From Sphagnum compactum (lineage: Eukaryota): 64,000 nucleotides of DNA. The translations under genes and the position numbers were made by a program. A model generated the notes under the pieces. That model worked only from the letters and a program-made list of their open reading frames with translations, searched no databases and was not told where the DNA came from. Below, one piece after another: positions 1-64,000 of the stretch (the first letter of the stretch is position 1; every line of letters begins with the position of its first letter). The DNA is taken from contig OZ234493.1 in assembly GCA_965153455.1 (NCBI GenBank), positions 20,698,213-20,762,212 on the forward strand, given 5' to 3'.

Positions 1-34
1 AATTTTCTCTGAGTTCTGGAGATTGGGACTGCAG

Positions 35-891
35 GTGGCATTGCGAAATGTGAGGAGAGATGCAATGAAAGCATATGACAAACTTGAAAAGGTTGTTTTG
101 CTTCTCTGTCAATTTTCTACCAGTATGCACTTATCAGTGCACATGCTTTTGTGCTGGCTTCTATGTGTTGTGTGCCAAAGTTCTTTGATAATACATTTGT
201 GGCAAGCTTACAGACATGCCACTTGGTACCAGAGGACCATGTTGTTGGATATACATGCCCAGTACTCTGACATGAACATAACAGAAGTTTTGTGCTCTGT
301 GGTCAATAGGAAAAGAAGCTCTCTGCAGACAATGTGAAGGACTTGTCCGAGGATATCCAGGTATAATTACTAAGCTTTTTCATATTCAATAGTGCATAGC
401 TGACATATATTTGAGGTGTAATTTGGTTTGAGGATGGTCAAACTCGCGACACAGAGTTTGCACTAGATACTTTCCAATCATCATCTATACAATCTAATTA
501 TGTGTATTGTGTGTTCTTAGGTGCTTAAGAAAATAGGTTTGTTTCATGCCTGAATTAGACTATACCTTGAATTCTTTGTCTATCCACCAATGTTCCAGAA
601 ACTTACTGATGAGTACGTCAAGAAGATGGAGACCCTTTTCAAGCAAAAGGAGAAGGTGAGGTGCTGCTACAACTTTCCCTAGAAATGTGTCAAGAGGTCT
701 GCTAACTGTCATCAGTTGGCATGATTGATTCTTTGAGACTTGTGAATGGGACTGGCACAAAGCCAGTCTGTGGTTCTGTACATCTTTTTGCATTCTGCAC
801 TGCCTTGGTTGTGTCTTGAATTGTGTGAGATAGAGAGAGAAATACTGATTGTGAACATGATACTGTTTTGCAGGAACTGACTACAGTATAA
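35..891 (+). CDS. RRF: Plastid ribosome recycling factor, last four coding exons (35-91, 310-360, 599-655, 874-891); 5' part lies outside the window
   Basis: GT-AG bounded exons splice in frame to VALRNVRRDAMKAYDKLEK-EKKLSADNVKDLSEDIQ-KLTDEYVKKMETLFKQKEK-ELTTV*, the recognisable C-terminus of chloroplast RRF (frr family). Confidence 0.93.
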
Positions 892-3800
892 ACTGTGATG
901 AGCATTGTCAACTCTTGGCTCTGAGAAATTGTTACCAGTGTGTAGATGACAGCAAAAACCAAGAGACACTATGTAAAGTACAACTGAGATAGTTGGGAGG
1001 TGACAAGCAACAAGTCAGTAAATACAGTCAGTGTAAAATGCAGAATAGCTTTCTGAATTCATATTCCTGTGATCATTTTGAAATTCAATGCACTTTGTCA
1101 TTTACAAAGCATCACCTTGCACAATGATGATTCTCTGTGTTGGATGCTGACCATACCTGGAGTGTTCATGGAAATGGCATTGGTGATGTACATTGCTCAA
1201 CAAATAGACTCTGAGCTATACCAGTGTGGACAGCTGAACCCTAAACCTGATATCTGAGCAAGAAAAAACTGTAGAGAAGCAAAATATCCAAGCTCAGTTG
1301 GCAAATGGCCATTCACAGTGGAACAGAATAGTGCTTAGATTGGTACTTGACCTTGGAATAGAGCTTGGTCCTTGGAAGAAAACAATTCAGTGTTCACAAA
1401 TGTTTTCATGATGACACTTATTTGTCAATGATACTCCAGTCAGTGAATCTGCATCAGTCTGTGGTACTCTCATGAAATTGGAATCTTGCACTTCTCGTGG
1501 ATTTAATCCTTGAATTCTTCATCTTCTTTGTCTGAACTTAACAATTGCATTGACAGTGACAGGCTTGATGTCTACAGCGTTGATGTGGGACTTAACAGTT
1601 TGTGTTCACACACTGAAGCTGCTTTTACTTTTATCTTATGAATCTTCACCACATGTGGTACTTTGTATGTTTTGGCAATTCCACAAGCATTTGCAGGTGC
1701 AAGGTGACTAAACCTGAGCAGCAATTTACACGAAGCTGCTGCAACAGCCATGGTTCCTTGACCATTCAACTCATGACAATCTAGTTGTTTGCAACACTGT
1801 TTTAAGCAGCAATTTGTGTCACAAACAGTGGCATCACACATGGCTAACACTCTGCAATTGGCCTTCAGTGTCTAGATTCCTGCTTTGTTTATACATTTAG
1901 ACTGAGAGTAGTGTTCCAGATGCAGGGAACCTTTGCTTTTTCAGAGTTTTGTTGACTTTTGCCCATAATTATCTACAAAGAATATCATCTTAGTCTCTTG
2001 GTGGTTGTTAGTTAAATGCAATATTAACTAGATATTATTAGTAGATTTTGTGTTAATTTCTACGTGAGATTGTTACAAATGCATAGTGCTAACATTGGTT
2101 ATGATTGTAGAAAAATGCAATAGGGGTGTTTGATTGCATTGTGTTGATTGCTTGTCCCTTTCTTTACTTGCTAGTGCATGAGTTACTCATGAGCATTAAA
2201 ATTCTTGCATGAACTATTACTTAGATGTATCTCTCCCATAAAGAGGGTAGCTTTCTAGCCATATGTTGTGTGGACTTGTGTTGTTTGTGAAGCATTGAAG
2301 AAAGAGGATCTTTGTTGTAAATTGCTTGAGGATTGTTCTTTGTATGTGTTAGTTTATCAATTACTACACTAAAGGATTCGTATCAGCATAATTTCTAGAA
2401 CAATAACAACTATTGAGAGAAATGTTATTGTTAAAAACTTCAATAGAACCACTTTTGGGTTCAAGTTAGTTAAATTTGTGGTTCAAAGTTTTGGTTGTTT
2501 AATAGTCAATAATTGTGATGACGCCAAGGAAAAATACCTTGAGTTTTTAACTTTTGTTAACGATGGTTTTGGAAAAATCTCCTTTAAGTTAACAAAGTCT
2601 TAGGACAAAATGGTTGCCAAAAATACCAAGCATGACTAGTGGAAAGACAAATATGTTTTTTGTCATAGAGATCTCAAAGAAAAGATGTGTTGTGGCTTGA
2701 GCAAAACTTTAAATAGTGTAAATAAAATGTGTTGATGTGGATCTCAAGGAAAGAGAAGTTAGAGTAGTATGTATGTAGTTGATAGTGACATAATGTGAGC
2801 AATGTTGTTTTGCTCATCACGGCAAGTTCTTGATTTGCAAATGGTGGTGAAACAATGAAGATGAAGGTGGTGAAATGTGTGATGCTTGTGTGGGTGTGAA
2901 TTTTGTGCACAATTCAATTGGTGCAAAGTTTACACAATAGCTTATAATGTTTATCTATTCATTTACATGATGTTTTCAAGGTGGAGCGCAAGGGCAAGAC
3001 TAAATATAAATGGAAGAATGACATTTGAAGAGGAAGAAGGTGGTGTGCATGATCACTTTGAGGGAAGTCCACAAATTTTCAATGTCCATTTAGTATGACA
3101 TTGTGTTAGTGTGAGATGCAAGAATTGGTGTGTTGATTTTATTTTTTCAACTCTGCATTTGGTTAAACCTTGTGTTGGTCGAATATTGAAAATCGACCTG
3201 GGTTTTGACCCGAATCCGAATATGGGTACTAAATAACCTACCTGTCGATTTTGTTTACATGAAATACCCAATACATAACCTACTTGGTTAAGTGTAATTA
3301 TTTGTGATACCCTTGAATATCTGATTGGTAGGGTATAAAATTAAAAAGAATAGATACCCTACCTAGATTCATATGTGGTACGTTCAAAAATAACCTAGGT
3401 TGGTTTTTTTCATCCTATTTTTTCATCTAAATTTAGTCATGTTCATCCCTTTCTTCATCCATTTAGGTCTTCATTCTTTGCGTTAAACCTTAAACTTGAG
3501 GCCATCTTCCATTTGCATCTTCATTTCTCTTTTTGGCTTTTGACAACACTGTTGTTTTTTTGTTAGGATGGATTTTTTTTAGCACTACTTAAATTCATAG
3601 CCATTTATAATTTTTAGCTGTGATTTTCCTTTCAATGTTTTTTCAAGCATCAATGGATTGAACAAAGTTGCATTCGAAGAACTACTTGGAACGTGTGATT
3701 TGGCTTCATTGCTTTCTTCAACTCCGAACATCTTTAAAGCACCAAACACCAAATTAATCTCTGCAAAAATCAGGTAAGTTAAATCTCCTTTGTAACCTAT

Positions 3801-5956
3801 TTGTATGTTTTATGATTCAATCACACATGTACAAGAGAATTGTTATATCTCACAATTCAACTTGATTTGATTACAAGTTGCTACTATTGTTCTTTTTCAC
3901 ATTCATTGATTTTGCCATTGTTTGTATTTTCTAATAGTTGAATGAAAGTCAGGGTGTTAGAATCAAAAGACTTCTTGAGTTGAAAATCTTGAATTCTCTC
4001 AAATTTAGTCATTGGTGTTGGTTGAATTGTTGTAAAAGTCTCCTGTCAAACCTAAAACAAGTTTCAAGAGCAAATTATTGTAGAAGCTCCATGTTTTGGA
4101 ATGAACATAATCAAAAGCAAAGATGGCAAAAATCGAAACATTTAACTTGAATGAAGACATACATCATGATGATAATGTTGTTAACTTGGAAATGGGTAAC
4201 TTGGCTGAGGTTTCAAGGCCAACGGTTGGTTCAATTTCAACACCTCTTGTTTCACCAATACCAAATGCTTCAAAAAGTGTTGAAGCACCAAGCAGCTTGG
4301 ATGTGCAAGCTGAAATTACATGGGAGGTATTGAAAGCTCAACTGACCTTGAATTAGCAAGCATGGGTTCCTCACCACAGGTTATTTATGCATTGGCACTT
4401 CTTTGTGGTGAATGATGGCAAGAAGCCTAATCCTTTGACTATTCAAACCATGTGTTGTCTTGTTTACCATTATGTTTATTAGACTTGTAATGTTGGTAGT
4501 ACCACCGAAAAATGGAAATGTATGATTTTTTATAACCAACAACATGGCACTACTTTTATGAAGAAACACATTTTGGCAAAACATCCAACTGCTTACTGCA
4601 GGTGGAAGATTACTAATCTAGGTTTTACAATGGAAAAGCAACAGTGGGAAAAATCTAAGAAGAGGTCTATGGTTGGTTACAGGGCCATCAAAAATCACTT
4701 TAAGTCAACAATTCCTTATTAGAAGGATGATGCACAACAATTAAGATTCAAAGAGAACTTGTTATTATTTGTTGCCAAAGCCTACATGCCCATTTCCATT
4801 GTGGAAAGTTAGTGGTTCTGACGCTTGGTGTTACATCAGATTCCTCAGGTTGTGTTTCTGAATTGGAAGTAGATGGTTCAATCTACCATCCTTGCACTGG
4901 TTTCTAGAACCATGGAAGAATATGTGATTCCAACCCTAGAATCTTGTGTTATAGCAACGACATCTTTTGAATTATGGATTTCCAAATCTAGACACAATAC
5001 ATTTGACCTTGTGATTAATTTTATAAACTCACAGTGGGTACCTTGCCATGTGACAGTGGGACTTTTTGAAGCCATTTATACAACTAGAATTGCAATGGTA
5101 GCCCAAGTTAGGGATCTTTTGGCTTCTTACAATCTGCTAGAAAAACTAGTTGCCTATGTGAAGGATGAGGGTGGCAATCTACCCACCCTTGCACAAGTTC
5201 TTACTTCTGTTGTTCGTTGTACTCTTCTAACACTTTCAGTTCCTTGACAAGGTTTTTGTTTTGGCCATGTTTTTAGCAAAACATGCCAATATGCTTGCAA
5301 TGATATCAATGTTTGTGTTAATTTTTGTGAGGTTAGTTTGAATGGGACATAGTCTACGTTATAAAAAATAATCACCTGGACTAAAAAGTCTAGCAAAGGA
5401 TGTAGTGAATGGCAGAAAACATGTGTTGATGTTCGGCTTTCCCATTGAAAGTTGAAAACACTTGTGAAGACCAGGTTTGCTATTAAGGTTATTCTTTTCC
5501 AAGAAACCTTGGAATATTGGAATGCCATAAAGTTGTGTTATAAGAGGCAAGAAATGCAAGAGTTAGAAGGTCATGTACCAGATGCACACACCTAGGCAAT
5601 TTGCAAAATGGTTGTTAAAACCATGCTTCCTATTGTGGAACAATGTATCCTCAATCAATCCTGGCTACTTTTTAATGCCCTGAATGCTACACTTCCTATT
5701 AATGTGTATGTGCAGAATGAAATGGAGCAATTTGAGATTACCTCCCTCAATTTTGTGAAGGGGGATTTTGAGTCAAAATTGGGGGCTTTGCGCATCCATA
5801 TGATGGCAGAAGTCAAGGTGATCCTTGCACCATTTCTGGCATTTGCATCTACCTACATTGCTATTAAGGCCCACAATATGCTTGTGTTAATGTTGGACCC
5901 ATGGTTCAAATCCTTGGATATCTTGAAATCATTTGTTGGAGAGGCCAAGGTTATAC

Positions 5957-8748
5957 CAGGCCTCATAAAACCTGGCATTCTATTTTTAGATGCCAACTTT
6001 GCCAGAATTAATTTCACCAAAGTGCCATAATTAAGTAATACAATTATTAAGAGCATCCCCACCGCAAGTCACTAAAACGATCACTATCACTATTTTTTAG
6101 TAGTCGGTCTAAGCCTCTGAGGGCCAAAATAGTGATTTGGGTGCAATCATTTTTGTGGTTTCCCACCGCGGAGTCACTAAACTGAAATCATCAGATTTAA
6201 GGGGGTCGTCGAGTGCGCATTCACTATAGTTTTATCAATCTCGTTGTGTGTGTGTGCGCGCGCGTTCACTGATCGGCCTGTTGATCCTGCTCTTCTCGAT
6301 CGCCCTGTTGATCCTGCTCTTCTCGATACTGCACATCTTGTTCGCACCTTGTTCGCACCTTGCATGTCATCATGAATCGACACACCGTTTCAGGACAAAC
6401 ACGCTGTGGAATATGGTCTTCAACCGGTGCAGCGATCGGTAGGCGGCGTGATTACGACTGTGCAATGCCTTTTATGTGTCCACATCGGGCGCGAGAAGCA
6501 TGAAGGTCCCGGTGTGAAACGCCAACGCACCAAGAACACGCAGCTGTTCCAGTTCCCGTTCCGACTCGAGGCCTACAAAAATCATCACGAATCTCAACAT
6601 CACGAAGACTGGACTAGTTATCAATTGCTTTCGCATCAAGAGAAGGCTGCATTCTTCAAGAAAAAGGAGGTCTCTGGCATTCACATTTTCTTGGACAAGG
6701 ACAAGGATAGCCTGCAGTTCGTCATTTCGAGGCCTACGATCGTCGATGATGTGGTGGGAGATTTATTTTTCCATCCGGAGGAAGACGAAGAAGACGATGC
6801 GTCCGAACCGATCACGAAGGCCAACGCCATGAAGCTGTTCAAACCGCAGGAGGACGGATCATACCTGGTGATGATCAAGAACTCTCTGCGATTCGACCTC
6901 GCAATTCGGCACGTTTCTATTGGGTTGTCATTTCGGCAGACATCCAAGGTGATTGAACAACATCGTTTGGTGACCAAGAATGCCAAACTCAACGGCGTCA
7001 ACGACCACATGGTCGGTCAGTTCGTTCGCGTTCTCCTTGCCGTCTCCCTGCAGATCATCTCCGATGTTTTCACGGATCCAGCGGTTTGGGCGTTTTCACT
7101 AGCTACTGATGCAAGCACTCATTTGGGTGTTCCTCTCCTTGATCAGCGGATTCGCGTGTGCGTGAAAGGCGTGCTCTACAACCTTCACCTCGTCCTCGTT
7201 CCATTCTTCGAACGACATACCGCTCAGAACTACGTGAAGCTCATCAAGATTCTGCTCAACACCGTGTCTCCATCCTGGCGCGAAAAAGTCATTTCGATCA
7301 GTTCGGATGGAGAGAACACCATGACTGGTCGACACGCTGGTGTTGTCACATTGCTGAAGAATGAGTGCTCGAATCATGTGCTTCGCATTTGGTGCGTCCC
7401 TCACCAGCTCGATATCGTTGTCAAGAATGCCACACATGGGGTGTTGGACGAGGCGTTCTACAAGGTTGCCCACGCGTTCTCTGTGCATCTTCGTGCTCAG
7501 CAAATCCTCATCACCGAAATGGGTTCCAAGTGCCCGAAGGACACGACGCGGTGGGTCGCATTCGGCAGTATTCTACACTGGCTTCTGGAACACCGTCGTC
7601 GATTGATGATTCACGTGGCCGACAAGCGACCGGTTCAAGCGCCATCCACGCAATGGTGGGTTATCGTGGGAGCGCTAGCACCTTTGTTCGAGCGGATCGC
7701 CGTCACATTTGCCACGCTCCAGTCTCCGAACTTAGTAATCTCTCAGCAGCGCCAAGAGGTGTCGAACCTGATGGCGGACATTGCAGCCGGTTTGGACATT
7801 CGCTCTACTGTGGATGCTGCGTTGATCAACGAGATCGATCCCACCACGATCATTCAGCGAGATGGCTGGATCGTCACCAAAAATGCCGTTGTCATGCACA
7901 TCCGCGATCAAGGCTCGTGGGCACGCGATTTGTACAACGAGCTTTTCGACATTGAAAAAGAGCAAACATTGCAGGAGATTTGCATCTTTTCGCTTTCCAT
8001 TGTGGCGGACGGATTGCAGATCCAGGCGGAGCGTGATTCCAACAACAATGCCAGGGAATTGGAAGCGCCCCCCGTGATGCCAGTGGATCTCGTCAAAATG
8101 CGTCCTAGTGTGTTCATCAGCGAAGTAGTGGATCAATACCGCGGGCACCTAGCCAAACACTGGAGTGCGGACTTGATTAATAAGGCGGAGAGCGAACACC
8201 GTGAACTACTCGCTGTCTACGCGCGCGAGCCGAATGTGAAGGCTGCCCTCGACAAGCACGACAAGAAGACGTTCTTTAACGAGACGTGGGACTGCTTGAA
8301 GGGGCACTTCATGTAGCTGCGTCAGCTGTGCGATGGATTGGCAACAGCGTTCCCGAATACGACGTCCGTCGAGAGTGACTTTTCCATCGTTAAATGGGAG
8401 AAAAACGACTCCCCTAGCAGCCTGACGAGTTTGTCCCTCGTGGGCATTTTGCACGCGAAGCAGTTCGAGCAAATCAAAATGATCAAGCGCCAATCTTTCG
8501 CTTGAATAACAGTGCGAGTTTGTCTCCATGTCCATTCCATTCAACATATTCTTTGCATAGTTGTGTTCCGTTTGCGATAGCCGCGAGAATGGTAGTAGCG
8601 ATGTCCGTTTTGATTTTATCTTCTAGTAGGGGGAAGCCCGTTACGGAAAATAAAGCATATGCCAGATGTGCCAGTATTAAGGCGACAAATGTGCCAGAAT
8701 TAATTTAATTCTGGCAAAGTTGGCATTTGCCAGGTTTTATGAAGCCTG
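5957..8748 (+). mobile_element. Young GC-rich hAT-type DNA transposon (element B) nested in element A
   Basis: 21-bp TIRs CAGGCCTCATAAAACCTGGCA / reverse complement CAGGCTTCATAAAACCTGGCA, plus subterminal inverted ATGCCAACTTTGCCAGAATTAA. 8-bp TSD GGTTATAC (5949-5956) / CGTTATAC (8749-8756). Confidence 0.92.
6364..8505 (+). pseudogene. Intronless hAT-like DDE transposase of element B (713 codons) with only two nonsense lesions
   Basis: ATG 6364, in-frame TGA 6373-6375 and TAG 8314-8316, no frameshift, final TGA 8503-8505. Motifs SLATDAST (D1), SSDGENTMTG (D2), WCVPHQLD (CxxH), TTRW, and C-terminal FPNTTSVESDFS (E). Confidence 0.88.
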
Positions 8749-8856
8749 CGTTATACACATGATGGCAAAATATGACACCAAGAGTTTGATGCCATTACTA
8801 GTGGCTAATTTTCAATTTATAAATCCCGATGTTAATGGCACTATTGAACTAGCAAT

Positions 8857-9260
8857 GGGTGCAAACAGGATAACACAAGCCACACCCGCTTGCTTTTGGG
8901 ACTACTTTTGGTGGAATTTTTTCTATAAATTTTCACAAAAATTATATATATATACAATATTATTATGTCAAGGTTTATGTAAAAGATTTCAAAATATATG
9001 TAATTATCAAAAGTTTTGAAGTCCATTTATAAGTCTTTTTAATATTGAAAAACATTCGTTACAATGTTTAATGAGTGTTTTTGAAAGCTTATTATTCATT
9101 GGATATTTTTCAAATTCACATGTTCCAATGATATTAGAACCTTATTACTATACACAAAAAATCTTATACTTGCAACACCAAGTTAAATTACCACTTCTTA
9201 ACGTGAAAAATTAAGCATCAATTACGCTTGCTATGACTCGTGTTAGTGTGATTGCACCCC
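8857..9260. mobile_element. AT-rich MITE inserted in the element A transposase
   Basis: Degenerate ~29-bp TIRs (GGGTGCAAACAGGATAACACAAGCCA vs reverse complement GGGTGCAATCACACTAACACGAGTCA), flanked by AGCAAT/AACAAT. Removing it restores the frame ...TIELA-IDDEEESIFG.... Confidence 0.75.
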
Positions 9261-10619
9261 AACAATTGATGATGAAGAAGAATCCATCTTTGGGGTAGTG
9301 ACCTCAAGTGAAACTACTTTGCAAAGGTTGTTAAAGAATGAATTATCTTTATTCCATCATTTGTTAATGAAACCAGAAGACATTATTCTACCTTTAACTT
9401 GGTGGAAGACCCACGAAGCTCGATTTCCCAACCTTTCTTTTGTGGTTCAACGAGTTCTTAGGATTCTTGGGTCCCAAATCGAAATGAAGAGAATCTTTAA
9501 TGTTGCTGGAGTGTTGACAAGTCTATCACATTGTAAGTTAGGAGTTGACAACCTAGACAAACTTGTAATGATCATGAAGAATTGGCCAATTGATGCACGG
9601 ATAGATAGCCCAAGAAAAGGGCAGTCCATTATTGAATTTTTGGCTGAAGAAACAAATATCATTGACAAAACTGATAAATTGTTGGGTGTAGATGGTTATT
9701 TCAATATTGATGTCGAACTAGCTTAATGCACACAAAAGTTGATGAACATTTTGTTTAATTTTTTCAGGAGCCATGTTGCTTTGATTAGGAATCTAGTTGT
9801 GTTAACTTCAATGGCCAGATGTAATGGTCAGCTCAGTTCTTTGGTTCTAATTTGATGAATGTCCCTATGTCCTTTTTCAATTCTTGATTTAGAATTCCAA
9901 TAATTGTCCAAACTTTGCACATATTTTTGAACTTACAATTTTGCATGATGATGATGTTTTGGCAAGTTTGTAAGGATTCTTATTTTAAAAATTTATCATG
10001 GCGAACACTCATACACATGGTAGCTCTAAGTTCATTGACCTTTTTAGGTTAGTATGTGTTGATGTGGGATGTGTATGTGTGTTTGCATGTTTAGGCAAAG
10101 TTTTTTTATCAACACTTATAATAAAGTTTTGCTTTGTAATAATATTATTAACTATAAATAAGTAATTATAAATAATACATATAATTACATTAATTAGTTG
10201 TAATAATTATAGAAACATTACTCACAAATATTATGATGTAATAACAATTATTTATTGTATATAAGTAATTATAAAAATTGAATACTCTAATTGATTGTAT
10301 TATGATCCTTGGAAATACATTAATTATTTTACTTACTTTAATTACAATAAAATTATTATAATTTTTTTAAATCATATTCATAATTAATAACTTTAAGTTC
10401 TAAATCATGATTAATTAAGTTCCATTATAAATTATGAAACTATTATAATTAATATATTAATTAATAAATTATAGTTAGTTTACAATAATTAGTCATTGAT
10501 TACAAGAATTAATGTTTATTTTTTAAAAACTATTAATTATTACTATTAAAATGTATGGAGTGATAATAATAATATATTTAAAATGTGTAACTATAAATAA
10601 AACACACAATAATTTAGGA

Positions 10620-11670
10620 TACCATGTTCTATGGGGAACAAATGTGTTTGAAATTTTGTGTGATCATAACTTTTGCATATGAATTCCAATTGAAATGTTT
10701 TCAACCATAAAGTTGCAGCTTTCCTTGAGACCTTTTTAATGATAAGTCGTAAGCTTATACACAAAAAATGAAATGATTATGATGTTAAAAGACTCATAAC
10801 ATATGGTTCCCCGGGTAACAGTTAGGGGAGAAAAAATTTAAGTTGCCTTGGGGAACAACCATGTGCCCAGGGGAGGAAGGGCTTAAGTTGCCCAAGGGAG
10901 CAACCATGTTTCCCCAACGAACAAAATGTGTCTAAAATTTTGTGTGATCATAATTTTTGCATATGAATTATAATTGAAATGTTTTCAATTACAAAATTGT
11001 AGTTATCATTGAGACCTTTGCAATGATAGGTCGCAAGCTTATATGAAACAAAAATACGGACGACTATGATTGTTAAAAAAAAATCGGAACATATGTTTCC
11101 CTAGGAACTTGGGCCTTTCCTTAGGGAAAAGCTCATTGGTCCTCGTGGAAGTTGGCTTTCCTTTGGGGAACAATTGTGTATTTGTGAAGGAGTTTTTGTT
11201 GCTCTGAACAACCTAAACCTTTTTTCCCAGGGGAACAATCATGTCCCCGAGGGTAAGGAACTTAAGTTGCCCCAGGGAGCAACCATGTGCCTGGGGGAGC
11301 AAAGGTTTAAATTGCTTGGGGGAGCAACCATGTTCCCCTAGGGAATAAATGTGTCGAAATTTTTATTTGATCATAATGTTTGCATATGAATTCTAATTAA
11401 AGTGTTTTAAATACAAAGTTGTAGCGATCCTCGAGACATTTCCAATGATAAGGCGCAAGTTCGTATAAAAACAAAAATGAGATGACTATGATTGTTAGAA
11501 GATTCTGAACACATGTTTCTCTAAAGAAGTTGGGCCTATCCTCGGGGAAAGTTCATTGTTCCCAGGGGAAGTTAACTTTTCCCCAGGGAACAATCATGTC
11601 TCTAGGGAAAAGGAATTTAAGTTGCTTTCGGAACAATTGAAACCTTTTTTTCCTTAGGGAATAATTATGT
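10620..11670. repeat. Compound tandem array (three ~290-420 bp units) in the 3' non-coding arm of element A
   Basis: ACCATGTT...AAATGTGT..GAAATTTT..TGATCATAA..TTTGCATATGAATT recurs at ~10621, ~10903 and ~11328, with internal GGGAACAACCATG sub-repeats. Confidence 0.8.
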
Positions 11671-14600
11671 CAAACCCAATGTTGCATTTAACTTGTTATG
11701 CATGAAGTTATGTTTAGAAAAAGAATGAAGTTTAAAAATATAAAGTTGCAAGAAATCAAGGATTAATTGGGTTTGAAAGATCTGAAGGTATGTATTTTAT
11801 GATTAGTGAGAGATTGCATCTAGTAATCAGAAAGTAAAAAAAGGTTTTGGGTCATCAATAATCATATTACAAGGAGTTACTAATTTAGTTGGGTTTGACA
11901 GATGCAAGGTTAGATTTATGTTTAATGAAAGATTGCATCAGTGATTAGAGAGCATAAAGGGATTTGGTCATCAGATTGACATTTAAATTGTCAAATTAAA
12001 GTTATGTTTAGAGAGAGGATGAAGTTTAGAAAGAAAGTTGTAGGACTTAGGGGTTGAGTTGTGGTTAGTAGATCATTGAGATGATATTTTAATTTGGAAA
12101 ACTAAAAATTAGGATAAGATTATGAAAGCTTTGATTTTTTATCCACCATAAGTTTTTGTATGTTGAGAAGTAAAACAATCATATTGTATTTTTTTTTGCC
12201 ATAATCAATGAACAATGAGTGTAAATTTTGTTAATGTGTGTAATGTGTAATGTTAATGGTTGTGCTTCCATGAGACATGCTTACAATGTATGTTTGATAA
12301 CCGGCATAAAGACATAAAATCTGTTTGGTTCTCAATAGGTTTTTGCAAAACCAGGCCCTTGTCCATATTAAACGACTTTTTTGCCCCAAATAAATAAATA
12401 TGGATACCCTTATTGATTCAATACCTTAACAAATTAATATTAGGCGGGTTAATTATTTTTTTAATCCTAATATTTGATACCATGTGTGTAAGCAAAAATT
12501 CCAAAATTTTTAATATTCAACCCAATGGATATTGAAAAAAAATCAATATCCGGCCAACACTGGTTAAAACCCCTTGCTTTGTTTGAATTTAAAATTTAAA
12601 ATTACAAAAGAAAAATGGCATTCGGAAAAGATGACCCATGGTGAAAAAGTTGAATATACTCACTTGGAGTGTTTGGGTAGTGGAATTATGTTGTTGAAAA
12701 CCCAACATGTGAGAAATGTTGTGTCAAATTGTGCATACTTCAACAATTGGTAAGTCAAGATGTAGTTATCAACAGCTTACCAAATTATACAACATCACAT
12801 GTACAAGATTATATTTTTCAAATAAAACCATCATTTTATTTTTGAAAAAACCTTACCTAGTATATTCAACTTTAATTTTGATGGATTCAAACATTACCAA
12901 AGTTTGACCCTATAACACAAAAACAACAAAAGTATCATAAATGTTGAAAAAAAATGTTTATTTAATATTTTTCCTTTAATATATGTAAATAAATACCTCA
13001 CAAAACATAAATCACAAACCTTCAACCTCCAAAATAAAATTAAATTAAAAAAATTTGACTTTTAAAAATAAGAACAAGAACTTTCAACCTTCCAAGAATA
13101 AGAACCTTCAACCTTTGAAAACAAAAACTTTTAACCTTTAAAAATAAAAACAATAACTTTCAACCTTCAAAAACAAGAATAAAAATTTTCAACCTCCAAA
13201 GTTTTTTAAATACAAAAACTTGTAACAACTTTTTAGTTTTAGTTTTAAATTGAAAAATAAATAAAATCTTTGTTATCAAGCACATGATATGATAATTCCA
13301 TCACCAAAAGATTTTTAAATGCACAAAGTGTTTAATGATTTTTTATTTTAAAAAATTCATTTTGAGTTTCTTAATAATAGACATAGGTGCATGAAGGTCC
13401 TTAATGCAAAGAAGGAGATCTATTGATTTATTACCATGTATCATTTTGTTGAAGGGTTTAGCGTTCACATACATGTGGCATGATTATATATGTTAAAGTT
13501 ATATATTAATTGCAAAATAGTCATTGATTAGGTGTTACATGTACTTTAGTTGTAATATAATTATCACATGTTACTAAAATACAATTTGACAACAAAATCA
13601 AACATGGTTTCATACAATCGTATTCACAATGTGTATATTCTATTGTATAAATGTCCATTTTACAACTAATTTGCAACTATAATACAATTCTTTGATTTTT
13701 TAACATCATTTCTTATTCATTAATTTTTTGTATTTTCATGAAATAATTATATCATAATTATACGTTAATTGTTTTGAAACTTTAGTTGTAAGGAAGTCTA
13801 ATTGCTATGTACATGATTTCTCATAGTGTTCAAAAATCTTGACAATTTCAAATCTTTTTTCCTTCAAATGTGATGACTTTTTTGAAAATTTTCCTAAAAA
13901 AAATTCCTTTGACCATGTTGTTTGGGACTTTTATTAATAGCAAAATGACAAATTGTCGCCCAAACAAAAATCCCTTGGATGACCACATCCTCCAAAGAGA
14001 AAAGAGAAAAAAAAAAAACCCCATACCTAAAAAAAATTTAAAAATTAAAAAATAAACGAAAAAATAAAGAAAAATGCAAAAGGAAAAAAGGAAAAAAAAA
14101 GGAAAAAGGATGAAAACAAATCCTCCTTGGAAGCAAAAAACAGAGATGAAAAAAATAAACAGAAAAGAACAAAAAGAACAAAAAGTAACTTAAATAAATT
14201 ATTGTTGAAACTTTTCAAGTTATAAAGACGGTCTTGCATGCACAGTCCATGTGCGCCCTGGTCCTTCACGCTCCCTCTCTGTTGTCTGTGCTACGACGAA
14301 CTGAAGGGAGCCTTCGGGAGCTCCTTGAACTCGGAACCTCCTCCCCTCTGGTATCGGTGCTCTCATCATAAGATCTTATGACATTTGGTTTATATTTTGG
14401 ACTGGTGTGGTTTCTGTGTGGGAGTACTTGGACTAGAATGCGATCTCTGTGGTGCTCGCAATCTTTGGTGTGGTACTCCTACTAGATAGTAGTTGTAGTA
14501 GTACTACGACTACTACTACTACTACCACCACCACCTGCAAGTCCTTTCTGCTGGGCTTTCATCATTTGGAACTTCAGCTGTGAGTGCTTGGCAATTCAGA

Positions 14601-15594
14601 ACCCCCCCCTTTTTTTTTTGGCTTGCATTTGTTTTTTCCCATTGTAAATTCACACTGTCTGCAATGGGAAAGCCATTCCAAGATTTGAATTTGATCTGCA
14701 AAAGATAGTTTGTCTTGGAGTTGTTTCGTCCCCCCTCTTTGCCTTGCTCCTCATCTCAAACGCATCTCAAACGCATCTCAAACCCTAATCACAACAGAGC
14801 CTCTTTTTTGATGTGCCCATCATGGAGGTGTTGTGTACCAGTTTGTATGGTTGTCATCCAGCAAATCTCATGTGATTAGATTTCAAGGACTGAAATGTCC
14901 TACTGCCCTGGTCCAAGAAAGGATTGAAACTATATGGCAAATTGGGAAATTTGTGTCTTGCCATTTGTGTATTGTTTTTCATCTTTCTGGCTAGCAAAGG
15001 TTCAGAGAAGGCAATGATAGAAAACTACTGGTATGAATTGTAGTGTTAGTGTGAGAGAATACTACACAATGGCAATGCATGTCAGACAAAGAGAGAGCCA
15101 GATGCTACACTAGAAAGTTGGCATGAACTTGCTCTGCCAAGTCATGAATTTGTGGGATAAACAGTTGATCTAATTATAGCAGAATCACAAATCCATTGAG
15201 TCTCTGTTTTTTCTTATCAGAGTGCTTGTGTGTATGCAAAGTCAAACCTTCAATTGTACATTCTCTTTTCCTGTCAAATCTTTCGCTAGAATTTTTGTTT
15301 TTGCTCTCATTTTCTTATGATTCTGAAAACTGGCAGCTGAAGTTCATCACAACTGGAATTGGATCCCTGGATACATACACGGCCCCCACCATAACTGGTC
15401 TTTTAGTTTACAAGGAGTATTTTAGCTGGCATTTTAAGTTCAGCTGGGGAACTTGAGACATCCTGAGAAGATGTCTTTGACCAAGAGAGTCACTAAGATT
15501 GTCTAATGTGCCTTTTCTATGCTCTGTTGTTTGGAGGATTTGCAGGGTGCAATTCCCAACATTTGGAGCCATTGACACAAAGTGTGAAGCTCTA

Positions 15595-17118
15595 ATGGGG
15601 GATAGCTCTGCTCCCCAAGGTGAGATCAGGAGGGAAACAAATGAACATTTGCATGGACTAGCAGCAAGGAAACATCGAACCAAGTTACAGATCCTTCCTT
15701 TGGTAGCCCTCATCTTCTATGAGGTATCAGGAGGACCGTTTGGAGTGGAGGATGCGGTACAAGCAGGTGGACCTCTGTTAGCCCTTCTGGGGTTCATCAT
15801 CTTTCCTTTCATTTGGAGTATACCAGAGGCACTGGTAACAGCAGAGCTGGCAACAGCTTTTCCTGAAAATGGTGGATATGTCTTGTGGATATCAGCTGCA
15901 TTTGGGCCTTTTTGGGGTTTTCAGGAAGGATGGTGCAAATGGATCAGTGGAGTGACAGACAATGCCTTGTATCCTGTCCTCTTTTTGGATTATTTCAAAC
16001 TTGCTCTTCCAGTTTTTGGACATGGAGTGTTCCGGATCATAGCACTGCTGGTCATCACCCTCTCTCTCACATTTCTTAACTATAGGGGGCTTACCATTGT
16101 GGGAACCACAGCAGTGGTGCTCACAATCTTCTCACTCCTCCCCTTTTGTGTGTTATCAATTCTTGCCATCCCCAAGATAAGGGTCCGGAGATGGCTGGTG
16201 GTTGATTTTAGAACGACAGACTGGCGAACATACCTGAATACACTGTTTTGGAATCTCAATTATTGGGATTCAGTGAGCACTTTGGCAGGGGAAGTGGACA
16301 ACCCTAACAAAACCTTTCCAAAGGCGTTGCTATGGGCTGTCTTGCTGGTGATAGTAGCATATGTAGTGCCATTGGCAGCAGGCACAGGTGCATTGCCGCT
16401 TGATAGGGATAAATGGGACGATGGGTACTTTGCAGATGTTGGCATGGCTGTTGGAGGAATAGTGTTGAAGTGGTGGATTGAGTCAGCAGCTGCATTTTCT
16501 AACATGGGGTTATTTGAAGCTGAGATGAGCAGTGATTCATTCCAGCTCCTGGGCATGGCTGAGACAGGAATGCTCCCTAAGATATTTGCTATCCGATCCA
16601 AGTATGGGACACCCACACTGGGAATTTTGTTTTCTGCATCGGGAGTTCTTCTGTTGTCCTGGATGAGCTTCCAAGAGATTGTGGACTTCCTTAATTTTCT
16701 CTACTGCTGTGGCATGCTTCTTGAGTTTGCAGCCTTTATTTGGTTGCGAATGAAAAAGCCTGAACTGGTGCGGCCTTTCCGGATTCCAGTTGGCACAATA
16801 GGTGTAATCCTCTTGCTGCTACCAGCAACAGTGTTGCTGATTGTGGTCATGTGTATAGCATCCTGGAAGACAGTCGTCATCAGTATTGCAGTCTCAGTTT
16901 TAGGTTTCATCGCATATCCAGCACTGCAGCATGTGAAGGCCAAGAAATGGATGCAGTTTTTGGATGTAGATGAACCTAAAGTGCCTGAAGATGATGATGT
17001 GGATCCTGCTCTATCTCTGGATCCTGTTATATCTCCGGATCCTGTTATATCTCCGGATCTTGCTATATCTCTGCATCCTGAAGTGAGTGAGACAGAGATA
17101 ATTTCTTTGACTGAATAG
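15595..17118 (+). CDS. LAT/PUT-family polyamine / amino-acid permease (RMV1-like), single coding exon, 507 aa
   Basis: Family motifs [55 protein letters not shown] and [16 protein letters not shown]; multiple TM segments. First ATG at 15595 follows a 5'-UTR intron acceptor (tgcag, 15545). Confidence 0.95.
17002..17079 (+). repeat. Coding 18-bp tandem repeat (4+ copies) in the transporter C-terminal tail
   Basis: GATCCTGCTCTATCTCTG / GATCCTGTTATATCTCCG x2 / GATCTTGCTATATCTCTG encodes [24 protein letters not shown]. Confidence 0.9.
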
Positions 17119-17396
17119 TAATAACTCAAACACAAAACTCTTCAGTCAGCTGTTGCCTCATCTCTCAAAGGTATCAAAGAGGATCTAACAATCTCCTTTG
17201 CATGACAGAAACTGAACAAAGGTTCTGTATCTTCCATGGTCTAGGGCTCAATTGAGGACCATGTCTATCAGAGACATGTTGACTCCTTAAGCACTCCTGT
17301 AGCTATATTGCAGGCAGAATTTGTCTCTAGGGTAAAGTAGAGAATCTGAGCATATTGCGTTGTTAGCAACCTTCCTGATACGCTGAGATTGTAGCT

Positions 17397-17714
17397 ATGT
17401 CTCTTTGAGTGCTAGCCAACATCATGACTGAGTCTTCCCGTTGCTTCCAGAAATGTGACAGAACTCAGGATGCAGATGCTTGTATAATGATTTGCCTGAA
17501 ATTTTGTGGTGATCATTATTTACTTCTCTACACCCAACAATGGGAGCGGATGAAGTTAGTGGGTAGTCATGGCAACTTGTCACTGCCATTTGTGATCAAG
17601 GCAATGCTCTAAAACCATGAGGAGCAACTCCAATAACGTTATGCCTGCACTCATTGTCATGGTACCTTTCAAACTGTTGTTGTCAGAGATTGCACTACAG
17701 TCTTATAGATATGT
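17397..17714. repeat. Short interspersed repeat, copy 1 (3' of the transporter), flanked by a 15-bp direct repeat
   Basis: Similar to 49755-50066 (GAGTGCTAGCCA..., TTGCTTCCAGAAATGTGA, TAGATATGT end). GCTGAGATTGTAGCT at 17382-17396 and 17715-17729. Confidence 0.65.
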
Positions 17715-20518
17715 GCTGAGATTGTAGCTCTCCTGTGATGTTGAGGCTTGATTACATTCCTTTGCAAAGACTACAGCTTTTGCAAGAAATGGATCTGTCT
17801 GGAGAGCTGATATAGTGTCATCACCTTGCCCTCAGGGACATGGCACCTGAGGTATGCTTTTGGTGCCTTCTAAGCCTCTCCTATCTCCTCCTGTTCCAGC
17901 TGCACTGTTAACTCCATAAAGAGGCTCCAAATAGACTCAAATGGATGCATGATTTCATTGGTCAAGTATAGGACTAGAGAATTATTTCATGTATTTAATG
18001 AAGACATTTTATTTGACTCACAGAGACTTATTTTTCAATATGTTTGTGCAAATGGAAGTATATTTGTTCAGACATTGTGTTACTGCACAAAGTTGCATGC
18101 AATCTACTCTAAAAGCTTCAATTGAATATCTTTAGTTGAGCTTGAATGCTGATGTAGCCAAGAAACATGCTGCAAACAAGAAAATCCAAGAGTAGAAGTG
18201 GAGCAAAGAATCCTTAATGGAACTATGATTTCCCTCAAAAGATGATCACATATACTCCATCCAGACATCCACTAAAGTCTGCAAGTGTCATGTTTGCAGA
18301 GGACAGCAGCAATCTGTCAGAACTTCAGGGAATAAACCCTTCAGGAAAACCAACTTTAGATGCTAAGTTTGTTGGTTGTTAAACTTTGCATTCTTGATGC
18401 GTTCTAACCAAAAAGAGGGGAGCCTTATCTCTTGCAGATAGCTTCTATATTATGAACAGTCTGAAGGCAACAAACCACTGCAATCATCTCAATTCCTCCA
18501 TACACAACCATGTCCAGAACAGTTACCACCATCACACTACCTGCTCATTATGTTAGTGTCAAACAACGGAAGAAACCAGAAAATGACAACCAGAGTATGA
18601 AGCTCCCAGAATGTTCACTCTTGCTCATTGATCAAACCTTTCAACAAACAAATCAACCACACATTCTTCATTCCTCATGGTTTAGAGAAAGAGAACAAAA
18701 CCAGTACACACATCAGAAGTTCAAGAAAGTCATGTATGTAGACTAGTGCTCGGCTGCAACAATGTGTCTCTCTATATCTCTGAAGATTTCACTCACCCAC
18801 TAACCCAGTGGCTCCTCTCTGTACCACATCAAAAAGCTCTATTAGCAGAACTCTTACAGAACTCTTTCTCAATCATCCAGCTACTCTGTTACCTCAAAAT
18901 CATCAAAGAAATAAAGACACTTTATAGGTCGTAAGTCCTGAGTGCCTAAACTTCCCTGAGCTCCTCACACGACTTCAGATATAAATACTGGAGTACTTTA
19001 CAAGATCAAGCAATTCATTTGAAAATCCATCTTGAGAGATTGATCTTTAAAATAAACAACAAAAGTATAAGACTATGGAAGCATAGTACCTCATAAGTTC
19101 AAGCCACTACTCCCGGTTACATCAAGTTGCAACAATTATCGAGCCTGCTCCTGTAGATCATCCAAGTTCTCATTCCTTCCTTTTTAGCATTCAGATTGAA
19201 ATCCAAATCCAGTCAGAGCAATCTTGTCTGCATGCTACCACATAGATCTTCTGAATCATCATGGCATCACAGTGACATATTCAATACCCATACACAGTAA
19301 GAATTCTGTGAAAATAGGTCATGTACTTAATTAGACCACTAAACACACACAAGTAACAGACTACCAAAGTGAATCATGTGGTTTCCCAAGAATGCATTCT
19401 AATTTACCTACCCATTCATATATATCCTCCTCACGGTGAGCACAACAGCCTAGCACTTGTAATATTTGTTGCACATTGCAAACCAATACATAGCAGGCAA
19501 TGTGAGCAAAGCTAAAACAAAAGCATTTTGAACACATTGCAAGTACTGCTCCAAATGAGATACTTGACATGAACACATTACACTGAAAGATCCAAGCATC
19601 AGATTACAAAATCAAATTGAAGGTTAAAACTGTGTCACAAAGAAGTTTCCAAAGACAAAGTTGTTCAGGCACTTGTTCATATCTTGCCTAACTAATCAAG
19701 TTCATCTTTTCATGCACAGACGAGTTCCACAATTGACAGGTGCATAACACAGTAATTCCAGTTCTCAGATCAGCTTAAATCTATTAAACTGGAGCTCCAA
19801 CATATGTAAGACATCTGGAGCCAGTGCCCTGCAGTTTTAAGAGGGAATTTGAAGTACCATCCCATTACAGGTTAGCTCTAATGACAACCAGGTCACTTAA
19901 CAGGATATCCATGTTTTCTGTTGTCTGTTGTTTGAACTTGAGGAACTAACTTCTCTTCGGCAAGTCAACACACATAATCACTTTCAGGTTGACCTTGCTT
20001 TGTGCTTAATCATTCCATCGGGCTTGTCACGCCCTCCTGCACCTTTGCAGGCCCCCCTCCATATGGTCAGGCTGCTGAACTCCACAACACTAATTTCTCC
20101 ATAGAATGTGTAGTTCAGGAGTAAAAGATATCAAAACGAAGATTCATCACCAGCAACAAACTGGACTGCTTACACACAGGTAGAGAGTTGAGCAAACACT
20201 GTGAAGAGATGTAAGAAGATCCTGTGTACATACAAGACTAGTTCTAAAAGCACAAAAGACATTACTCCTAGACACTCCCATATCAGGTGTCTAATGAGTC
20301 TCCAGTATATAAACTGTATCTAGCTACCAGCTGCAGCAGTCCTACTTTCAGCTTTGGCAGATCCTATGGGTATATTGCTATACAGATAGTTGGAACCCAG
20401 AGATGGATGTTGCTGCAGATTGCTTCACTGATATTGTTTCCCTACCATCCATAAGCTAATCTAAACAGATGTAGATGAAAAAGCATTTGAAGCTCATATG
20501 CGAAGCGGCATAAACACA

Positions 20519-23047
20519 CTACACACGTCTAGCTCGAGGTGGGTTCACAGGCCAACCCCCAGGTGATGGTAGTGCTGCTTGTGTCCTGCTTCCTGAGCCT
20601 GCAATATCCCTGCCCACTTGTCAACCTTCCACTCATCTTCAATAATCAGACATTCTTCCACAAGTGTGAGCTTCCCCTCTAACTAGAAAAGACTTTCCTG
20701 AATCATACATTCAGATCAGGTCTATGACAAGGATCTATATAACTTAAAACCACTAAAGATGTGCTGACAAAACAGCCACTCATGTGCAAAGGAGTACAGA
20801 GGATAGCACTGGAAAGGAAAATGATACAAATGTATCTCAGTTCCCTTTCTGCCTAATTTCTGGACAAGCCCTCTAAAACTCACCTCTCAAAGTAGGAGAC
20901 ATGGCTGGCTGGCTGCTTCCAATCCCAAGTGGACCTATCTTATTCCAGCGTGGCAGCATCTTCTCTTGCTCTTCCCATGTCCTCTCAAAATCAGGTATTT
21001 CATCTGCAAATCCATCCCACAAACATACACAGCTGTTCATACTAACAGTTTACCCTGTGCAAACAAATCCTGACTTCAAATGAGGTAAAATCTACGACAT
21101 AGAAGGACTAAAATCCCACAATGTCCAATATGGTCCTCTTTATAGTTGTTATCCCCTGATAGACAGTGAAGTCATGCAGATTGTACATACCTTCATTCAG
21201 ATTATGCAATGTATCCAGGGTCTGTTCCCGGCCCTCTGATGTACGCTTTCGAGTTACTGACAAACCCTGTTCTAATACCAAGTTAGCATCTTCAATTTAA
21301 CACAGAAATTTGGAACCCAGGTGTATCCACTTAAAAAAACACAATCATCCACAGAATTTGGTGAACAACTACTCTGAAGACAAATCATGCTTGCTTGCTG
21401 ATGACATAGTTTGAACATGTACCTTCTCTCCAACACCACGTGAGTGGCGCTTGGTCTCCTTGCCAGTTCTTGAGTCCTTCTCCTGAAACTCTTCTTCAAC
21501 CACCTGACCACTCACAATATCCCCATGACACAAATCAAATCATCAAACTTAAGTGGTCGAAACCTCACAAGAGAAAATAAAGCACAAAACCATTATGTCA
21601 GAACCAAAACTAAGCATTTGAAGTGACCTAACAGAATACTCTGTTGAATGAATACTAGGGAGGAGGATGAGGATGTGATATACCCCATTAGGACCCATGC
21701 GTCTGCTGGCTGATGATGAATACTGGACGCCATTAGGTCCACCATATGAAACTGAAGAGCTTTGAAAGCTGTAACTGTGTGTACGATTACTATTCCTTGG
21801 AGTTGTTAATGGACCCTGTCGCTCTACAATTCTCGATTGTCGTGGCAGCTCAGTCACTGACATGCAAGCACAATCTCAGTGGATAATTTCAATCAACCAT
21901 TACTTGGAGAGAAGATCCACAAGAGGCACATAGTCAGGCACAGCCTGTGATCATTTCTCTTAACATAGAGCAATGGCCAGATAAAAAATACAAAACAAAA
22001 AATCTCTGCAAGTAAAGAAAGAAAAGCCAGCAAAACATTGGAGAACCATGTACCTTGCCTGACATCATCATCTGGATGCTCAATGATAGGTTCTTGGTTT
22101 GATTGTGGCCGTGCGTGCTCATGTGGATGTTCCACATCATCAGGGAGCTCTTCAATGATTGGCCCTCTCCTGTGCTCATCCTGCCAGACAAAAAACTAAA
22201 TCACAATGTATCAGATGCTTAATTCCACAGTGTATGCAAAATTCGCATGTCTTGACATGACAAACCTGATACCATGTATTCAAGTGTAGATAAAGCAGCA
22301 GCCCTTCTAACTTTAGAAATCAAGTTATACTTTCGTCCCATGTTGGTTCTGGTACAGCCAGAGAGACTAAGACCCAGTTGCGGGAATCACAAAGAACCCT
22401 CACAGAATCATAAAGACATCCAACAGGTAGCAACATAGATATCCAACAGGTAACACCATGCAAAGACATTGTTTCCAACTTTCTTAAACCTCTGAAAGCC
22501 AATTTCAGAACACAAGAACTCGCAAGCAGAAGAAACCAAGCAACGGCCACCACCGCATACAAACCTCTGAGATACAAAAATAGACAACAAGTTCAGGACA
22601 CATGTTTGCAAATTTCACAACAGGAGAAAGTCACCCCTTCTCCTCTACCCTATAATACCCCAATCATCCCATACTATGCCGACCGAGAAACAAAAGAATT
22701 GAGCAAAAGGGATTTCGTACCGCATGCGGGTTGTGAGGTCGGTTGGAGAGGAAAGCACCTTCAACTGGCGGCTGGGGGACACCACCGAAGAAGGGATTTC
22801 CGAAACCACCACCGTGAGAACCGAACAAAGAACCGAAGGAACCACCAAAAGGTCTAGTGAAGAATGGATCGCTGAAGAAAGGATCATTATCAAACACATC
22901 GAACAAACTCCTCCTCCCACCACCACCACCACCACCTCCTTGTGAGCCCGGGGGCCCCATACCACCACCCATCCCGAATCCAAAATTCGCAAACGGATCA
23001 GGAAAGCCTTCAAAAGGCCCTGGCCGATTACCCCCTCGCCCCTGCAT
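20519..23047 (-). CDS. Myeloid leukemia factor (MLF)-like Gly-rich protein, ~339 aa; exons 23047-22721, 22366-22331 (tentative), 22180-22054, 21856-21684, 21503-21423, 21266-21191, 21003-20884, 20598-20519
   Basis: Exons splice in frame with GT-AG. N-terminal DPFANFG...DPFFSDPFFTRPFG, GPIIEELPDD, SYSFQSSSVSYGGPNG, KRHSRGVGEKGLSVTRKR and LHNLNEDEIPDFERTW are typical of plant MLF-family proteins. Confidence 0.85.
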
Positions 23048-24181
23048 ATCCCTCCTGGCTCACCCAACCCCTGCACCTTCTTCTTCTTCTTCTTCTTCTT
23101 CCACACCTCCCCCCGTCAATCCTGTCTGCTCCCTTTATTCCACTACACAAAATACAAGAACAAAGCCACAGAAACTAAGCTAACGGCACCAAACCACAAA
23201 GCCAAAACTGTTCTTGAAACACACAAACACGCAGGCGCACACACAAACCGACAAATTTTTCGCTGAAATTTGATTTTAGGGTTGAAAGCTCCATAACTGC
23301 CTACTCGGAAGGGACTTGTGTGAGAGAGAGAGAGAGAGAGAGGGCAATGGGGCATGCCTCTTGGTAGTGTGAACAAATGAACGATTGCCACCTGTTAGTT
23401 TTGGGGGTGTGCTATCCCCTCTTCTAGAAGTTTCTGGAACTTTGGGGGAGGAAGGGGGACCAGGAATGGGTCTCTTTCAAGTTACTTAATCGCCGTGTTG
23501 CTTTTTTATATAAATTTATATTATTATTATTATTTTAATAAATAATTATTTATTTACTTAACTAATCACCTAGTACCTTTTCAGGTGCCAAAATAATTAT
23601 TTTAATTTTCAAAAAAAGTCACTTTGGCAGTTTTAAAAAAAAACATTAATGAAATTTCGGCAAAATATTATTAATTTATTTAGTCAACATATTTAGGCAA
23701 AACTTCTTTCATAGTTTTTAAATTTTAACATTTCAAATAGATAATCTCTAAAATAATTTTCATTTCCACAAATAATTTAATTTCCACCTAACCTGAAAAG
23801 GTAATTATGTTATTCTTTTTTATTAATTAGATCAGGGTGCCTCCTAAGTTCAAGCTTTTTTTTCTTTTTTTCTTTGATGTTCTTTTTTGGCACCATGAGC
23901 CATTTTGATTGGCCCATCACCCCAGAACAAAACAAAAATAAAAACTTTGCAGGCGTCCCTAAGTAGAAGTTTCTATCTTGAACTCAAAAACCTACCCTTT
24001 GGGGGCACCTATGTAGGTGGGTGAAAAGAGGACAACCGTCGGCAAAGCATGTGGGATGGGATAAAAAGTGTGGTGCTATTGGGAACATCTTGAGGAACAC
24101 ATTGGGAACAGCCCAAAAAAAAAACCAATGTTTACATATTGTAATTGTTGGGTCCCCTATGAAGTTCTTTCTCATGGAATA

Positions 24182-24652
24182 TCATATATATTAATTCAAA
24201 CAGTCCGTCTGTCTATGACGGGGTTTTGAGGGGTGGGGGAGGGAGAGGCCGGTGAAGCAGCGGGTGACAGTGCTTGGTAACGGGGCGGGGGGGGGGGGGG
24301 GGGCCAGCATGGGGGGTGGGGGAGGGAGAGGCCGGTGAAACAGCGAGTGACAGGGCTTGGTAACGGGGCGGGGGGGGCCAGCACGAGCAGTGGGGGAGGG
24401 AGAGGTTGGTGAAGCAACGGGTGACAGGGCTTGGTAACGGGGCGGGGGGGGGCCAACACGGGGCGGGAAGTTAATTATATATAACAGGGGAACGGGGGGG
24501 GGGATCAACGGGTTAAAGAATCGGAGTGGAAAATGCGAAGGACCGGGGGGGGGGGGGGGGGGGGTCGACGGGGTAAAGAACCGGAGTGGGCAATGGGAAG
24601 GACCGGGCGGGGGGGAGCTCGACTGGTGCATTATGCACCGGGTTCACACTAG
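24182..24652 (+). mobile_element. Non-autonomous G-rich Helitron, copy 1
   Basis: Starts A|TCATATATATTAATTC. Ends with hairpin GGTGCATTATGCACC followed by GGGTTCACACTAG|T. No TSD. Confidence 0.85.
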
Positions 24653-24980
24653 TTATATATTAATTCAATAAGTCTGTCTGTGCGTCTGTCTGACACGACA
24701 ATTCTGCTGCAATTCTATGGCAGAACCAGCCTCTACATTTTCTGTGGCAAAACCGGGCAATGCATTTTCTATGACAGGGCTTGGTAACGGGGCGGGGGGG
24801 GGCCAGCACGGGGAACCAAGGGGGGGGATCAACGGGTTAAAGAATCGGAATGGAAAATGCGAAGGACGGGGGGGGGGGGGGGGGGGGGGGGGTCGACGGG
24901 GTAAAGAACCGGAGTGGGCAATGGGAAGGACCGGGCGGGGGGGAGTTCGACGGGTGCATTATGCACCGGGTTCACACTAG
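24653..24980 (+). mobile_element. Non-autonomous G-rich Helitron, copy 2, head-to-tail with copy 1
   Basis: TTATATATTAATTCAA 5' end. The 3' ~210 bp are near-identical to copy 1, including the hairpin and CTAG (24977-24980) followed by T. Confidence 0.82.
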
Positions 24981-25101
24981 TATATAGTAATTCTTCTATG
25001 TCAATAATAATATATAGTAATTAGTAAATTATAATAAATTAAATATATGTAATTTATAAATATATTACTAATTTATACATTTCTCATGGAATATATAGTA
25101 A

Positions 25102-25541
25102 CTAGTGTGAACCCGGTGCATAATGCACCCGTCAAGCTTCCCCCCACCCGGGTGGGTATTAGAGATATCCACAAATTCACCATCTTTGGGCCTCCTTTCG
25201 CCCCCTAACCCCTCTTTTAGTGGTATCCATAAAGTAAGGAAATTTTATTAAATCTCAATATGGAATGCTGAAACTCAATACGAAATGCTGAATCTCAGCA
25301 TTTAATGCACAAGTTTCGAGAGGTTTATAGCAGCTAGACAGGTAGGAGCAGTGAAAATCTATGTAGTAGTAGTGGAGTGGCTCAGGAAAAAATAAAGACA
25401 GGGTGAAACTCATAAAATCGCCCGTGCTGGCCCCCCCCCCGCCCCGTCACCTGTCACCCGCTCCTTCACCAGGCATCTCCCTCCCCCACCCCCCAAAACC
25501 TCCGTCACAGACACAGAGTCTTACTGAATTAATATATATGA
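25102..25541 (-). mobile_element. Non-autonomous Helitron, copy 3, opposite orientation, with a different interior
   Basis: On the minus strand: 5' A|TCATATATATTAATTCA at 25541, and hairpin GGTGCATTATGCACC plus CTAG|T ending at 25102. Confidence 0.85.
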
Positions 25542-27099
25542 TTCTTCTATGTCAAGTAGTGACCACCAAGTTGCATGCTAACATTTGGATTAGTTTGAAA
25601 ATTTGGTGTGACGATCAAATTAATTCCAATTTTGTGGATTTATTGATGGTGCATGATCCCATATATTCTTCGTAGCAGGTTGCCATTTGAGAATTTTCAA
25701 GATTGAAGATTCAAGTCTCATACAACAGCCTTTTTGGCATGTTGCCACCAAGTCTCCTTGCAAGTCACAAATGCCTAAGGTAATCCGGATTTGTGTGATG
25801 TGGCCAACAAATGTGACGCCAATGACAAGAAACAAACAACAAGGTGAATGGAGTGATGGTGTCAACAAAGGCATTGCAAGAGGTCGTGGTGTTGAAAGCC
25901 AAGGAGACCTAAAACATCAGCTATCGTTGTATCAGTTGCTAAAGTAGTTCTTGAAGTTGAAAGTTGAACTAGAGCATCCTTGAGGGCTTTTAATGAATGA
26001 CAAAAGGAAATATGCTAAACATAATTTAGGGGAAGGGAAGGAAATGAGAATGGAAATTTCTTCTTGGAAAACCAAACCCAATATACACAAAAAATCCTAC
26101 CTAATTTATTGTAACAATTGATAGATTCTTGTTACTACCATTGTTGCATTTACATAAACATGCTCTAATTTTTTTTCACATGGACACAATCCAATCAATT
26201 GTGTCTTGCATATGGCAAAAGTTCTAAAAACAAGCAAGAAATCATCACACACCCGAAGAGAAATTCTCATTCCCATCACATTCATCAAATAAGAAACTTT
26301 CCACCACTAGTGTGAGATCTCGAGACTTCATGCATTATATAAACCGAGTGCAACAAACATCCTCCAAATCTTGCACAAATGAGTTGTTTTTGTCGTTAGC
26401 CCAAAGTTTACGGAACCCTTTCAAGTATTTCCCTCTTTCATGACTACGCACAACCTTTTGTGTTTGTTTTTTTTTTTTTTTTTTCATTATGCTTTCATGA
26501 CAAGTTTACATATTGAGCAACACAACATGTTTTGCAACAAAGTTGTTGCTTTACATTAGACACTGCAAATCGGTGTGGATGATCTAGACATACCAATTTG
26601 TGGGAAAAAATCAAATTTCAACAATAATATTTTTTTTTATAAAACAAGCTTAATCAATCTCTTAACGTGACAATAATAATTTATTAGGTGGAAATGTTCA
26701 ACATCAACCCAAAAAAATAAAGTTATAACATTAGCGTGATCAAAATAACTTTTTGCTTATAAGTTGGAATTTGTGAAAAGCAAAAGTACTTCATCAAAAT
26801 ACACCTCATAAATTTTACATTTTGAACTCCTACCTTATGCACAACAAAACTGACCCAAATCATATACATTTATGCAATTTAATTTGGTTAGAATTTTTTT
26901 TAAAATATTACCATCGAGTATTTTAAATAAAAATGTAAAAATTTCATTCATCCAATGTTTTTTGAATTAAACTTGATAAAAAAACTAATTGAAAAATTGC
27001 CGTGAAATTTTTTGATTACACAATCAAATAATTTGCACCAAAAACATTGATTTTTAATCCAAAAAAAAGTAAAATGACTTATAACATTACTTTAATTTT

Positions 27100-27292
27100 A
27101 AAAATGTGTGGGAATTTAAATGTTTAGTTAAATCCACATGGTTTGTTTCGAATGTGTGAATTTAAACCTAAAAAATGTGAAGCTAGACCTAAAATTCGAG
27201 TCAAGTGGTTTGGCCTAAAAATGTGAATCAAAATTTCAAACTTAAGTTGAATGGTTTGTTTCAAAAGTGTGAATTCATACCTAAAATTTAAT
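27100..27292. repeat. ~45-bp minisatellite, left part
   Basis: Units of TGGTTTG...AAA(A/G)TGTGAAT..A.ACCTAAAA; same family as 46645-47230. Confidence 0.7.
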
Positions 27293-28387
27293 GATGCACC
27301 CTTAAGTTTTTCTCAAGTTATTGGGAGTAAATTTTCAAAGTGAAAAACAAAAAGAAGGGAGAAAAAATGAGAATGTGGGGATACATCGTTAAAAGGAAAA
27401 ATTTATCAAAGTAAAATCGATAGTATTTATAATATGAGTAGTTGTAGGTTTGAAGTTATAATTCAAATTATTGTATAGTCATGTAATTTATTCATCGATC
27501 ATGTTGATTATTGGTTAGTTTATTGGGTGAATTTACTATTTATTATTTTTGAACAAAAACATTTACATAGTTTTTACAAAGTCATAAACATAAGAGGAAA
27601 ATTGAGACATTCATGTGTTTTGAATTCAAATATATTCAACTCAATTTTGAGAAGTGCAATTTCATTTTCAATTTCTATTTCTTGCATATACATTTGTGTT
27701 TTGTAGAATATGTTTGTTTTGATTACAAATTATAGAAGTTAATCACATATTAGTTTTTTAAAACTTTCATTATGTGTTTAAATTAAGGTCTAAAGGTTTT
27801 GAAGAAAGAAACATATTCCCTTTTCCATTTGGCAACCATCCCATGGAACAATTTTGATTAGTTTTTGGCTTGTGAACATTGATATAATTATTTGAAGGTT
27901 TAGTTTTTTTTTTATAAGACTAGAGGTATAATTTTGGAAGGTTTTGTCTATGTTGTAGAATTGAAATTTTGAATGGAATAGTGATATGCATTTGGTTTAA
28001 CCTATAATTAAATTTAATTCTAACTAGTGGAAGGTCTAGAATTTTAAAGTATACTAATTCTTTTTTTTAAATTTGGTAGTTAAGATCAATTTTTTAGAAT
28101 TATAACAAAATATGTACAAAAGGCAATACATGAAAGAACAAATCAAAAATAGGAGTGAAAAAATAATGCATTGCAAGTGATATTTTTTGAAAGGTTTACC
28201 AAAACAATTAGCACTAGTCTCATATATATAATATCGTTGGTTTTGTCCTCTTGCGGTGGTGTCCGGTCGTCCTTTCCATCCATCCGTCTCGTCTTCCATC
28301 CATCTAAGTTCTTCATCCCGAAAGAAGAAGATGATGGAAGAGGAGGAGGACAGATGGCAGCAACATGCAGCTCAGCTTTGCATGGTT

Positions 28388-28699
28388 GTCCTCTTGCGGT
28401 GGTGTCCATGCCGTCCCGTCTTCCTCCATTGTTGTGGAAAGTGGGGGATGCCAGGAAGAAGAAGAAGACTGTCCTCTTGCGGTGCCGTCCCGTCTTCCTC
28501 CATTGTTGTGGAAAGTGGGGGATGCCAGGAAGAAGAAGAAGACTGTCCTCTTGCGGTGCCGTCCCGTCTTCCTCCATTGTTGTGGAAAGTGGGGGATGCC
28601 ATGAAGAAGAAGAAGACTGTCCTCTTGCGGTGGTGTCCGGCCGTCCCGTCTTCCTCCATTGTTGTGGAAAGTGGGGGATGCCAGGAAGAAGAAGAAGAC
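28388..28699 (+). repeat. 74-bp tandem repeat x4 inside the Helitron 5' region
   Basis: Units start at 28388, 28471, 28545 and 28619 with GTCCTCTTGCGGTG, the same motif as the Helitron subterminal sequence at ~28245, and end GAAGAAGAAGAAGAC. Confidence 0.9.
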
Positions 28700-28727
28700 A
28701 AAGAAAAACAAGAAGAAGAAGAAGATG

Positions 28728-30520
28728 GATTGATGTGGGTTTTGGTTTTGTGCAGACGAATCGCCAGTGGAACAAGTGAGACAAACGGTTCCCAATACGG
28801 ATGATCCCAGTCTGCCGGTATGGACATTCTGGATGTGCACAATAGGCTTACTATTTTGTTTTTAGAAGGCAATTCTTGCTTGGAATTCCTGGAAGATGCC
28901 ATTAGAGAATTTGGAAATTCTTTCTCAACATGCTTTGCGTGTACTTTATGAAAGGTTTGAAGTTCTGAGGCTTTTGTCAGGATTTCAGTGTGAGGATTTT
29001 CCAGTGTTTCCAAACAACTTCATCACAAAGGTGGGTCATTTCATAATCACTTTTTTTTTAAAATTGAAAGAAAATTTCAATTCGAGTTTTTTGTTAACAA
29101 AATTTCTATTTAGGCCTAAGGATTAGAATCTTTTTATTATTTTGACTTAGGATTTTTAAAAATTGCCATTTTGGCTTGGGTTAGAATCTTTTTATTGTTT
29201 TGACTTAAGATTAACAAAAATTTAGCACTGAGGCTTACAATTAGGTTTAAAATTGGGCATTCTAAAAGATTCCTGAAAAACATTTCTCAAAATGCTTGAA
29301 AAATATTCATTAGTTTGAGAATCTTTATTCTGCCCAATATATTTTGGGTAGCTTATATAGGTTGATTTTTTTTCATTTTTGCTGAAGAATTTGGGAAATC
29401 AACAAATCCTATGCTCAGAAATATTCATGAGATTTTTTTTCTAAGATGCTTGAAAAAATTTCAGGCAATTTTGGAAATTTTAGCTTGCTTTGGAAAGTTA
29501 TAAATGCTGATTTTTATCGTTTCTGCCCAAAATATATTGGGCACTGGATGCTTGAAATTTATTGGCATTTTGGGAATTCTCATTTTGCTCAATAATAACC
29601 GGCACCTTATAAATGTTGAAGATTGATGTGGGTTTTAGTTTTGTGCAATACGGGGGAGGGACTGGAGGGACTGAAAGCATTGGAACAGGGTGGGAACGTG
29701 GACGAGTCGCCAATGGAACAAGTGAGACGAACGGTTCCCAATACGGATGATCCGAGTCTGCCGGTATGGACATTCCGGATGTGCACAATAGGCTTGTTAT
29801 TTTGTTTCTAGAAGGCAATTCTTGCTTGGAATTCCTGGAAGATGCCATTAGAGAACTTGGAAATTCTTTCTCAACATGTTTTGCGTGTACTTTATGAAAG
29901 GTTTGAAGTTCTAAGGCTTTTGTCAGGATTTCAGTGTGAGGATTTTCCAGTGTTTCCAAACAACTTCATCACAAAGGTGGGTCATTTCATAATCATTTTT
30001 TTTTAATTTAAAGAAAATTTCAATTCGAGTTTTTTGTTAACAAAATTTCAAAGTTTTTTTTCCTCTGGCGGATTGATGTGGGTTTTGGTTTTGTGCAGTC
30101 CTGGGGAGGGACTGGAGGGACTGAAAGCATTGGAACAGGGTGGGAACGTGGACGAGTCGCCAGTGGAACAAGTGAGACGAACAGTTCCCAATACGGATGA
30201 TCCCAGTCTGCCAGTATGGACATTCTGGATGTGGACAATAGGCTTGCTATTTTGTTTCTAGAAGGCAATTCTTGCTTGGAATTCCTGGAAGATGCCATTA
30301 GAGAACTTGGAAATTCTTTCTCAACATGTTTTGCGTGTACTTTATGAAAGGTTTGAAGTTCTGAGGCTTTTGTCAGGATTTCAGTGTGAGGATTTTCCAG
30401 TGTTTCCAAACAACTTCATCACAAAGGTGGGTCATTTCATAATCATTTTTTTTTAATTTAAAGAAAATTTCAATTCGAGTTTTTTGTTAACAAAAATTCA
30501 AAGTTTTTTTTCCTCTGGCG
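28728..30520 (+). pseudogene. Three tandem copies (28728-~29105, 29621-30070, 30071-30520) of a captured oligopeptide transporter (OPT) N-terminal fragment fused to an unidentified 165-nt exon
   Basis: VDESP(V/M)EQVRRTVPNTDDPSLPVWTF(R/W)M is the SPxxEVRxxVxxxDDP signature of OPT-family transporters. It is truncated after ~37 codons and followed by ag|AAGGCA...ACAAAG|gt. Confidence 0.85.
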
Positions 30521-30803
30521 AAATTGGTTTTCAGAATCATATACAATTTCTTACTCTCTGCATTTTAGTCTTGGCAGGGGTTCTGTGGCCAAAAGAACCA
30601 AGCCCAATAAGTGTGATGCACTTGCACTCATATGAAATCTCTTGCCACTTGCAGAGCTTGACAAACATATGGTTTTGGTGTGCTGCAGCAATCAAAGAAG
30701 TATCGAATGCCAGCTGTTGAGAAATTGCAAGCTGAGGTATATGAGTTAGTGGCAAAGGCAGTGAAAGAACGTCTTGGGTTGGCAGTAACAGCTGAGGATG
30801 TGT

Positions 30804-30941
30804 CACAAAGAGACTTGATGAGGCACCTGCTGCAGCCCCAGATGCAAGGTTTCCAGCAAACCACATCCAGCAACCATCCCTGTCCTTTTTGTAACCAAAC
30901 AGAGCTTTGAAGTAGTCCTTAAATGTAAAGTTCAATGCCTG
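30804..30941 (-). pseudogene. Captured fragment of a mitochondrial ADP/ATP carrier (AAC/ANT)
   Basis: [46 protein letters not shown] matches the conserved AAC segment QALNFAFKDYFK...[24 protein letters not shown]. Homology stops abruptly on both sides. Confidence 0.9.
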
Positions 30942-33900
30942 TTTTGTAGACAATGGAGAATCATTAGGGCTGATGACAAGGACCTTAAGATATTTACAAC
31001 AACTCACCATACTGGCGGCTTCCAAATGCTCCATCAAATTCTCTATATATTTAAAATTGACTGAAGCACGCAGAACAACACATTGTATGCAGACATCACA
31101 AACCACTTGGCATATGCAACTTTGGCACAGCACAATGTTCATGTGAAAAGTTACTATGTGCATCCATAGAAGGCCAGAAAATGGTTCATTACTAGACTTC
31201 TCTATCTGTGAATCATTCAGAATGTGGCAGAATTATTTTCATTACAAAACATATTAGAAAAACTATAATCTTTTTGAAAAAGAAAATAAAAAGAAAATAA
31301 ATAAATAAATAAATGCATAATTTTAAAAAAAAATGAAGATAGACAAAATAAGAATAGGAAAAATTAAAGCATGAAACAAACATAAACAAAAAAAAGTAAA
31401 AACTCAAAAACTAGAAAAAAGGAATGGAAACAAATGAAACAAGGAAAGGGAAATACAATAAAAAAATTTTAAAAGAAAAAAATTTACAAAAATGAAGAAA
31501 CCAAATCAAGAGTAAAAAATAAGAAAAAATAAAACTTATAATAATGAAGAAAAACCCTGCTTGAAAAAGAATGAGGTGTGTCTTCTTTCTCCAAACTTCA
31601 AACTTGCATCCAAATAAACAAAAATATAAAAGTGAAAAAGAAACACTTTATTTTTATTATACAAAATAATAATAAAAACACAAAACACAAACAAATAAAA
31701 AAAATAAAAAATAAAAGTTTCTAGAAAAAACTAAAACATGAACCAAGTTTAAAGAAACCGGGGGACTTCACAGTGCCCGAAGGTCACTGTCCGTCCGGTC
31801 GTCCTCCTTGGGTTGTATGTTGGGGGGGCTTTAGTGGGTATGTGTAATTTGGGGGAGGGATGATATATCATAGGCTGTGATTGGGTTCAGCAAGTAACTA
31901 TCGAATAATCAATATATTTATTTTTAAGGATTTAGTTTTCACACATGTTCATGAGTTTTTTTTTTAATTTTTTATATTGCAAGTATGACAAGGTTTGTTG
32001 AAATTTTCAGAAAATTATTTGAACTTAGACGTGCAAATTACACCTTTTTTCAAAAATAAACATTTTGAATTATGTTGTTTTGTTATGTATAAAGTTCGTA
32101 ATATTGTTAATAGAAGAGAAAGTGATGTCATGCGTCACAGTGTCCGAAGGTCACGGGTACCCACTAGTCAACCATAATAGGGGATTAGTGTTGTATTGAA
32201 AGGACAAATTGAAAATGTAGACATAATTGTTGATCAAAGGATGTTGATCGATGCATAAACTTGATCTAAAGGTGTTAGAAGAACACCAAACCAGTGTGTA
32301 AATTATTTTGTAATAGAAGGCGTGATTGGGAGATGATTAGAATTTCAAGAAGAAGGTGATGTGGTTGGACTGTTGATAGATCCACAACAAATGTTCAAGT
32401 ATAAATTGGAGGAATTTTGACTATTTAGTATGATCTAGGTCTAGAAAATTTTCATAGAGGTATTTGTGCACAACTTGTGAATCAATAGGGCATAGAAGAG
32501 CACCAAATTGCATACAAACATGTGCAAGTGCATGAAGATTTAAAACATTTGTCAAATGTTACCACAATCAATGTTGTTAGTAGTAATTAAAATCAATTTG
32601 AACCAAACAAATAATTGACAAATGTAAAAATTGTTCTTAATTTAATGGTGATTATACAAATGAATAATTCAATCATCAAATTTGTTGTATGAAAATCATA
32701 GTCTTAAAGACTATATGTATATCCCCAAAAGATTAAGACATTCAATGATTAAGGAGGTATGGGAGTTTGTTTTATAAAAATCAAACACATAGGCAAATTT
32801 ACATCAACAACCATTATCAAGCCTGATACGATGAATAACCGATTTTCCCATTACCTATCTAACATGTGTAATTTGGATAAAAAAATGTAAACACTTACTG
32901 ATTTCAATAGAAGAACAAATGACCTTGGTTGTGGTACCACCATATTGGTATGGGTTCAACCTATACACATATCTAGTTGGGACATTAATGATGTCAATGA
33001 ATACAAATCTTGTACCAACACAAGCAATATGGTATTTTACATAATACCCATATGTGAGTCAAACAATGCCACATGTGCATTTTTTAGTTACTTATGTTCT
33101 AGTTATTGTACTTGTACTTGTGATAAATCAACCATTAATCAATATTGTATGCATAATGGCATCACCCTAGGATGAAAAGGTGATGGAGGTAGTAGTTTGC
33201 CTAATTTGCCATTGTTGATTTTCAAACCTAAAGTAAATTGAAGAGTTGTACCTTTTAACAGACCAAGTGGACCACCTAGTCGGCTAAAAGCAAACCTAAA
33301 ATGAGGACCATTTTTTTCATCATGGTATCCATTTGTATTTTTTGACCATCAAATTTAATTGGACCAATCACGCCTCCTACACATTAGCAACTACAATATC
33401 CAAACTATGTCAAATATACAAATCTTGATGCTCATATCCAAATAATAAAAAATGAAATCAAAGCTAATGGTGATATAATTAATGAAGGTATTAATAATTT
33501 GTTAGTTTTATGCTCATGGATAATATCTTTGAGCATGGTTTAAATTTTATACAATGTCATCTTAATTGTATATTTGCAAAATTGGAGCAAACACTTTATA
33601 ATAAATAAAAAATAGAGAAAAATGATAAACATATTTACATTAAACTTCATAATATCAGACAAGAAGATCATGAATGGGTGGAAGTTTATTATGAAAGAAT
33701 TTTGAAATGCATGGCTAATTGTTTACATATCAAGGTTATCAATACTTATTTAACAATTGTCTTTAGAATAGGACTTCATCCATACATTCAACTGTCAGCA
33801 ACATGAATGAAACATGATACTCCAATTGAACACAAAGAAATCCTTGTCATCTATGAAGAAAGTGGACCTAAAGTACATAAAACATTATTTTCAACAAGTA

Positions 33901-36900
33901 AATATGAATGGAGGAAAACCAATAATTGTTGCTATTCTAATATGTGCAAATTGGTATTACACAAATTGTAACATGAAAGTTCACCATACTGAACATTGCC
34001 AAACTAAAAAAAAACTAATGGATGTTGTAATCACAGTCATAAGTGTTGTTGCTCAACTTGCAAATTTGATCAAACCACCAATTAAATTTCCTTGTTTACT
34101 ATGCAACTTGATGGACCACCAATCCATCAATTGTCCAAGAAATCAAAAGTACAAGCAATGTCATGAAACAAAAGTAAATTGTCCATAATTCCAAATTACT
34201 AAAAATTTAACAATACATGAATATGTTGAATCCAAGTTGGGCAACATTGCTTAATACCAATTTAAAGGTCAAATAACCAGATTTTCATATTTTATATTAA
34301 TACCAATTGATGATCCCAAAATTAAATCAATAAAAAATATTTTGCAAGATATTATTCAATGAGTTTTTGATACTAATGGTGAAAGCATGGTGCAATGGAC
34401 CAAAATCAGCACATGAAAAGTCCACACAAAGTCCACAATTTTTTCAATCCCTTTGTTAACCCTTTCACAATTCCAACATTTGTATTATACTCATTTTTGA
34501 AAGTTTATAACTTTCTTTAAAATGTTTCAATCACCTTGGTCTATAACTTATTTTCTTCCTATATAAGTCCCACTAGAATGATTAATATTAATGTGATTTT
34601 TTTTACATTTCATTTATTGAATTTTTATTCCAATCATAATTATGTATGAATAGGAAAATTGTTAGATGTTCATCATGCCTTGGGCCTTATTGAATGTGAT
34701 GATTGGTTTCACAACATTCTTCATATTTATAAGATAAACATATTGTTCTTAGATAGTTATTTTCCAACTCTTTAATTTTATGTCCATTATGGACTTTTAG
34801 AAATATGTTAATTTAGAACGCACATGAAAATAAAATAAAATATTTTTTTCTTGAATTTCAGTTTTCAAATGTCATATATAATATGTTTGAACAACTTGTG
34901 TGATTGAAATTTAGGAAATCATTTTTTTTCAATGAAAACAAAGTCCACATAATTTGTTACCAAACACATCTATTGCTTTACAAGTACAAAAACACAATGC
35001 AACCAATTATGATTGCAAATATGTTTTGTTCATCTCACTACATATATATACTACCATACATATTTGAGTCCAAACCATAAAACATTCAATGCAATTATCA
35101 TGTAGCTTTTTATTAAATTTCATCACTTCATAAAACTTTGTTTGTGACATCCATTTTGGTTTAGTGTGTCGTGTTTTCACCCTCAAGTAAAAGTTAACTT
35201 TGGTCAATTACTTAAAATTTCACTTAACATGAACAAAAATTTGACCTCAAACTCAAAGCTAATAAACCTTTGATAGTTAAACAATTGTTTGAATTAGTTG
35301 TAGCTTATATAGCCATAGATCATCATATGGTAGTCATTGAGGTTCAAATTGATAGAAACTTTGTAGGGGATGTTTTACTTGATGGAAATTTTGGAACAAA
35401 CATTATTACAAAGAAGTTGAAGGTGAATATAGAATTGCCTAAACCTCGACTTGCACCCTACAACCCACAAATGGCCAATCAAACAACCAGTAAGCCTTTA
35501 AGGTTAATTTGAGATGTATGAGTATTTATTCATGATATTCCATACAATGTCACTTTCATTGTTATGCATAATATTGTATTAGATTCTACCTATTCTATGT
35601 TATTAAGTAGACATGATTGGGGTAATAACATCCTAACTATCCAAGGGAATGGTACTATCAAAATATTAAATGTTATTAAATGTTTTAGTAGTAAAACCAA
35701 AAGACCACAGGTTATTTTGTGTTATGATTTATAAGACTAAATTACATGTGAGGAAGAAAATATCATTGTGGTTATAAAGCCAAAATCGTTATCATTCAAT
35801 ACCATAGTCTTACCCGATGTTCCTTTTTTAGAAAGTAGTCATGAAATTATGAATTATGCAAAAACGACTTATTGATATTGATAATATAATCTTGAAATGC
35901 TTAATTAACTACTCATTAATAAATTGGTGGTCCATATTTAACTCTAAAAAACATAACAACTTGCATGAAAGCCCCTTGATCAATGACAAAAAAATTGTTG
36001 TACCAACCTTCTTATGTTATTGATATTTGATAATGTCAAGAAAAATCATCAAAAAATCTTTCAACACTGTTAAAGACTTCACTTGTGAAAAGTAAAAAAT
36101 TCATATCCATTTTAATCACAACATTGAACTTACAAAAATCAACACAAATTTGTAACTTGTCATTTTTCTTTAAAACTACTATAATGGGTGACAACAATGC
36201 AGCTTTTTCCACATGTTCAACAAAATCTTGTGATTAACAATTTGTCAATATCTTGTTTTATAATAGCAGCATAGTTTAAATCCAACCCATATATGGCCTA
36301 ATGAGCCAATGGAATTGACATGTCAAGGTTTATGTGGTGTTAAATGATCTATGGTCGAATACCTTGCAAATATAGGTTTAAGCAAATATATCTTTTAAAT
36401 CTTGCAATATTAATGTAAATGTTTGAGATTGTTCAAGTTTCAATGCTAAATTGATCCTCATATATTATGGGTTCTCCAAAATTCCCAATTTGACTTTGAT
36501 CAACTATTCTTCTTTGATGAATGTTTAACTAACAATTTGTAATTGATATATTCATACTTTGGCCAATGTTTCATCAATTAACATTTTAGGGTAAAACATA
36601 AGCAATTACTCTATTAGTTTTGAAAGATTTCAAATTGTGCTATTAAACTATTGATTTAGTTTACAAGATTTTTTTCAATGATTTCATTATGTTTAACAAT
36701 GTAAATATTCAATAGGAAAAATGATGATTTTATTTTTTGAAGTGTCAAAAGTTTTACATTAATTTAAATATAAAAACTTACATTTTATGATTTTTTTTGG
36801 ATTAATTAATCTTGAGATTTATTATTTCAAAGGATGCTAAATTTCTTGATATGAGGAAAATGCAAATTATCATCAGCATTCTCATACCCTTTTATTTTTG

Positions 36901-37039
36901 CACAAATGCATCCATTAGTCCAAAAATGATGTGCAATTCATTAACCTATATCATTATGGGACCTTAAAAGTGAAATAAGTTCATCACAACTTAATCATTT
37001 CACCTTGCTTAAAGTTATGTTATTATAGGGTCACGGTGT

Positions 37040-38880
37040 AATCATCATGTTTCAATACTAGTTAAAATAATTTACTATAATAAATAAGTTTATTTTTAAA
37101 TTAAAAAAACCTTAGGTTATGCCCTAAATTATTATAAATTATTTTACCCTAGGTTATTTAAAATTATTCTACCATATTAAATATTTTAATTATATTTTAA
37201 TATTATATTCTAGGTTATTCTCAGCTATACCCTACATTATTTTAGATTATTTTAGGTCATTTTAAATTATTTACCCTAAGCTATACCTTAACATATGGTT
37301 AAATAATTTATAATACTCTAGGGTAAAATAATTAATAATAGTCCATGGAAAAATAACTTGGAATAGTTGAAATAAAATTTAAATAATAACTAGTTTAAGG
37401 TGGAGTAATTTAAAATAACAAAAAAAAGTTTAGGACCATGAATAACCTAGAATAGCAAAATGAACCTAAATACCATGGGGCGGATTAATTTAGAATGGTT
37501 TAAAAAAACTAAAATATAGTAATCTAAAATAACTTAAATTAGAATAACTAAGAACAATCAAGAATAACTTGGGGTACATTAATAAAAATAACCTAAGGTA
37601 TAATACATGATAATAACCTAGAATGAATTAACCTATAATAGTTGAAAATAACTTAACATATAATAATCTAAAATAATTTAGGGTGGAATAATTCATAATA
37701 GTTGAAAATAACTTAGGATAAAATCACTTAGAATATCATAAGGTAGAATAACTTATAATGGCCTAAAGTAAAATAACTTAGAATGACATAGGGAAAAATA
37801 ATTTATAATGACCCAAAATAGGTTAGGGTAAATAACCTATAATAACCTAAAGTGGAATAATTTATAATAGTTGGAAAGAACTTAAGTATAATAACTTATA
37901 ACAATGTAAGGTGGAATAACCTATATAATAATTAAAATATATAAGGTAAAATAATTTAAGATAACTTAAAATAATAAAAACCTAAGTATAATAGGTTAAA
38001 ATAACTAGAAATAACGTAGGGTATAATAACTTAAAACAATAATAAATAAGTTAAAGTACAACAACTTAAAATAACATATAACATTAATTTAAAAAACCTG
38101 ATTTTGTGACTTGTTTTATATGATTAATAGTGTCATTTGCAACTATTTTGGTTTCTAAAATAATAATTGCAAATGACATTTTTAGTCATAAAACAAGCCA
38201 CAAAATGAGGTTTTTTTACTACCATAGTAGACTAAAATAATAAAAAATAATTTAAAGTATAATAACCTATAATAACAAAAAAAAACCTTAGGACAAAATA
38301 ACTTAAAATAAATTTCAGAATAACCTAAAACAATATATGGCGAAATAATTTAAAATAACCAAGGATAACCTTGGGTTGAATAGTTTAGAATAACCAATAA
38401 TAGTGTGATGTGGTTGTTCACTTAAAATAACTTAAGGTGAAATAACCTATAATAACTTATGGTGAATTACCATAGAATAACATAGGGTGGAATAACCTAC
38501 AATATTTGAAAATAAACTATGGTGAAATAACCTATAATAACTAATAATAACTTAGAATACCCAAGGGTGATTAACTAATTGCTTAAAGTAGAATAGCCTA
38601 GAATAATAAATGCATAGTAACCTAATACTAGCTTAAAATTTGAGCATGTGGTAGCCTACATTACCTTAGGAATAATTTAAAGTAACCTACACTAATTTAA
38701 GAATAGCCTAGGACTAGCACAAAAACTTAGCCTATGGTAGCCCACACATAGACTTGGGTAGCCTAAAGTAGCCTACACTAATTTAAGAATAGCCTAAAAC
38801 TAGATTAAGAATTTAACTTGTGGTAGCTTACATTAGCCTAAGAATGGGCTAAGGTAACCTATTAGTATCTTAAGCTATGT
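37040..38880. repeat. AT-rich low-complexity repeat tract (AATAAC(C/T)TA / TAGCCTA units) between RT and RNase H
   Basis: Many degenerate AATAACTTA/AATAACCTA units, in reverse orientation at ~37100-37290 and forward orientation afterwards. Confidence 0.7.
38091..38217. mobile_element. ~127-bp palindromic (foldback/MITE-like) element
   Basis: The left arm AAAAAACCTGATTTTGTGACTTGTTTTAT...TGTCATTTGCAA pairs with the right arm TTGCAAATGACA...ATAAAACAAGCCACAAAATGAGGTTTTTTT. Confidence 0.7.
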
Positions 38881-41800
38881 AGGTATGTAAAATGAGGTAA
38901 CACAGTAACATGGGTAGGAAATATACCTAGTAGTTTAGGAAAACAATGTGCATAATAATGTGTGGTCAAAAATCATATCACTTATTTGAATCATGGTCTA
39001 ATGGTTAATAATTTGGATAATAAGGGAGGGGAGGTGAAAGGTTTAAACATTCACACTTGCACCTTAAATTGGCGGGCTAATGAATTGGCTTAAGTTCCTA
39101 GCTTAGGTTAGGTGACCTACATAGCCTAGGTTAGGTGCCTAATTTAGTTTTGTGTTTTTAGGTGCTGGACATAATTATGAACTTGGTGGCTAGCCTAGTG
39201 AATTAACTATTAATGAATTTGATTAGTGAATCCATTTATTTGTAACAATCGATCCTATTCACTAGGGGGTTGGTCACTTTTGATATGATACATTTGTCCA
39301 ATTACACTCAAAATATAGTGAAAGACATAATGCATTTGGACACATATTGGTGTAGTACAAGTTTTCGATTTTATGGCACAATTATACTAATGTTTGATTT
39401 GAGATTATTTATTTATTATGAAATCAATAATCATGCAACATGAAACTATACAATCACAAAGCAAGAAACTTTAGCAATGGTTTATTCATTACATAAGTTT
39501 TGGTATTACTTGTTAAGTAACATATTTGTTTTTTTGTTGATCATATGGTTTATATATACTAGGTCAATAAACTACAAGTTTCGAATTGAATAGGCTAGTG
39601 GTTATTACTATTTTTCAAGTATGATTTCCAAATTAGGAAGATGATTTCATGTAATTAATGTTTGTCTAAATTGTTTAATGATGCAAAACTTGTCAAAGTA
39701 CTTAAAGAAAACAGTATATGCCAATTTGTTTTTGTTACAACATGACTAGTTGTAGAATGATTTTGATTATTTCAACCCATGTCAAAATGCCAGTTAATTA
39801 TTATGTAACACAACATCAAAACCTTACAATAAAAGCTAAGCCTTTTACCATTCAAAATGGTATATTGCATTGATTAGGCCAAGATAATAAATTTCATCTA
39901 CGATCCTTTGAAATATTGATAATAGTTCATTTCATACATGAATAGCAAAAGGTCATTTTTCTACAAACATTATTTATAAAATTTTAAATGCAAGATATTG
40001 GTGGTCAACTTTATATCAAGATAACATTCATGATTATTATAAAACTTATGATGCTTGTTAGCATATAAGAAACTTCTTTACTTAAAGATTAAGAAAGTTA
40101 ATCATTAGTCTTTTTAAAGAACCATTCATGAAATGGGGCATTGATTTTATGGGACCGATCAAATCTACATGTTGATTCATGGGCAATCAATACAATATTA
40201 TCACTATAAATAATGCCTCAAAATGGGTGGAAGCAAATGCTTTACAAATGAACATTATTGTAGTTACCACAAAATTTATGTATGAATTCATTTTTGTTTT
40301 ATTCAAATGTTCAATGATAATTGTTAATAATCAATTTAAATTTCAATAATGATTTTATTTGATATTTATCGATCATTTCTTAATGCATCATATGAATTTT
40401 CTTATATATTTCCTTTAAGGTAATGGTCAAATAGAATTTTCCAATAAAATGATTGATACATTATTAGTAAAATTAGTTAATGAAAAATTATTTGATAGAA
40501 ATGAAAATTGTTGATTGTTTTATTTTCTTATTATATATATTTTAAGGTTGCCATAGGGCAGACACCTTTCCAATTGGTCTATGTACGATATCCATTATTA
40601 CCTATTGAAAATATTTTATTAACACATATCTAAGTTAATATAAACTTATACCCTATTTGGATATTTATTAACCAAATTTGGAAAGGCTCCAAGAGAATTG
40701 ATTGGAAGCACATGAGATTCAAGCTGTGGATTAGTTGAATCAATTTTGTGGCTTAAATAATGTCATCCTAAAATACCATTCAATTTTGGAGATTATGTGT
40801 TATAGTTTCAAAGGCGGTTAAAACACATATCAAGAAGTTTAAGCACCAACGGTTTAGTTCATACCAAATTCAATATTGTTTACAAAAAAAATTATTTTAT
40901 TAGTCACAATGGATAAGTCTGATCTGAACTTGATTTTCATTAATGTTAACAAACAAAAACCATATTAGTATGTGAAACAAAGTATTAAACTAATTTAGGT
41001 ACCAAAATCTACATTTATGTGAATTTCATTTAACTTGTAAATCCATGGTTTTTTCTTGGAATTAACTTTGTTCATACTTCATTATTAGAATTTATAATCT
41101 CTATGAATTTCATTATACTTAAGATCCACAAATTTTTCATGTGGCTAATTTTGTCTATGTTATGTTACCAATAAATCAACCAATCAACTTATTATTTTCT
41201 CTGTTACCTTTTTGCAAAAATATCAAAATGATTATGTACTTTCATTATGACACATTAGCCCTAATTTGGTTAGTACTATTGTCATCATTAATTAACTACA
41301 TTCATCGTTATTCTCAAAAAAATAATTGTAATCATTTTTTATATTTTGTGTTTTTTTGTTGTTTTTGGATTAACATGAATGTAGAGTTTGAAACTTGAAA
41401 AATTATAGTGAAGAAGTTGAGAGGTTGTAAAAGAGAAAATACATCAATTTCAAACATGAGATGAACACGTGAGATGAACATGGCACATTCTATCACTTGT
41501 AATTTAACTATCAATTGAAGATGAAAATTCCAATACACCATCATGAACAAAACATGAAATTCACGTAGTGATTCAACATTTATAAAGTTTTCCATGACTT
41601 CTTAATTTATTGGAATTGTAATATTTAATTTTGATGATGAAGAGGTTAATCTATTTGTTGTAGATTTTGTTACAAAAACTTAGACATAAGAAAAAACAAT
41701 TCAACAATTATAAGATATTTCCAACCAATTACATGTTATTGATTATCCATCATAGGTCGAAATAGATGGTGTCGAGGCAAGATAAACAACCAATGGCACA

Positions 41801-44800
41801 ACTTACCACATCACAAGAAGATCGTTGGACTGTGGATATAAAGGAAATTTAAAAGATCATTTAGTAGATTACTATTAAACTTGTGGAATTTTGATGGGCC
41901 AAGACAATTGGCTATGAAGGATTTTTCTAAGTTCAATGGACTAATTTGAGAATTCCACTTTTTGAGGAATATTTCTAAACATGGATTCAACACAAAGATG
42001 GGCATATCCAAGTGTATGTCCAAGGGAAAAACATTGTCATCGACCATTAATTTTTTCATGAGATGCTTCAAGTATCAAATTGAAAAGTAGTTGATCCACT
42101 GACAATAAGCAAATCAATTACTTCAAATCTAGTTGGTAGCATCGTGGAGTTTGCATATGTGTATGTTAGCATTAAACAATAAACTATTTTTAAGATGTGA
42201 GAACTTTATTGATCAATTATATTTTTGCAAGTGGCGTACTAATGGGAGAAAATCACTTATTTCAACAACAAAAATTGTTGTAAGTTTCACGAACATAGAT
42301 CATGGTAATGCCAATAAACTAATGTTCCATTATGTTTACCCAATTTAGTGTGGAGATGGAGTAGCGGACTAAACTTTAAAAGAAAATTGATGTTTATAAT
42401 GCGTAGGAAACAAAGAATATTGGTTATGTTGTATGTAAGATAGTCATCGTTACTTTACTGTGCAAATGGTTTTTGTTGGTCACTGACATTGATAAACATA
42501 ATGATCAAGGTGTTTAGTAACCGTAATTTGATGAAAATTCAAGTATGGAGTTTGTACTTAATGAAAGTTCTAAAACTCATGACGATTCGTAAAAAGAAAT
42601 GGAAAAGGATGTGCAAGAAATTACAATGGAACATATCATTCAAAGAATGAGGTTTCTAGTTGTTGAATCTTTATTTACCGCGGCCTATCGCATAGATGTC
42701 ACCATTAGCTAAGAAAATATCAATGAATCAATTTGCTGTAATGCAATTTGATCAGCCTACCACCAAAACAATTATCCAAAGGTTCCACTTGAAGTGCCTA
42801 CTTGTAAATGTGCACATACTTGAATTGTGCCAAATATAATCACATTGATTGTATTTAAACCTACATTTACACAATTTCCATCACCAAATCTTGAACAATG
42901 ACTTCCATTTGTAAAAGTTATTGCAACTTTATAAATTGCTTTTGAGATTGCCAATTGGCAATAAGGAACTAATCATCCCAATTCCACAAGTTTCAATTCA
43001 TGTAATTAACCCTTACCTTTTGAATAATACAATTTTTTTGAAAATATAAAAGATTTTATTACTTTTGGAGCTTAGAGAACTATGAATTGACAAAAACTAT
43101 AAGAAGATTTCACAAACCTCATGGTAGAACACAATCAATTAACTAATCATAAAAAATAGATGCATTAAATGAGTTAGTTGATAAAAACATGCAAATTAAA
43201 AGTCTTGTACAAAGGAAAAAAGACCATGAAATTAAAGTAAAACATATTTCAAATTCAACAAAAGGATATGGAGTTCAAAAACTTGGGCAAAACCATGGTA
43301 AAGTAAACCAAAGAATTACCTTGCAGCATAAATGGAAAGTGGGATCAAGTAGGCCTTGGTATAACGAATTTAAATATATTATTTATTTAAATATTTAATT
43401 ATATGAAGTTCTTTGACTTTTTTATAATTACATTTAAAAACCACATATTTAAAATAGGTTTGTATATATTCATCAAAATCAAACAAATGTCACAACATGA
43501 AAAATAGATTAAAATTCAAGCACAAATAAATTAAGTATTGGATCTATTTTATTTTTAAATCAATAACATGCTAAATATACTAGTGGACTTTGACTTTTTT
43601 CACAATAGAATCAAAATATATTTAACATCTAATGTAAAAATAGGAATGAACACAATATTAACCTGTGAGTTTTGTTCCTACTTGTTACCTACTTTTATTG
43701 TACAAATTTTTTTCAAATTTTGTATTCAACTCATAAAAATTCAATGGAAGCATGAAGGCTTCCATAATGAGATTATAAAAAAAATTGGACCTACTTTCTT
43801 ATGTTTATGTTGAAAAAATTGCGATATTTAAAATTGGATTTAAACGAACATACTTTTTAGTCCACTTTACCATGCTTGCACCCACTTGCAAAAACTTTTT
43901 GATTGGTAATGCCAAAAAACTACTAAATCTTTATTAGTTATAGAAAAACGCTTCAAAGATTAATAAAAACAAATCATTGAGTTGCAACTCGAATGTGATA
44001 AATAGAATGACTAAAAGTAATAACTATAAATTGTGCCATCAAGAATTATAAGTGACAAGATGGAGTATGATGAATTATTCCTGAACCAAACATTATTGGA
44101 TGTTCATACTCAAGCATTGGCACAACAACTTTGAATACAACTTTGTATGGTGGGATAAAATACAAACCATTGTCGAAGAAATGCAATGAACAACCATACA
44201 TTTGTAAAATTGAATATTATGGAATTGCTTACATGGATCATGTTTACATTTCACTAAAATTTTCATCCAATGTTCTTACTTGGGAATGATCATTAATCTC
44301 AATATTGATGCAGAGCCTGATATCATCAAAGGAGGATCACAAAATTTTCAATCAATTGTTATTACAGATACATCCACTGCACCTATATATATTCAGATTG
44401 GATTTGGACTTGAGGTTAAATTCATGTTAACTACACCTCACCAATATGAAATCATTAATATTTTTATTCAACCCACAAAGTTCTAGATTATGGATTTGCT
44501 ATATCAGATTTTTGAAGATGAAACCCATATTTTAGGAGGGTTAAATGTTAAGGGGTGGAATTTATCAATGTGAAATTGATAGTATACATAGTTGTAATGC
44601 AATTTATTGCATAGTTGTATAATTTACTCACTAATCATGTTGATTATATATGAATTAATATACTAGTCATATTTATTGGTTATTAGTTTTAGCAAATTTT
44701 TTTAAATAAATTTTGTAAAATTTTGGATACAAGAAGAAAATTAAGACATTCATGTGTTTCAACTTTTGAAATGAATTCAATTATGAAAAGATAGATTCAT

Positions 44801-45293
44801 TTTCAATTTTGAATTCTTACACATACATTTATGTTTTGTAGAATTGTAAAAGTTAAAAACTTAATATTTATTTTGATTTCAAATCAGAAAAAACATTCAT
44901 AGATTATTTTAAAAACTTTCATTATGTGTTCAAAATAAAGTTTAAAGATTTTGAAGAGAAAAATATTTAAATATTATATTTTTCATACATTTTTAATTCA
45001 TTAAAATGGGGAAAAGGGGTGTAAAAGATCCAAAATGGTATTAGGATGATGGGACAATCATAAACATCTCATGAACAAGTCATGTACACAAATCAAACAA
45101 ATCAAGTGGTTATAAATGCAAATGGAATTAACTTTGGCTCATAAACTTGCTTTAGATTCACTACATTCACATGGTTCAAATTTGGGAGAAAATCACCACC
45201 TTCTTCCTTATAATATACTTCATGATTAGCATCACCATGCAAAATGGTCTTCACAAATTACACTTCTAAGGCTATGAATATGGTGATGGTTTT

Positions 45294-46122
45294 TGACGCA
45301 CTCCCAAGTTCCTTGATAGATTCAAATGTAAGTCTAAAGTGAAACATCGAAAGAATAAGGAGTCGAGGCACGCTATTTGGCTCATAACACTTCGGGGGTA
45401 GAGGGGCGTGCTGGAGCTCCGGGATGGGGACTAGGAAGAGTGACAAACATTCAATTATTCACACGGACCTACACAAACCAAACAACAAGTTGGTTAGTGC
45501 GAAGTTGCAACACTTTTGGTGCACGGACGAGTCACAGGCAAACACGAGACTCACAAGACTCACCACGGCCCGGACTTGGGGGAAATTACCGCCTTCCCCC
45601 TTATGGTATACTTTGTGCCTGGCCACGGGGTTAGCACCTAAATGTCATTTTGTTTCGGGGCTCCCAAGTGGGAGTCTCGAAATTCCCAAAATTGGGACTC
45701 CCATGACTTTGGAGGCCTATAACCTTGTGTGTAGACATCTAATTGAGGTGAGGTCTGAAGAAAAATTGTAGCCTTGTCCAGAGCTTTCCAACGGTATGTG
45801 GCATGCCATCTGCATGCAAGGAAGTCAGGGCGATTCTTGACTTTCAGTGGTTGGGAGTCAAATTGGCAATTTGACTTCCAACCCTTCTTTTGGCCATAAC
45901 TTATGTTTTAATTACCCAAATGGGTCATGCGAGCCCATTTTAGACATCTAAGTTCTAAGAGTTTTCCAATGATATAAGGAACTATTCAATCTAATGGGTT
46001 TTGAACCCAGCACACTCTCCCACACTCTCGGGAGCATGAAATGTGACTCCCGGGCTTCAACCTTGGCCCGTGCCTTCGCAAGCCCTTGCCTTGGTCGCAA
46101 GCCCAAGGCTAGGGTTGCGACA
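45294..46122. mobile_element. Solo-LTR-like insertion (829 bp), less decayed than its surroundings
   Basis: TG...CA termini with short inverted ends TGACGCA / TGCGACA, 5-bp TSD GTTTT/ATTTT, and a sharp GC rise against the flanks. Confidence 0.75.
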
Positions 46123-46644
46123 ATTTTTATATTTAGGAATCATATTTTCTTTGGTTTCTCCCACATTTTTCTCAATGACAATATCAAATTTCACATTTGT
46201 TTCTTCATTAAAAATGATTAACATGCAACATTACATTGTTTTTCAATAATGTTTTAATGATGATTAACATGCTGTTCATTATCTCATTTTTCAACAATGT
46301 TTTGTGATGGAAACACAATCCAATTGAGATTTTGAAGCTTTTGTTTTTCGTTGCATGTTGATTTCTTGATTTTTCTAATGTTATTTTCAATGTTGGTAAC
46401 AAAACTAGTGTGAATTCTTTTTGTTTTTTTCAAATAATTTCATGGCCTATTATTACAAAATTCGATAATGTGAAATCTTATGTTGAGTTGTTCAATTGTA
46501 GTTGTTATGTTTTGTTTTGTGCTTTGAAACATTAAATTCATGAAGGGAAGAAGATTTTCAATTTGGTGTTGGAGGAAGGAAACACAATATGCCAACTCTT
46601 CTTTTCTTTTGTTCTTTAATGGGATGGTGATGATGGATTTTTTC

Positions 46645-47230
46645 ATGACCTAAAAGCTAAGTCTAATGGTTTGTCTTTAAAAGTGTGAATTAATAGCTAA
46701 AGTTGAAGTCTAGTGGGTTGTCTTGAAAGTGTGAATTCAAACCTAAAATTTAAGTCCGATGGTTTGTCTTGAAAATGTGAATCTAGACTTCTAAAATTAA
46801 GTCCAATGGTTCAAAGTGTGAATCATACCTAAAAAGCTAGATGCGAATTGTTTCTCTTGAGAATGTGAATCCATACCTAAAAAGTTTAGTCCAATGGTTT
46901 GTCCATAAAGTGTGAATCCAAACCCAAAGTTCAATTTAGTGGATCTAGACCTTCAAATTAAGCTCAATGTTTAGTTTGGAAGTGTGAATCCATACCTGAA
47001 AACCGAAAATCAAATGGTTTGTGTGTGAATTTGGACCAAAAATTTAGTCCAATGGGTTTTCCTAAAAGTGTGTATCCAGACATTCTGGCAAGTTAAGTGC
47101 AATGGTCTTGTGCTAAAAGTGTGAAACCAATTAGACTTTAGATGTGCAGTGCAATGGTTTGCGCTGAAAGTGTGAAACCAAAGTTTTTAGGTGTACATGT
47201 GTTGTTGATTGTTGTCCCAAAAGTGTGAAA
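46645..47230. repeat. ~45-bp minisatellite (about a dozen units) abutting the TRF-like gene promoter
   Basis: Repeating AGTCCAATGGTTTGTCTTGAAAGTGTGAATCCATACCTAAAA-like units. Confidence 0.85.
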
Positions 47231-49427
47231 GGGGTGTTTATTGAGTCCCTTTGGCCAAACACTCGGAACAGTTGTCGTCTCTCTCGCCTCGCCTTGTGCA
47301 CTCGCTGATGGTCCCGCGGCGATGGCGTCTCTTCTTCCTCTTCGTCTTCTTCACCATTTCACGATCTGGCGTTTCCTAATTTGTGTTTCGCACTGTTCCC
47401 ATTGCGAGTCTTCGCTTTCCTGATTGCCGAAATTTTGCTCCTCCTTTCGTTTTCCGTTCCCTGGAAGGAAAAATAAAATAAAAAATAGGTCCTATTTTTT
47501 TGGTCGCTTCCGGAGTCTTCGTGGTTCCCGAGCTCTGACTGAGATTTGGACGTTTAGCCGTGCAGCCCCGCTGGTGCACACCCCCGAAGCTTTTGTTGCG
47601 GTGCAAGAGCTTCCGCGGGGGTGGAAAATTGTGTGTGAGGGTGGAGTTGAAGGGGGTGAGGGAGAAGGATAGCAACTGTTACTTCGTTGCGATACACAAT
47701 TGGTTTTCCGTGCGCCAAAGACAGGTGCATTTCTGATCCTATTCACGCTGATCTGAATTCCAAGAAGTGAAGCCGGGAGAGAGTTTTTGGTGCTTGTTTC
47801 CTCTCTGTCTGTATGCTTTCTCAGGTATGTTGTCGTTACTGTTTCTGTATATATTTTTTCTGCGCAAGAAGATGCGGAGCTTTGTGTCTGCATGCCTGCT
47901 GTCTATGTTTCCTTTTCCTCGCTTCTGTCTTTCCTTTCCCCCTCTTTTTGCGGCTTTCTGTTAGAGGAAGAAGAACTTCGAGGTGGAACAAGCGAAGAAA
48001 CACTCTCATCGGTATCTTTTCAGTACTCTCTCTCTTTCTCACCGTCTCAGAGATTGTCTGCAAACTCCGTCTCTGTAGAGTAGGGCGTTGACGTTGCGAA
48101 ATTGTTGATATCAGGGTTACAAGCGCCTCCTTAAAAGCAGCACTTGAAATGAATCCTTTCCTTTCCAGGCAGCTTTGGTTTTTTGTTTGTTTGGCAAACA
48201 GTTCCGGTGCTCGGGTCTTGCCGGACGCTTTCGTGAACCGCAGGCAGAGTCCAATACAGAAATCTGCGCATCTTCTTAGGAGTCCAAATACAGTGCTCTG
48301 CTTCTGTGGATTCCTAAACAGTTTCTTGACGTATAGTACCTATCTCTAGCACCAATACTTCTGCATGCTTGCTTGCTCGGAGAAGAAGAAGTCTCCTTGG
48401 ACAGAGAGATATGTTCTCTCTCTCGTTCCACCAGTGGAGGTTCTTATCCTACCTGTAAAAACAGTGTTCCTATTGCTCTTTGTCTCGTCTGGCTGAAGAA
48501 GTTATAGATTCCTATGTCTGCTTTGACAACTACTCATTGAAGAAGATACACATGGGGGAGATCAATCTGTGAACCTGTGGTTCCAGAACAGATCGATCTG
48601 CAGTTCAGGAACAGGTTCAGCTCTGGAATATATCAAGCTCTAGGTTACACAAGCTATTGAAATCTGGTTTTTCCCTTCAATCTGTTCTCCAGCATGAAGC
48701 TCATGTTTCATCATGGCTCAACTGCGAACTATGGTTGTACTGTATTATGATCATCATCCTGCTGATTGATTGATTCTAGGTGAATTGGATTGTTTGCACA
48801 CTGGTTTTTTTCTTTTGTGCAGCATCTGCCTTTTTCCTGGAAGTCTTACACAGTCTTTACAAAGTCTCTCTGTTCTTCAGTGTTGGGAAGAATCAAATAC
48901 TTTGAGTTGTTCAATGAGGGAAGGTAACTTCAATGCAGGGAAGACAGATACAATTTAAGATTTCTGTTATTGGGTGCTTTCAATAAGCCTACCTCAGTTG
49001 TCAGATGAGTGTTCCCTCTATATCTTGCACTAAACAGCTGGTCCAAGTTCTGATTAGTAGATGAAAGTTTCCTGCCGATTGGTGATCCAAATGGGTCTGC
49101 TGCTGTCTGTTCTTGTTCCTAAATGATTTCTTGCAGGTGAAAGAAAAATTGATCTTGGGTTGGTCTCATCACACAATGGATCCAGTCATTCATGGCACTG
49201 TAATGTCTACAGAACTGACTAGCAACCTGAAAGGGTGATCTGCTGTGATGTTTTTGCTTTAGTTCCCTTGAGAGAAAAACAAGGAACCTAGAGAGTGGAA
49301 GTCACCTTTTGTCCATTTCAACAACTGTGGCTTTTGATCCTGCTCAAACATGTGACATCAGTCTCTGCTTGTTTCTGTGTACTGTCAGGTTTCTGTCTAT
49401 GTAAGATTGTAGACCAGTCCCACAGCA

Positions 49428-52400
49428 ATGTTGGAGCCTACAGAGGATAAAAGTAATGAAGGACCTTCCTCAACTGTGGGAGAGAGGTCTCCTCCTGTCA
49501 ACAAGACAGTGACCACTGATCGGCTGGTTTACAAGTTAGTCAAGGTATGTGTTTCTTTACTCAAAGGACATGTGGTGTGCTTAAAAGGATATTTTCAGGG
49601 TGCAGGAGGTCCCCGATTACTACCCTCTATATTGGCTTCTCTATGCCTTAGGCTTAGATGCTTGCTTGTGCAAGGGTGAGCTAAAATGGAATGAAGCTTA
49701 CTCTCTCACAAGGAGCTTGAATGAGGATAATACTGAGTTATTTTATTAGTTTTTTCTCCTGAGTGCTAGCCAGCAACATGACCAAGTATTTCTATTGCTT
49801 CCAGAAATGTGAGAGAAACTCAGGACACATAATTGTGTGTAATTGTTTGCCTGGGTGTATTATTGTATGTCTACACCAACTTTTAGGAGCAGTGGGGAGT
49901 CATGGCAGCTAGTCACTGCTATTCACAATGATACTTTGTGAGTGACACTCATGAGGTTATTACCAGACTCACTCTTGTTGTGTTAGTTTTGGTTTTGCTG
50001 GAACTGGCACAACGTTTTAACTTCAAGTGTTATTGTGCAGTTTTCTCTACAATCTCATAGATATGTTCATTGCTTGATGCAGTCAGAAAATGATGCTGAG
50101 TAGATTGGCATATAGTCCACACTTGATACCATGACTGAATCAGGTGTCTTAGTTATTCGGTTGTTGCTTGGCATTACATCATAAATTTGACTATGATGAG
50201 GCAGGTTGGAGATGATGGATCAGTTCTTCCAGCCACAGAGGATGAAGTTTTCCAGTCATTGGTAGAGGGAAGCAGTGCTGGACTTCCACCCTCATATGCT
50301 GGAGGGAGTGATGTCAATGAGGATGATGAGGATGAAGAGGGAAGTGATGTATCTCTTGATTCTGACGAGGATGATTCAGATGGAAAGGAGGATCCATCAT
50401 GTCAGTGTATTTTCTGAACTTTCTGCTTTATTTGATCATTGTTGCTTTTTGCACATTGCTCCCATCTCTCCTACCCAGTCTACCAGTGGCAGGACTTCTA
50501 TTTGAGTGTATTCATGAGAGTTCTGTGTACTTGGATTGATGAGCACAACCTAATAGATTCACACCTTGCCAGGAACTTTTAATCTGTTTGCTCACATTTC
50601 TGGTTAATTTGGAAGGCCTCTAGAGGTTGTGGGTAACCTGTCTCAATTTGAATGGTTTGGCAAGCTTTGCATATGTGTGGAGGTCTCAGCAGTGAATGTT
50701 GTGTTCTGGATTGCAGTTCCCTCAGAAATGGATGACCTTGTGGCTGAAAAGAAGAAGCTGCTGTCACGACTTCAGGTACACCAAATACAAATGGCCAGAT
50801 TAATTTACTGTTTAAAGTGGTAGGAACAGCTGCGTAGGGCATGAGGACTCTGGGTGCATTTGCTGTAGTTTGCTAACTTTTTGAGCTTGCTGCACTGCTG
50901 ATGGAATAAATGTTGAAGGTGAAGGGTTCTCGGTTTCAACACCCTTGGATGGTGAAAGCCCGTAGGACAAAGAAACATCAAGATTCAAGAGTATGTACGC
51001 TGCATGTGTTTTCTTGTGAGCCTCAATAGCTTCTGTTTGCCTATTGAGGTCGTTCGGCTTTTGTAATTTGGAGATCTGGTCATGAGATATGATTGCTAGC
51101 AAGGTGCCTTTTGGCTTGCTGGTCCTGTAGTCTGTGGGCTAGAACAATGGTTGGTAGGCATGACTCGAATTTTCACTTGTCACTGACCTTGAGTTGCACA
51201 AAGGATACAGAAAATGGAGGTATGTTTGAAGTTGCTGTGGAAGCATTTGACATCTCCTCTGCATGGTGATACTCAAGCGGCTTCGCCTTCTTCATGAATG
51301 TGAAGCTATGGTGAGAATTTAGAAAACCATGTTGTTTTGCTGCAATTGCTTTGAAACTTTGTGGCATCTGTGTCTGCAGGTTGTGGATACAATGCTGTTG
51401 AGAGTGGATGCAGAAGAGCAGCAGCGACTATCATTTGAAGACCAGGTTGGCAGTGTGCTTGGTCATGAGAGCAATTCATCTGCTTATCTCAATGCAGGTG
51501 ACACAAGTGGAGATTACAAGAGACAACGTCGACCCAATCCAAAATACTTTGATTTCAATGCTGGAAGTGACCCTGTTCCTTCTGCAACAATACTACCAAT
51601 GACATTGAACCCCAGTGTTGGAGAAGCTGCTGTGATAGGGACATCACCTGAAAAGCAGTCATCTGGCTCAGGTGTCATTCCTAGATCAACGTCTGGGTGG
51701 GGCCCTCAACGAAGTTCCATCCGAACTGCTGGTGCACACAGGGCAAGAACTGTAGTGGCTCAGAAACCTTTTACCCGAACACCGTCAAAAGTTCAGGCAC
51801 CAAGATCAGTAGTATTGCCTGCTGTAAACAGTATGCCCGACCCATCTTCATTGGAGAATCTTTCTATACGGGAGCTTCATGAGGCTTTTCGCAGCACCTA
51901 TGGTCGTGACACATCTGTTAAAGATAAGCATTGGCTAAAGCGCCAAATATCTGCTGGGTGGAGCAAACAGCATGATGCTGCCCTGAATGCAGGCTCACGT
52001 GCTTCACAAACTGATCTGAAAGTGAGGCCAGAGCAACAGTTGTCTGCTGAACAATCCCTCCCCTCATCAACTGCAGCTACAATAATGGTGAGTGAGAGGG
52101 ACACAGTCAATGAGGCTCAAGAACCAGGAACAAATGGTGTTGAATCAACTGAAGGGCTACTTACCAATGGTCTAGATGACAAGCAGTCACTGCACAGATC
52201 CGTACCTCTGGCAGTAATCTCTCCAGTTGAGGGGTTTAATGCATCGACTCCCAGCAGTTTGAATGAAGTGGCAGCTGGTGGTGGTCAAATAGCCATATTT
52301 GGTGAGGTGGTCAACACTGGGAAGCAGGTTGGTGTGAAAAGGCAGCGGAAGCCAAATCGTCGCTATGTTGAAGATGAAGGAGAGTCAAGTCCAGGCACAG

Positions 52401-55137
52401 TCCTAGGTAATGGCAGCAGGCCAGGTCCTGTTGGGAGTGATTCTGGTGGACATGGTTTGGGAACACCCTCTAGGCTTTCTTGGAGAACTGTTGTAACAGA
52501 TGGTCCAGCTGACCTTATTGGTCGACCTGGTACCTTGCGGGGTCCAACATTCCACAATGCTCGGGGAAATACTTTTCAAGGTCAACGCACCAAACCTACC
52601 AATGGTACTCTGGTATGTATCTGTTTCTGACACTGTTCATGCAACTATGATTGAGTAATTGCAATATTCCTTTTACTTGAGGATGCATGTGCTGGTCCCT
52701 GGAAGAATGGAGACATTTCACTGGGTTGTAGTGCAAAGTATCTTTTCCCTCTTGTGTTTTTTCACAGGAGTGAGGAATTCCTTTTTCCCCATGCTTGGAG
52801 AAACAGGTGGATCATTTCAGTCTGGGTTGGGTGCATACAGAAGCACAAAGCTGAAGGGAGGGCTGCAAAGCTTGTGAAGATGGCTCATTCTGCAGCACGA
52901 GCTGCACGCCATGACACTGAAGGGTCTGTCCGCAAAGTGAAGTTTCAATTACCTGCTGCACCAGGCAGGGAAAAGGTATTGTCAAGGCTTAGATTTTGCT
53001 TGTGATTCATGGTCAGTAATGTGTTGAAGAACACCACCCCTACCATTTTTTGCAACCTGCAGGTGCTTGATAATTGCATGCCACCCTTTTGAAAGCAAGG
53101 TGTGGATAGGAGCTCCTTAGATGACCAACTTAGAGGGAATTTCTCTGCAGGTGAACAGAAGATAAGTGCAGATTTCCAGTTTATGTGAAGTAACATCTGG
53201 CAAGAAGCAGATGATTTCCATACCCCTTTTACTTCTGGAGGGCATCTTGACTGTTGGTTCTTGAATGTTAATGTACTACTGTTTTGTTTTGTTTGTTTAT
53301 TTTTTTGGGTGCTTTTTTCCCTCACTTGTTTCCTTTCTCTTTTGAAGAATTTCTGGTTATTGGCGGTTATTGGCCAGGATGGATTGTACAAGTTGAATGG
53401 AGAGGCTGGGGATCAAGTATCATGCTTGTTGCCAGTGTCCTCAGGGCATTCTGCAGATCTCCTGCAACCTCTGGCTCCAGACAATGGGGAAGATGCTGCT
53501 GGAGAACAGCTTGTTGCAACAGTTCCAACTGCCAATGGTGGAACCCGTCGGAAACATCACCGTCCATGGACTCTTCGTGAAGTCATGACATTGGTTGAGG
53601 GTGTAGCACGTTGTGGTGGAGGAAAGTGGGCTGATATAAAGAAGCTGGCTTTTTCTTCTGTTGGTTACAGGACAGCTGTTGATTTGAAGGTAGACTTTTC
53701 TCCTAGGAGACTTACTGCTGGGATGTGACTTTTGAGATTGAACATGACCAATTCAATGGTAGACATTTATCTTGCTGATCTGTCTGACTTGGTAGTTTTC
53801 AACATGACATGCAATATGTATCCTGTATACTGGATTTGCTCACCTATTTCATGACTAATATGAGTTTGCTATGGTAGGATTTATTCCTTTGTTGAGCTTG
53901 CAGATTTTCATTCTGCTTGAAGTTGTATCATGTTGCACTGGTATACCTACAAGACTGTCTTTTGCTTACAGGATAAATGGCGAAACTTACTGCGAGCTAG
54001 CAGAGCTCAGCTCTATCCACCCAAGCAGGTATGTTGCTCCCATGAGAACTGATGTTTCTGTTATCTTTCACTGGGTATTCTGAATTTGGAGTTATAAACA
54101 GTCATTTTGCAGCTCTGTGTACCTCTCAAGAGTTCTGTTTAACTCAAATGGTGAGTTCCATCATTCTTTTGAAAGGAAAGAGCTACTCTTTGAAGATGGT
54201 ATTGGAATGAATGAGAGAATCACTTAAACAAAGAAAGATCTGTGTCTAGAGTTTCAGCATTTGAATCTTTAGAAGGATTATTTCAATGGTTGCTTGTTTC
54301 CAAGTGGGGAGCTTTTTGAAGTCTAGTTTGTCCTGAGAGTCTTATCTTCATATATTTTCCAGTGTTAACTCTCTCTTCTCATTCTCTGACCTTCTTTTCT
54401 GACTCTCTTTCCCCATTTCTGGTTTGGATTTCCCTATCTTTTTGCTTCTTCTTGTTTCCATTCTTTATGTTTGTTGAGCTAGATAGCATCATGGAAGTTT
54501 CCTGTTACTTCCAGATTTGTGATAGAGACTTCAGTATGGTATTGATTGTTACAGTGGCCTAATGACTGTCATCAACTGATGACGTCAGTGGGGCTTTTCT
54601 CATAGTCACTGCCTGATACATTGCTGTTGATAGTTGCAGAACATTGCATCACTTTTTATTCTCCACTGTTACGTTTTTTTAGTGTTTTCTCTGCTCTGCT
54701 TTCTCTCTTAAAGTTTGCTGTTATGGTCAGTTGACATGTGGTTTGAAATCTGTCTACCTTGTTATCAGGTCATTTCACAAATGATAATCAGGTTGACTTA
54801 ATCCACAAGGACGGAGAGTTCTCATTTCTGACAGAGATATACACTTTGCTGTCTTTTCATAGTATGTCCTGGCTTTTTTTTTCAGTCTATTAGAATGTCA
54901 GTCTCTGGTAGGACTGACCAGATGATGGCTTTCTTCACCATACTTGGTCTATGTCTTAACACATGGGTTGGGGAATGATCCTAATAGGGAGAAAGGAAGA
55001 AGCAGTTCACTGCAGCTATTCCAGCTACCATCTTAGCCCGAGTTCGTGATTTGGCAGCCCTTCAACACCAAATGCCCACAGGTGCAGGTGCTGCAGGGAG
55101 TACAAGTCGCAGCAGGAGAAGTGTACATAGAAAATAG
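49428..55137 (+). CDS. TRF-like (TRFL) protein with C-terminal telobox Myb domain, ~752 aa; exons 49428-49544, 50205-50400, 50717-50775, 51380-52612, 52841-52975, 53378-53689, 53972-54028, 54988-55137
   Basis: In-frame GT-AG splicing. RRKHHRPWTLREVMTLVEGVARCGGGKWADIKK...RTAVDLKDKWRNLLRAS is the telobox Myb. VYKLVKVGDDG and LSIRELHEAFRSTYGRDTSVKDKHWLKRQI are typical of the TRFL3/6-like subgroup. An in-frame TAG lies upstream of ATG 49428. Confidence 0.9.
49755..50066. repeat. Short interspersed repeat, copy 2 (intron of the TRFL gene)
   Basis: Colinear similarity to 17397-17714. Confidence 0.6.
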
Positions 55138-57593
55138 CTAAATCATCATGTTCTGGTAAATGGATTCCACCATCCAAATTTCATGAAGTTTTATAGTAAT
55201 AATTTCAGCTTACTTGTCATCCGCCTTAGCTTGGTTAGTATCATGATTTGTTGATCTCTTAGCCTGGGGTTGCTTTCACTTCTCTCACTGCAAATTCGCC
55301 TTTGCTCTTCATATTACTGGACCACATGCTATGGTTTCAGAAGCTTGTTGCCTGATGACTTTGCTCTTGCCATTAAACCATGCAAAGGAACTGAGACCCA
55401 GTAAAAGATTGGTACAGCCCTTATTATAGGGGATACTCACTCTAGCTAGTATAGTTTTAGGGGAATATGAAGGCAGAAAGTGTAGATTCATGTCATGAGG
55501 TGGTGAAGAGTTTGTTGTGAACTCTCTTTGCTTTGTGTATTACCCCATTCTGTACATTGATAGGGGTGTCCTTGGCTTTGTATTCTTGAGACTGTAAGTA
55601 TTGAAGCTGAATTTGACCCACATGAACTTGACAAAGTTGTTGAGGCTCAGAGAGGGTTTGCCAAGCTCTCCAACTAAATTGTACTTTCCAGCTATGACCT
55701 GAGTCAATAAGTTCTTGCAGATGTGATAGGGTATACTGTTTCCAAACATCTTTGTTCCTTCTTTTAGTAATCTCTTGTCACTGATTGAATCTTCCCTACC
55801 CATTTCCTCCATGTTTGACAACCATATCATCCCTGAAACTCTTGGCAAAGACCTTTATCCCTCAGCAAAAGCTGTTCTTAATGACATCCTCACTTAGCTT
55901 TCCCAAGCTACTTGTGTTTTGCATTGCACATTTTTGGGCTCATGCAGTTTCTGCAAACTTTTTGAACCTTTCTTGGCCCTCTGCTTGTAAGGGAGAGACT
56001 TTGGAGTGTGGTGGTTTACATTTGGTCTGATGCTGTGTGGAATGTTCACCCATGTAATTGGGAACTTTCTGGAACGTTTCCTATATTAATTGCTGGTTTG
56101 AACTTGCCATAAGGAGCAGACTCCAGAGTTACTAGGGGATAAGAAGCTTGTATGCAAATTGTTAAAGCTTGGGATATTCCAATTGAGGCTGCCAGACCCC
56201 CTATTTCATTCAATATTAAACTATGTCGGTGCAAAGTGCAAGTCCAATGGATTTTTTTTACCCTTGAAAACTGTTTAAACTTGAGGGTTGGTGTGTTTCT
56301 TTCAATATTAAAGTAATTCCAGCAAAATGTGCAGAGTTTGGTAAACTCTTTGCCTTCAATTTCCAAACCGTTGAAACTTGAAATATTGAAATTGAGGTTG
56401 CCAGATAACACTCATTTCTTTCAATATTAAAACTATTTCAGCAAAAAGTGCCAATTATCAGTAACAGGCACCTGAGCACCATTTTGGAAGATTCCAAATC
56501 TGTGCTGTCTTTGAAGAGTTCAGTCTCTGAGTCTTTCTCCATATGAGCACTCTGAATCTCATCTTTGCTGAGTCCTTCACCAAAGGTTGAATTGGGCTGT
56601 GCCCAGTGAAGCACAGGTTGTGCCACCTTCCAAAACAACTCAGTATCTTAAGCTTCAGTCTAATCCTTGTAGCTTTAAGCTTCAGTCTGGTTCAGTGTAG
56701 AATTCTACATCCCTTTAAAAAGAGGGCCAGCTGCAAAAGAACATTTTGAAACAGTGCATCATCATTGCTCACAATCTTTGACTCACATTCAGCATCAACC
56801 ATGATGTTGACTTGAACTACCATCTACTGTTCTCATGCAAGCTATAAGCTGTTATGGAAGATGAAATGCTGAGTGAGTGAGTTTCAGCATTCATATTTGC
56901 TGGGATTGCCAAATGGGTGCCCTGTACATCTTCCTTTGTAATGGTAAGAAGCATTTAGACTAAAATGCTCCAGCATAGCCATATGGTAAGAAATTCTCTT
57001 CTTGCATTTCTGAACAAGTCCCATTCTAGGCCAAGTAAGCAAAGCTTGTGCAAACACCACTGTTGGGAGAATTTGTGTGCTCAATAGAATGCACATGTGG
57101 AGATAGTCTCCCTCCAATCTGGGTCTTGTTATCAGCAAGAAAGAGGGAAACAACCCTCAGAAAGTACACCACTTGCTAATAACCCCAAACCAGTGGAAGA
57201 TGGCCCGAGAATGTTGCCATGCAACCCCATCCACTATTCACACCATATAAACAAGCATTCCTGCATCAATGCCCAAAGAGTAAGAATGAGCCTTTCATTT
57301 TGACATTGGTGGAGGTAACTATGCCAGCTGAGAGACAGGACAGAAACACCAATTTGCAGCTTAAAGATCAAAAAACCAAGGCTGTGTTGCAGGATGGAAA
57401 AAAGTAAGCAATATGCTGCACTACTCCTGAGAACATACTGTGCTTTGTCACTTACATAGTAAAGACAGCACCAGATTTCACAACACAACCCCTCCTGAGT
57501 TAACTCAAGAACACTGTAGCCTTAGCCCAGGAAGAACATTTGGTCTGGAGCAGGCAAAACTCACCTTAAAATTCTTCACTACAACAAATCTAT

Positions 57594-59978
57594 TCACATG
57601 TTCATATCTGAAAGCTGGATTTCTGCATGCTCCTCATGGTCAACAGTAGCAGATTCCCGACTGTCCATTTCTTGAGGCTCAGGGGGATTGATGACAGTCA
57701 TTGGTGTGACCAAGTCATCAGAGAGGCGGCCTTGCATTTCACGGTGCTCTTGACAGAGTGCACACCAGTGCAAACAACAATGTACCATGCACGGGTCACA
57801 AGGTGAGTTCTGCAGTCCCCACACATACATTTCAGTCATCTTCTAGGTCACCTTCAGACTGTTCAATACCTTTCTCACACAAACAGGACATTTGCAGGAA
57901 AAATGAGGAGATGGAAAACCTTTAGGTGGTATTTTCTCTGGAGCTCCTGCCTAAAGAGGCCAGTATAGATACCACACATCCACCATGCAAAAATCAGGCC
58001 CTCTCCTATAAGAAACACTGCTTTTGGATTCAGTCCATGAAGAGCCAAGGTGACACATCCTAGTGCAATGCCTCCCTCCACAAAGATAGCATGGCACAAA
58101 CATGGTGTAGTCCACTGCACATCATCCTTCATCCTCTCCACATTATGCCCAAACAAAACACACGGGCAAAAGAATCCTCTCCAGCCTGCACACAAAGCCC
58201 CTTCCACATCCGGTCATTCTCCTGCCCATGTTTGTAGATCTACTACTAGAGGCAATGGATATCGCTGCACAAATTGGTGGAATCCCATCCCCAAGGAATC
58301 ATGCCATCTTGACTACTAAAATATTGTTGAAGCATCCTTCAGCATATAAGGCAGCATTTTTTCTCAAGAGCTCTTTTCTAAGAGAGAGGGCTGGGAATAG
58401 CAAGCAAAGGTGAACAGCCAGAGCCAGCCAGAAAGCTTCAAGTTCCAGAGAGCGATGCAAGAGAAGAGTATGGAAGAAGAAACTGATTTACTATGATATA
58501 AAAACAGACAATCACATTGACAGCAATTTGGAAGTGTGTATTTATCTACTTGGTTTTCTTGGGTTCCTCGATCAAGACAATGATTCATTGGGTTTAACTT
58601 TGTCTTTTGAAAGATTGTTACGGCTGAGATGTTTGCTCATGATGAGGGTGCCAAATCAAATGTTTGGACATTGCAACCTCCAACAATCATGAATTTTTAA
58701 GAGGCAGTATGATACCCGTATATCTGTGAGCGCGAGGAGAAAGCACAAAGTAAAATATCAGATATGTGAAAGAGATATAAGCTAGGGTCAAGGTTTATGA
58801 AGGAGTAAAAGGAAAGCTCACAGGAATCCATGTCTTCACCACATCCAAAGATCCCTGTTGTCCAAGGTTCATTGCTAGGTGGTTTGTAGCTGTCAGGTAG
58901 AGGCTGTCCACATTCCCCACACTTGTGCACTACCAGCTGTCCAACAACAACCCACACCAAAACACTGTAAGTTTGGTGATCAACGGACCATCATCACAGC
59001 AAGATAGATATCGTAATGATATCTTCAACCTGTTTTCTTGCCTGTCTCTCTCAGGTCTCTCTCTCTGCCCAATTCCAAAAAGAAGCAACACAACAATATT
59101 CTCATAAACTACAACAAATCTGCGTGCAACAAAGAATGCACTGAGAGAGAGAAACAAACTATGCGATCAACTTTCAAGCCCTAACATCATCCTGCAAACT
59201 AGAGCTCAAAGACATGAATTTGTGTAGCTTGAAAACGGACAGCCAGCATTTGTGTAAACAATTGCACCTCATGGAATGTGTGATTGTTTACTTAAAAGAC
59301 CGATTTTGCTCTAAAACATTGCCTTCTAATCTCTATCTGCTGAACAATTGAGTGCCAATTCTTCCAAGAATGTCTTCCATTGACAGCTACTCTAATCTTT
59401 ATCTGCTGAACAAATGAGTACTGATTCTTCCAAGAACGTCTTCAGTACCAATTCTTCCAAGAATGTCTTTCATCAACTGCTACCAAGTCTTTCCTTCTTC
59501 CCCACTGTCATGTCTGTGTCTGTAATCATGTTTTGAATTCCATCCTCATCAAAATCAGAATCAGACATGGATTTGACAAATCTAATTGGGAGAAAAAGAA
59601 AAGAGATCCGGATCAAGAGGAGTAGGACCCATAGACGTCGTCATCATCATCAGAAGAAACAGAATGAGACTTACAGACGAGGGTGCACATGCTTTTGGAA
59701 AGAGAAAAACAAAACAGAAAAGAAGAAGAAGAAGAAGTATTACAAGCAGCACACATCAGAGAGATCAAAAGAAAAGAGAGAAGCAGATGATCCCCAAAAC
59801 AAAAACATGATCCAGAGATCCAGAAGCAGACACCAACAGCTCATCGACAACAACAACCAACCTGAGGTACATGAACTGGTTGATTGAGTTCTCCCGGACG
59901 AATTTCCTCCGCAGGCACGTCTTGCTCCTTCCCCAGCTTGACATACCGAGAAGCAGATGTTTCCTCCGACGTAGCCAT
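57594..59978 (-). CDS. PLAC8 / cell number regulator (CNR6-like) protein, 237 aa; exons 59978-59862, 58936-58822, 58185-57920, 57809-57594
   Basis: In-frame splicing. RYVKL...[53 protein letters not shown] and [20 protein letters not shown] are PLAC8 motifs. Confidence 0.93.
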
Positions 59979-60675
59979 CTTCCAATCTCCTCTCTCTCTC
60001 TCTCTCTCCCGGTATCCACCACACGGACTCCCGTTTCTACTCAACTTCAGCAGAATTGCGACAATTGGGTTGTACCATCTCCCATCCACGAACACTTCAG
60101 ATCAAATCTAAAACAGGGAAGAAGAAGGTTGAGAAAGCGATCGAGAGAGTCCAACGGCATAAATGAGCAGACGACGAAGACGAAGAAAGAAGAAGACTTT
60201 AAGCTTCAAACCCTAATCAGTTTGTGTGGCTGGTTGTTGGGCGTTTGAGAGAACTCGATGTCTGTCTGAGAGAAGAACAAGAAAAAACAAACTCGATGAG
60301 GTCTGTCTGTCTGTCTCTGAGAGAGCGAGAGAGAGAGAGAGCTCGTGGGGTATTTCGTCTTTTTCTGGAGCTCGTCTTTTTCCGTGAGCTCAGATGTTGC
60401 GTCACTTCGCGGAAAACGAGACAGGATTTGAACGAAAAGTTTATGTGTGTTGCGCGCGAAATGCGACACCCATCTGGAGATTGCGCCCTGTGCCGAACGA
60501 ACATCGAGGATGCGCAACTACCGATCCTCCTCGAATGCCGAGATCTCTGCGTTGAAGAAGGGGTATGAGGGATTAGGGTTAGGGTTAGGGTTTGGGGTTC
60601 TGGGTTTTGTATACGAGGGTTGCTGTCTGCAGCAGAGTTTCCAGGAGCAGCGCGGAAGGGAAGGCGAGAGCCATC
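59979..60675. promoter_or_regulatory. Bidirectional promoter/5' UTRs shared by the CNR6-like gene and PUR3
   Basis: Only 697 bp between divergent ATGs. Telo-box AAACCCTAA at 60208; (TTAGGG)3 at 60573-60590; E2F-consensus sites GCGCGAAA (60454-60461) and CGCGGAAA (60408-60415); GA repeat at ~60318-60341. Confidence 0.7.
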
Positions 60676-63499
60676 ATGGTTCTGAGCTTCGCGAAACTCG
60701 CACTATGTAGTAATGCTGCTGTTGCACAGCAGCAGCAGCAGCAGCAGCATCTCTCACTGCCCATTTCTTCGCCCTCTCTTGTTCTCCATTGCACAGCGTG
60801 TGGTGATTCTGGTGCTGCAAGGCGACATACCACTCGCTTGTCCGCCGAGGACGTCCCACTGAGGAGCTTTCAAAACTGGAAGATGCTGGTTTGGAGCATG
60901 CCGCATCATCGTGGCATTGCTTCACGAGCGGGAGGATGCGTGAATCTCAGGAATTGGCAGTTACGGTGCATGGATCCGTCACAAGAGGAGGAGCGAGCGG
61001 AGGCGAGTGGAGAAGGCATAGTGCAGCAGCCACGATCTGAGAGAGTACAACAGCAAGGTGTGGACGGTTTTCAGAGAGCGAAACTTGCTGTGTTTCTATC
61101 AGGAGGAGGCTCTAATTTCCGAGCTCTTCACGCGGCCACTCTACAAAACGCCATCTATGGCGACGTTGTTGTTGTGGTTTCCGATAGACCTGGTATGTAT
61201 TCTTTCTTCCTATGTTTTTTCCCCTTGATCTTTTGCTCCTCTTTTCGCTTCTAGATCTTCAATGGATGTCTCATCGATCAACAGACAGAAAAGGAGTAGT
61301 TATAGATTGCAGAGGTTGCAAAATCAGACCACTCTTTTTTTTCCTTGTTTGCTTACTCCTTAACTTTCTTGTAAATCTTCAATCTGTTGCGTTTTTTTTG
61401 TGTGGCCTAGGTTGCAAAGGTTGCGAATATGCACAGGAGCACAAAATCCCCATTCTTTCATATCCAAAAAACAAGTATGCTCAGGATGGCATTTCTGCAT
61501 CTCAGCTTGTAGATTCTCTGAGGTGTACCTTCATTTCCTTCTTCATCCTTGCTGCTACCTGGAAATGTGATTATCCTTGAATTCTGATATGTGCACTGTA
61601 ATGATGGCATCTCATCTCTGTTTGCTCCTAGGATTCTCTCAGGTGTACCTGCATTTTCCTTCTTCATCCCTACTACCTTCAATCTGGATATGTGAATTTG
61701 TCCCTGACGATTCTGGTTTGGATACATTGTGGTTTTGACACCCATCTGCTGCTATGCTTTGCAGAACAGAGAATGGCCTAACAGTGCTGTTTGTAGGCAC
61801 TCAGGTGTTGATTACATCTTATTGGCTGGCTATTTGAAGATGCTACCCACTGAGCTGGTTCAAGTGTTTCCTCGGGCCATCCTGAACATACATCCTGCTT
61901 TGCTACCTTCATTTGGTGGCAAGGGGTTTTATGGGATGAAAGTGCATGAAGCTGTGATTCGATCTGGTGCCCGGTGAGTTTTTGGGGGTGGAAGTAGAAC
62001 GGTGGGATTATTGCCTTTTCTTCATTGACTCAATATCAGTCGAGCCATAACTCTTCTCTGTTTGACATTTAGCAGCTTCTCTGCTTGACATTTGGTTGCT
62101 TAGGGTAATCTTTTCATACTCGATTATATTGATGAAAAGAAACATTCAGTCATCTTGGAGCTTCTGGTATCTCTATACTTGTATTTTATGATTGTAGACC
62201 TGGGATGAAGATTGCTCTGGTGACCTACAGGGGTTTTTAAAGTCTGATGATGACATTCAGAAGCTGAGTCTAATAGCTGTGTTGGTACCTTGGCAAATCT
62301 TCTAGAACTGGACTGAACCAAGAGTTGTGGATTTTAGCCTAGATTTTTCCGTTCTTTTACCATGAAGTTTCTGAATCTGTAACATAACTTGTTCAACAAA
62401 AGTGGTATTGGCTATGATGACCTACATTTATTTTCACAGTTTGTCTGATAATGATGAACTTGCAATGTCTGAGCCATGTATTGTGGTCCTAAAGTCCAGA
62501 ACCCCAACTGTACATTGAGTGCACAAGTGGTGCTTGAATCTGTAGCATGAACTTGTTCATCAAAAGTGCTATTGGCTATGATGACCTATATGTATTTCAC
62601 AGTTTGTCTGATAATGATGAACTTGCAATGTCTGAGCCATGCATTGTGGTCCTGAAGTCCAGAATCCCAACTGTACGTTGATTGCACAAGCGGAGCTTGA
62701 AGATTTTTCATTGACATGATTGTGTCTTAAGGTGTTTATAGTTAGTTTCACAAGGATAGGAGCTTTGTTTTCCATGTGGAATTGTCAAGGATTCCAGCAT
62801 ACCAGAGCCATTACATCTAAAAGGAAGATCCCACCATACCACCCAGAGATTTACTGTGTTACATTCAACATGATGACTGCAATACATCTGAGCTGCCATA
62901 TTGATGGAAAACACCTGTTTCTAATGTAACTCTTTGGTTGCTGTGGTGTGCACAGATATTCAGGTGCCACAGTGCATTTTGTGGATGAGGAATATGACAG
63001 TGGTCCTATCTTGGCACAGAGGGTAGTGCCAGTACTAGCTTATGATAGCCCCTCGGACTTGGCTGCAAGAGTCCTGAAGCAGGTTTGTTTTCTTCCAAAC
63101 ACCTATCATTGAATCCACATTGCTGATGTTGTAGGTGCAGTTTGACTGCAGTATGCTAACAGAAAGCTGTGAGAGAACAGCATTTGCATGTCTGTATTTG
63201 GGCTTGGACGAAAAACGTGGTGAAGTTGAAGGAAAACTGTAACCAATATTGGGGCTTAGATGTCCAATATCAACTTCCAGTAGGGTGGGCTCCTGGTTAG
63301 TAGAGTTTTTAAGTGTTGTTCAGTATATGTTTCAGTTGTGCAAACACAAACCTCTTGTGGTTGGGGGGTCTGTTTGGCTTTGCAGGAGCATATGTTATAC
63401 ACTGAAGCAGTGGCAGCACTTTGTGAGGATCGTATATTCTGGCGAGAAGATGGTGTCCCTTTAATTCGCAAGTCATGGGATGAGGCAGAATACTTGTAA
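60676..63499 (+). CDS. PUR3: Phosphoribosylglycinamide formyltransferase (GAR transformylase), plastid-targeted, 348 aa; exons 60676-61192, 61411-61522, 61797-61973, 62956-63082, 63386-63499
   Basis: LAVFLSGGGSNF, ILLAGYLK, ILNIHPALLPSFGGKGFYG, SGATVHFVDEEYDSGPILAQ and EH motifs of PurN. Long transit-peptide-like N-terminus containing a CAG/polyQ run. Confidence 0.95.
62195..62272 (+). ncRNA. Candidate intronic box C/D snoRNA 1 (PUR3 intron 3)
   Basis: Terminal stem TAGAC/GTCTA, box C GGGATGA (1 mismatch, 62202), D' CTGA 62244, C' ATGATGA 62247, D CTGA 62264. The D'/C' spacing is atypically tight. Confidence 0.5.
62409..62476 (+). ncRNA. Candidate intronic box C/D snoRNA 2a
   Basis: Stem TGGC/GCCA in K-turn register, perfect box C ATGATGA (62414), D' CTGA (62445), C' ATGATGA (62451), D CTGA (62469). 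Confidence 0.75.
62573..62639 (+). ncRNA. Candidate intronic box C/D snoRNA 2b (tandem paralogue of 2a within a ~164-bp duplication)
   Basis: Same four perfect boxes and TGGC/GCCA stem. Both guide regions are identical to 2a; differences fall between box C and the D' guide. Confidence 0.75.
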
Positions 63500-64000
63500 C
63501 AGTAAGTAGTCAAGAGAATACTTGAAACGCCTCTCCAATTGTAGATCAATTGAACAGTTTTGATACCTTCCCTGCAAATTTTGCTGAGAATATGCACTCT
63601 TGCCAGTCTTTGTGCTTGCCATTTGCGTTCTGGGGAAGACTTTAGTTTTGCTTCCTTTTTAGAGTGTTCATGGAGCTGCATTTTGCTTTTCCCCGTATTG
63701 GCTTGCACCCAGGAGTAGTTCTGAAGGCAATGTGATCCAGAAAAAAAATGCTGGTTCATGAGAAGACAGTTTGCCATCTTCCACTATGCTTATTCAAACA
63801 ATTGAGTTATTCCATAGCTCTGTTTTTTCCCCCTCTCCTTCTAAGTGAGGAGGCTTTGAAGGTGTGTCTGTAAGCTTTGCAGACCCTGCTTGACAGGTAA
63901 GGCATGACCTATATTGTGTGCTAGTTCAAAGAGATAAAAACTTGACAGCAAAAGGTGTTATCAATATTAGCTTCAACCGAACTGTAGGGATTGCAACTGG

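What the first reader, a model, noticed from the sequence alone, without database searches (positions are those of the whole stretch)
28218..32167. Gene-capturing Helitron assembling a chimera from several unrelated host genes
Seen between Helitron-type ends (TC...hairpin-CTAG|T): a 5'UTR+ATG-like piece (~28280-28387, MAATCSSALHG), an OPT transporter N-terminal fragment, an unidentified 165-nt exon, short exon-like pieces with AG acceptors (~30578, ~30689: [33 protein letters not shown]), an antisense ADP/ATP-carrier fragment (30804-30941), and another coding-like stretch (~30951-31190). Established: maize Helitrons capture gene fragments. Inference: this is exon shuffling in a probable bryophyte, where it is little described. 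The fragments look young and could be spliced into a chimeric transcript or produce siRNAs against donor genes.
Basis: partly seen in the sequence, partly recalled or inferred. Interest (0 to 1): 0.75.

Follow-up and report, generated by a model that had tools for sequence, protein, structure and literature searches.

The report
Gene-fragment-carrying Helitron in peat moss
This is most likely a non-autonomous rolling-circle transposon (Helitron) in a Sphagnum peat-moss genome carrying pieces of at least two unrelated host genes, a well-known kind of element in a plant group where it has hardly been described.

Summary
28218-32167 starts with TC and ends with CTAG|T. It holds three copies of a 160-nt piece of an oligopeptide-transporter (OPT) gene, each followed by a 165-nt exon-like piece. 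It also holds one antisense exon of the mitochondrial ADP/ATP carrier (E 7e-17 against solved structures). The window is Sphagnum DNA.

No plant DNA collection was available, so the test for a dispersed family used predicted proteins as proxies.
- 7 of 7 short gene models from other contigs share the first ~170 nt of the element, with unrelated sequence upstream.
- One model reads across a 3'-end/5'-end (CTAG|TC) junction.
- One model joins the 5' region directly to the homologue of 31573-31683, so it lacks the 3.2-kb cargo.
- A Sphagnum compactum gene model carries the same chimera.

Caveats:
- The 3' hairpin is no stronger than in shuffled sequence.
- The 5' flank is G rather than A, and the 8-mer CACTAGTC stands at both edges.
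- A second, degenerate 3' end lies inside the element (31768-31787).
- The "5'UTR+ATG piece" is the family's own terminal region.
- Only two donor genes are identified.

Verdict: a Helitron carrying captured gene fragments, a new member of a known kind, of moderate interest.

The parts
28212..28217 (+). 5' flank CACTAG. Together with the element's first TC it forms the same 8-mer (CACTAGTC) as the element's last six bases plus the 3' flank TC.
   Evidence: CACTAGTC at 28212-28219 and 32162-32169 (4 hits in the window, both strands, against 1.29 expected); no further similarity between the upstream flank and the 3' end.
28218..28384 (+). Family 5' terminal region (left terminal sequence), starting with TC.
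   Evidence: 7 of 7 gene models (P0019-P0025) match 28256-28384 at E 4e-16 to 9e-11; their sequences upstream of the shared block are unrelated to each other.
28385..28727 (+). 74-nt tandem array (3.8 copies, 95% matches) plus a GAA run. Each unit begins with a copy of 28244-28272, so it is an amplified piece of the 5' region.
   Evidence: TRF; family D3 (5 copies of the 29-mer); P0019 shows a similar repeated 5' region in another copy.
28728..29106 (+). Cargo unit copy 1: OPT piece 28752-28865 (OPT residues 71-106, then a stop) plus the 165-nt exon-like piece 28866-29030 plus an intron-like tail.
   Evidence: 95.5-95.7% to copies 2 and 3; tblastn of P0005, P0001, P0011.
29107..29620 (+). AT-rich spacer (GC 0.29) found only after unit 1, with internal short repeats and a 21-nt inverted repeat (29331-29351 / 29523-29543).
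   Evidence: (I9, D12, D14, D19).
29621..30070 (+). Cargo unit copy 2: OPT piece 29647-29811 (OPT residues 54-106) plus the 165-nt piece 29812-29976.
   Evidence: (97.1% to copy 3).
30071..30520 (+). Cargo unit copy 3: OPT piece 30097-30261 plus the 165-nt piece 30262-30426.
30521..30803 (+). Piece with two exon-like stretches (about 30578-30612 and 30689-30784, '[12 protein letters not shown]...'). Its origin is unknown, and it may be intron next to the carrier exon.
   Evidence: only 3 short fragments (38-51 aa) and one 31%-identical repetitive protein among 1.84 billion representatives; no Pfam family.
30804..30944 (-). One exon of a mitochondrial ADP/ATP carrier, antisense to the rest of the cargo.
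   Evidence: PDB 6gci E 7.3e-17, chain residues 92-138; also 4c9g, 4c9j and 1okc. One search gives the same.
30945..31200 (-). Coding-like stretch of unknown origin. It is open on the minus strand in frame with the carrier exon and forms part of a 231-codon open frame (30537-31232).
   Evidence: 0 stops in one minus frame against 8 and 6 in the other two; 0 of 2000 dinucleotide shuffles reach 231 codons; no family or structure match outside the carrier exon.
31201..31565 (+). A-rich low-complexity stretch (GC 0.20).
31566..31787 (+). Family 3' region with a first, degenerate 3' end. The hairpin 20-mer lies at 31768-31787 but no CTAG follows.
   Evidence: P0020 residues 61-106 match best at 31573-31683 and P0025 residues 55-82 at 31752-31787 (0 of 200 shuffles reach either score); 20-mer.
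31788..31805 (+). Fossil junction. The 13-mer GTCCGGTCGTCCT is identical to 28261-28273 in the 5' region and follows the first hairpin after 5 nt.
   Evidence: 2 hits in the window, 0 expected.
31806..32134 (+). Body of the second, short unit, of unknown origin.
   Evidence: no other copy in the window.
32135..32167 (+). 3' terminus: hairpin 20-mer (19 of 20 identical to 31768-31787), 9 nt, then CTAG, followed by T at 32168.
   Evidence: P0025 residues 68-84 match 32137-32187 (E 0.012) and then run into the family's 5' motif.

Best explanation
28218-32167 is a non-autonomous canonical-type Helitron (HLE1-like) in a Sphagnum genome. It has no transposase of its own, and a RepHel enzyme encoded elsewhere would move it.

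Structure
- It consists of the family's ~170-nt left end, a 3.2-kb cargo, and the family's right region.
- The cargo was assembled at the DNA level from unrelated places: an internal 160-nt piece of the first coding exon of an OPT transporter, an unidentified 165-nt exon-like piece with intron-like flanks, one antisense exon of an ADP/ATP carrier, and pieces of unknown origin.
- After capture, the OPT+165 unit was duplicated in tandem to three copies, and a piece of the left end was amplified into a 74-nt array.

Inferred history
- The element is a fused head-to-tail pair. The first unit's terminator (31768-31787) lost its CTAG and abuts a remnant of a left end. Any further movement would therefore have to run on to the second terminator at 32135-32167, the end-bypass route by which Helitrons grow.
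- This copy sits at a non-canonical G|T site. The host sequence CACTAG|TC mimics the joined ends of the element itself.

Shown: the gene pieces, the repeats, the shared family ends (through protein proxies), and a copy without the cargo.
Inferred: Helitron class, the order of events, trans-mobilisation, and the target mimicry.
For: Termini
- 5' TC and 3' CTAG|T are at the stated positions.
- No terminal inverted repeats: the best local score between the first 60 nt and the reverse complement of the last 60 nt is 7, and 190 of 300 shuffles reach it. None were found either.

Dispersed family
- One search found 8 proteins among 2423 candidates.
- 7 of 7 short models (P0019-P0025) match 28256-28384 at E 4e-16 to 9e-11. 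They share 20 invariant columns and have mutually unrelated upstream parts.
- The shared block begins at the residues that correspond to the first ~20 nt of the element.

Head-to-tail junction
- P0025 reads ...PGDFTVSKGHGYPL then VYNIL.... This is the window's 3' end (31752-31787 and 32137-32169) followed by the family's 5' motif.
- Du et al. 2008 describe exactly this CTAG|TC 'G/T junction' for adjacent maize Helitrons and cite it for bat Helitrons (passages read).

Cargo
- It is absent from another copy. P0020 passes from the 5' region (28259-28384) straight to the homologue of 31573-31683 (E 3.4e-4, 0 of 200 shuffles).
- Cargo identities: OPT and the carrier.
- No OPT, carrier or RepHel domain was found in 139 ORFs of 75 codons or more elsewhere in the window, nor in 15 of the 16 such ORFs inside the region.

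Same chimera elsewhere
- P0009 (S. compactum, 321 aa) carries the 5' region, the 74-nt repeats, OPT, the QSKKY piece and the antisense carrier read-through in the same order.

Internal second terminator and left-end remnant.

Context: HELIANO lists 2762 HLE1 and 555 HLE2 insertions for Sphagnum magellanicum (supplementary table).
Against: - No DNA of other copies could be examined, so every family inference rests on translated gene models, mostly from short unnamed contigs.
- Only one model (P0025) documents the 3' terminus, and its match to the very end is weak (E 0.012 over 17 residues).
- The 3' hairpin is not better than shuffled sequence (z -0.80 for both the terminal and the internal copy).
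- The 5' flank is G, not the canonical A.
- The 8-nt direct repeat CACTAGTC at both edges could be read as a target-site duplication, which Helitrons do not make.
- No autonomous partner sharing these ends was seen.
- The P0020 'cargo-free' match lies partly in A-rich low-complexity sequence. A deletion in that copy, rather than a capture in this one, would give the same picture.
- Three of the cargo pieces have no identified donor.
Confidence: 0.7

Rival explanations
1. Two separate neighbouring family members rather than one mobile unit. The cargo-bearing element would end at the degenerate terminator (31787), and 31788-32167 would be a different, truncated copy. The reader's 3' boundary would then belong to another insertion, and the cargo-bearing element would be immobile.
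For: The hairpin 20-mer occurs twice. A left-end 13-mer follows the first one. P0025's 3' region matches the internal copy better than the terminal one.
Against: This differs from the best explanation only in whether the pair ever moved as one unit. The 8-mer CACTAGTC framing exactly 28218-32167 fits a single insertion event for the whole block. The second unit has only 13 nt of left-end sequence.
Confidence: 0.25
2. Not a Helitron. The block would be an insertion of another kind that makes or uses an 8-nt direct repeat, such as a hAT-type element with an 8-nt target duplication or break repair with patchwork filler DNA. The shared 5' piece would be just another repeat caught in the patchwork.
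For: CACTAGTC stands at both edges. The hairpin is weak. The 5' flank is G, not A. A hAT dimerisation domain lies in the window at 9247-9723.
Against: No terminal inverted repeats under any of three boundary choices. In P0025 the residues before the 5' motif are the family's whole 3' end, not a random duplication. The family boundary in 7 of 7 other copies falls at the block's own edge, which a randomly caught internal piece would not do.
Confidence: 0.1
3. A decayed local gene or gene cluster: the remains of tandemly duplicated host genes at their original place rather than transposed fragments.
For: The OPT+165 unit is tandemly repeated. The pieces have plausible splice signals.
Against: The OPT piece starts and ends inside the first coding exon of the real gene, residues 54-106 of P0005. 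OPT and the carrier are unrelated and on opposite strands. Each is represented by one small piece. The same junctions recur in several protein clusters and in another species. The flanks are AT-rich with stops in all frames.
Confidence: 0.03

Closest known systems
Gene-fragment-carrying non-autonomous Helitrons (HLE1) of maize, rice and Arabidopsis
   Same: TC...CTAG ends, no inverted repeats, no transposase, and an interior made of pieces of unrelated host genes in both orientations, with exon-intron structure kept. Definitions as given in the HELIANO paper (introduction passages).
   Different: The host is a peat moss. The hairpin is short and weak. The insertion is at G|T, not A|T. There is a subterminal 74-nt array derived from the left end, and the cargo unit is tandemly triplicated.
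Head-to-tail adjacent Helitrons of maize (Du et al. 2008, PMC2267711) and of the bat Myotis lucifugus (cited there)
   Same: The TC of one element directly follows the CTAG of another, giving a G/T rather than A/T junction (passages read). Here this is seen in P0025, in degenerate form inside the element, and as CACTAG|TC at its 5' edge.
   Different: At the 5' edge only six bases of a 'preceding end' exist. It looks more like a host site that mimics the junction than a second element.
HelenSM92, an HLE2 (Helentron-type) family of Sphagnum magellanicum with a captured GIY-YIG domain (HELIANO paper, PMC11417382)
   Same: A rolling-circle element with captured coding sequence in the same genus (passage read).
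   Different: [quoted passage not shown] Neither holds here.
Pack-MULEs and other Pack-type DNA transposons
   Same: Non-autonomous elements that carry chimeras of host gene fragments (recalled knowledge).
   Different: They have long terminal inverted repeats and 9-nt target duplications. No inverted repeats are present here.

Membership tests
Canonical Helitron (HLE1) | 5' end begins with TC | tested here: met
   TC at 28218-28219. The shared block of 7 other copies begins within about 20 nt of it.
Canonical Helitron (HLE1) | 3' end is CTRR | tested here: met
   CTAG at 32164-32167. The same end is read in P0025.
Canonical Helitron (HLE1) | Short hairpin a few bases before the 3' end | tested here: inconclusive
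   Two small stems within 45 nt of the end: -5.6 kcal/mol, z -0.80, 40 of 200 shuffles as good. The 20-mer is conserved 19 of 20 between the two copies in the element.
Canonical Helitron (HLE1) | Insertion between host A and T | tested here: not met
   The 3' flank is T but the 5' flank is G (CACTAG|TC). This is the non-canonical G/T junction described for head-to-tail Helitrons.
Canonical Helitron (HLE1) | No terminal inverted repeats | tested here: met
   190 of 300 shuffles reach the observed score; none at the ends.
Canonical Helitron (HLE1) | No target-site duplication | tested here: inconclusive
   The 8-mer CACTAGTC stands at both edges, but it overlaps the element's own TC and CACTAG. 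It can be read as a junction-like target rather than a duplication. An empty site is needed to decide.
Canonical Helitron (HLE1) | Both termini shared by a dispersed family with unrelated flanks | tested here: inconclusive
   Met for the 5' end through protein proxies (7 of 7). For the 3' end only one model (P0025). No DNA copies could be searched.
Canonical Helitron (HLE1) | Autonomous partner encoding Rep-helicase with the same termini | not testable with these tools
   No RepHel domain in the window. HLE1 insertions are reported for S. magellanicum, but their termini are not given in the held supplement.
Helentron / HLE2 | Short terminal inverted repeats and insertion between T and T | tested here: not met
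   No inverted repeats. The flanks are G and T.
hAT superfamily | 8-nt target duplication with short terminal inverted repeats | tested here: not met
   An 8-nt direct repeat is present, but there are no inverted repeats with boundaries 28220-32161 (249 of 300 shuffles as good).
Pack-MULE | Long terminal inverted repeats and 9-nt target duplication | tested here: not met
   No long direct repeat pair framing the site. No RT or integrase domain in 139 ORFs.

The most novel reading that the evidence does not exclude
This Sphagnum Helitron family may integrate preferentially at host sites that mimic its own joined ends (CACTAG|TC), next to existing 3' ends, instead of at A|T. That would build head-to-tail pairs. 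When an internal terminator decays, a pair fuses into a larger element, giving a stepwise route to cargo growth. The resulting OPT/carrier chimera has spread within the genus and is annotated as a 321-aa protein in S. compactum. Here it also carries an unusually long 231-codon minus-strand frame with the carrier exon in frame, so it could be a source of lineage-specific chimeric genes.
Probability: 0.15. Interest if true: 0.55.

Novelty: new member of a known kind. Interest (0 to 1): 0.4.

Why it matters
Gene capture by Helitrons is well documented in maize and other flowering plants and in bats. For bryophytes, three full-text searches found no dedicated description. They found only genome-wide counts and one captured-domain example in a Helentron-type family.

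A worked example in Sphagnum would show that DNA-level exon shuffling by rolling-circle elements also operates in mosses. It offers a family with a clear cargo-free relative for dating the capture. It also warns annotators that some Sphagnum 'proteins', such as the 321-aa S. compactum model and the 110-130-aa OPT-like models, are probably read from transposon cargo.

The G|T insertion at a junction-like site, together with the fossil internal junction, bears on how Helitron tandems and end bypass arise.

Tried and rejected
Paralogous empty site or other copies in the window
- Self-BLAST of the region, of the whole window, and of the two flanks joined in silico found none.
- Only 27454-27817 resembles 44590-44967 (70%), and a ~46-nt satellite at 27138-27290 resembles 46647-47125.

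Upstream flank as a decayed 3' end: local alignment was no better than shuffles (184 of 500 reached the score), so this was rejected beyond the 6 bases.

Pfam on the pieces
- No family at E<=10 for the OPT piece, the 165-nt piece, the QSKKY piece or 30916-31143. The carrier exon gave only a sub-threshold Mito_carr match.
- Pfam on P0009, P0011, P0020, P0025, P0026 and P0028 found nothing.

Donor searches
- 165-nt piece: 1 hit among 13 candidates, itself a read-through of another copy.
- QSKKY piece, exhaustive HMMER search: 4 hits, none a plausible parent.

Other checks
- Rfam on the whole window at gathering thresholds: 0 matches.
- A third 20-mer hit at 7525-7544 (3 mismatches) lies inside an ORF and was set aside as chance.

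What could not be done
- No plant genome, RNA-seq or small-RNA data were reachable.
- Structure and complex prediction were not used because nothing here calls for them.
- bioRxiv supplements were closed. The held HELIANO supplement gives counts only, with no terminal sequences.


Full report
WHAT IS THERE. The window is plant nuclear DNA with AT-rich intergenic stretches. The OPT-like piece at 30097-30261 finds Sphagnum proteins as its best matches: 96% to a 114-aa and 91% to a 790-aa protein of S. troendelagicum, and 97% over part of a 321-aa protein of S. compactum. In that search 18 proteins had E<=0.001 among 30 candidates, and 13 of the 18 carry Pfam PF03169.

The block 28218-32167 begins with TC and ends with CTAG followed by T. 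From left to right it contains:
- a GC-rich 167-nt region (28218-28384);
- a 74-nt tandem array of 3.8 copies whose units start with a copy of 28244-28272;
- three copies of a unit made of an OPT piece plus a 165-nt exon-like piece plus an intron-like tail (28728-29106, 29621-30070, 30071-30520). Copies 2 and 3 are 97.1% identical and copy 1 is 95.5-95.7% identical to them. A 514-nt AT-rich spacer follows copy 1;
- a 283-nt piece with two exon-like stretches;
- one antisense exon of a mitochondrial ADP/ATP carrier;
- a 256-nt coding-like stretch;
- an A-rich stretch;
- a 600-nt right part that contains the same hairpin 20-mer twice.

THE GENE PIECES.
- OPT piece. It corresponds to residues 54-106 (copies 2 and 3) or 71-106 (copy 1) of the full-length Sphagnum OPT P0005. 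Since 110-114-aa models (P0001, P0002, P0008) run without interruption from the OPT start codon through the same residues, this lies inside the first coding exon. The piece was therefore cut at the DNA level, not at exon borders. It carries a stop right after ...GLLFCF in all three copies, and copy 1 has lost the first part.
- Carrier exon. It (30944-30804, minus strand) matches solved ADP/ATP carriers at E 7.3e-17 (6gci), 3.1e-13, 1.1e-12 and 6.6e-9.
- 165-nt piece. It has an AG in front and a GT behind and is open in one frame. Its only database relative is P0011, a 130-aa model that reads through another copy of the same OPT/165 junction (1 hit among 13 candidates).
- QSKKY piece. An exhaustive HMMER search of 1.84 billion representatives returned three fragments of 38-51 aa, which are other copies or antisense carrier reads, and one repetitive protein at 31% identity. 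No parent gene is shown. Because the piece adjoins the carrier exon, it may be carrier intron read on the other strand.
- So two unrelated donor genes are established and at least one more is likely. No OPT, carrier or other parent gene lies among the window's other ORFs.

IS IT A MOBILE FAMILY WITH THESE ENDS? No plant DNA collection was available, so I used predicted proteins that happen to be read across other copies.

Translating the 5' part (28232-28801) found 8 proteins among 2423 candidates: the S. compactum model P0009 and seven models of 106-151 aa from short contigs.
- All seven match 28256-28384 (E 4e-16 to 9e-11) and share 20 invariant columns.
- Upstream of the shared block, which starts at a ...YNI... 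motif that translates the first ~20 nt of the element (read in another frame in P0020), their sequences are unrelated to each other and to the window.
- One of them (P0024) has an upstream part similar to a different place in the window (45400-45693, E 3e-7).

Two of these models carry further information.
- P0025 reads ...KKPGDFTVSKGHGYPL and then VYNILG.... The first part is the window's 3' region (31752-31787, 0 of 200 shuffles reach the score; and 32137-32169, E 0.012). The second part is the family's 5' motif. In that copy a right end is therefore joined directly to a left end.
- P0020 runs from the 5' region (28259-28384) straight into the homologue of 31573-31683 (E 3.4e-4; best place in all six frames of the window, 0 of 200 shuffles). 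That copy lacks the 3.2 kb in between. The interior 28385-~31570 is therefore cargo relative to a simpler family member.
- P0009 shows the same cargo in the same order in another species, with differences in repeat number and a second 5' region inside.

WHY A HELITRON.
- The ends are TC and CTAG.
- There are no terminal inverted repeats under three choices of boundary.
- The two ends are different sequences.
- Right and left ends are found joined head to tail.
- The element carries host gene fragments.
- These are the defining traits of canonical Helitrons (definitions in the HELIANO paper). The CTAG|TC 'G/T junction' is described for adjacent maize Helitrons and cited for bats (Du et al. 2008, passages). 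Head-to-tail junctions and tandem arrays are taken as marks of rolling-circle transposition (Helraiser paper, introduction passage).
- Helitrons are numerous in the genus: 2762 HLE1 and 555 HLE2 insertions are listed for S. magellanicum (supplementary table).
- The element has no room and no ORF for a Rep-helicase. 15 of the 16 ORFs of 75 codons or more inside it were scanned. The unscanned one lies in the 74-nt array. The element must therefore be non-autonomous.

WHAT DOES NOT FIT NEATLY.
(1) The hairpin is weak. The last 68 nt fold at -5.6 kcal/mol (z -0.80), and the internal copy with its surroundings at -10.2 kcal/mol (z -0.80).
(2) The base before TC is G.
(3) The 8-mer CACTAGTC stands at 28212-28219 and 32162-32169. 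With TC fixed by the element and T usual after CTAG, seven free positions agree, which is unlikely by chance. The upstream flank shows no other likeness to the 3' end, so it is not a second element. A target duplication is unlikely because in P0025 the same bases before TC are part of a full 3' end. I read it as an insertion at a host site that mimics the joined ends. This is one of the two explanations Du et al. offered for their pair (non-canonical insertion at the GT after a CTAG). It is an inference.
(4) Inside the element, the hairpin 20-mer at 31768-31787 (19 of 20 identical to 32135-32154) is followed after 5 nt by a 13-mer identical to 28261-28273. P0025 shows what is missing between them. 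This looks like a former head-to-tail junction that lost the CTAG and the first ~45 nt of the next left end. The present block would then be a fused pair ending at the second terminator.

AGE AND EXPRESSION.
- The OPT/165 junction (...GLLFCF followed by the 165-nt piece or a stop) occurs in P0001, P0002, P0008 and P0011, which are 85-96% identical to the window's copy. The cargo is 80-96% identical at the protein level to P0009.
- The window's copies carry stops, Trp-to-Cys changes and a frame-breaking deletion.
- The chimera is thus multi-copy and not very recent, while the 450-nt duplication (97%) is younger.
- P0009 and the short models are predictions. I have no transcript or small-RNA evidence.

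UNEXPLAINED. A 231-codon open frame on the minus strand (30537-31232) has the carrier exon in frame with 90 open codons before it and 88 after it. None of 2000 dinucleotide-preserving shuffles of that stretch reaches 231 (maximum 174). The stretch was, however, chosen after seeing the frame. Outside the carrier exon it matches no Pfam family or solved structure.

VERDICT. It is overstated on the number of proven donors, on the nature of the 5' piece and on youth. The finding is a new member of a known kind.

Noticed in passing
window 30537-31232 (minus strand): A 231-codon open frame with the ADP/ATP-carrier exon in frame. 0 of 2000 dinucleotide shuffles reach it (the region was chosen post hoc). 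No family match outside the exon.
   Followed up: partly
window 6376-8316 and 9247-9723 (plus strand): A 646-codon open frame without any Pfam match, followed by an ORF with a hAT C-terminal dimerisation domain (E 3.6e-9). This may be a hAT transposase or a derived gene.
   Followed up: no
window 15481-17118 (plus strand): A single 545-codon open frame with an amino-acid permease domain (AA_permease_2, E 1.6e-36). It appears to be an intron-free transporter gene.
   Followed up: no
window 24181-25542: A G-rich, GC-rich block (GC 0.57, GC skew 0.45) with 60-74-nt tandem repeats containing long G runs and an inverted copy (24181-24296 against 25542-25431, 83%).
   Followed up: no
window 27138-27290 and 46647-47125: A satellite of roughly 46-nt units at two places 19 kb apart (70-76% identity). 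27454-27817 also resembles 44590-44967 (70%).
   Followed up: no
window 45400-45693 (minus strand): The part of protein P0024 upstream of its Helitron-like block resembles this stretch (35% over 98 residues, E 3e-7). It is probably another dispersed repeat, into which the P0024 copy had inserted.
   Followed up: no
window 29331-29351 / 29523-29543: A 21-nt inverted repeat, 95% complementary and 171 nt apart, inside the AT-rich spacer of the cargo. This may be a small nested element.
   Followed up: no
window 53189-53725, 57597-58213 (minus strand), 60589-61974: Ordinary host gene pieces: a Myb-like domain, PLAC8 family exons and formyl-transferase exons.
   Followed up: no
proteins P0001, P0002, P0008, P0009, P0011: Annotated or predicted Sphagnum 'proteins' that look like read-throughs of Helitron cargo (an OPT N-terminus ending at the same artificial junction, and the 321-aa chimera). 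These are likely annotation artefacts.
   Followed up: partly

What the first reader, a model, noticed from the sequence alone, without database searches (positions are those of the whole stretch)
62195..62700. Unannotated box C/D snoRNA cluster in an intron of the purine-biosynthesis gene PUR3
Seen: two ~67-nt units with all four consensus boxes (C ATGATGA, D' CTGA, C' ATGATGA, D CTGA), closed by a TGGC/GCCA stem in the exact K-turn register. They arose by a ~164-bp tandem duplication (~62372-62535 / 62536-62700). A third unit lies upstream (TAGAC/GTCTA stem). The 2a/2b guides (TTTCACAGTTTGT before D', ACTTGCAATGT before D) are identical, while substitutions occur elsewhere. Established: plants have intronic polycistronic snoRNA clusters, usually in ribosome-related hosts. 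Inference from rRNA recalled from memory: unit 1 guides could pair with LSU ACUUUGAAAA (D', one G-U) and UCUGAAUGUCA (D). The 2a/2b D' guide resembles the 18S 5' ACUGUGAAA region but could be orphan. A GAR-transformylase host would couple nucleotide supply to ribosome biogenesis.
Basis: partly seen in the sequence, partly recalled or inferred. Interest (0 to 1): 0.75.

Follow-up and report, generated by a model that had tools for sequence, protein, structure and literature searches.

The report
Intronic box C/D snoRNA cluster, Sphagnum

Summary
Units 2a (62409-62476) and 2b (62573-62639) on the + strand each have a 4-bp TGGC/GCCA stem, C ATGATGA, D' CTGA, C' ATGATGA and D CTGA. A strict pattern finds only these two in the window and none in 200 random windows. 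They lie in a 163-bp tandem duplication with 14 differences: 0 of 57 columns in boxes, guides and stem, 14 of 107 elsewhere (p=0.0025). Unit 1 (62195-62272) is a diverged paralogue. Its ancestral C-box position is ruined, but a new stem and C box GGGATGA lie upstream.

The host is a Sphagnum PurN/GART gene, and the cluster sits in sense in its 981-nt third coding intron. No Rfam family reaches threshold.

Compared by eye with Arabidopsis rRNA from a paper supplement, the unit 2 D' guide pairs 12 bp with 18S (N+5 = A79). The unit 1 D guide pairs 11 bp with 25S (U2206). Neither is a mapped Arabidopsis site.

Verdict: real, ordinary plant intronic snoRNA cluster; new members of a known kind. Expression, Sphagnum targets and the proposed purine-ribosome coupling are untested.

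The parts
61797..61975 (+). Host gene coding exon 3 (PurN/GART, ...HSGVDYILLAGY...NIHPALLP...GAR)
   Evidence: tblastn of the S. magellanicum protein P0002, residues 207-266, 100% identity. Pfam Formyl_trans_N positions 80-129, E=6.3e-15. NCBIfam best hit PurN TIGR00639.
61976..62956 (+). Host intron 3 (981 nt, GT...AG) holding the whole cluster
   Evidence: Exon ends. Pfam profile positions 129/131 abut across it. GTGAGT at 61976 and CAG at 62954-56.
62957..63084 (+). Host gene coding exon 4 (YSGATVHFVDEEYDSGPI...)
   Evidence: 100% identity to P0002 residues 266-308.
62195..62272 (+). Unit 1, candidate box C/D snoRNA (78 nt). Stem TAGAC 62195-99 / GTCTA 62268-72; C box GGGATGA 62202-08; D' guide 62234-43; D' CTGA 62244-47; C' TGATGA 62248-53; D guide 62254-63; D CTGA 62264-67. 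The relic of the ancestral C box reads CTGGTGA at 62217-23.
   Evidence: Relaxed pattern: 1 locus in the window, 0 in 60 random windows. Paralogue of unit 2: local alignment score 24, reached by 0 of 300 shuffles; best non-self hit of model R1, 14.5 bits, E=0.6 over the whole window; repeat family D3, 73% over 33 nt. Rfam gives only noise-level hits (sR15, 15.8 bits).
62372..62534 (+). Tandem repeat copy A (163 nt), contains unit 2a
62409..62476 (+). Unit 2a, box C/D snoRNA gene (68 nt) with all four consensus boxes and a 4-bp terminal stem in K-turn register (3-nt bulge U-A-U before the GA)
   Evidence: Rfam full-length sub-threshold hits to C/D models, best SNORD53_SNORD92 at 30.0 bits against a gathering score of 46. 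The terminal stem is present in the MFE fold.
62535..62697 (+). Tandem repeat copy B (163 nt), contains unit 2b
62573..62639 (+). Unit 2b, box C/D snoRNA gene (67 nt). Stem 62573-76 / 62636-39; C box 62578-84; D' guide 62595-607; D' 62608-11; C' 62614-20; D guide 62621-31; D 62632-35.
   Evidence: Rfam best hit SNORD60 at 27.2 bits against a gathering score of 42.
62859..62931 (+). Possible decayed snoRNA relic: stem GTTACATT/AATGTAAC, ATGATGA, CTGA, TTGATGG, and a D-like CTAA instead of CTGA
   Evidence: Read. Similarity of 62870-62893 to the C'-guide-D part of unit 2a is marginal (p about 0.07). Rfam hits of 16-17 bits with E of 1-4. Not found by model R1 at E up to 10. Treated as uncertain.

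Best explanation
The third coding intron of a Sphagnum PurN/GART (PUR3) gene carries a polycistronic cluster of box C/D snoRNA genes in the sense orientation. There are two young, near-identical copies (2a, 2b) and an older diverged paralogue (unit 1).

Inferred mechanism, from what is established for plant snoRNAs. The RNAs are transcribed by Pol II as part of the PUR3 pre-mRNA. Snu13/15.5K binds the C/D kink-turn and recruits NOP56, NOP58 and fibrillarin. Endonucleolytic cuts in the roughly 100-140-nt spacers and exonucleolytic trimming up to the protein-protected terminal stems release RNAs of 67-78 nt. Each RNA then guides 2'-O-methylation of the nucleotide paired to the fifth guide base upstream of D' or D.

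The best-supported target is 18S rRNA at the equivalent of Arabidopsis A79 (unit 2 D' guide). The next is 25S at the equivalent of U2206 (unit 1 D guide). The unit 2 D guide has no convincing rRNA target in the Arabidopsis proxy.

The cluster grew by local tandem duplication. After the older duplication the guides drifted to new specificities and unit 1 rebuilt its terminal kink-turn further upstream.

Shown: motifs, register, duplication, the selective pattern of substitutions, the host gene and intron, and complementarity to Arabidopsis rRNA. Inferred: expression, processing, protein binding and methylation.
For: 1. Strict C/D architecture: 2 hits in 64 kb on both strands, both here, and 0 in 200 random windows.
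2. Between 2a and 2b, 0 of 57 columns differ in stem, boxes, guides and linkers, against 14 of 107 elsewhere (p=0.0025). This is the pattern expected if both copies are kept functional.
3. All 47 C/D-family rows among the 50 Rfam rows at E up to 10 in 61900-63100 are on the + strand, the strand of the host gene. For 2a and 2b they align end to end with the models.
4. The host is a PurN gene whose exon is 100% identical to Sphagnum proteins, with clean GT-AG exon borders around the cluster.
5. Unit 1 is homologous to unit 2 (0 of 300 shuffles reach its score) yet has its own 5-bp stem, C box, D', C' and D (0 of 60 random windows).
6. Arabidopsis 18S positions 76-87 (CAGACTGTGAAA) pair with guide positions 2-13 of units 2a and 2b, 11 Watson-Crick pairs plus one G-U. 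Arabidopsis 25S TCTGAATGTCA pairs 11 Watson-Crick bp with unit 1 (matched by eye). My own estimate of the chance of each in about 5.4 kb of rRNA is about 0.003 and 0.001 per guide and register, or about 0.03 and 0.015 after allowing 4 guides and 3 registers.
7. Intronic snoRNA clusters, including some in metabolic genes, are documented in Arabidopsis (passages of PMC2875012).
Against: No RNA evidence of any kind was available.

No Rfam family reaches its gathering score (0 hits in the whole window; best 30 bits against 46), so there is no homology support from known families.

No orthologous intron could be compared, because no plant genome collection was at hand.

The rRNA used is Arabidopsis, not Sphagnum. 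The 5' part of the 18S match lies in a stretch that differs in Chlamydomonas (UUAUACUGUGAAACU), so the duplex could be as short as 9 bp in moss. It also has a G-U next to the target nucleotide.

Neither 18S A79 nor 25S U2206 is among the 117 mapped Arabidopsis sites.

Three of the 11 bp of the unit 1 D-guide duplex use C' box bases.

The unit 2 D guide has at best 11 bp with 3 G-U (25S, count 3316-3326 in the supplement text) or 8 Watson-Crick bp (18S). By my estimate this is no better than chance.

The folds are not more stable than shuffles (z = -0.81, -1.15 and +0.53). That is usual for C/D snoRNAs but adds nothing.

Taking the whole RNA against the flank, the substitution difference is not significant (p=0.16).
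Confidence: 0.8

Rival explanations
1. The units are snoRNA-derived pseudogenes: copies made by local duplication that are no longer expressed or assembled. This applies mainly to unit 1 and possibly to one of 2a and 2b.
For: In unit 1 the position homologous to the unit 2 C box reads CTGGTGA, which loses the GA needed for the kink-turn. Its D' and C' boxes abut with no loop. Rfam gives it only noise-level scores. The intron holds further possible relics (62859-62931, p about 0.07; 62063-62077, p about 0.10). A young duplicate can look conserved simply because it is young.
Against: 0 of 57 against 14 of 107 differences between 2a and 2b (p=0.0025) is hard to get from neutral decay of either copy. 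Unit 1 has a replacement 5-bp stem and a C box with GAUGA intact at the right distance; by my estimate that is under 0.1% by chance, and 0 of 60 random windows match the whole pattern.
Confidence: 0.12
2. They are genuine, expressed box C/D snoRNPs, but orphans with respect to rRNA. They would act on other RNAs (snRNA, tRNA, mRNA, or the host pre-mRNA in cis), or serve as sources of smaller RNAs.
For: The predicted rRNA sites are not mapped sites in Arabidopsis. The unit 2 D guide has no convincing rRNA or snRNA partner in the Arabidopsis sequences, yet it is perfectly kept in both copies. No Rfam family match. Orphan C/D snoRNAs are reported in Arabidopsis (passages of PMC8583080; PMC2875012).
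Against: Two of the four distinct guides have 11-12 bp matches to rRNA that are unlikely by chance (my estimate). Lineage-specific rRNA methylation sites are common in plants: 40 of the 117 Arabidopsis sites were newly reported there.
Confidence: 0.07
3. A chance constellation of short motifs in an AT-rich intron, or part of a dispersed repeat or transposon.
For: The boxes are short (4-7 nt). A loose pattern without the internal boxes occurs about 0.4-1.2 times per random window.
Against: The full pattern occurs 0 times in 200 random windows. Model R1 finds no further copy in the 64 kb; the best hit outside the intron is 13.8 bits with E=0.86, so it is not a dispersed repeat within the window. 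The substitutions avoid the functional parts.
Confidence: 0.01

Closest known systems
Plant intronic polycistronic snoRNA clusters. Examples: Arabidopsis snoR79a/b/c in an intron of At1g31860 (histidine biosynthesis), snoR90a/b in intron 3 of At2g33430, snoR155a-c in RPL23A intron 2 (passages of PMC2875012). Rice and Chlamydomonas intronic clusters are known to me only from titles in reference lists and from recall.
   Same: Several snoRNA genes in sense orientation inside one intron of a protein-coding gene. Paralogous copies made by local duplication. Spacers of about 100-140 nt. The host may be a metabolic enzyme.
   Different: The Arabidopsis examples I saw listed are H/ACA snoRNAs; these are box C/D. 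The host here is PurN/GART and the species a peat moss. Processing from this intron has not been shown.
Generic methylation-guide box C/D snoRNAs. The nearest Rfam models are SNORD53_SNORD92, SNORD18, SNORD60 and SNORD34.
   Same: Length 67-78 nt, terminal stem, C, D', C' and D boxes at model-consistent positions, and full-length alignment to the models.
   Different: Scores of 26-30 bits against gathering scores of 38-46. The similarity lies in the boxes and stem only, and the guide regions do not match. These units are not members of those families.
AtsnoR118 / At3gCDbox86.1 (yeast snR76, human HBII-180), the guide for 25S Cm2198
   Same: The unit 1 D guide pairs with the same conserved 25S stretch, a few bases downstream.
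   Different: The N+5 nucleotide is U2206, 8 nt 3' of Cm2198, so it is a different site. Rfam snoR118 scores only 15-17 bits, and on another part of the locus.
Arabidopsis snoRNA isoform families made by gene duplication that predict new methylation sites (Barneche et al. 2001; title seen in the reference list, content recalled)
   Same: Duplicated copies keep the boxes while guides drift. In unit 1 against unit 2 the D' guide differs by two substitutions and a 4-nt indel that shifts the register.
   Different: Here the older copy also lost its original C box and uses a new stem and C box upstream.

Membership tests
Box C/D snoRNA (class) | C box RUGAUGA near the 5' end and D box CUGA near the 3' end | tested here: met
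   2a and 2b: ATGATGA and CTGA, exact. Unit 1: GGGATGA (1 mismatch, GAUGA intact) and CTGA.
Box C/D snoRNA (class) | Terminal stem of 4-5 bp flanking C and D, in a register that allows a kink-turn | tested here: met
   TGGC/GCCA with a one-base linker gives a 3-nt bulge before the GA. Unit 1 has TAGAC/GTCTA with a two-base linker, a 4-nt bulge that is slightly off the canonical register. The stems appear in the MFE folds.
Box C/D snoRNA (class) | Internal D' and C' boxes | tested here: met
   2a and 2b: CTGA-TA-ATGATGA. Unit 1: CTGA directly followed by TGATGA with no loop, which is atypical.
Box C/D snoRNA (class) | Guide of at least 10 nt upstream of D or D', complementary to rRNA or snRNA, with the target at N+5 | tested here: inconclusive
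   Tested against Arabidopsis rRNA and snRNA text, by eye. Unit 2 D': 12 bp (one G-U), 18S A79. Unit 1 D: 11 bp, 25S U2206. Unit 1 D': 10 bp (one G-U), 25S U378 or U379. Unit 2 D: nothing convincing. Sphagnum rRNA was not available.
Box C/D snoRNA (class) | Accumulates as a stable RNA of about 60-100 nt bound by Snu13, NOP56, NOP58 and fibrillarin | not testable with these tools
   No RNA-seq or RIP data were accessible.
Any curated Rfam snoRNA family | Covariance-model score at or above the family's gathering score | tested here: not met
   0 hits in the whole window at gathering thresholds. The best sub-threshold hit is 30.0 bits against 46.
Plant intronic polycistronic snoRNA cluster | Two or more snoRNA genes in sense orientation within one intron of an expressed gene | tested here: met
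   Three units on the + strand inside intron 61976-62956 of a + strand PurN gene. Expression of the host was not tested.
Plant intronic polycistronic snoRNA cluster | Conservation of the snoRNAs in the orthologous intron of related species | not testable with these tools
   No plant genome DNA collection was available. Genome contigs holds bacteria and archaea only and was not used.
snR76 / SNORD88 / AtsnoR118 (25S Cm2198 guide) | N+5 nucleotide of a guide is 25S C2198 (Arabidopsis numbering) | tested here: not met
   The unit 1 D guide places N+5 on U2206, 8 nt downstream.

The most novel reading that the evidence does not exclude
The cluster encodes moss-lineage-specific methylation guides that add rRNA 2'-O-methylations absent from angiosperms (18S A79 equivalent, 25S U2206 equivalent). 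It was caught in the act of making new specificities by tandem duplication, guide drift and relocation of the C box.

In addition, the unit 1 D' guide (10 bp to 25S ACTTTGAAAA) may represent the kind of guide that is missing for 25S Um378. That site is mapped in Arabidopsis and listed for a second plant, but has no known snoRNA in Arabidopsis. The N+5 nucleotide is U378 or U379, depending on a one-base numbering uncertainty that I could not resolve.
Probability: 0.3. Interest if true: 0.45.

Novelty: new member of a known kind. Interest (0 to 1): 0.3.

Why it matters
The practical value is for annotation. Peat-moss genomes appear to lack described snoRNAs: 9 papers hold both words and none is on the subject. 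These loci could seed a Sphagnum snoRNA catalogue and a prediction of lineage-specific rRNA methylation.

The locus is also a clean small example of how plant snoRNA families grow. It shows a recent 163-bp tandem duplicate under visible constraint beside an older paralogue with changed guides and a rebuilt kink-turn.

It does not change what is known about snoRNA biology. The proposed link between purine synthesis and ribosome biogenesis has no support beyond co-transcription.

Tried and rejected
1. Rfam. At gathering thresholds over the whole window there were 0 hits. In E-value mode there were only generic box-level hits, so no family assignment.

2. Literature search for three 16-nt guide-plus-box strings: 0 papers.

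3. Supplements of Bhattacharya et al. 2016 (PMC5122169), which hold plant snoRNA FASTA files, alignments and target files. I searched for guide strings and their complements. There was no snoRNA with these guides; the only hits were unrelated 9-10-mers in U14, snoR72, snoR81 and snoR103. Every file that gave a hit was flagged 'cut when stored' (files 2, 6, 7 and 9), so this absence is weak evidence.

4. Supplement of PMC8583080 searched for the guides: 0 hits. Its PDF tables (S1-S4, snoRNA sequences) could not be read and may bear on whether a similar Arabidopsis guide exists.

5. Unit 2 D guide against known sites. It lines up near 18S Um615 (8 bp, 3 G-U) and near the orphan site 18S Um1554 (8 Watson-Crick bp on CATTGCAA). 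N+5 falls on U616 and U1558, so both were rejected as off-register.

6. Unit 1 D' guide against 25S ACTTTGAAGGCC (12 bp, 3 G-U). N+5 is 3 nt from the mapped Cm1479, so this was rejected as a match to that site.

7. Model R1 over the window, to look for more copies: none outside the intron.

8. The fragment at 62859-62931 and the 62063-62077 similarity are not significant (p about 0.07 and 0.10).

9. A scripted target scan with rRNA was left out, because the Arabidopsis rRNA is not a window, locus or stored protein sequence. The matching was done by eye on 50-nt lines. Weaker matches, or matches that cross a line end, may have been missed for the unit 1 guides and the unit 2 D' guide. For the unit 2 D guide I read every TTG in both rRNAs, including those at the line joins I saw.

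Orthologous introns therefore stayed unchecked.
Full report
**What is there.** Between 62195 and 62700 the + strand carries three units with box C/D snoRNA architecture.

Units 2a (62409-62476, 68 nt) and 2b (62573-62639, 67 nt) read: TGGC, T, ATGATGA, a 10-11-nt spacer, TTTCACAGTTTGT, CTGA, TA, ATGATGA, ACTTGCAATGT, CTGA, GCCA. With one linker base between the stem and the C box, the bulge before the GA is three bases.

I wrote a strict pattern: a 4-bp Watson-Crick stem within 2 nt of RTGATGA, an internal CTGA followed within 14 nt by TGATGA, and a terminal CTGA next to the stem. On both strands of the window it finds exactly these two loci. It finds none in 200 first-order Markov random windows of the same size. 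The two loci are copies of one another, so this counts as one event.

**The duplication.** 62372-62534 and 62535-62697 are tandem copies of 163 nt, with 12 substitutions and 2 one-base indels in 164 columns. I partitioned the columns by snoRNA anatomy before counting. Stem, boxes, guides and linkers show 0 differences in 57 columns. Everything else shows 14 in 107 (Fisher p=0.0025).

The three differences inside the RNA (62425, 62428, 62431) all fall in the spacer between the C box and the D' guide. The coarser contrast of whole RNA against flank is not significant (3 of 68 against 11 of 96, p=0.16). The constraint is therefore visible only at the level of the functional elements.

**Unit 1 (62195-62272).** It has a 5-bp stem TAGAC/GTCTA, D' CTGA 62244-47, C' TGATGA 62248-53 and D CTGA 62264-67.

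It is a paralogue of unit 2:
- The local alignment 62214-62253 against unit 2a scores 24, and 0 of 300 shuffles reach that.
- A covariance model built from 2a and 2b gives it the best non-self score in the window, though only 14.5 bits with E=0.6 over 128 kb searched.

In that alignment the position of the unit 2 C box reads CTGGTGA. The original kink-turn is therefore gone. Twelve to nineteen bases upstream there is a replacement: the TAGAC stem arm, two bases, then GGGATGA (62202-08). This matches RUGAUGA except at position 2 and keeps GAUGA. A pattern loosened to admit unit 1 finds this one locus (reported for two C-box readings) and nothing in 60 random windows.

Two points weigh against unit 1. 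D' and C' abut with no loop, and Rfam gives it only noise-level scores. I rate it more likely functional than not, but clearly below 2a and 2b.

**Host.** The flanking exons translate to a formyl transferase (Pfam PF00551, E=6e-15 and 5e-11, with profile positions 129 and 131 abutting across the intron). The best NCBIfam model is PurN. Exon 61804-61974 is 100% identical to proteins of Sphagnum magellanicum and S. balticum, and the next relatives are other bryophytes and land plants annotated as chloroplastic GAR transformylase.

tblastn of the S. magellanicum protein places five coding exons. The cluster lies in the third coding intron, 61976-62956, 981 nt, GT-AG. Exon 1 is 94% identical, so the window is a Sphagnum, but not that exact sequence. 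The host and the snoRNA units are all on the + strand.

**Family.** No Rfam family reaches its gathering score anywhere in the window. In E-value mode over 61900-63100, 47 of the 50 rows are C/D families and all 47 are on the + strand. For 2a and 2b they are full-length alignments driven by stem and boxes (best 30.0 bits against 46, SNORD53_SNORD92). The guide regions do not match.

Searches for the guide strings found nothing:
- full-text papers: 0;
- the supplements of a plant snoRNA family survey (every file that gave a hit was flagged as cut when stored);
- the readable part of the Arabidopsis C/D catalogue supplement (its PDF tables could not be read).

**Targets.** No plant rRNA is in the tool collections. 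However, the supplement of Azevedo-Favory et al. 2021 (PMC8583080) prints the Arabidopsis 5.8S, 18S, 25S and snRNA sequences. I did not put these into a script and matched by eye instead. The numbering of that paper's Table 1 runs one higher than the count in the printed text, from about 18S 599 onwards and from somewhere between 25S 49 and 398 onwards.

Results:
- **Unit 2 D' guide.** Positions 2-13 pair with 18S 76-87 (CAGACTGTGAAA), 11 Watson-Crick pairs and one G-U at position 4. N+5 = A79.
- **Unit 1 D guide.** It pairs with 25S TCTGAATGTCA, 11 Watson-Crick bp at positions 3-13, of which the last three lie in the C' box. N+5 = U2206 in Table 1 numbering.
- **Unit 1 D' guide.** It pairs with 25S ACTTTGAAAA, 9 Watson-Crick pairs and one G-U. 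N+5 is the third U, which is U378 or U379.
- **Unit 2 D guide.** Nothing convincing. The best candidates are 11 bp with three G-U near the 3' end of 25S, 9 bp with two G-U at 25S GCATTGCGA, and 8 Watson-Crick bp at 18S CATTGCAA.

By my own arithmetic, the first two matches have chance probabilities of about 0.003 and 0.001 per guide and register in 5.4 kb. That is about 0.03 and 0.015 after allowing four guides and three registers. The others are within chance.

18S A79 and 25S U2206 are not among the 117 mapped Arabidopsis sites. 25S Um378 is a mapped site with no guide found in Arabidopsis, and it is also listed for another plant in a 2024 review table (passages of PMC11542601). The one-base uncertainty keeps this a lead only (one search gave no help).

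The 5' half of the 18S match lies in a stretch that differs in Chlamydomonas. The Sphagnum sequence is therefore needed before the target can be called.

**Comparison with what is known.** Passages of Kim et al. 2010 (PMC2875012) list Arabidopsis intronic snoRNA genes and clusters. Most are in ribosomal-protein and eIF3G genes, but some lie in a histidine-biosynthesis gene and a plastid-development gene. The Arabidopsis C/D paper states that most C/D snoRNAs are organised in clusters.

An intronic, sense-oriented cluster enlarged by duplication in a housekeeping metabolic gene is therefore the usual plant pattern. The idea that this host couples purine supply to ribosome biogenesis rests on co-transcription alone, and I found nothing for or against it.

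**Verdict.** The locus is a real and ordinary plant snoRNA cluster, unplaced in any curated family. It has one plausibly moss-specific 18S guide and an instructive duplication history. It is a new member of a known kind and of low to moderate interest.

Noticed in passing
window 62859-62931 (+): A snoRNA-like relic in the same intron: an 8-bp stem GTTACATT/AATGTAAC, ATGATGA, CTGA, TTGATGG, and CTAA where a D box should be. 62870-62893 resembles the C'-guide-D part of unit 2a (p about 0.07). Rfam scores are 16-17 bits.
   Followed up: partly
window 62053-62098 (+): Two tandem 23-nt copies (83% identical, family D4). The first contains TGACATTTAGCAGCT, which resembles the D guide plus D box start of unit 1 (p about 0.10). 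It may be an older relic of the same family.
   Followed up: partly
window about 61510-61560 and 61630-61680 (+): The 3' end of coding exon 2 with its 5' splice site (GATTCTCTGAGGTGTACC...) is repeated about 120 nt downstream inside intron 2 as GATTCTCTCAGGTGTACC... This is a small local duplication that creates a pseudo splice donor (read).
   Followed up: no
window 60676-61193 (+): Exon 1 of the PurN gene is 94% identical to the S. magellanicum protein and has three more Q in a poly-Q run, while exons 3 and 4 are 100% identical. The window is a related Sphagnum sequence, not that record.
   Followed up: partly
window 6406-8316 and 9298-9726 (+): A 636-aa ORF with no Pfam or NCBIfam hit lies upstream of a 142-aa ORF carrying a hAT-family dimerisation domain (PF05699, E=2.9e-9). 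This is probably a hAT transposon or its remains.
   Followed up: partly
window 15499-17118 (+): An intronless 539-aa ORF of the amino-acid/polyamine permease family (PF13520, E=1.5e-36).
   Followed up: partly
window 53261-53728 (+): An ORF with a weak Myb-like DNA-binding domain hit (23.7 bits, just below the Pfam cut-off of 24.4). It is probably one exon of a larger gene together with 51329-52630.
   Followed up: no
window 28143-29013 (both strands): A block of internally repetitive sequence that gives long overlapping ORFs on both strands with repeated peptide motifs. It looks like a tandem or low-complexity repeat rather than genes.
   Followed up: no
PMC8583080 supplement (not the window): The rRNA sequences printed in the supplement count one base lower than the site numbers of the paper's Table 1, from about 18S 599 and from somewhere in 25S 49-398 onwards. 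Anyone mapping sites from that text needs to allow for this.
   Followed up: partly
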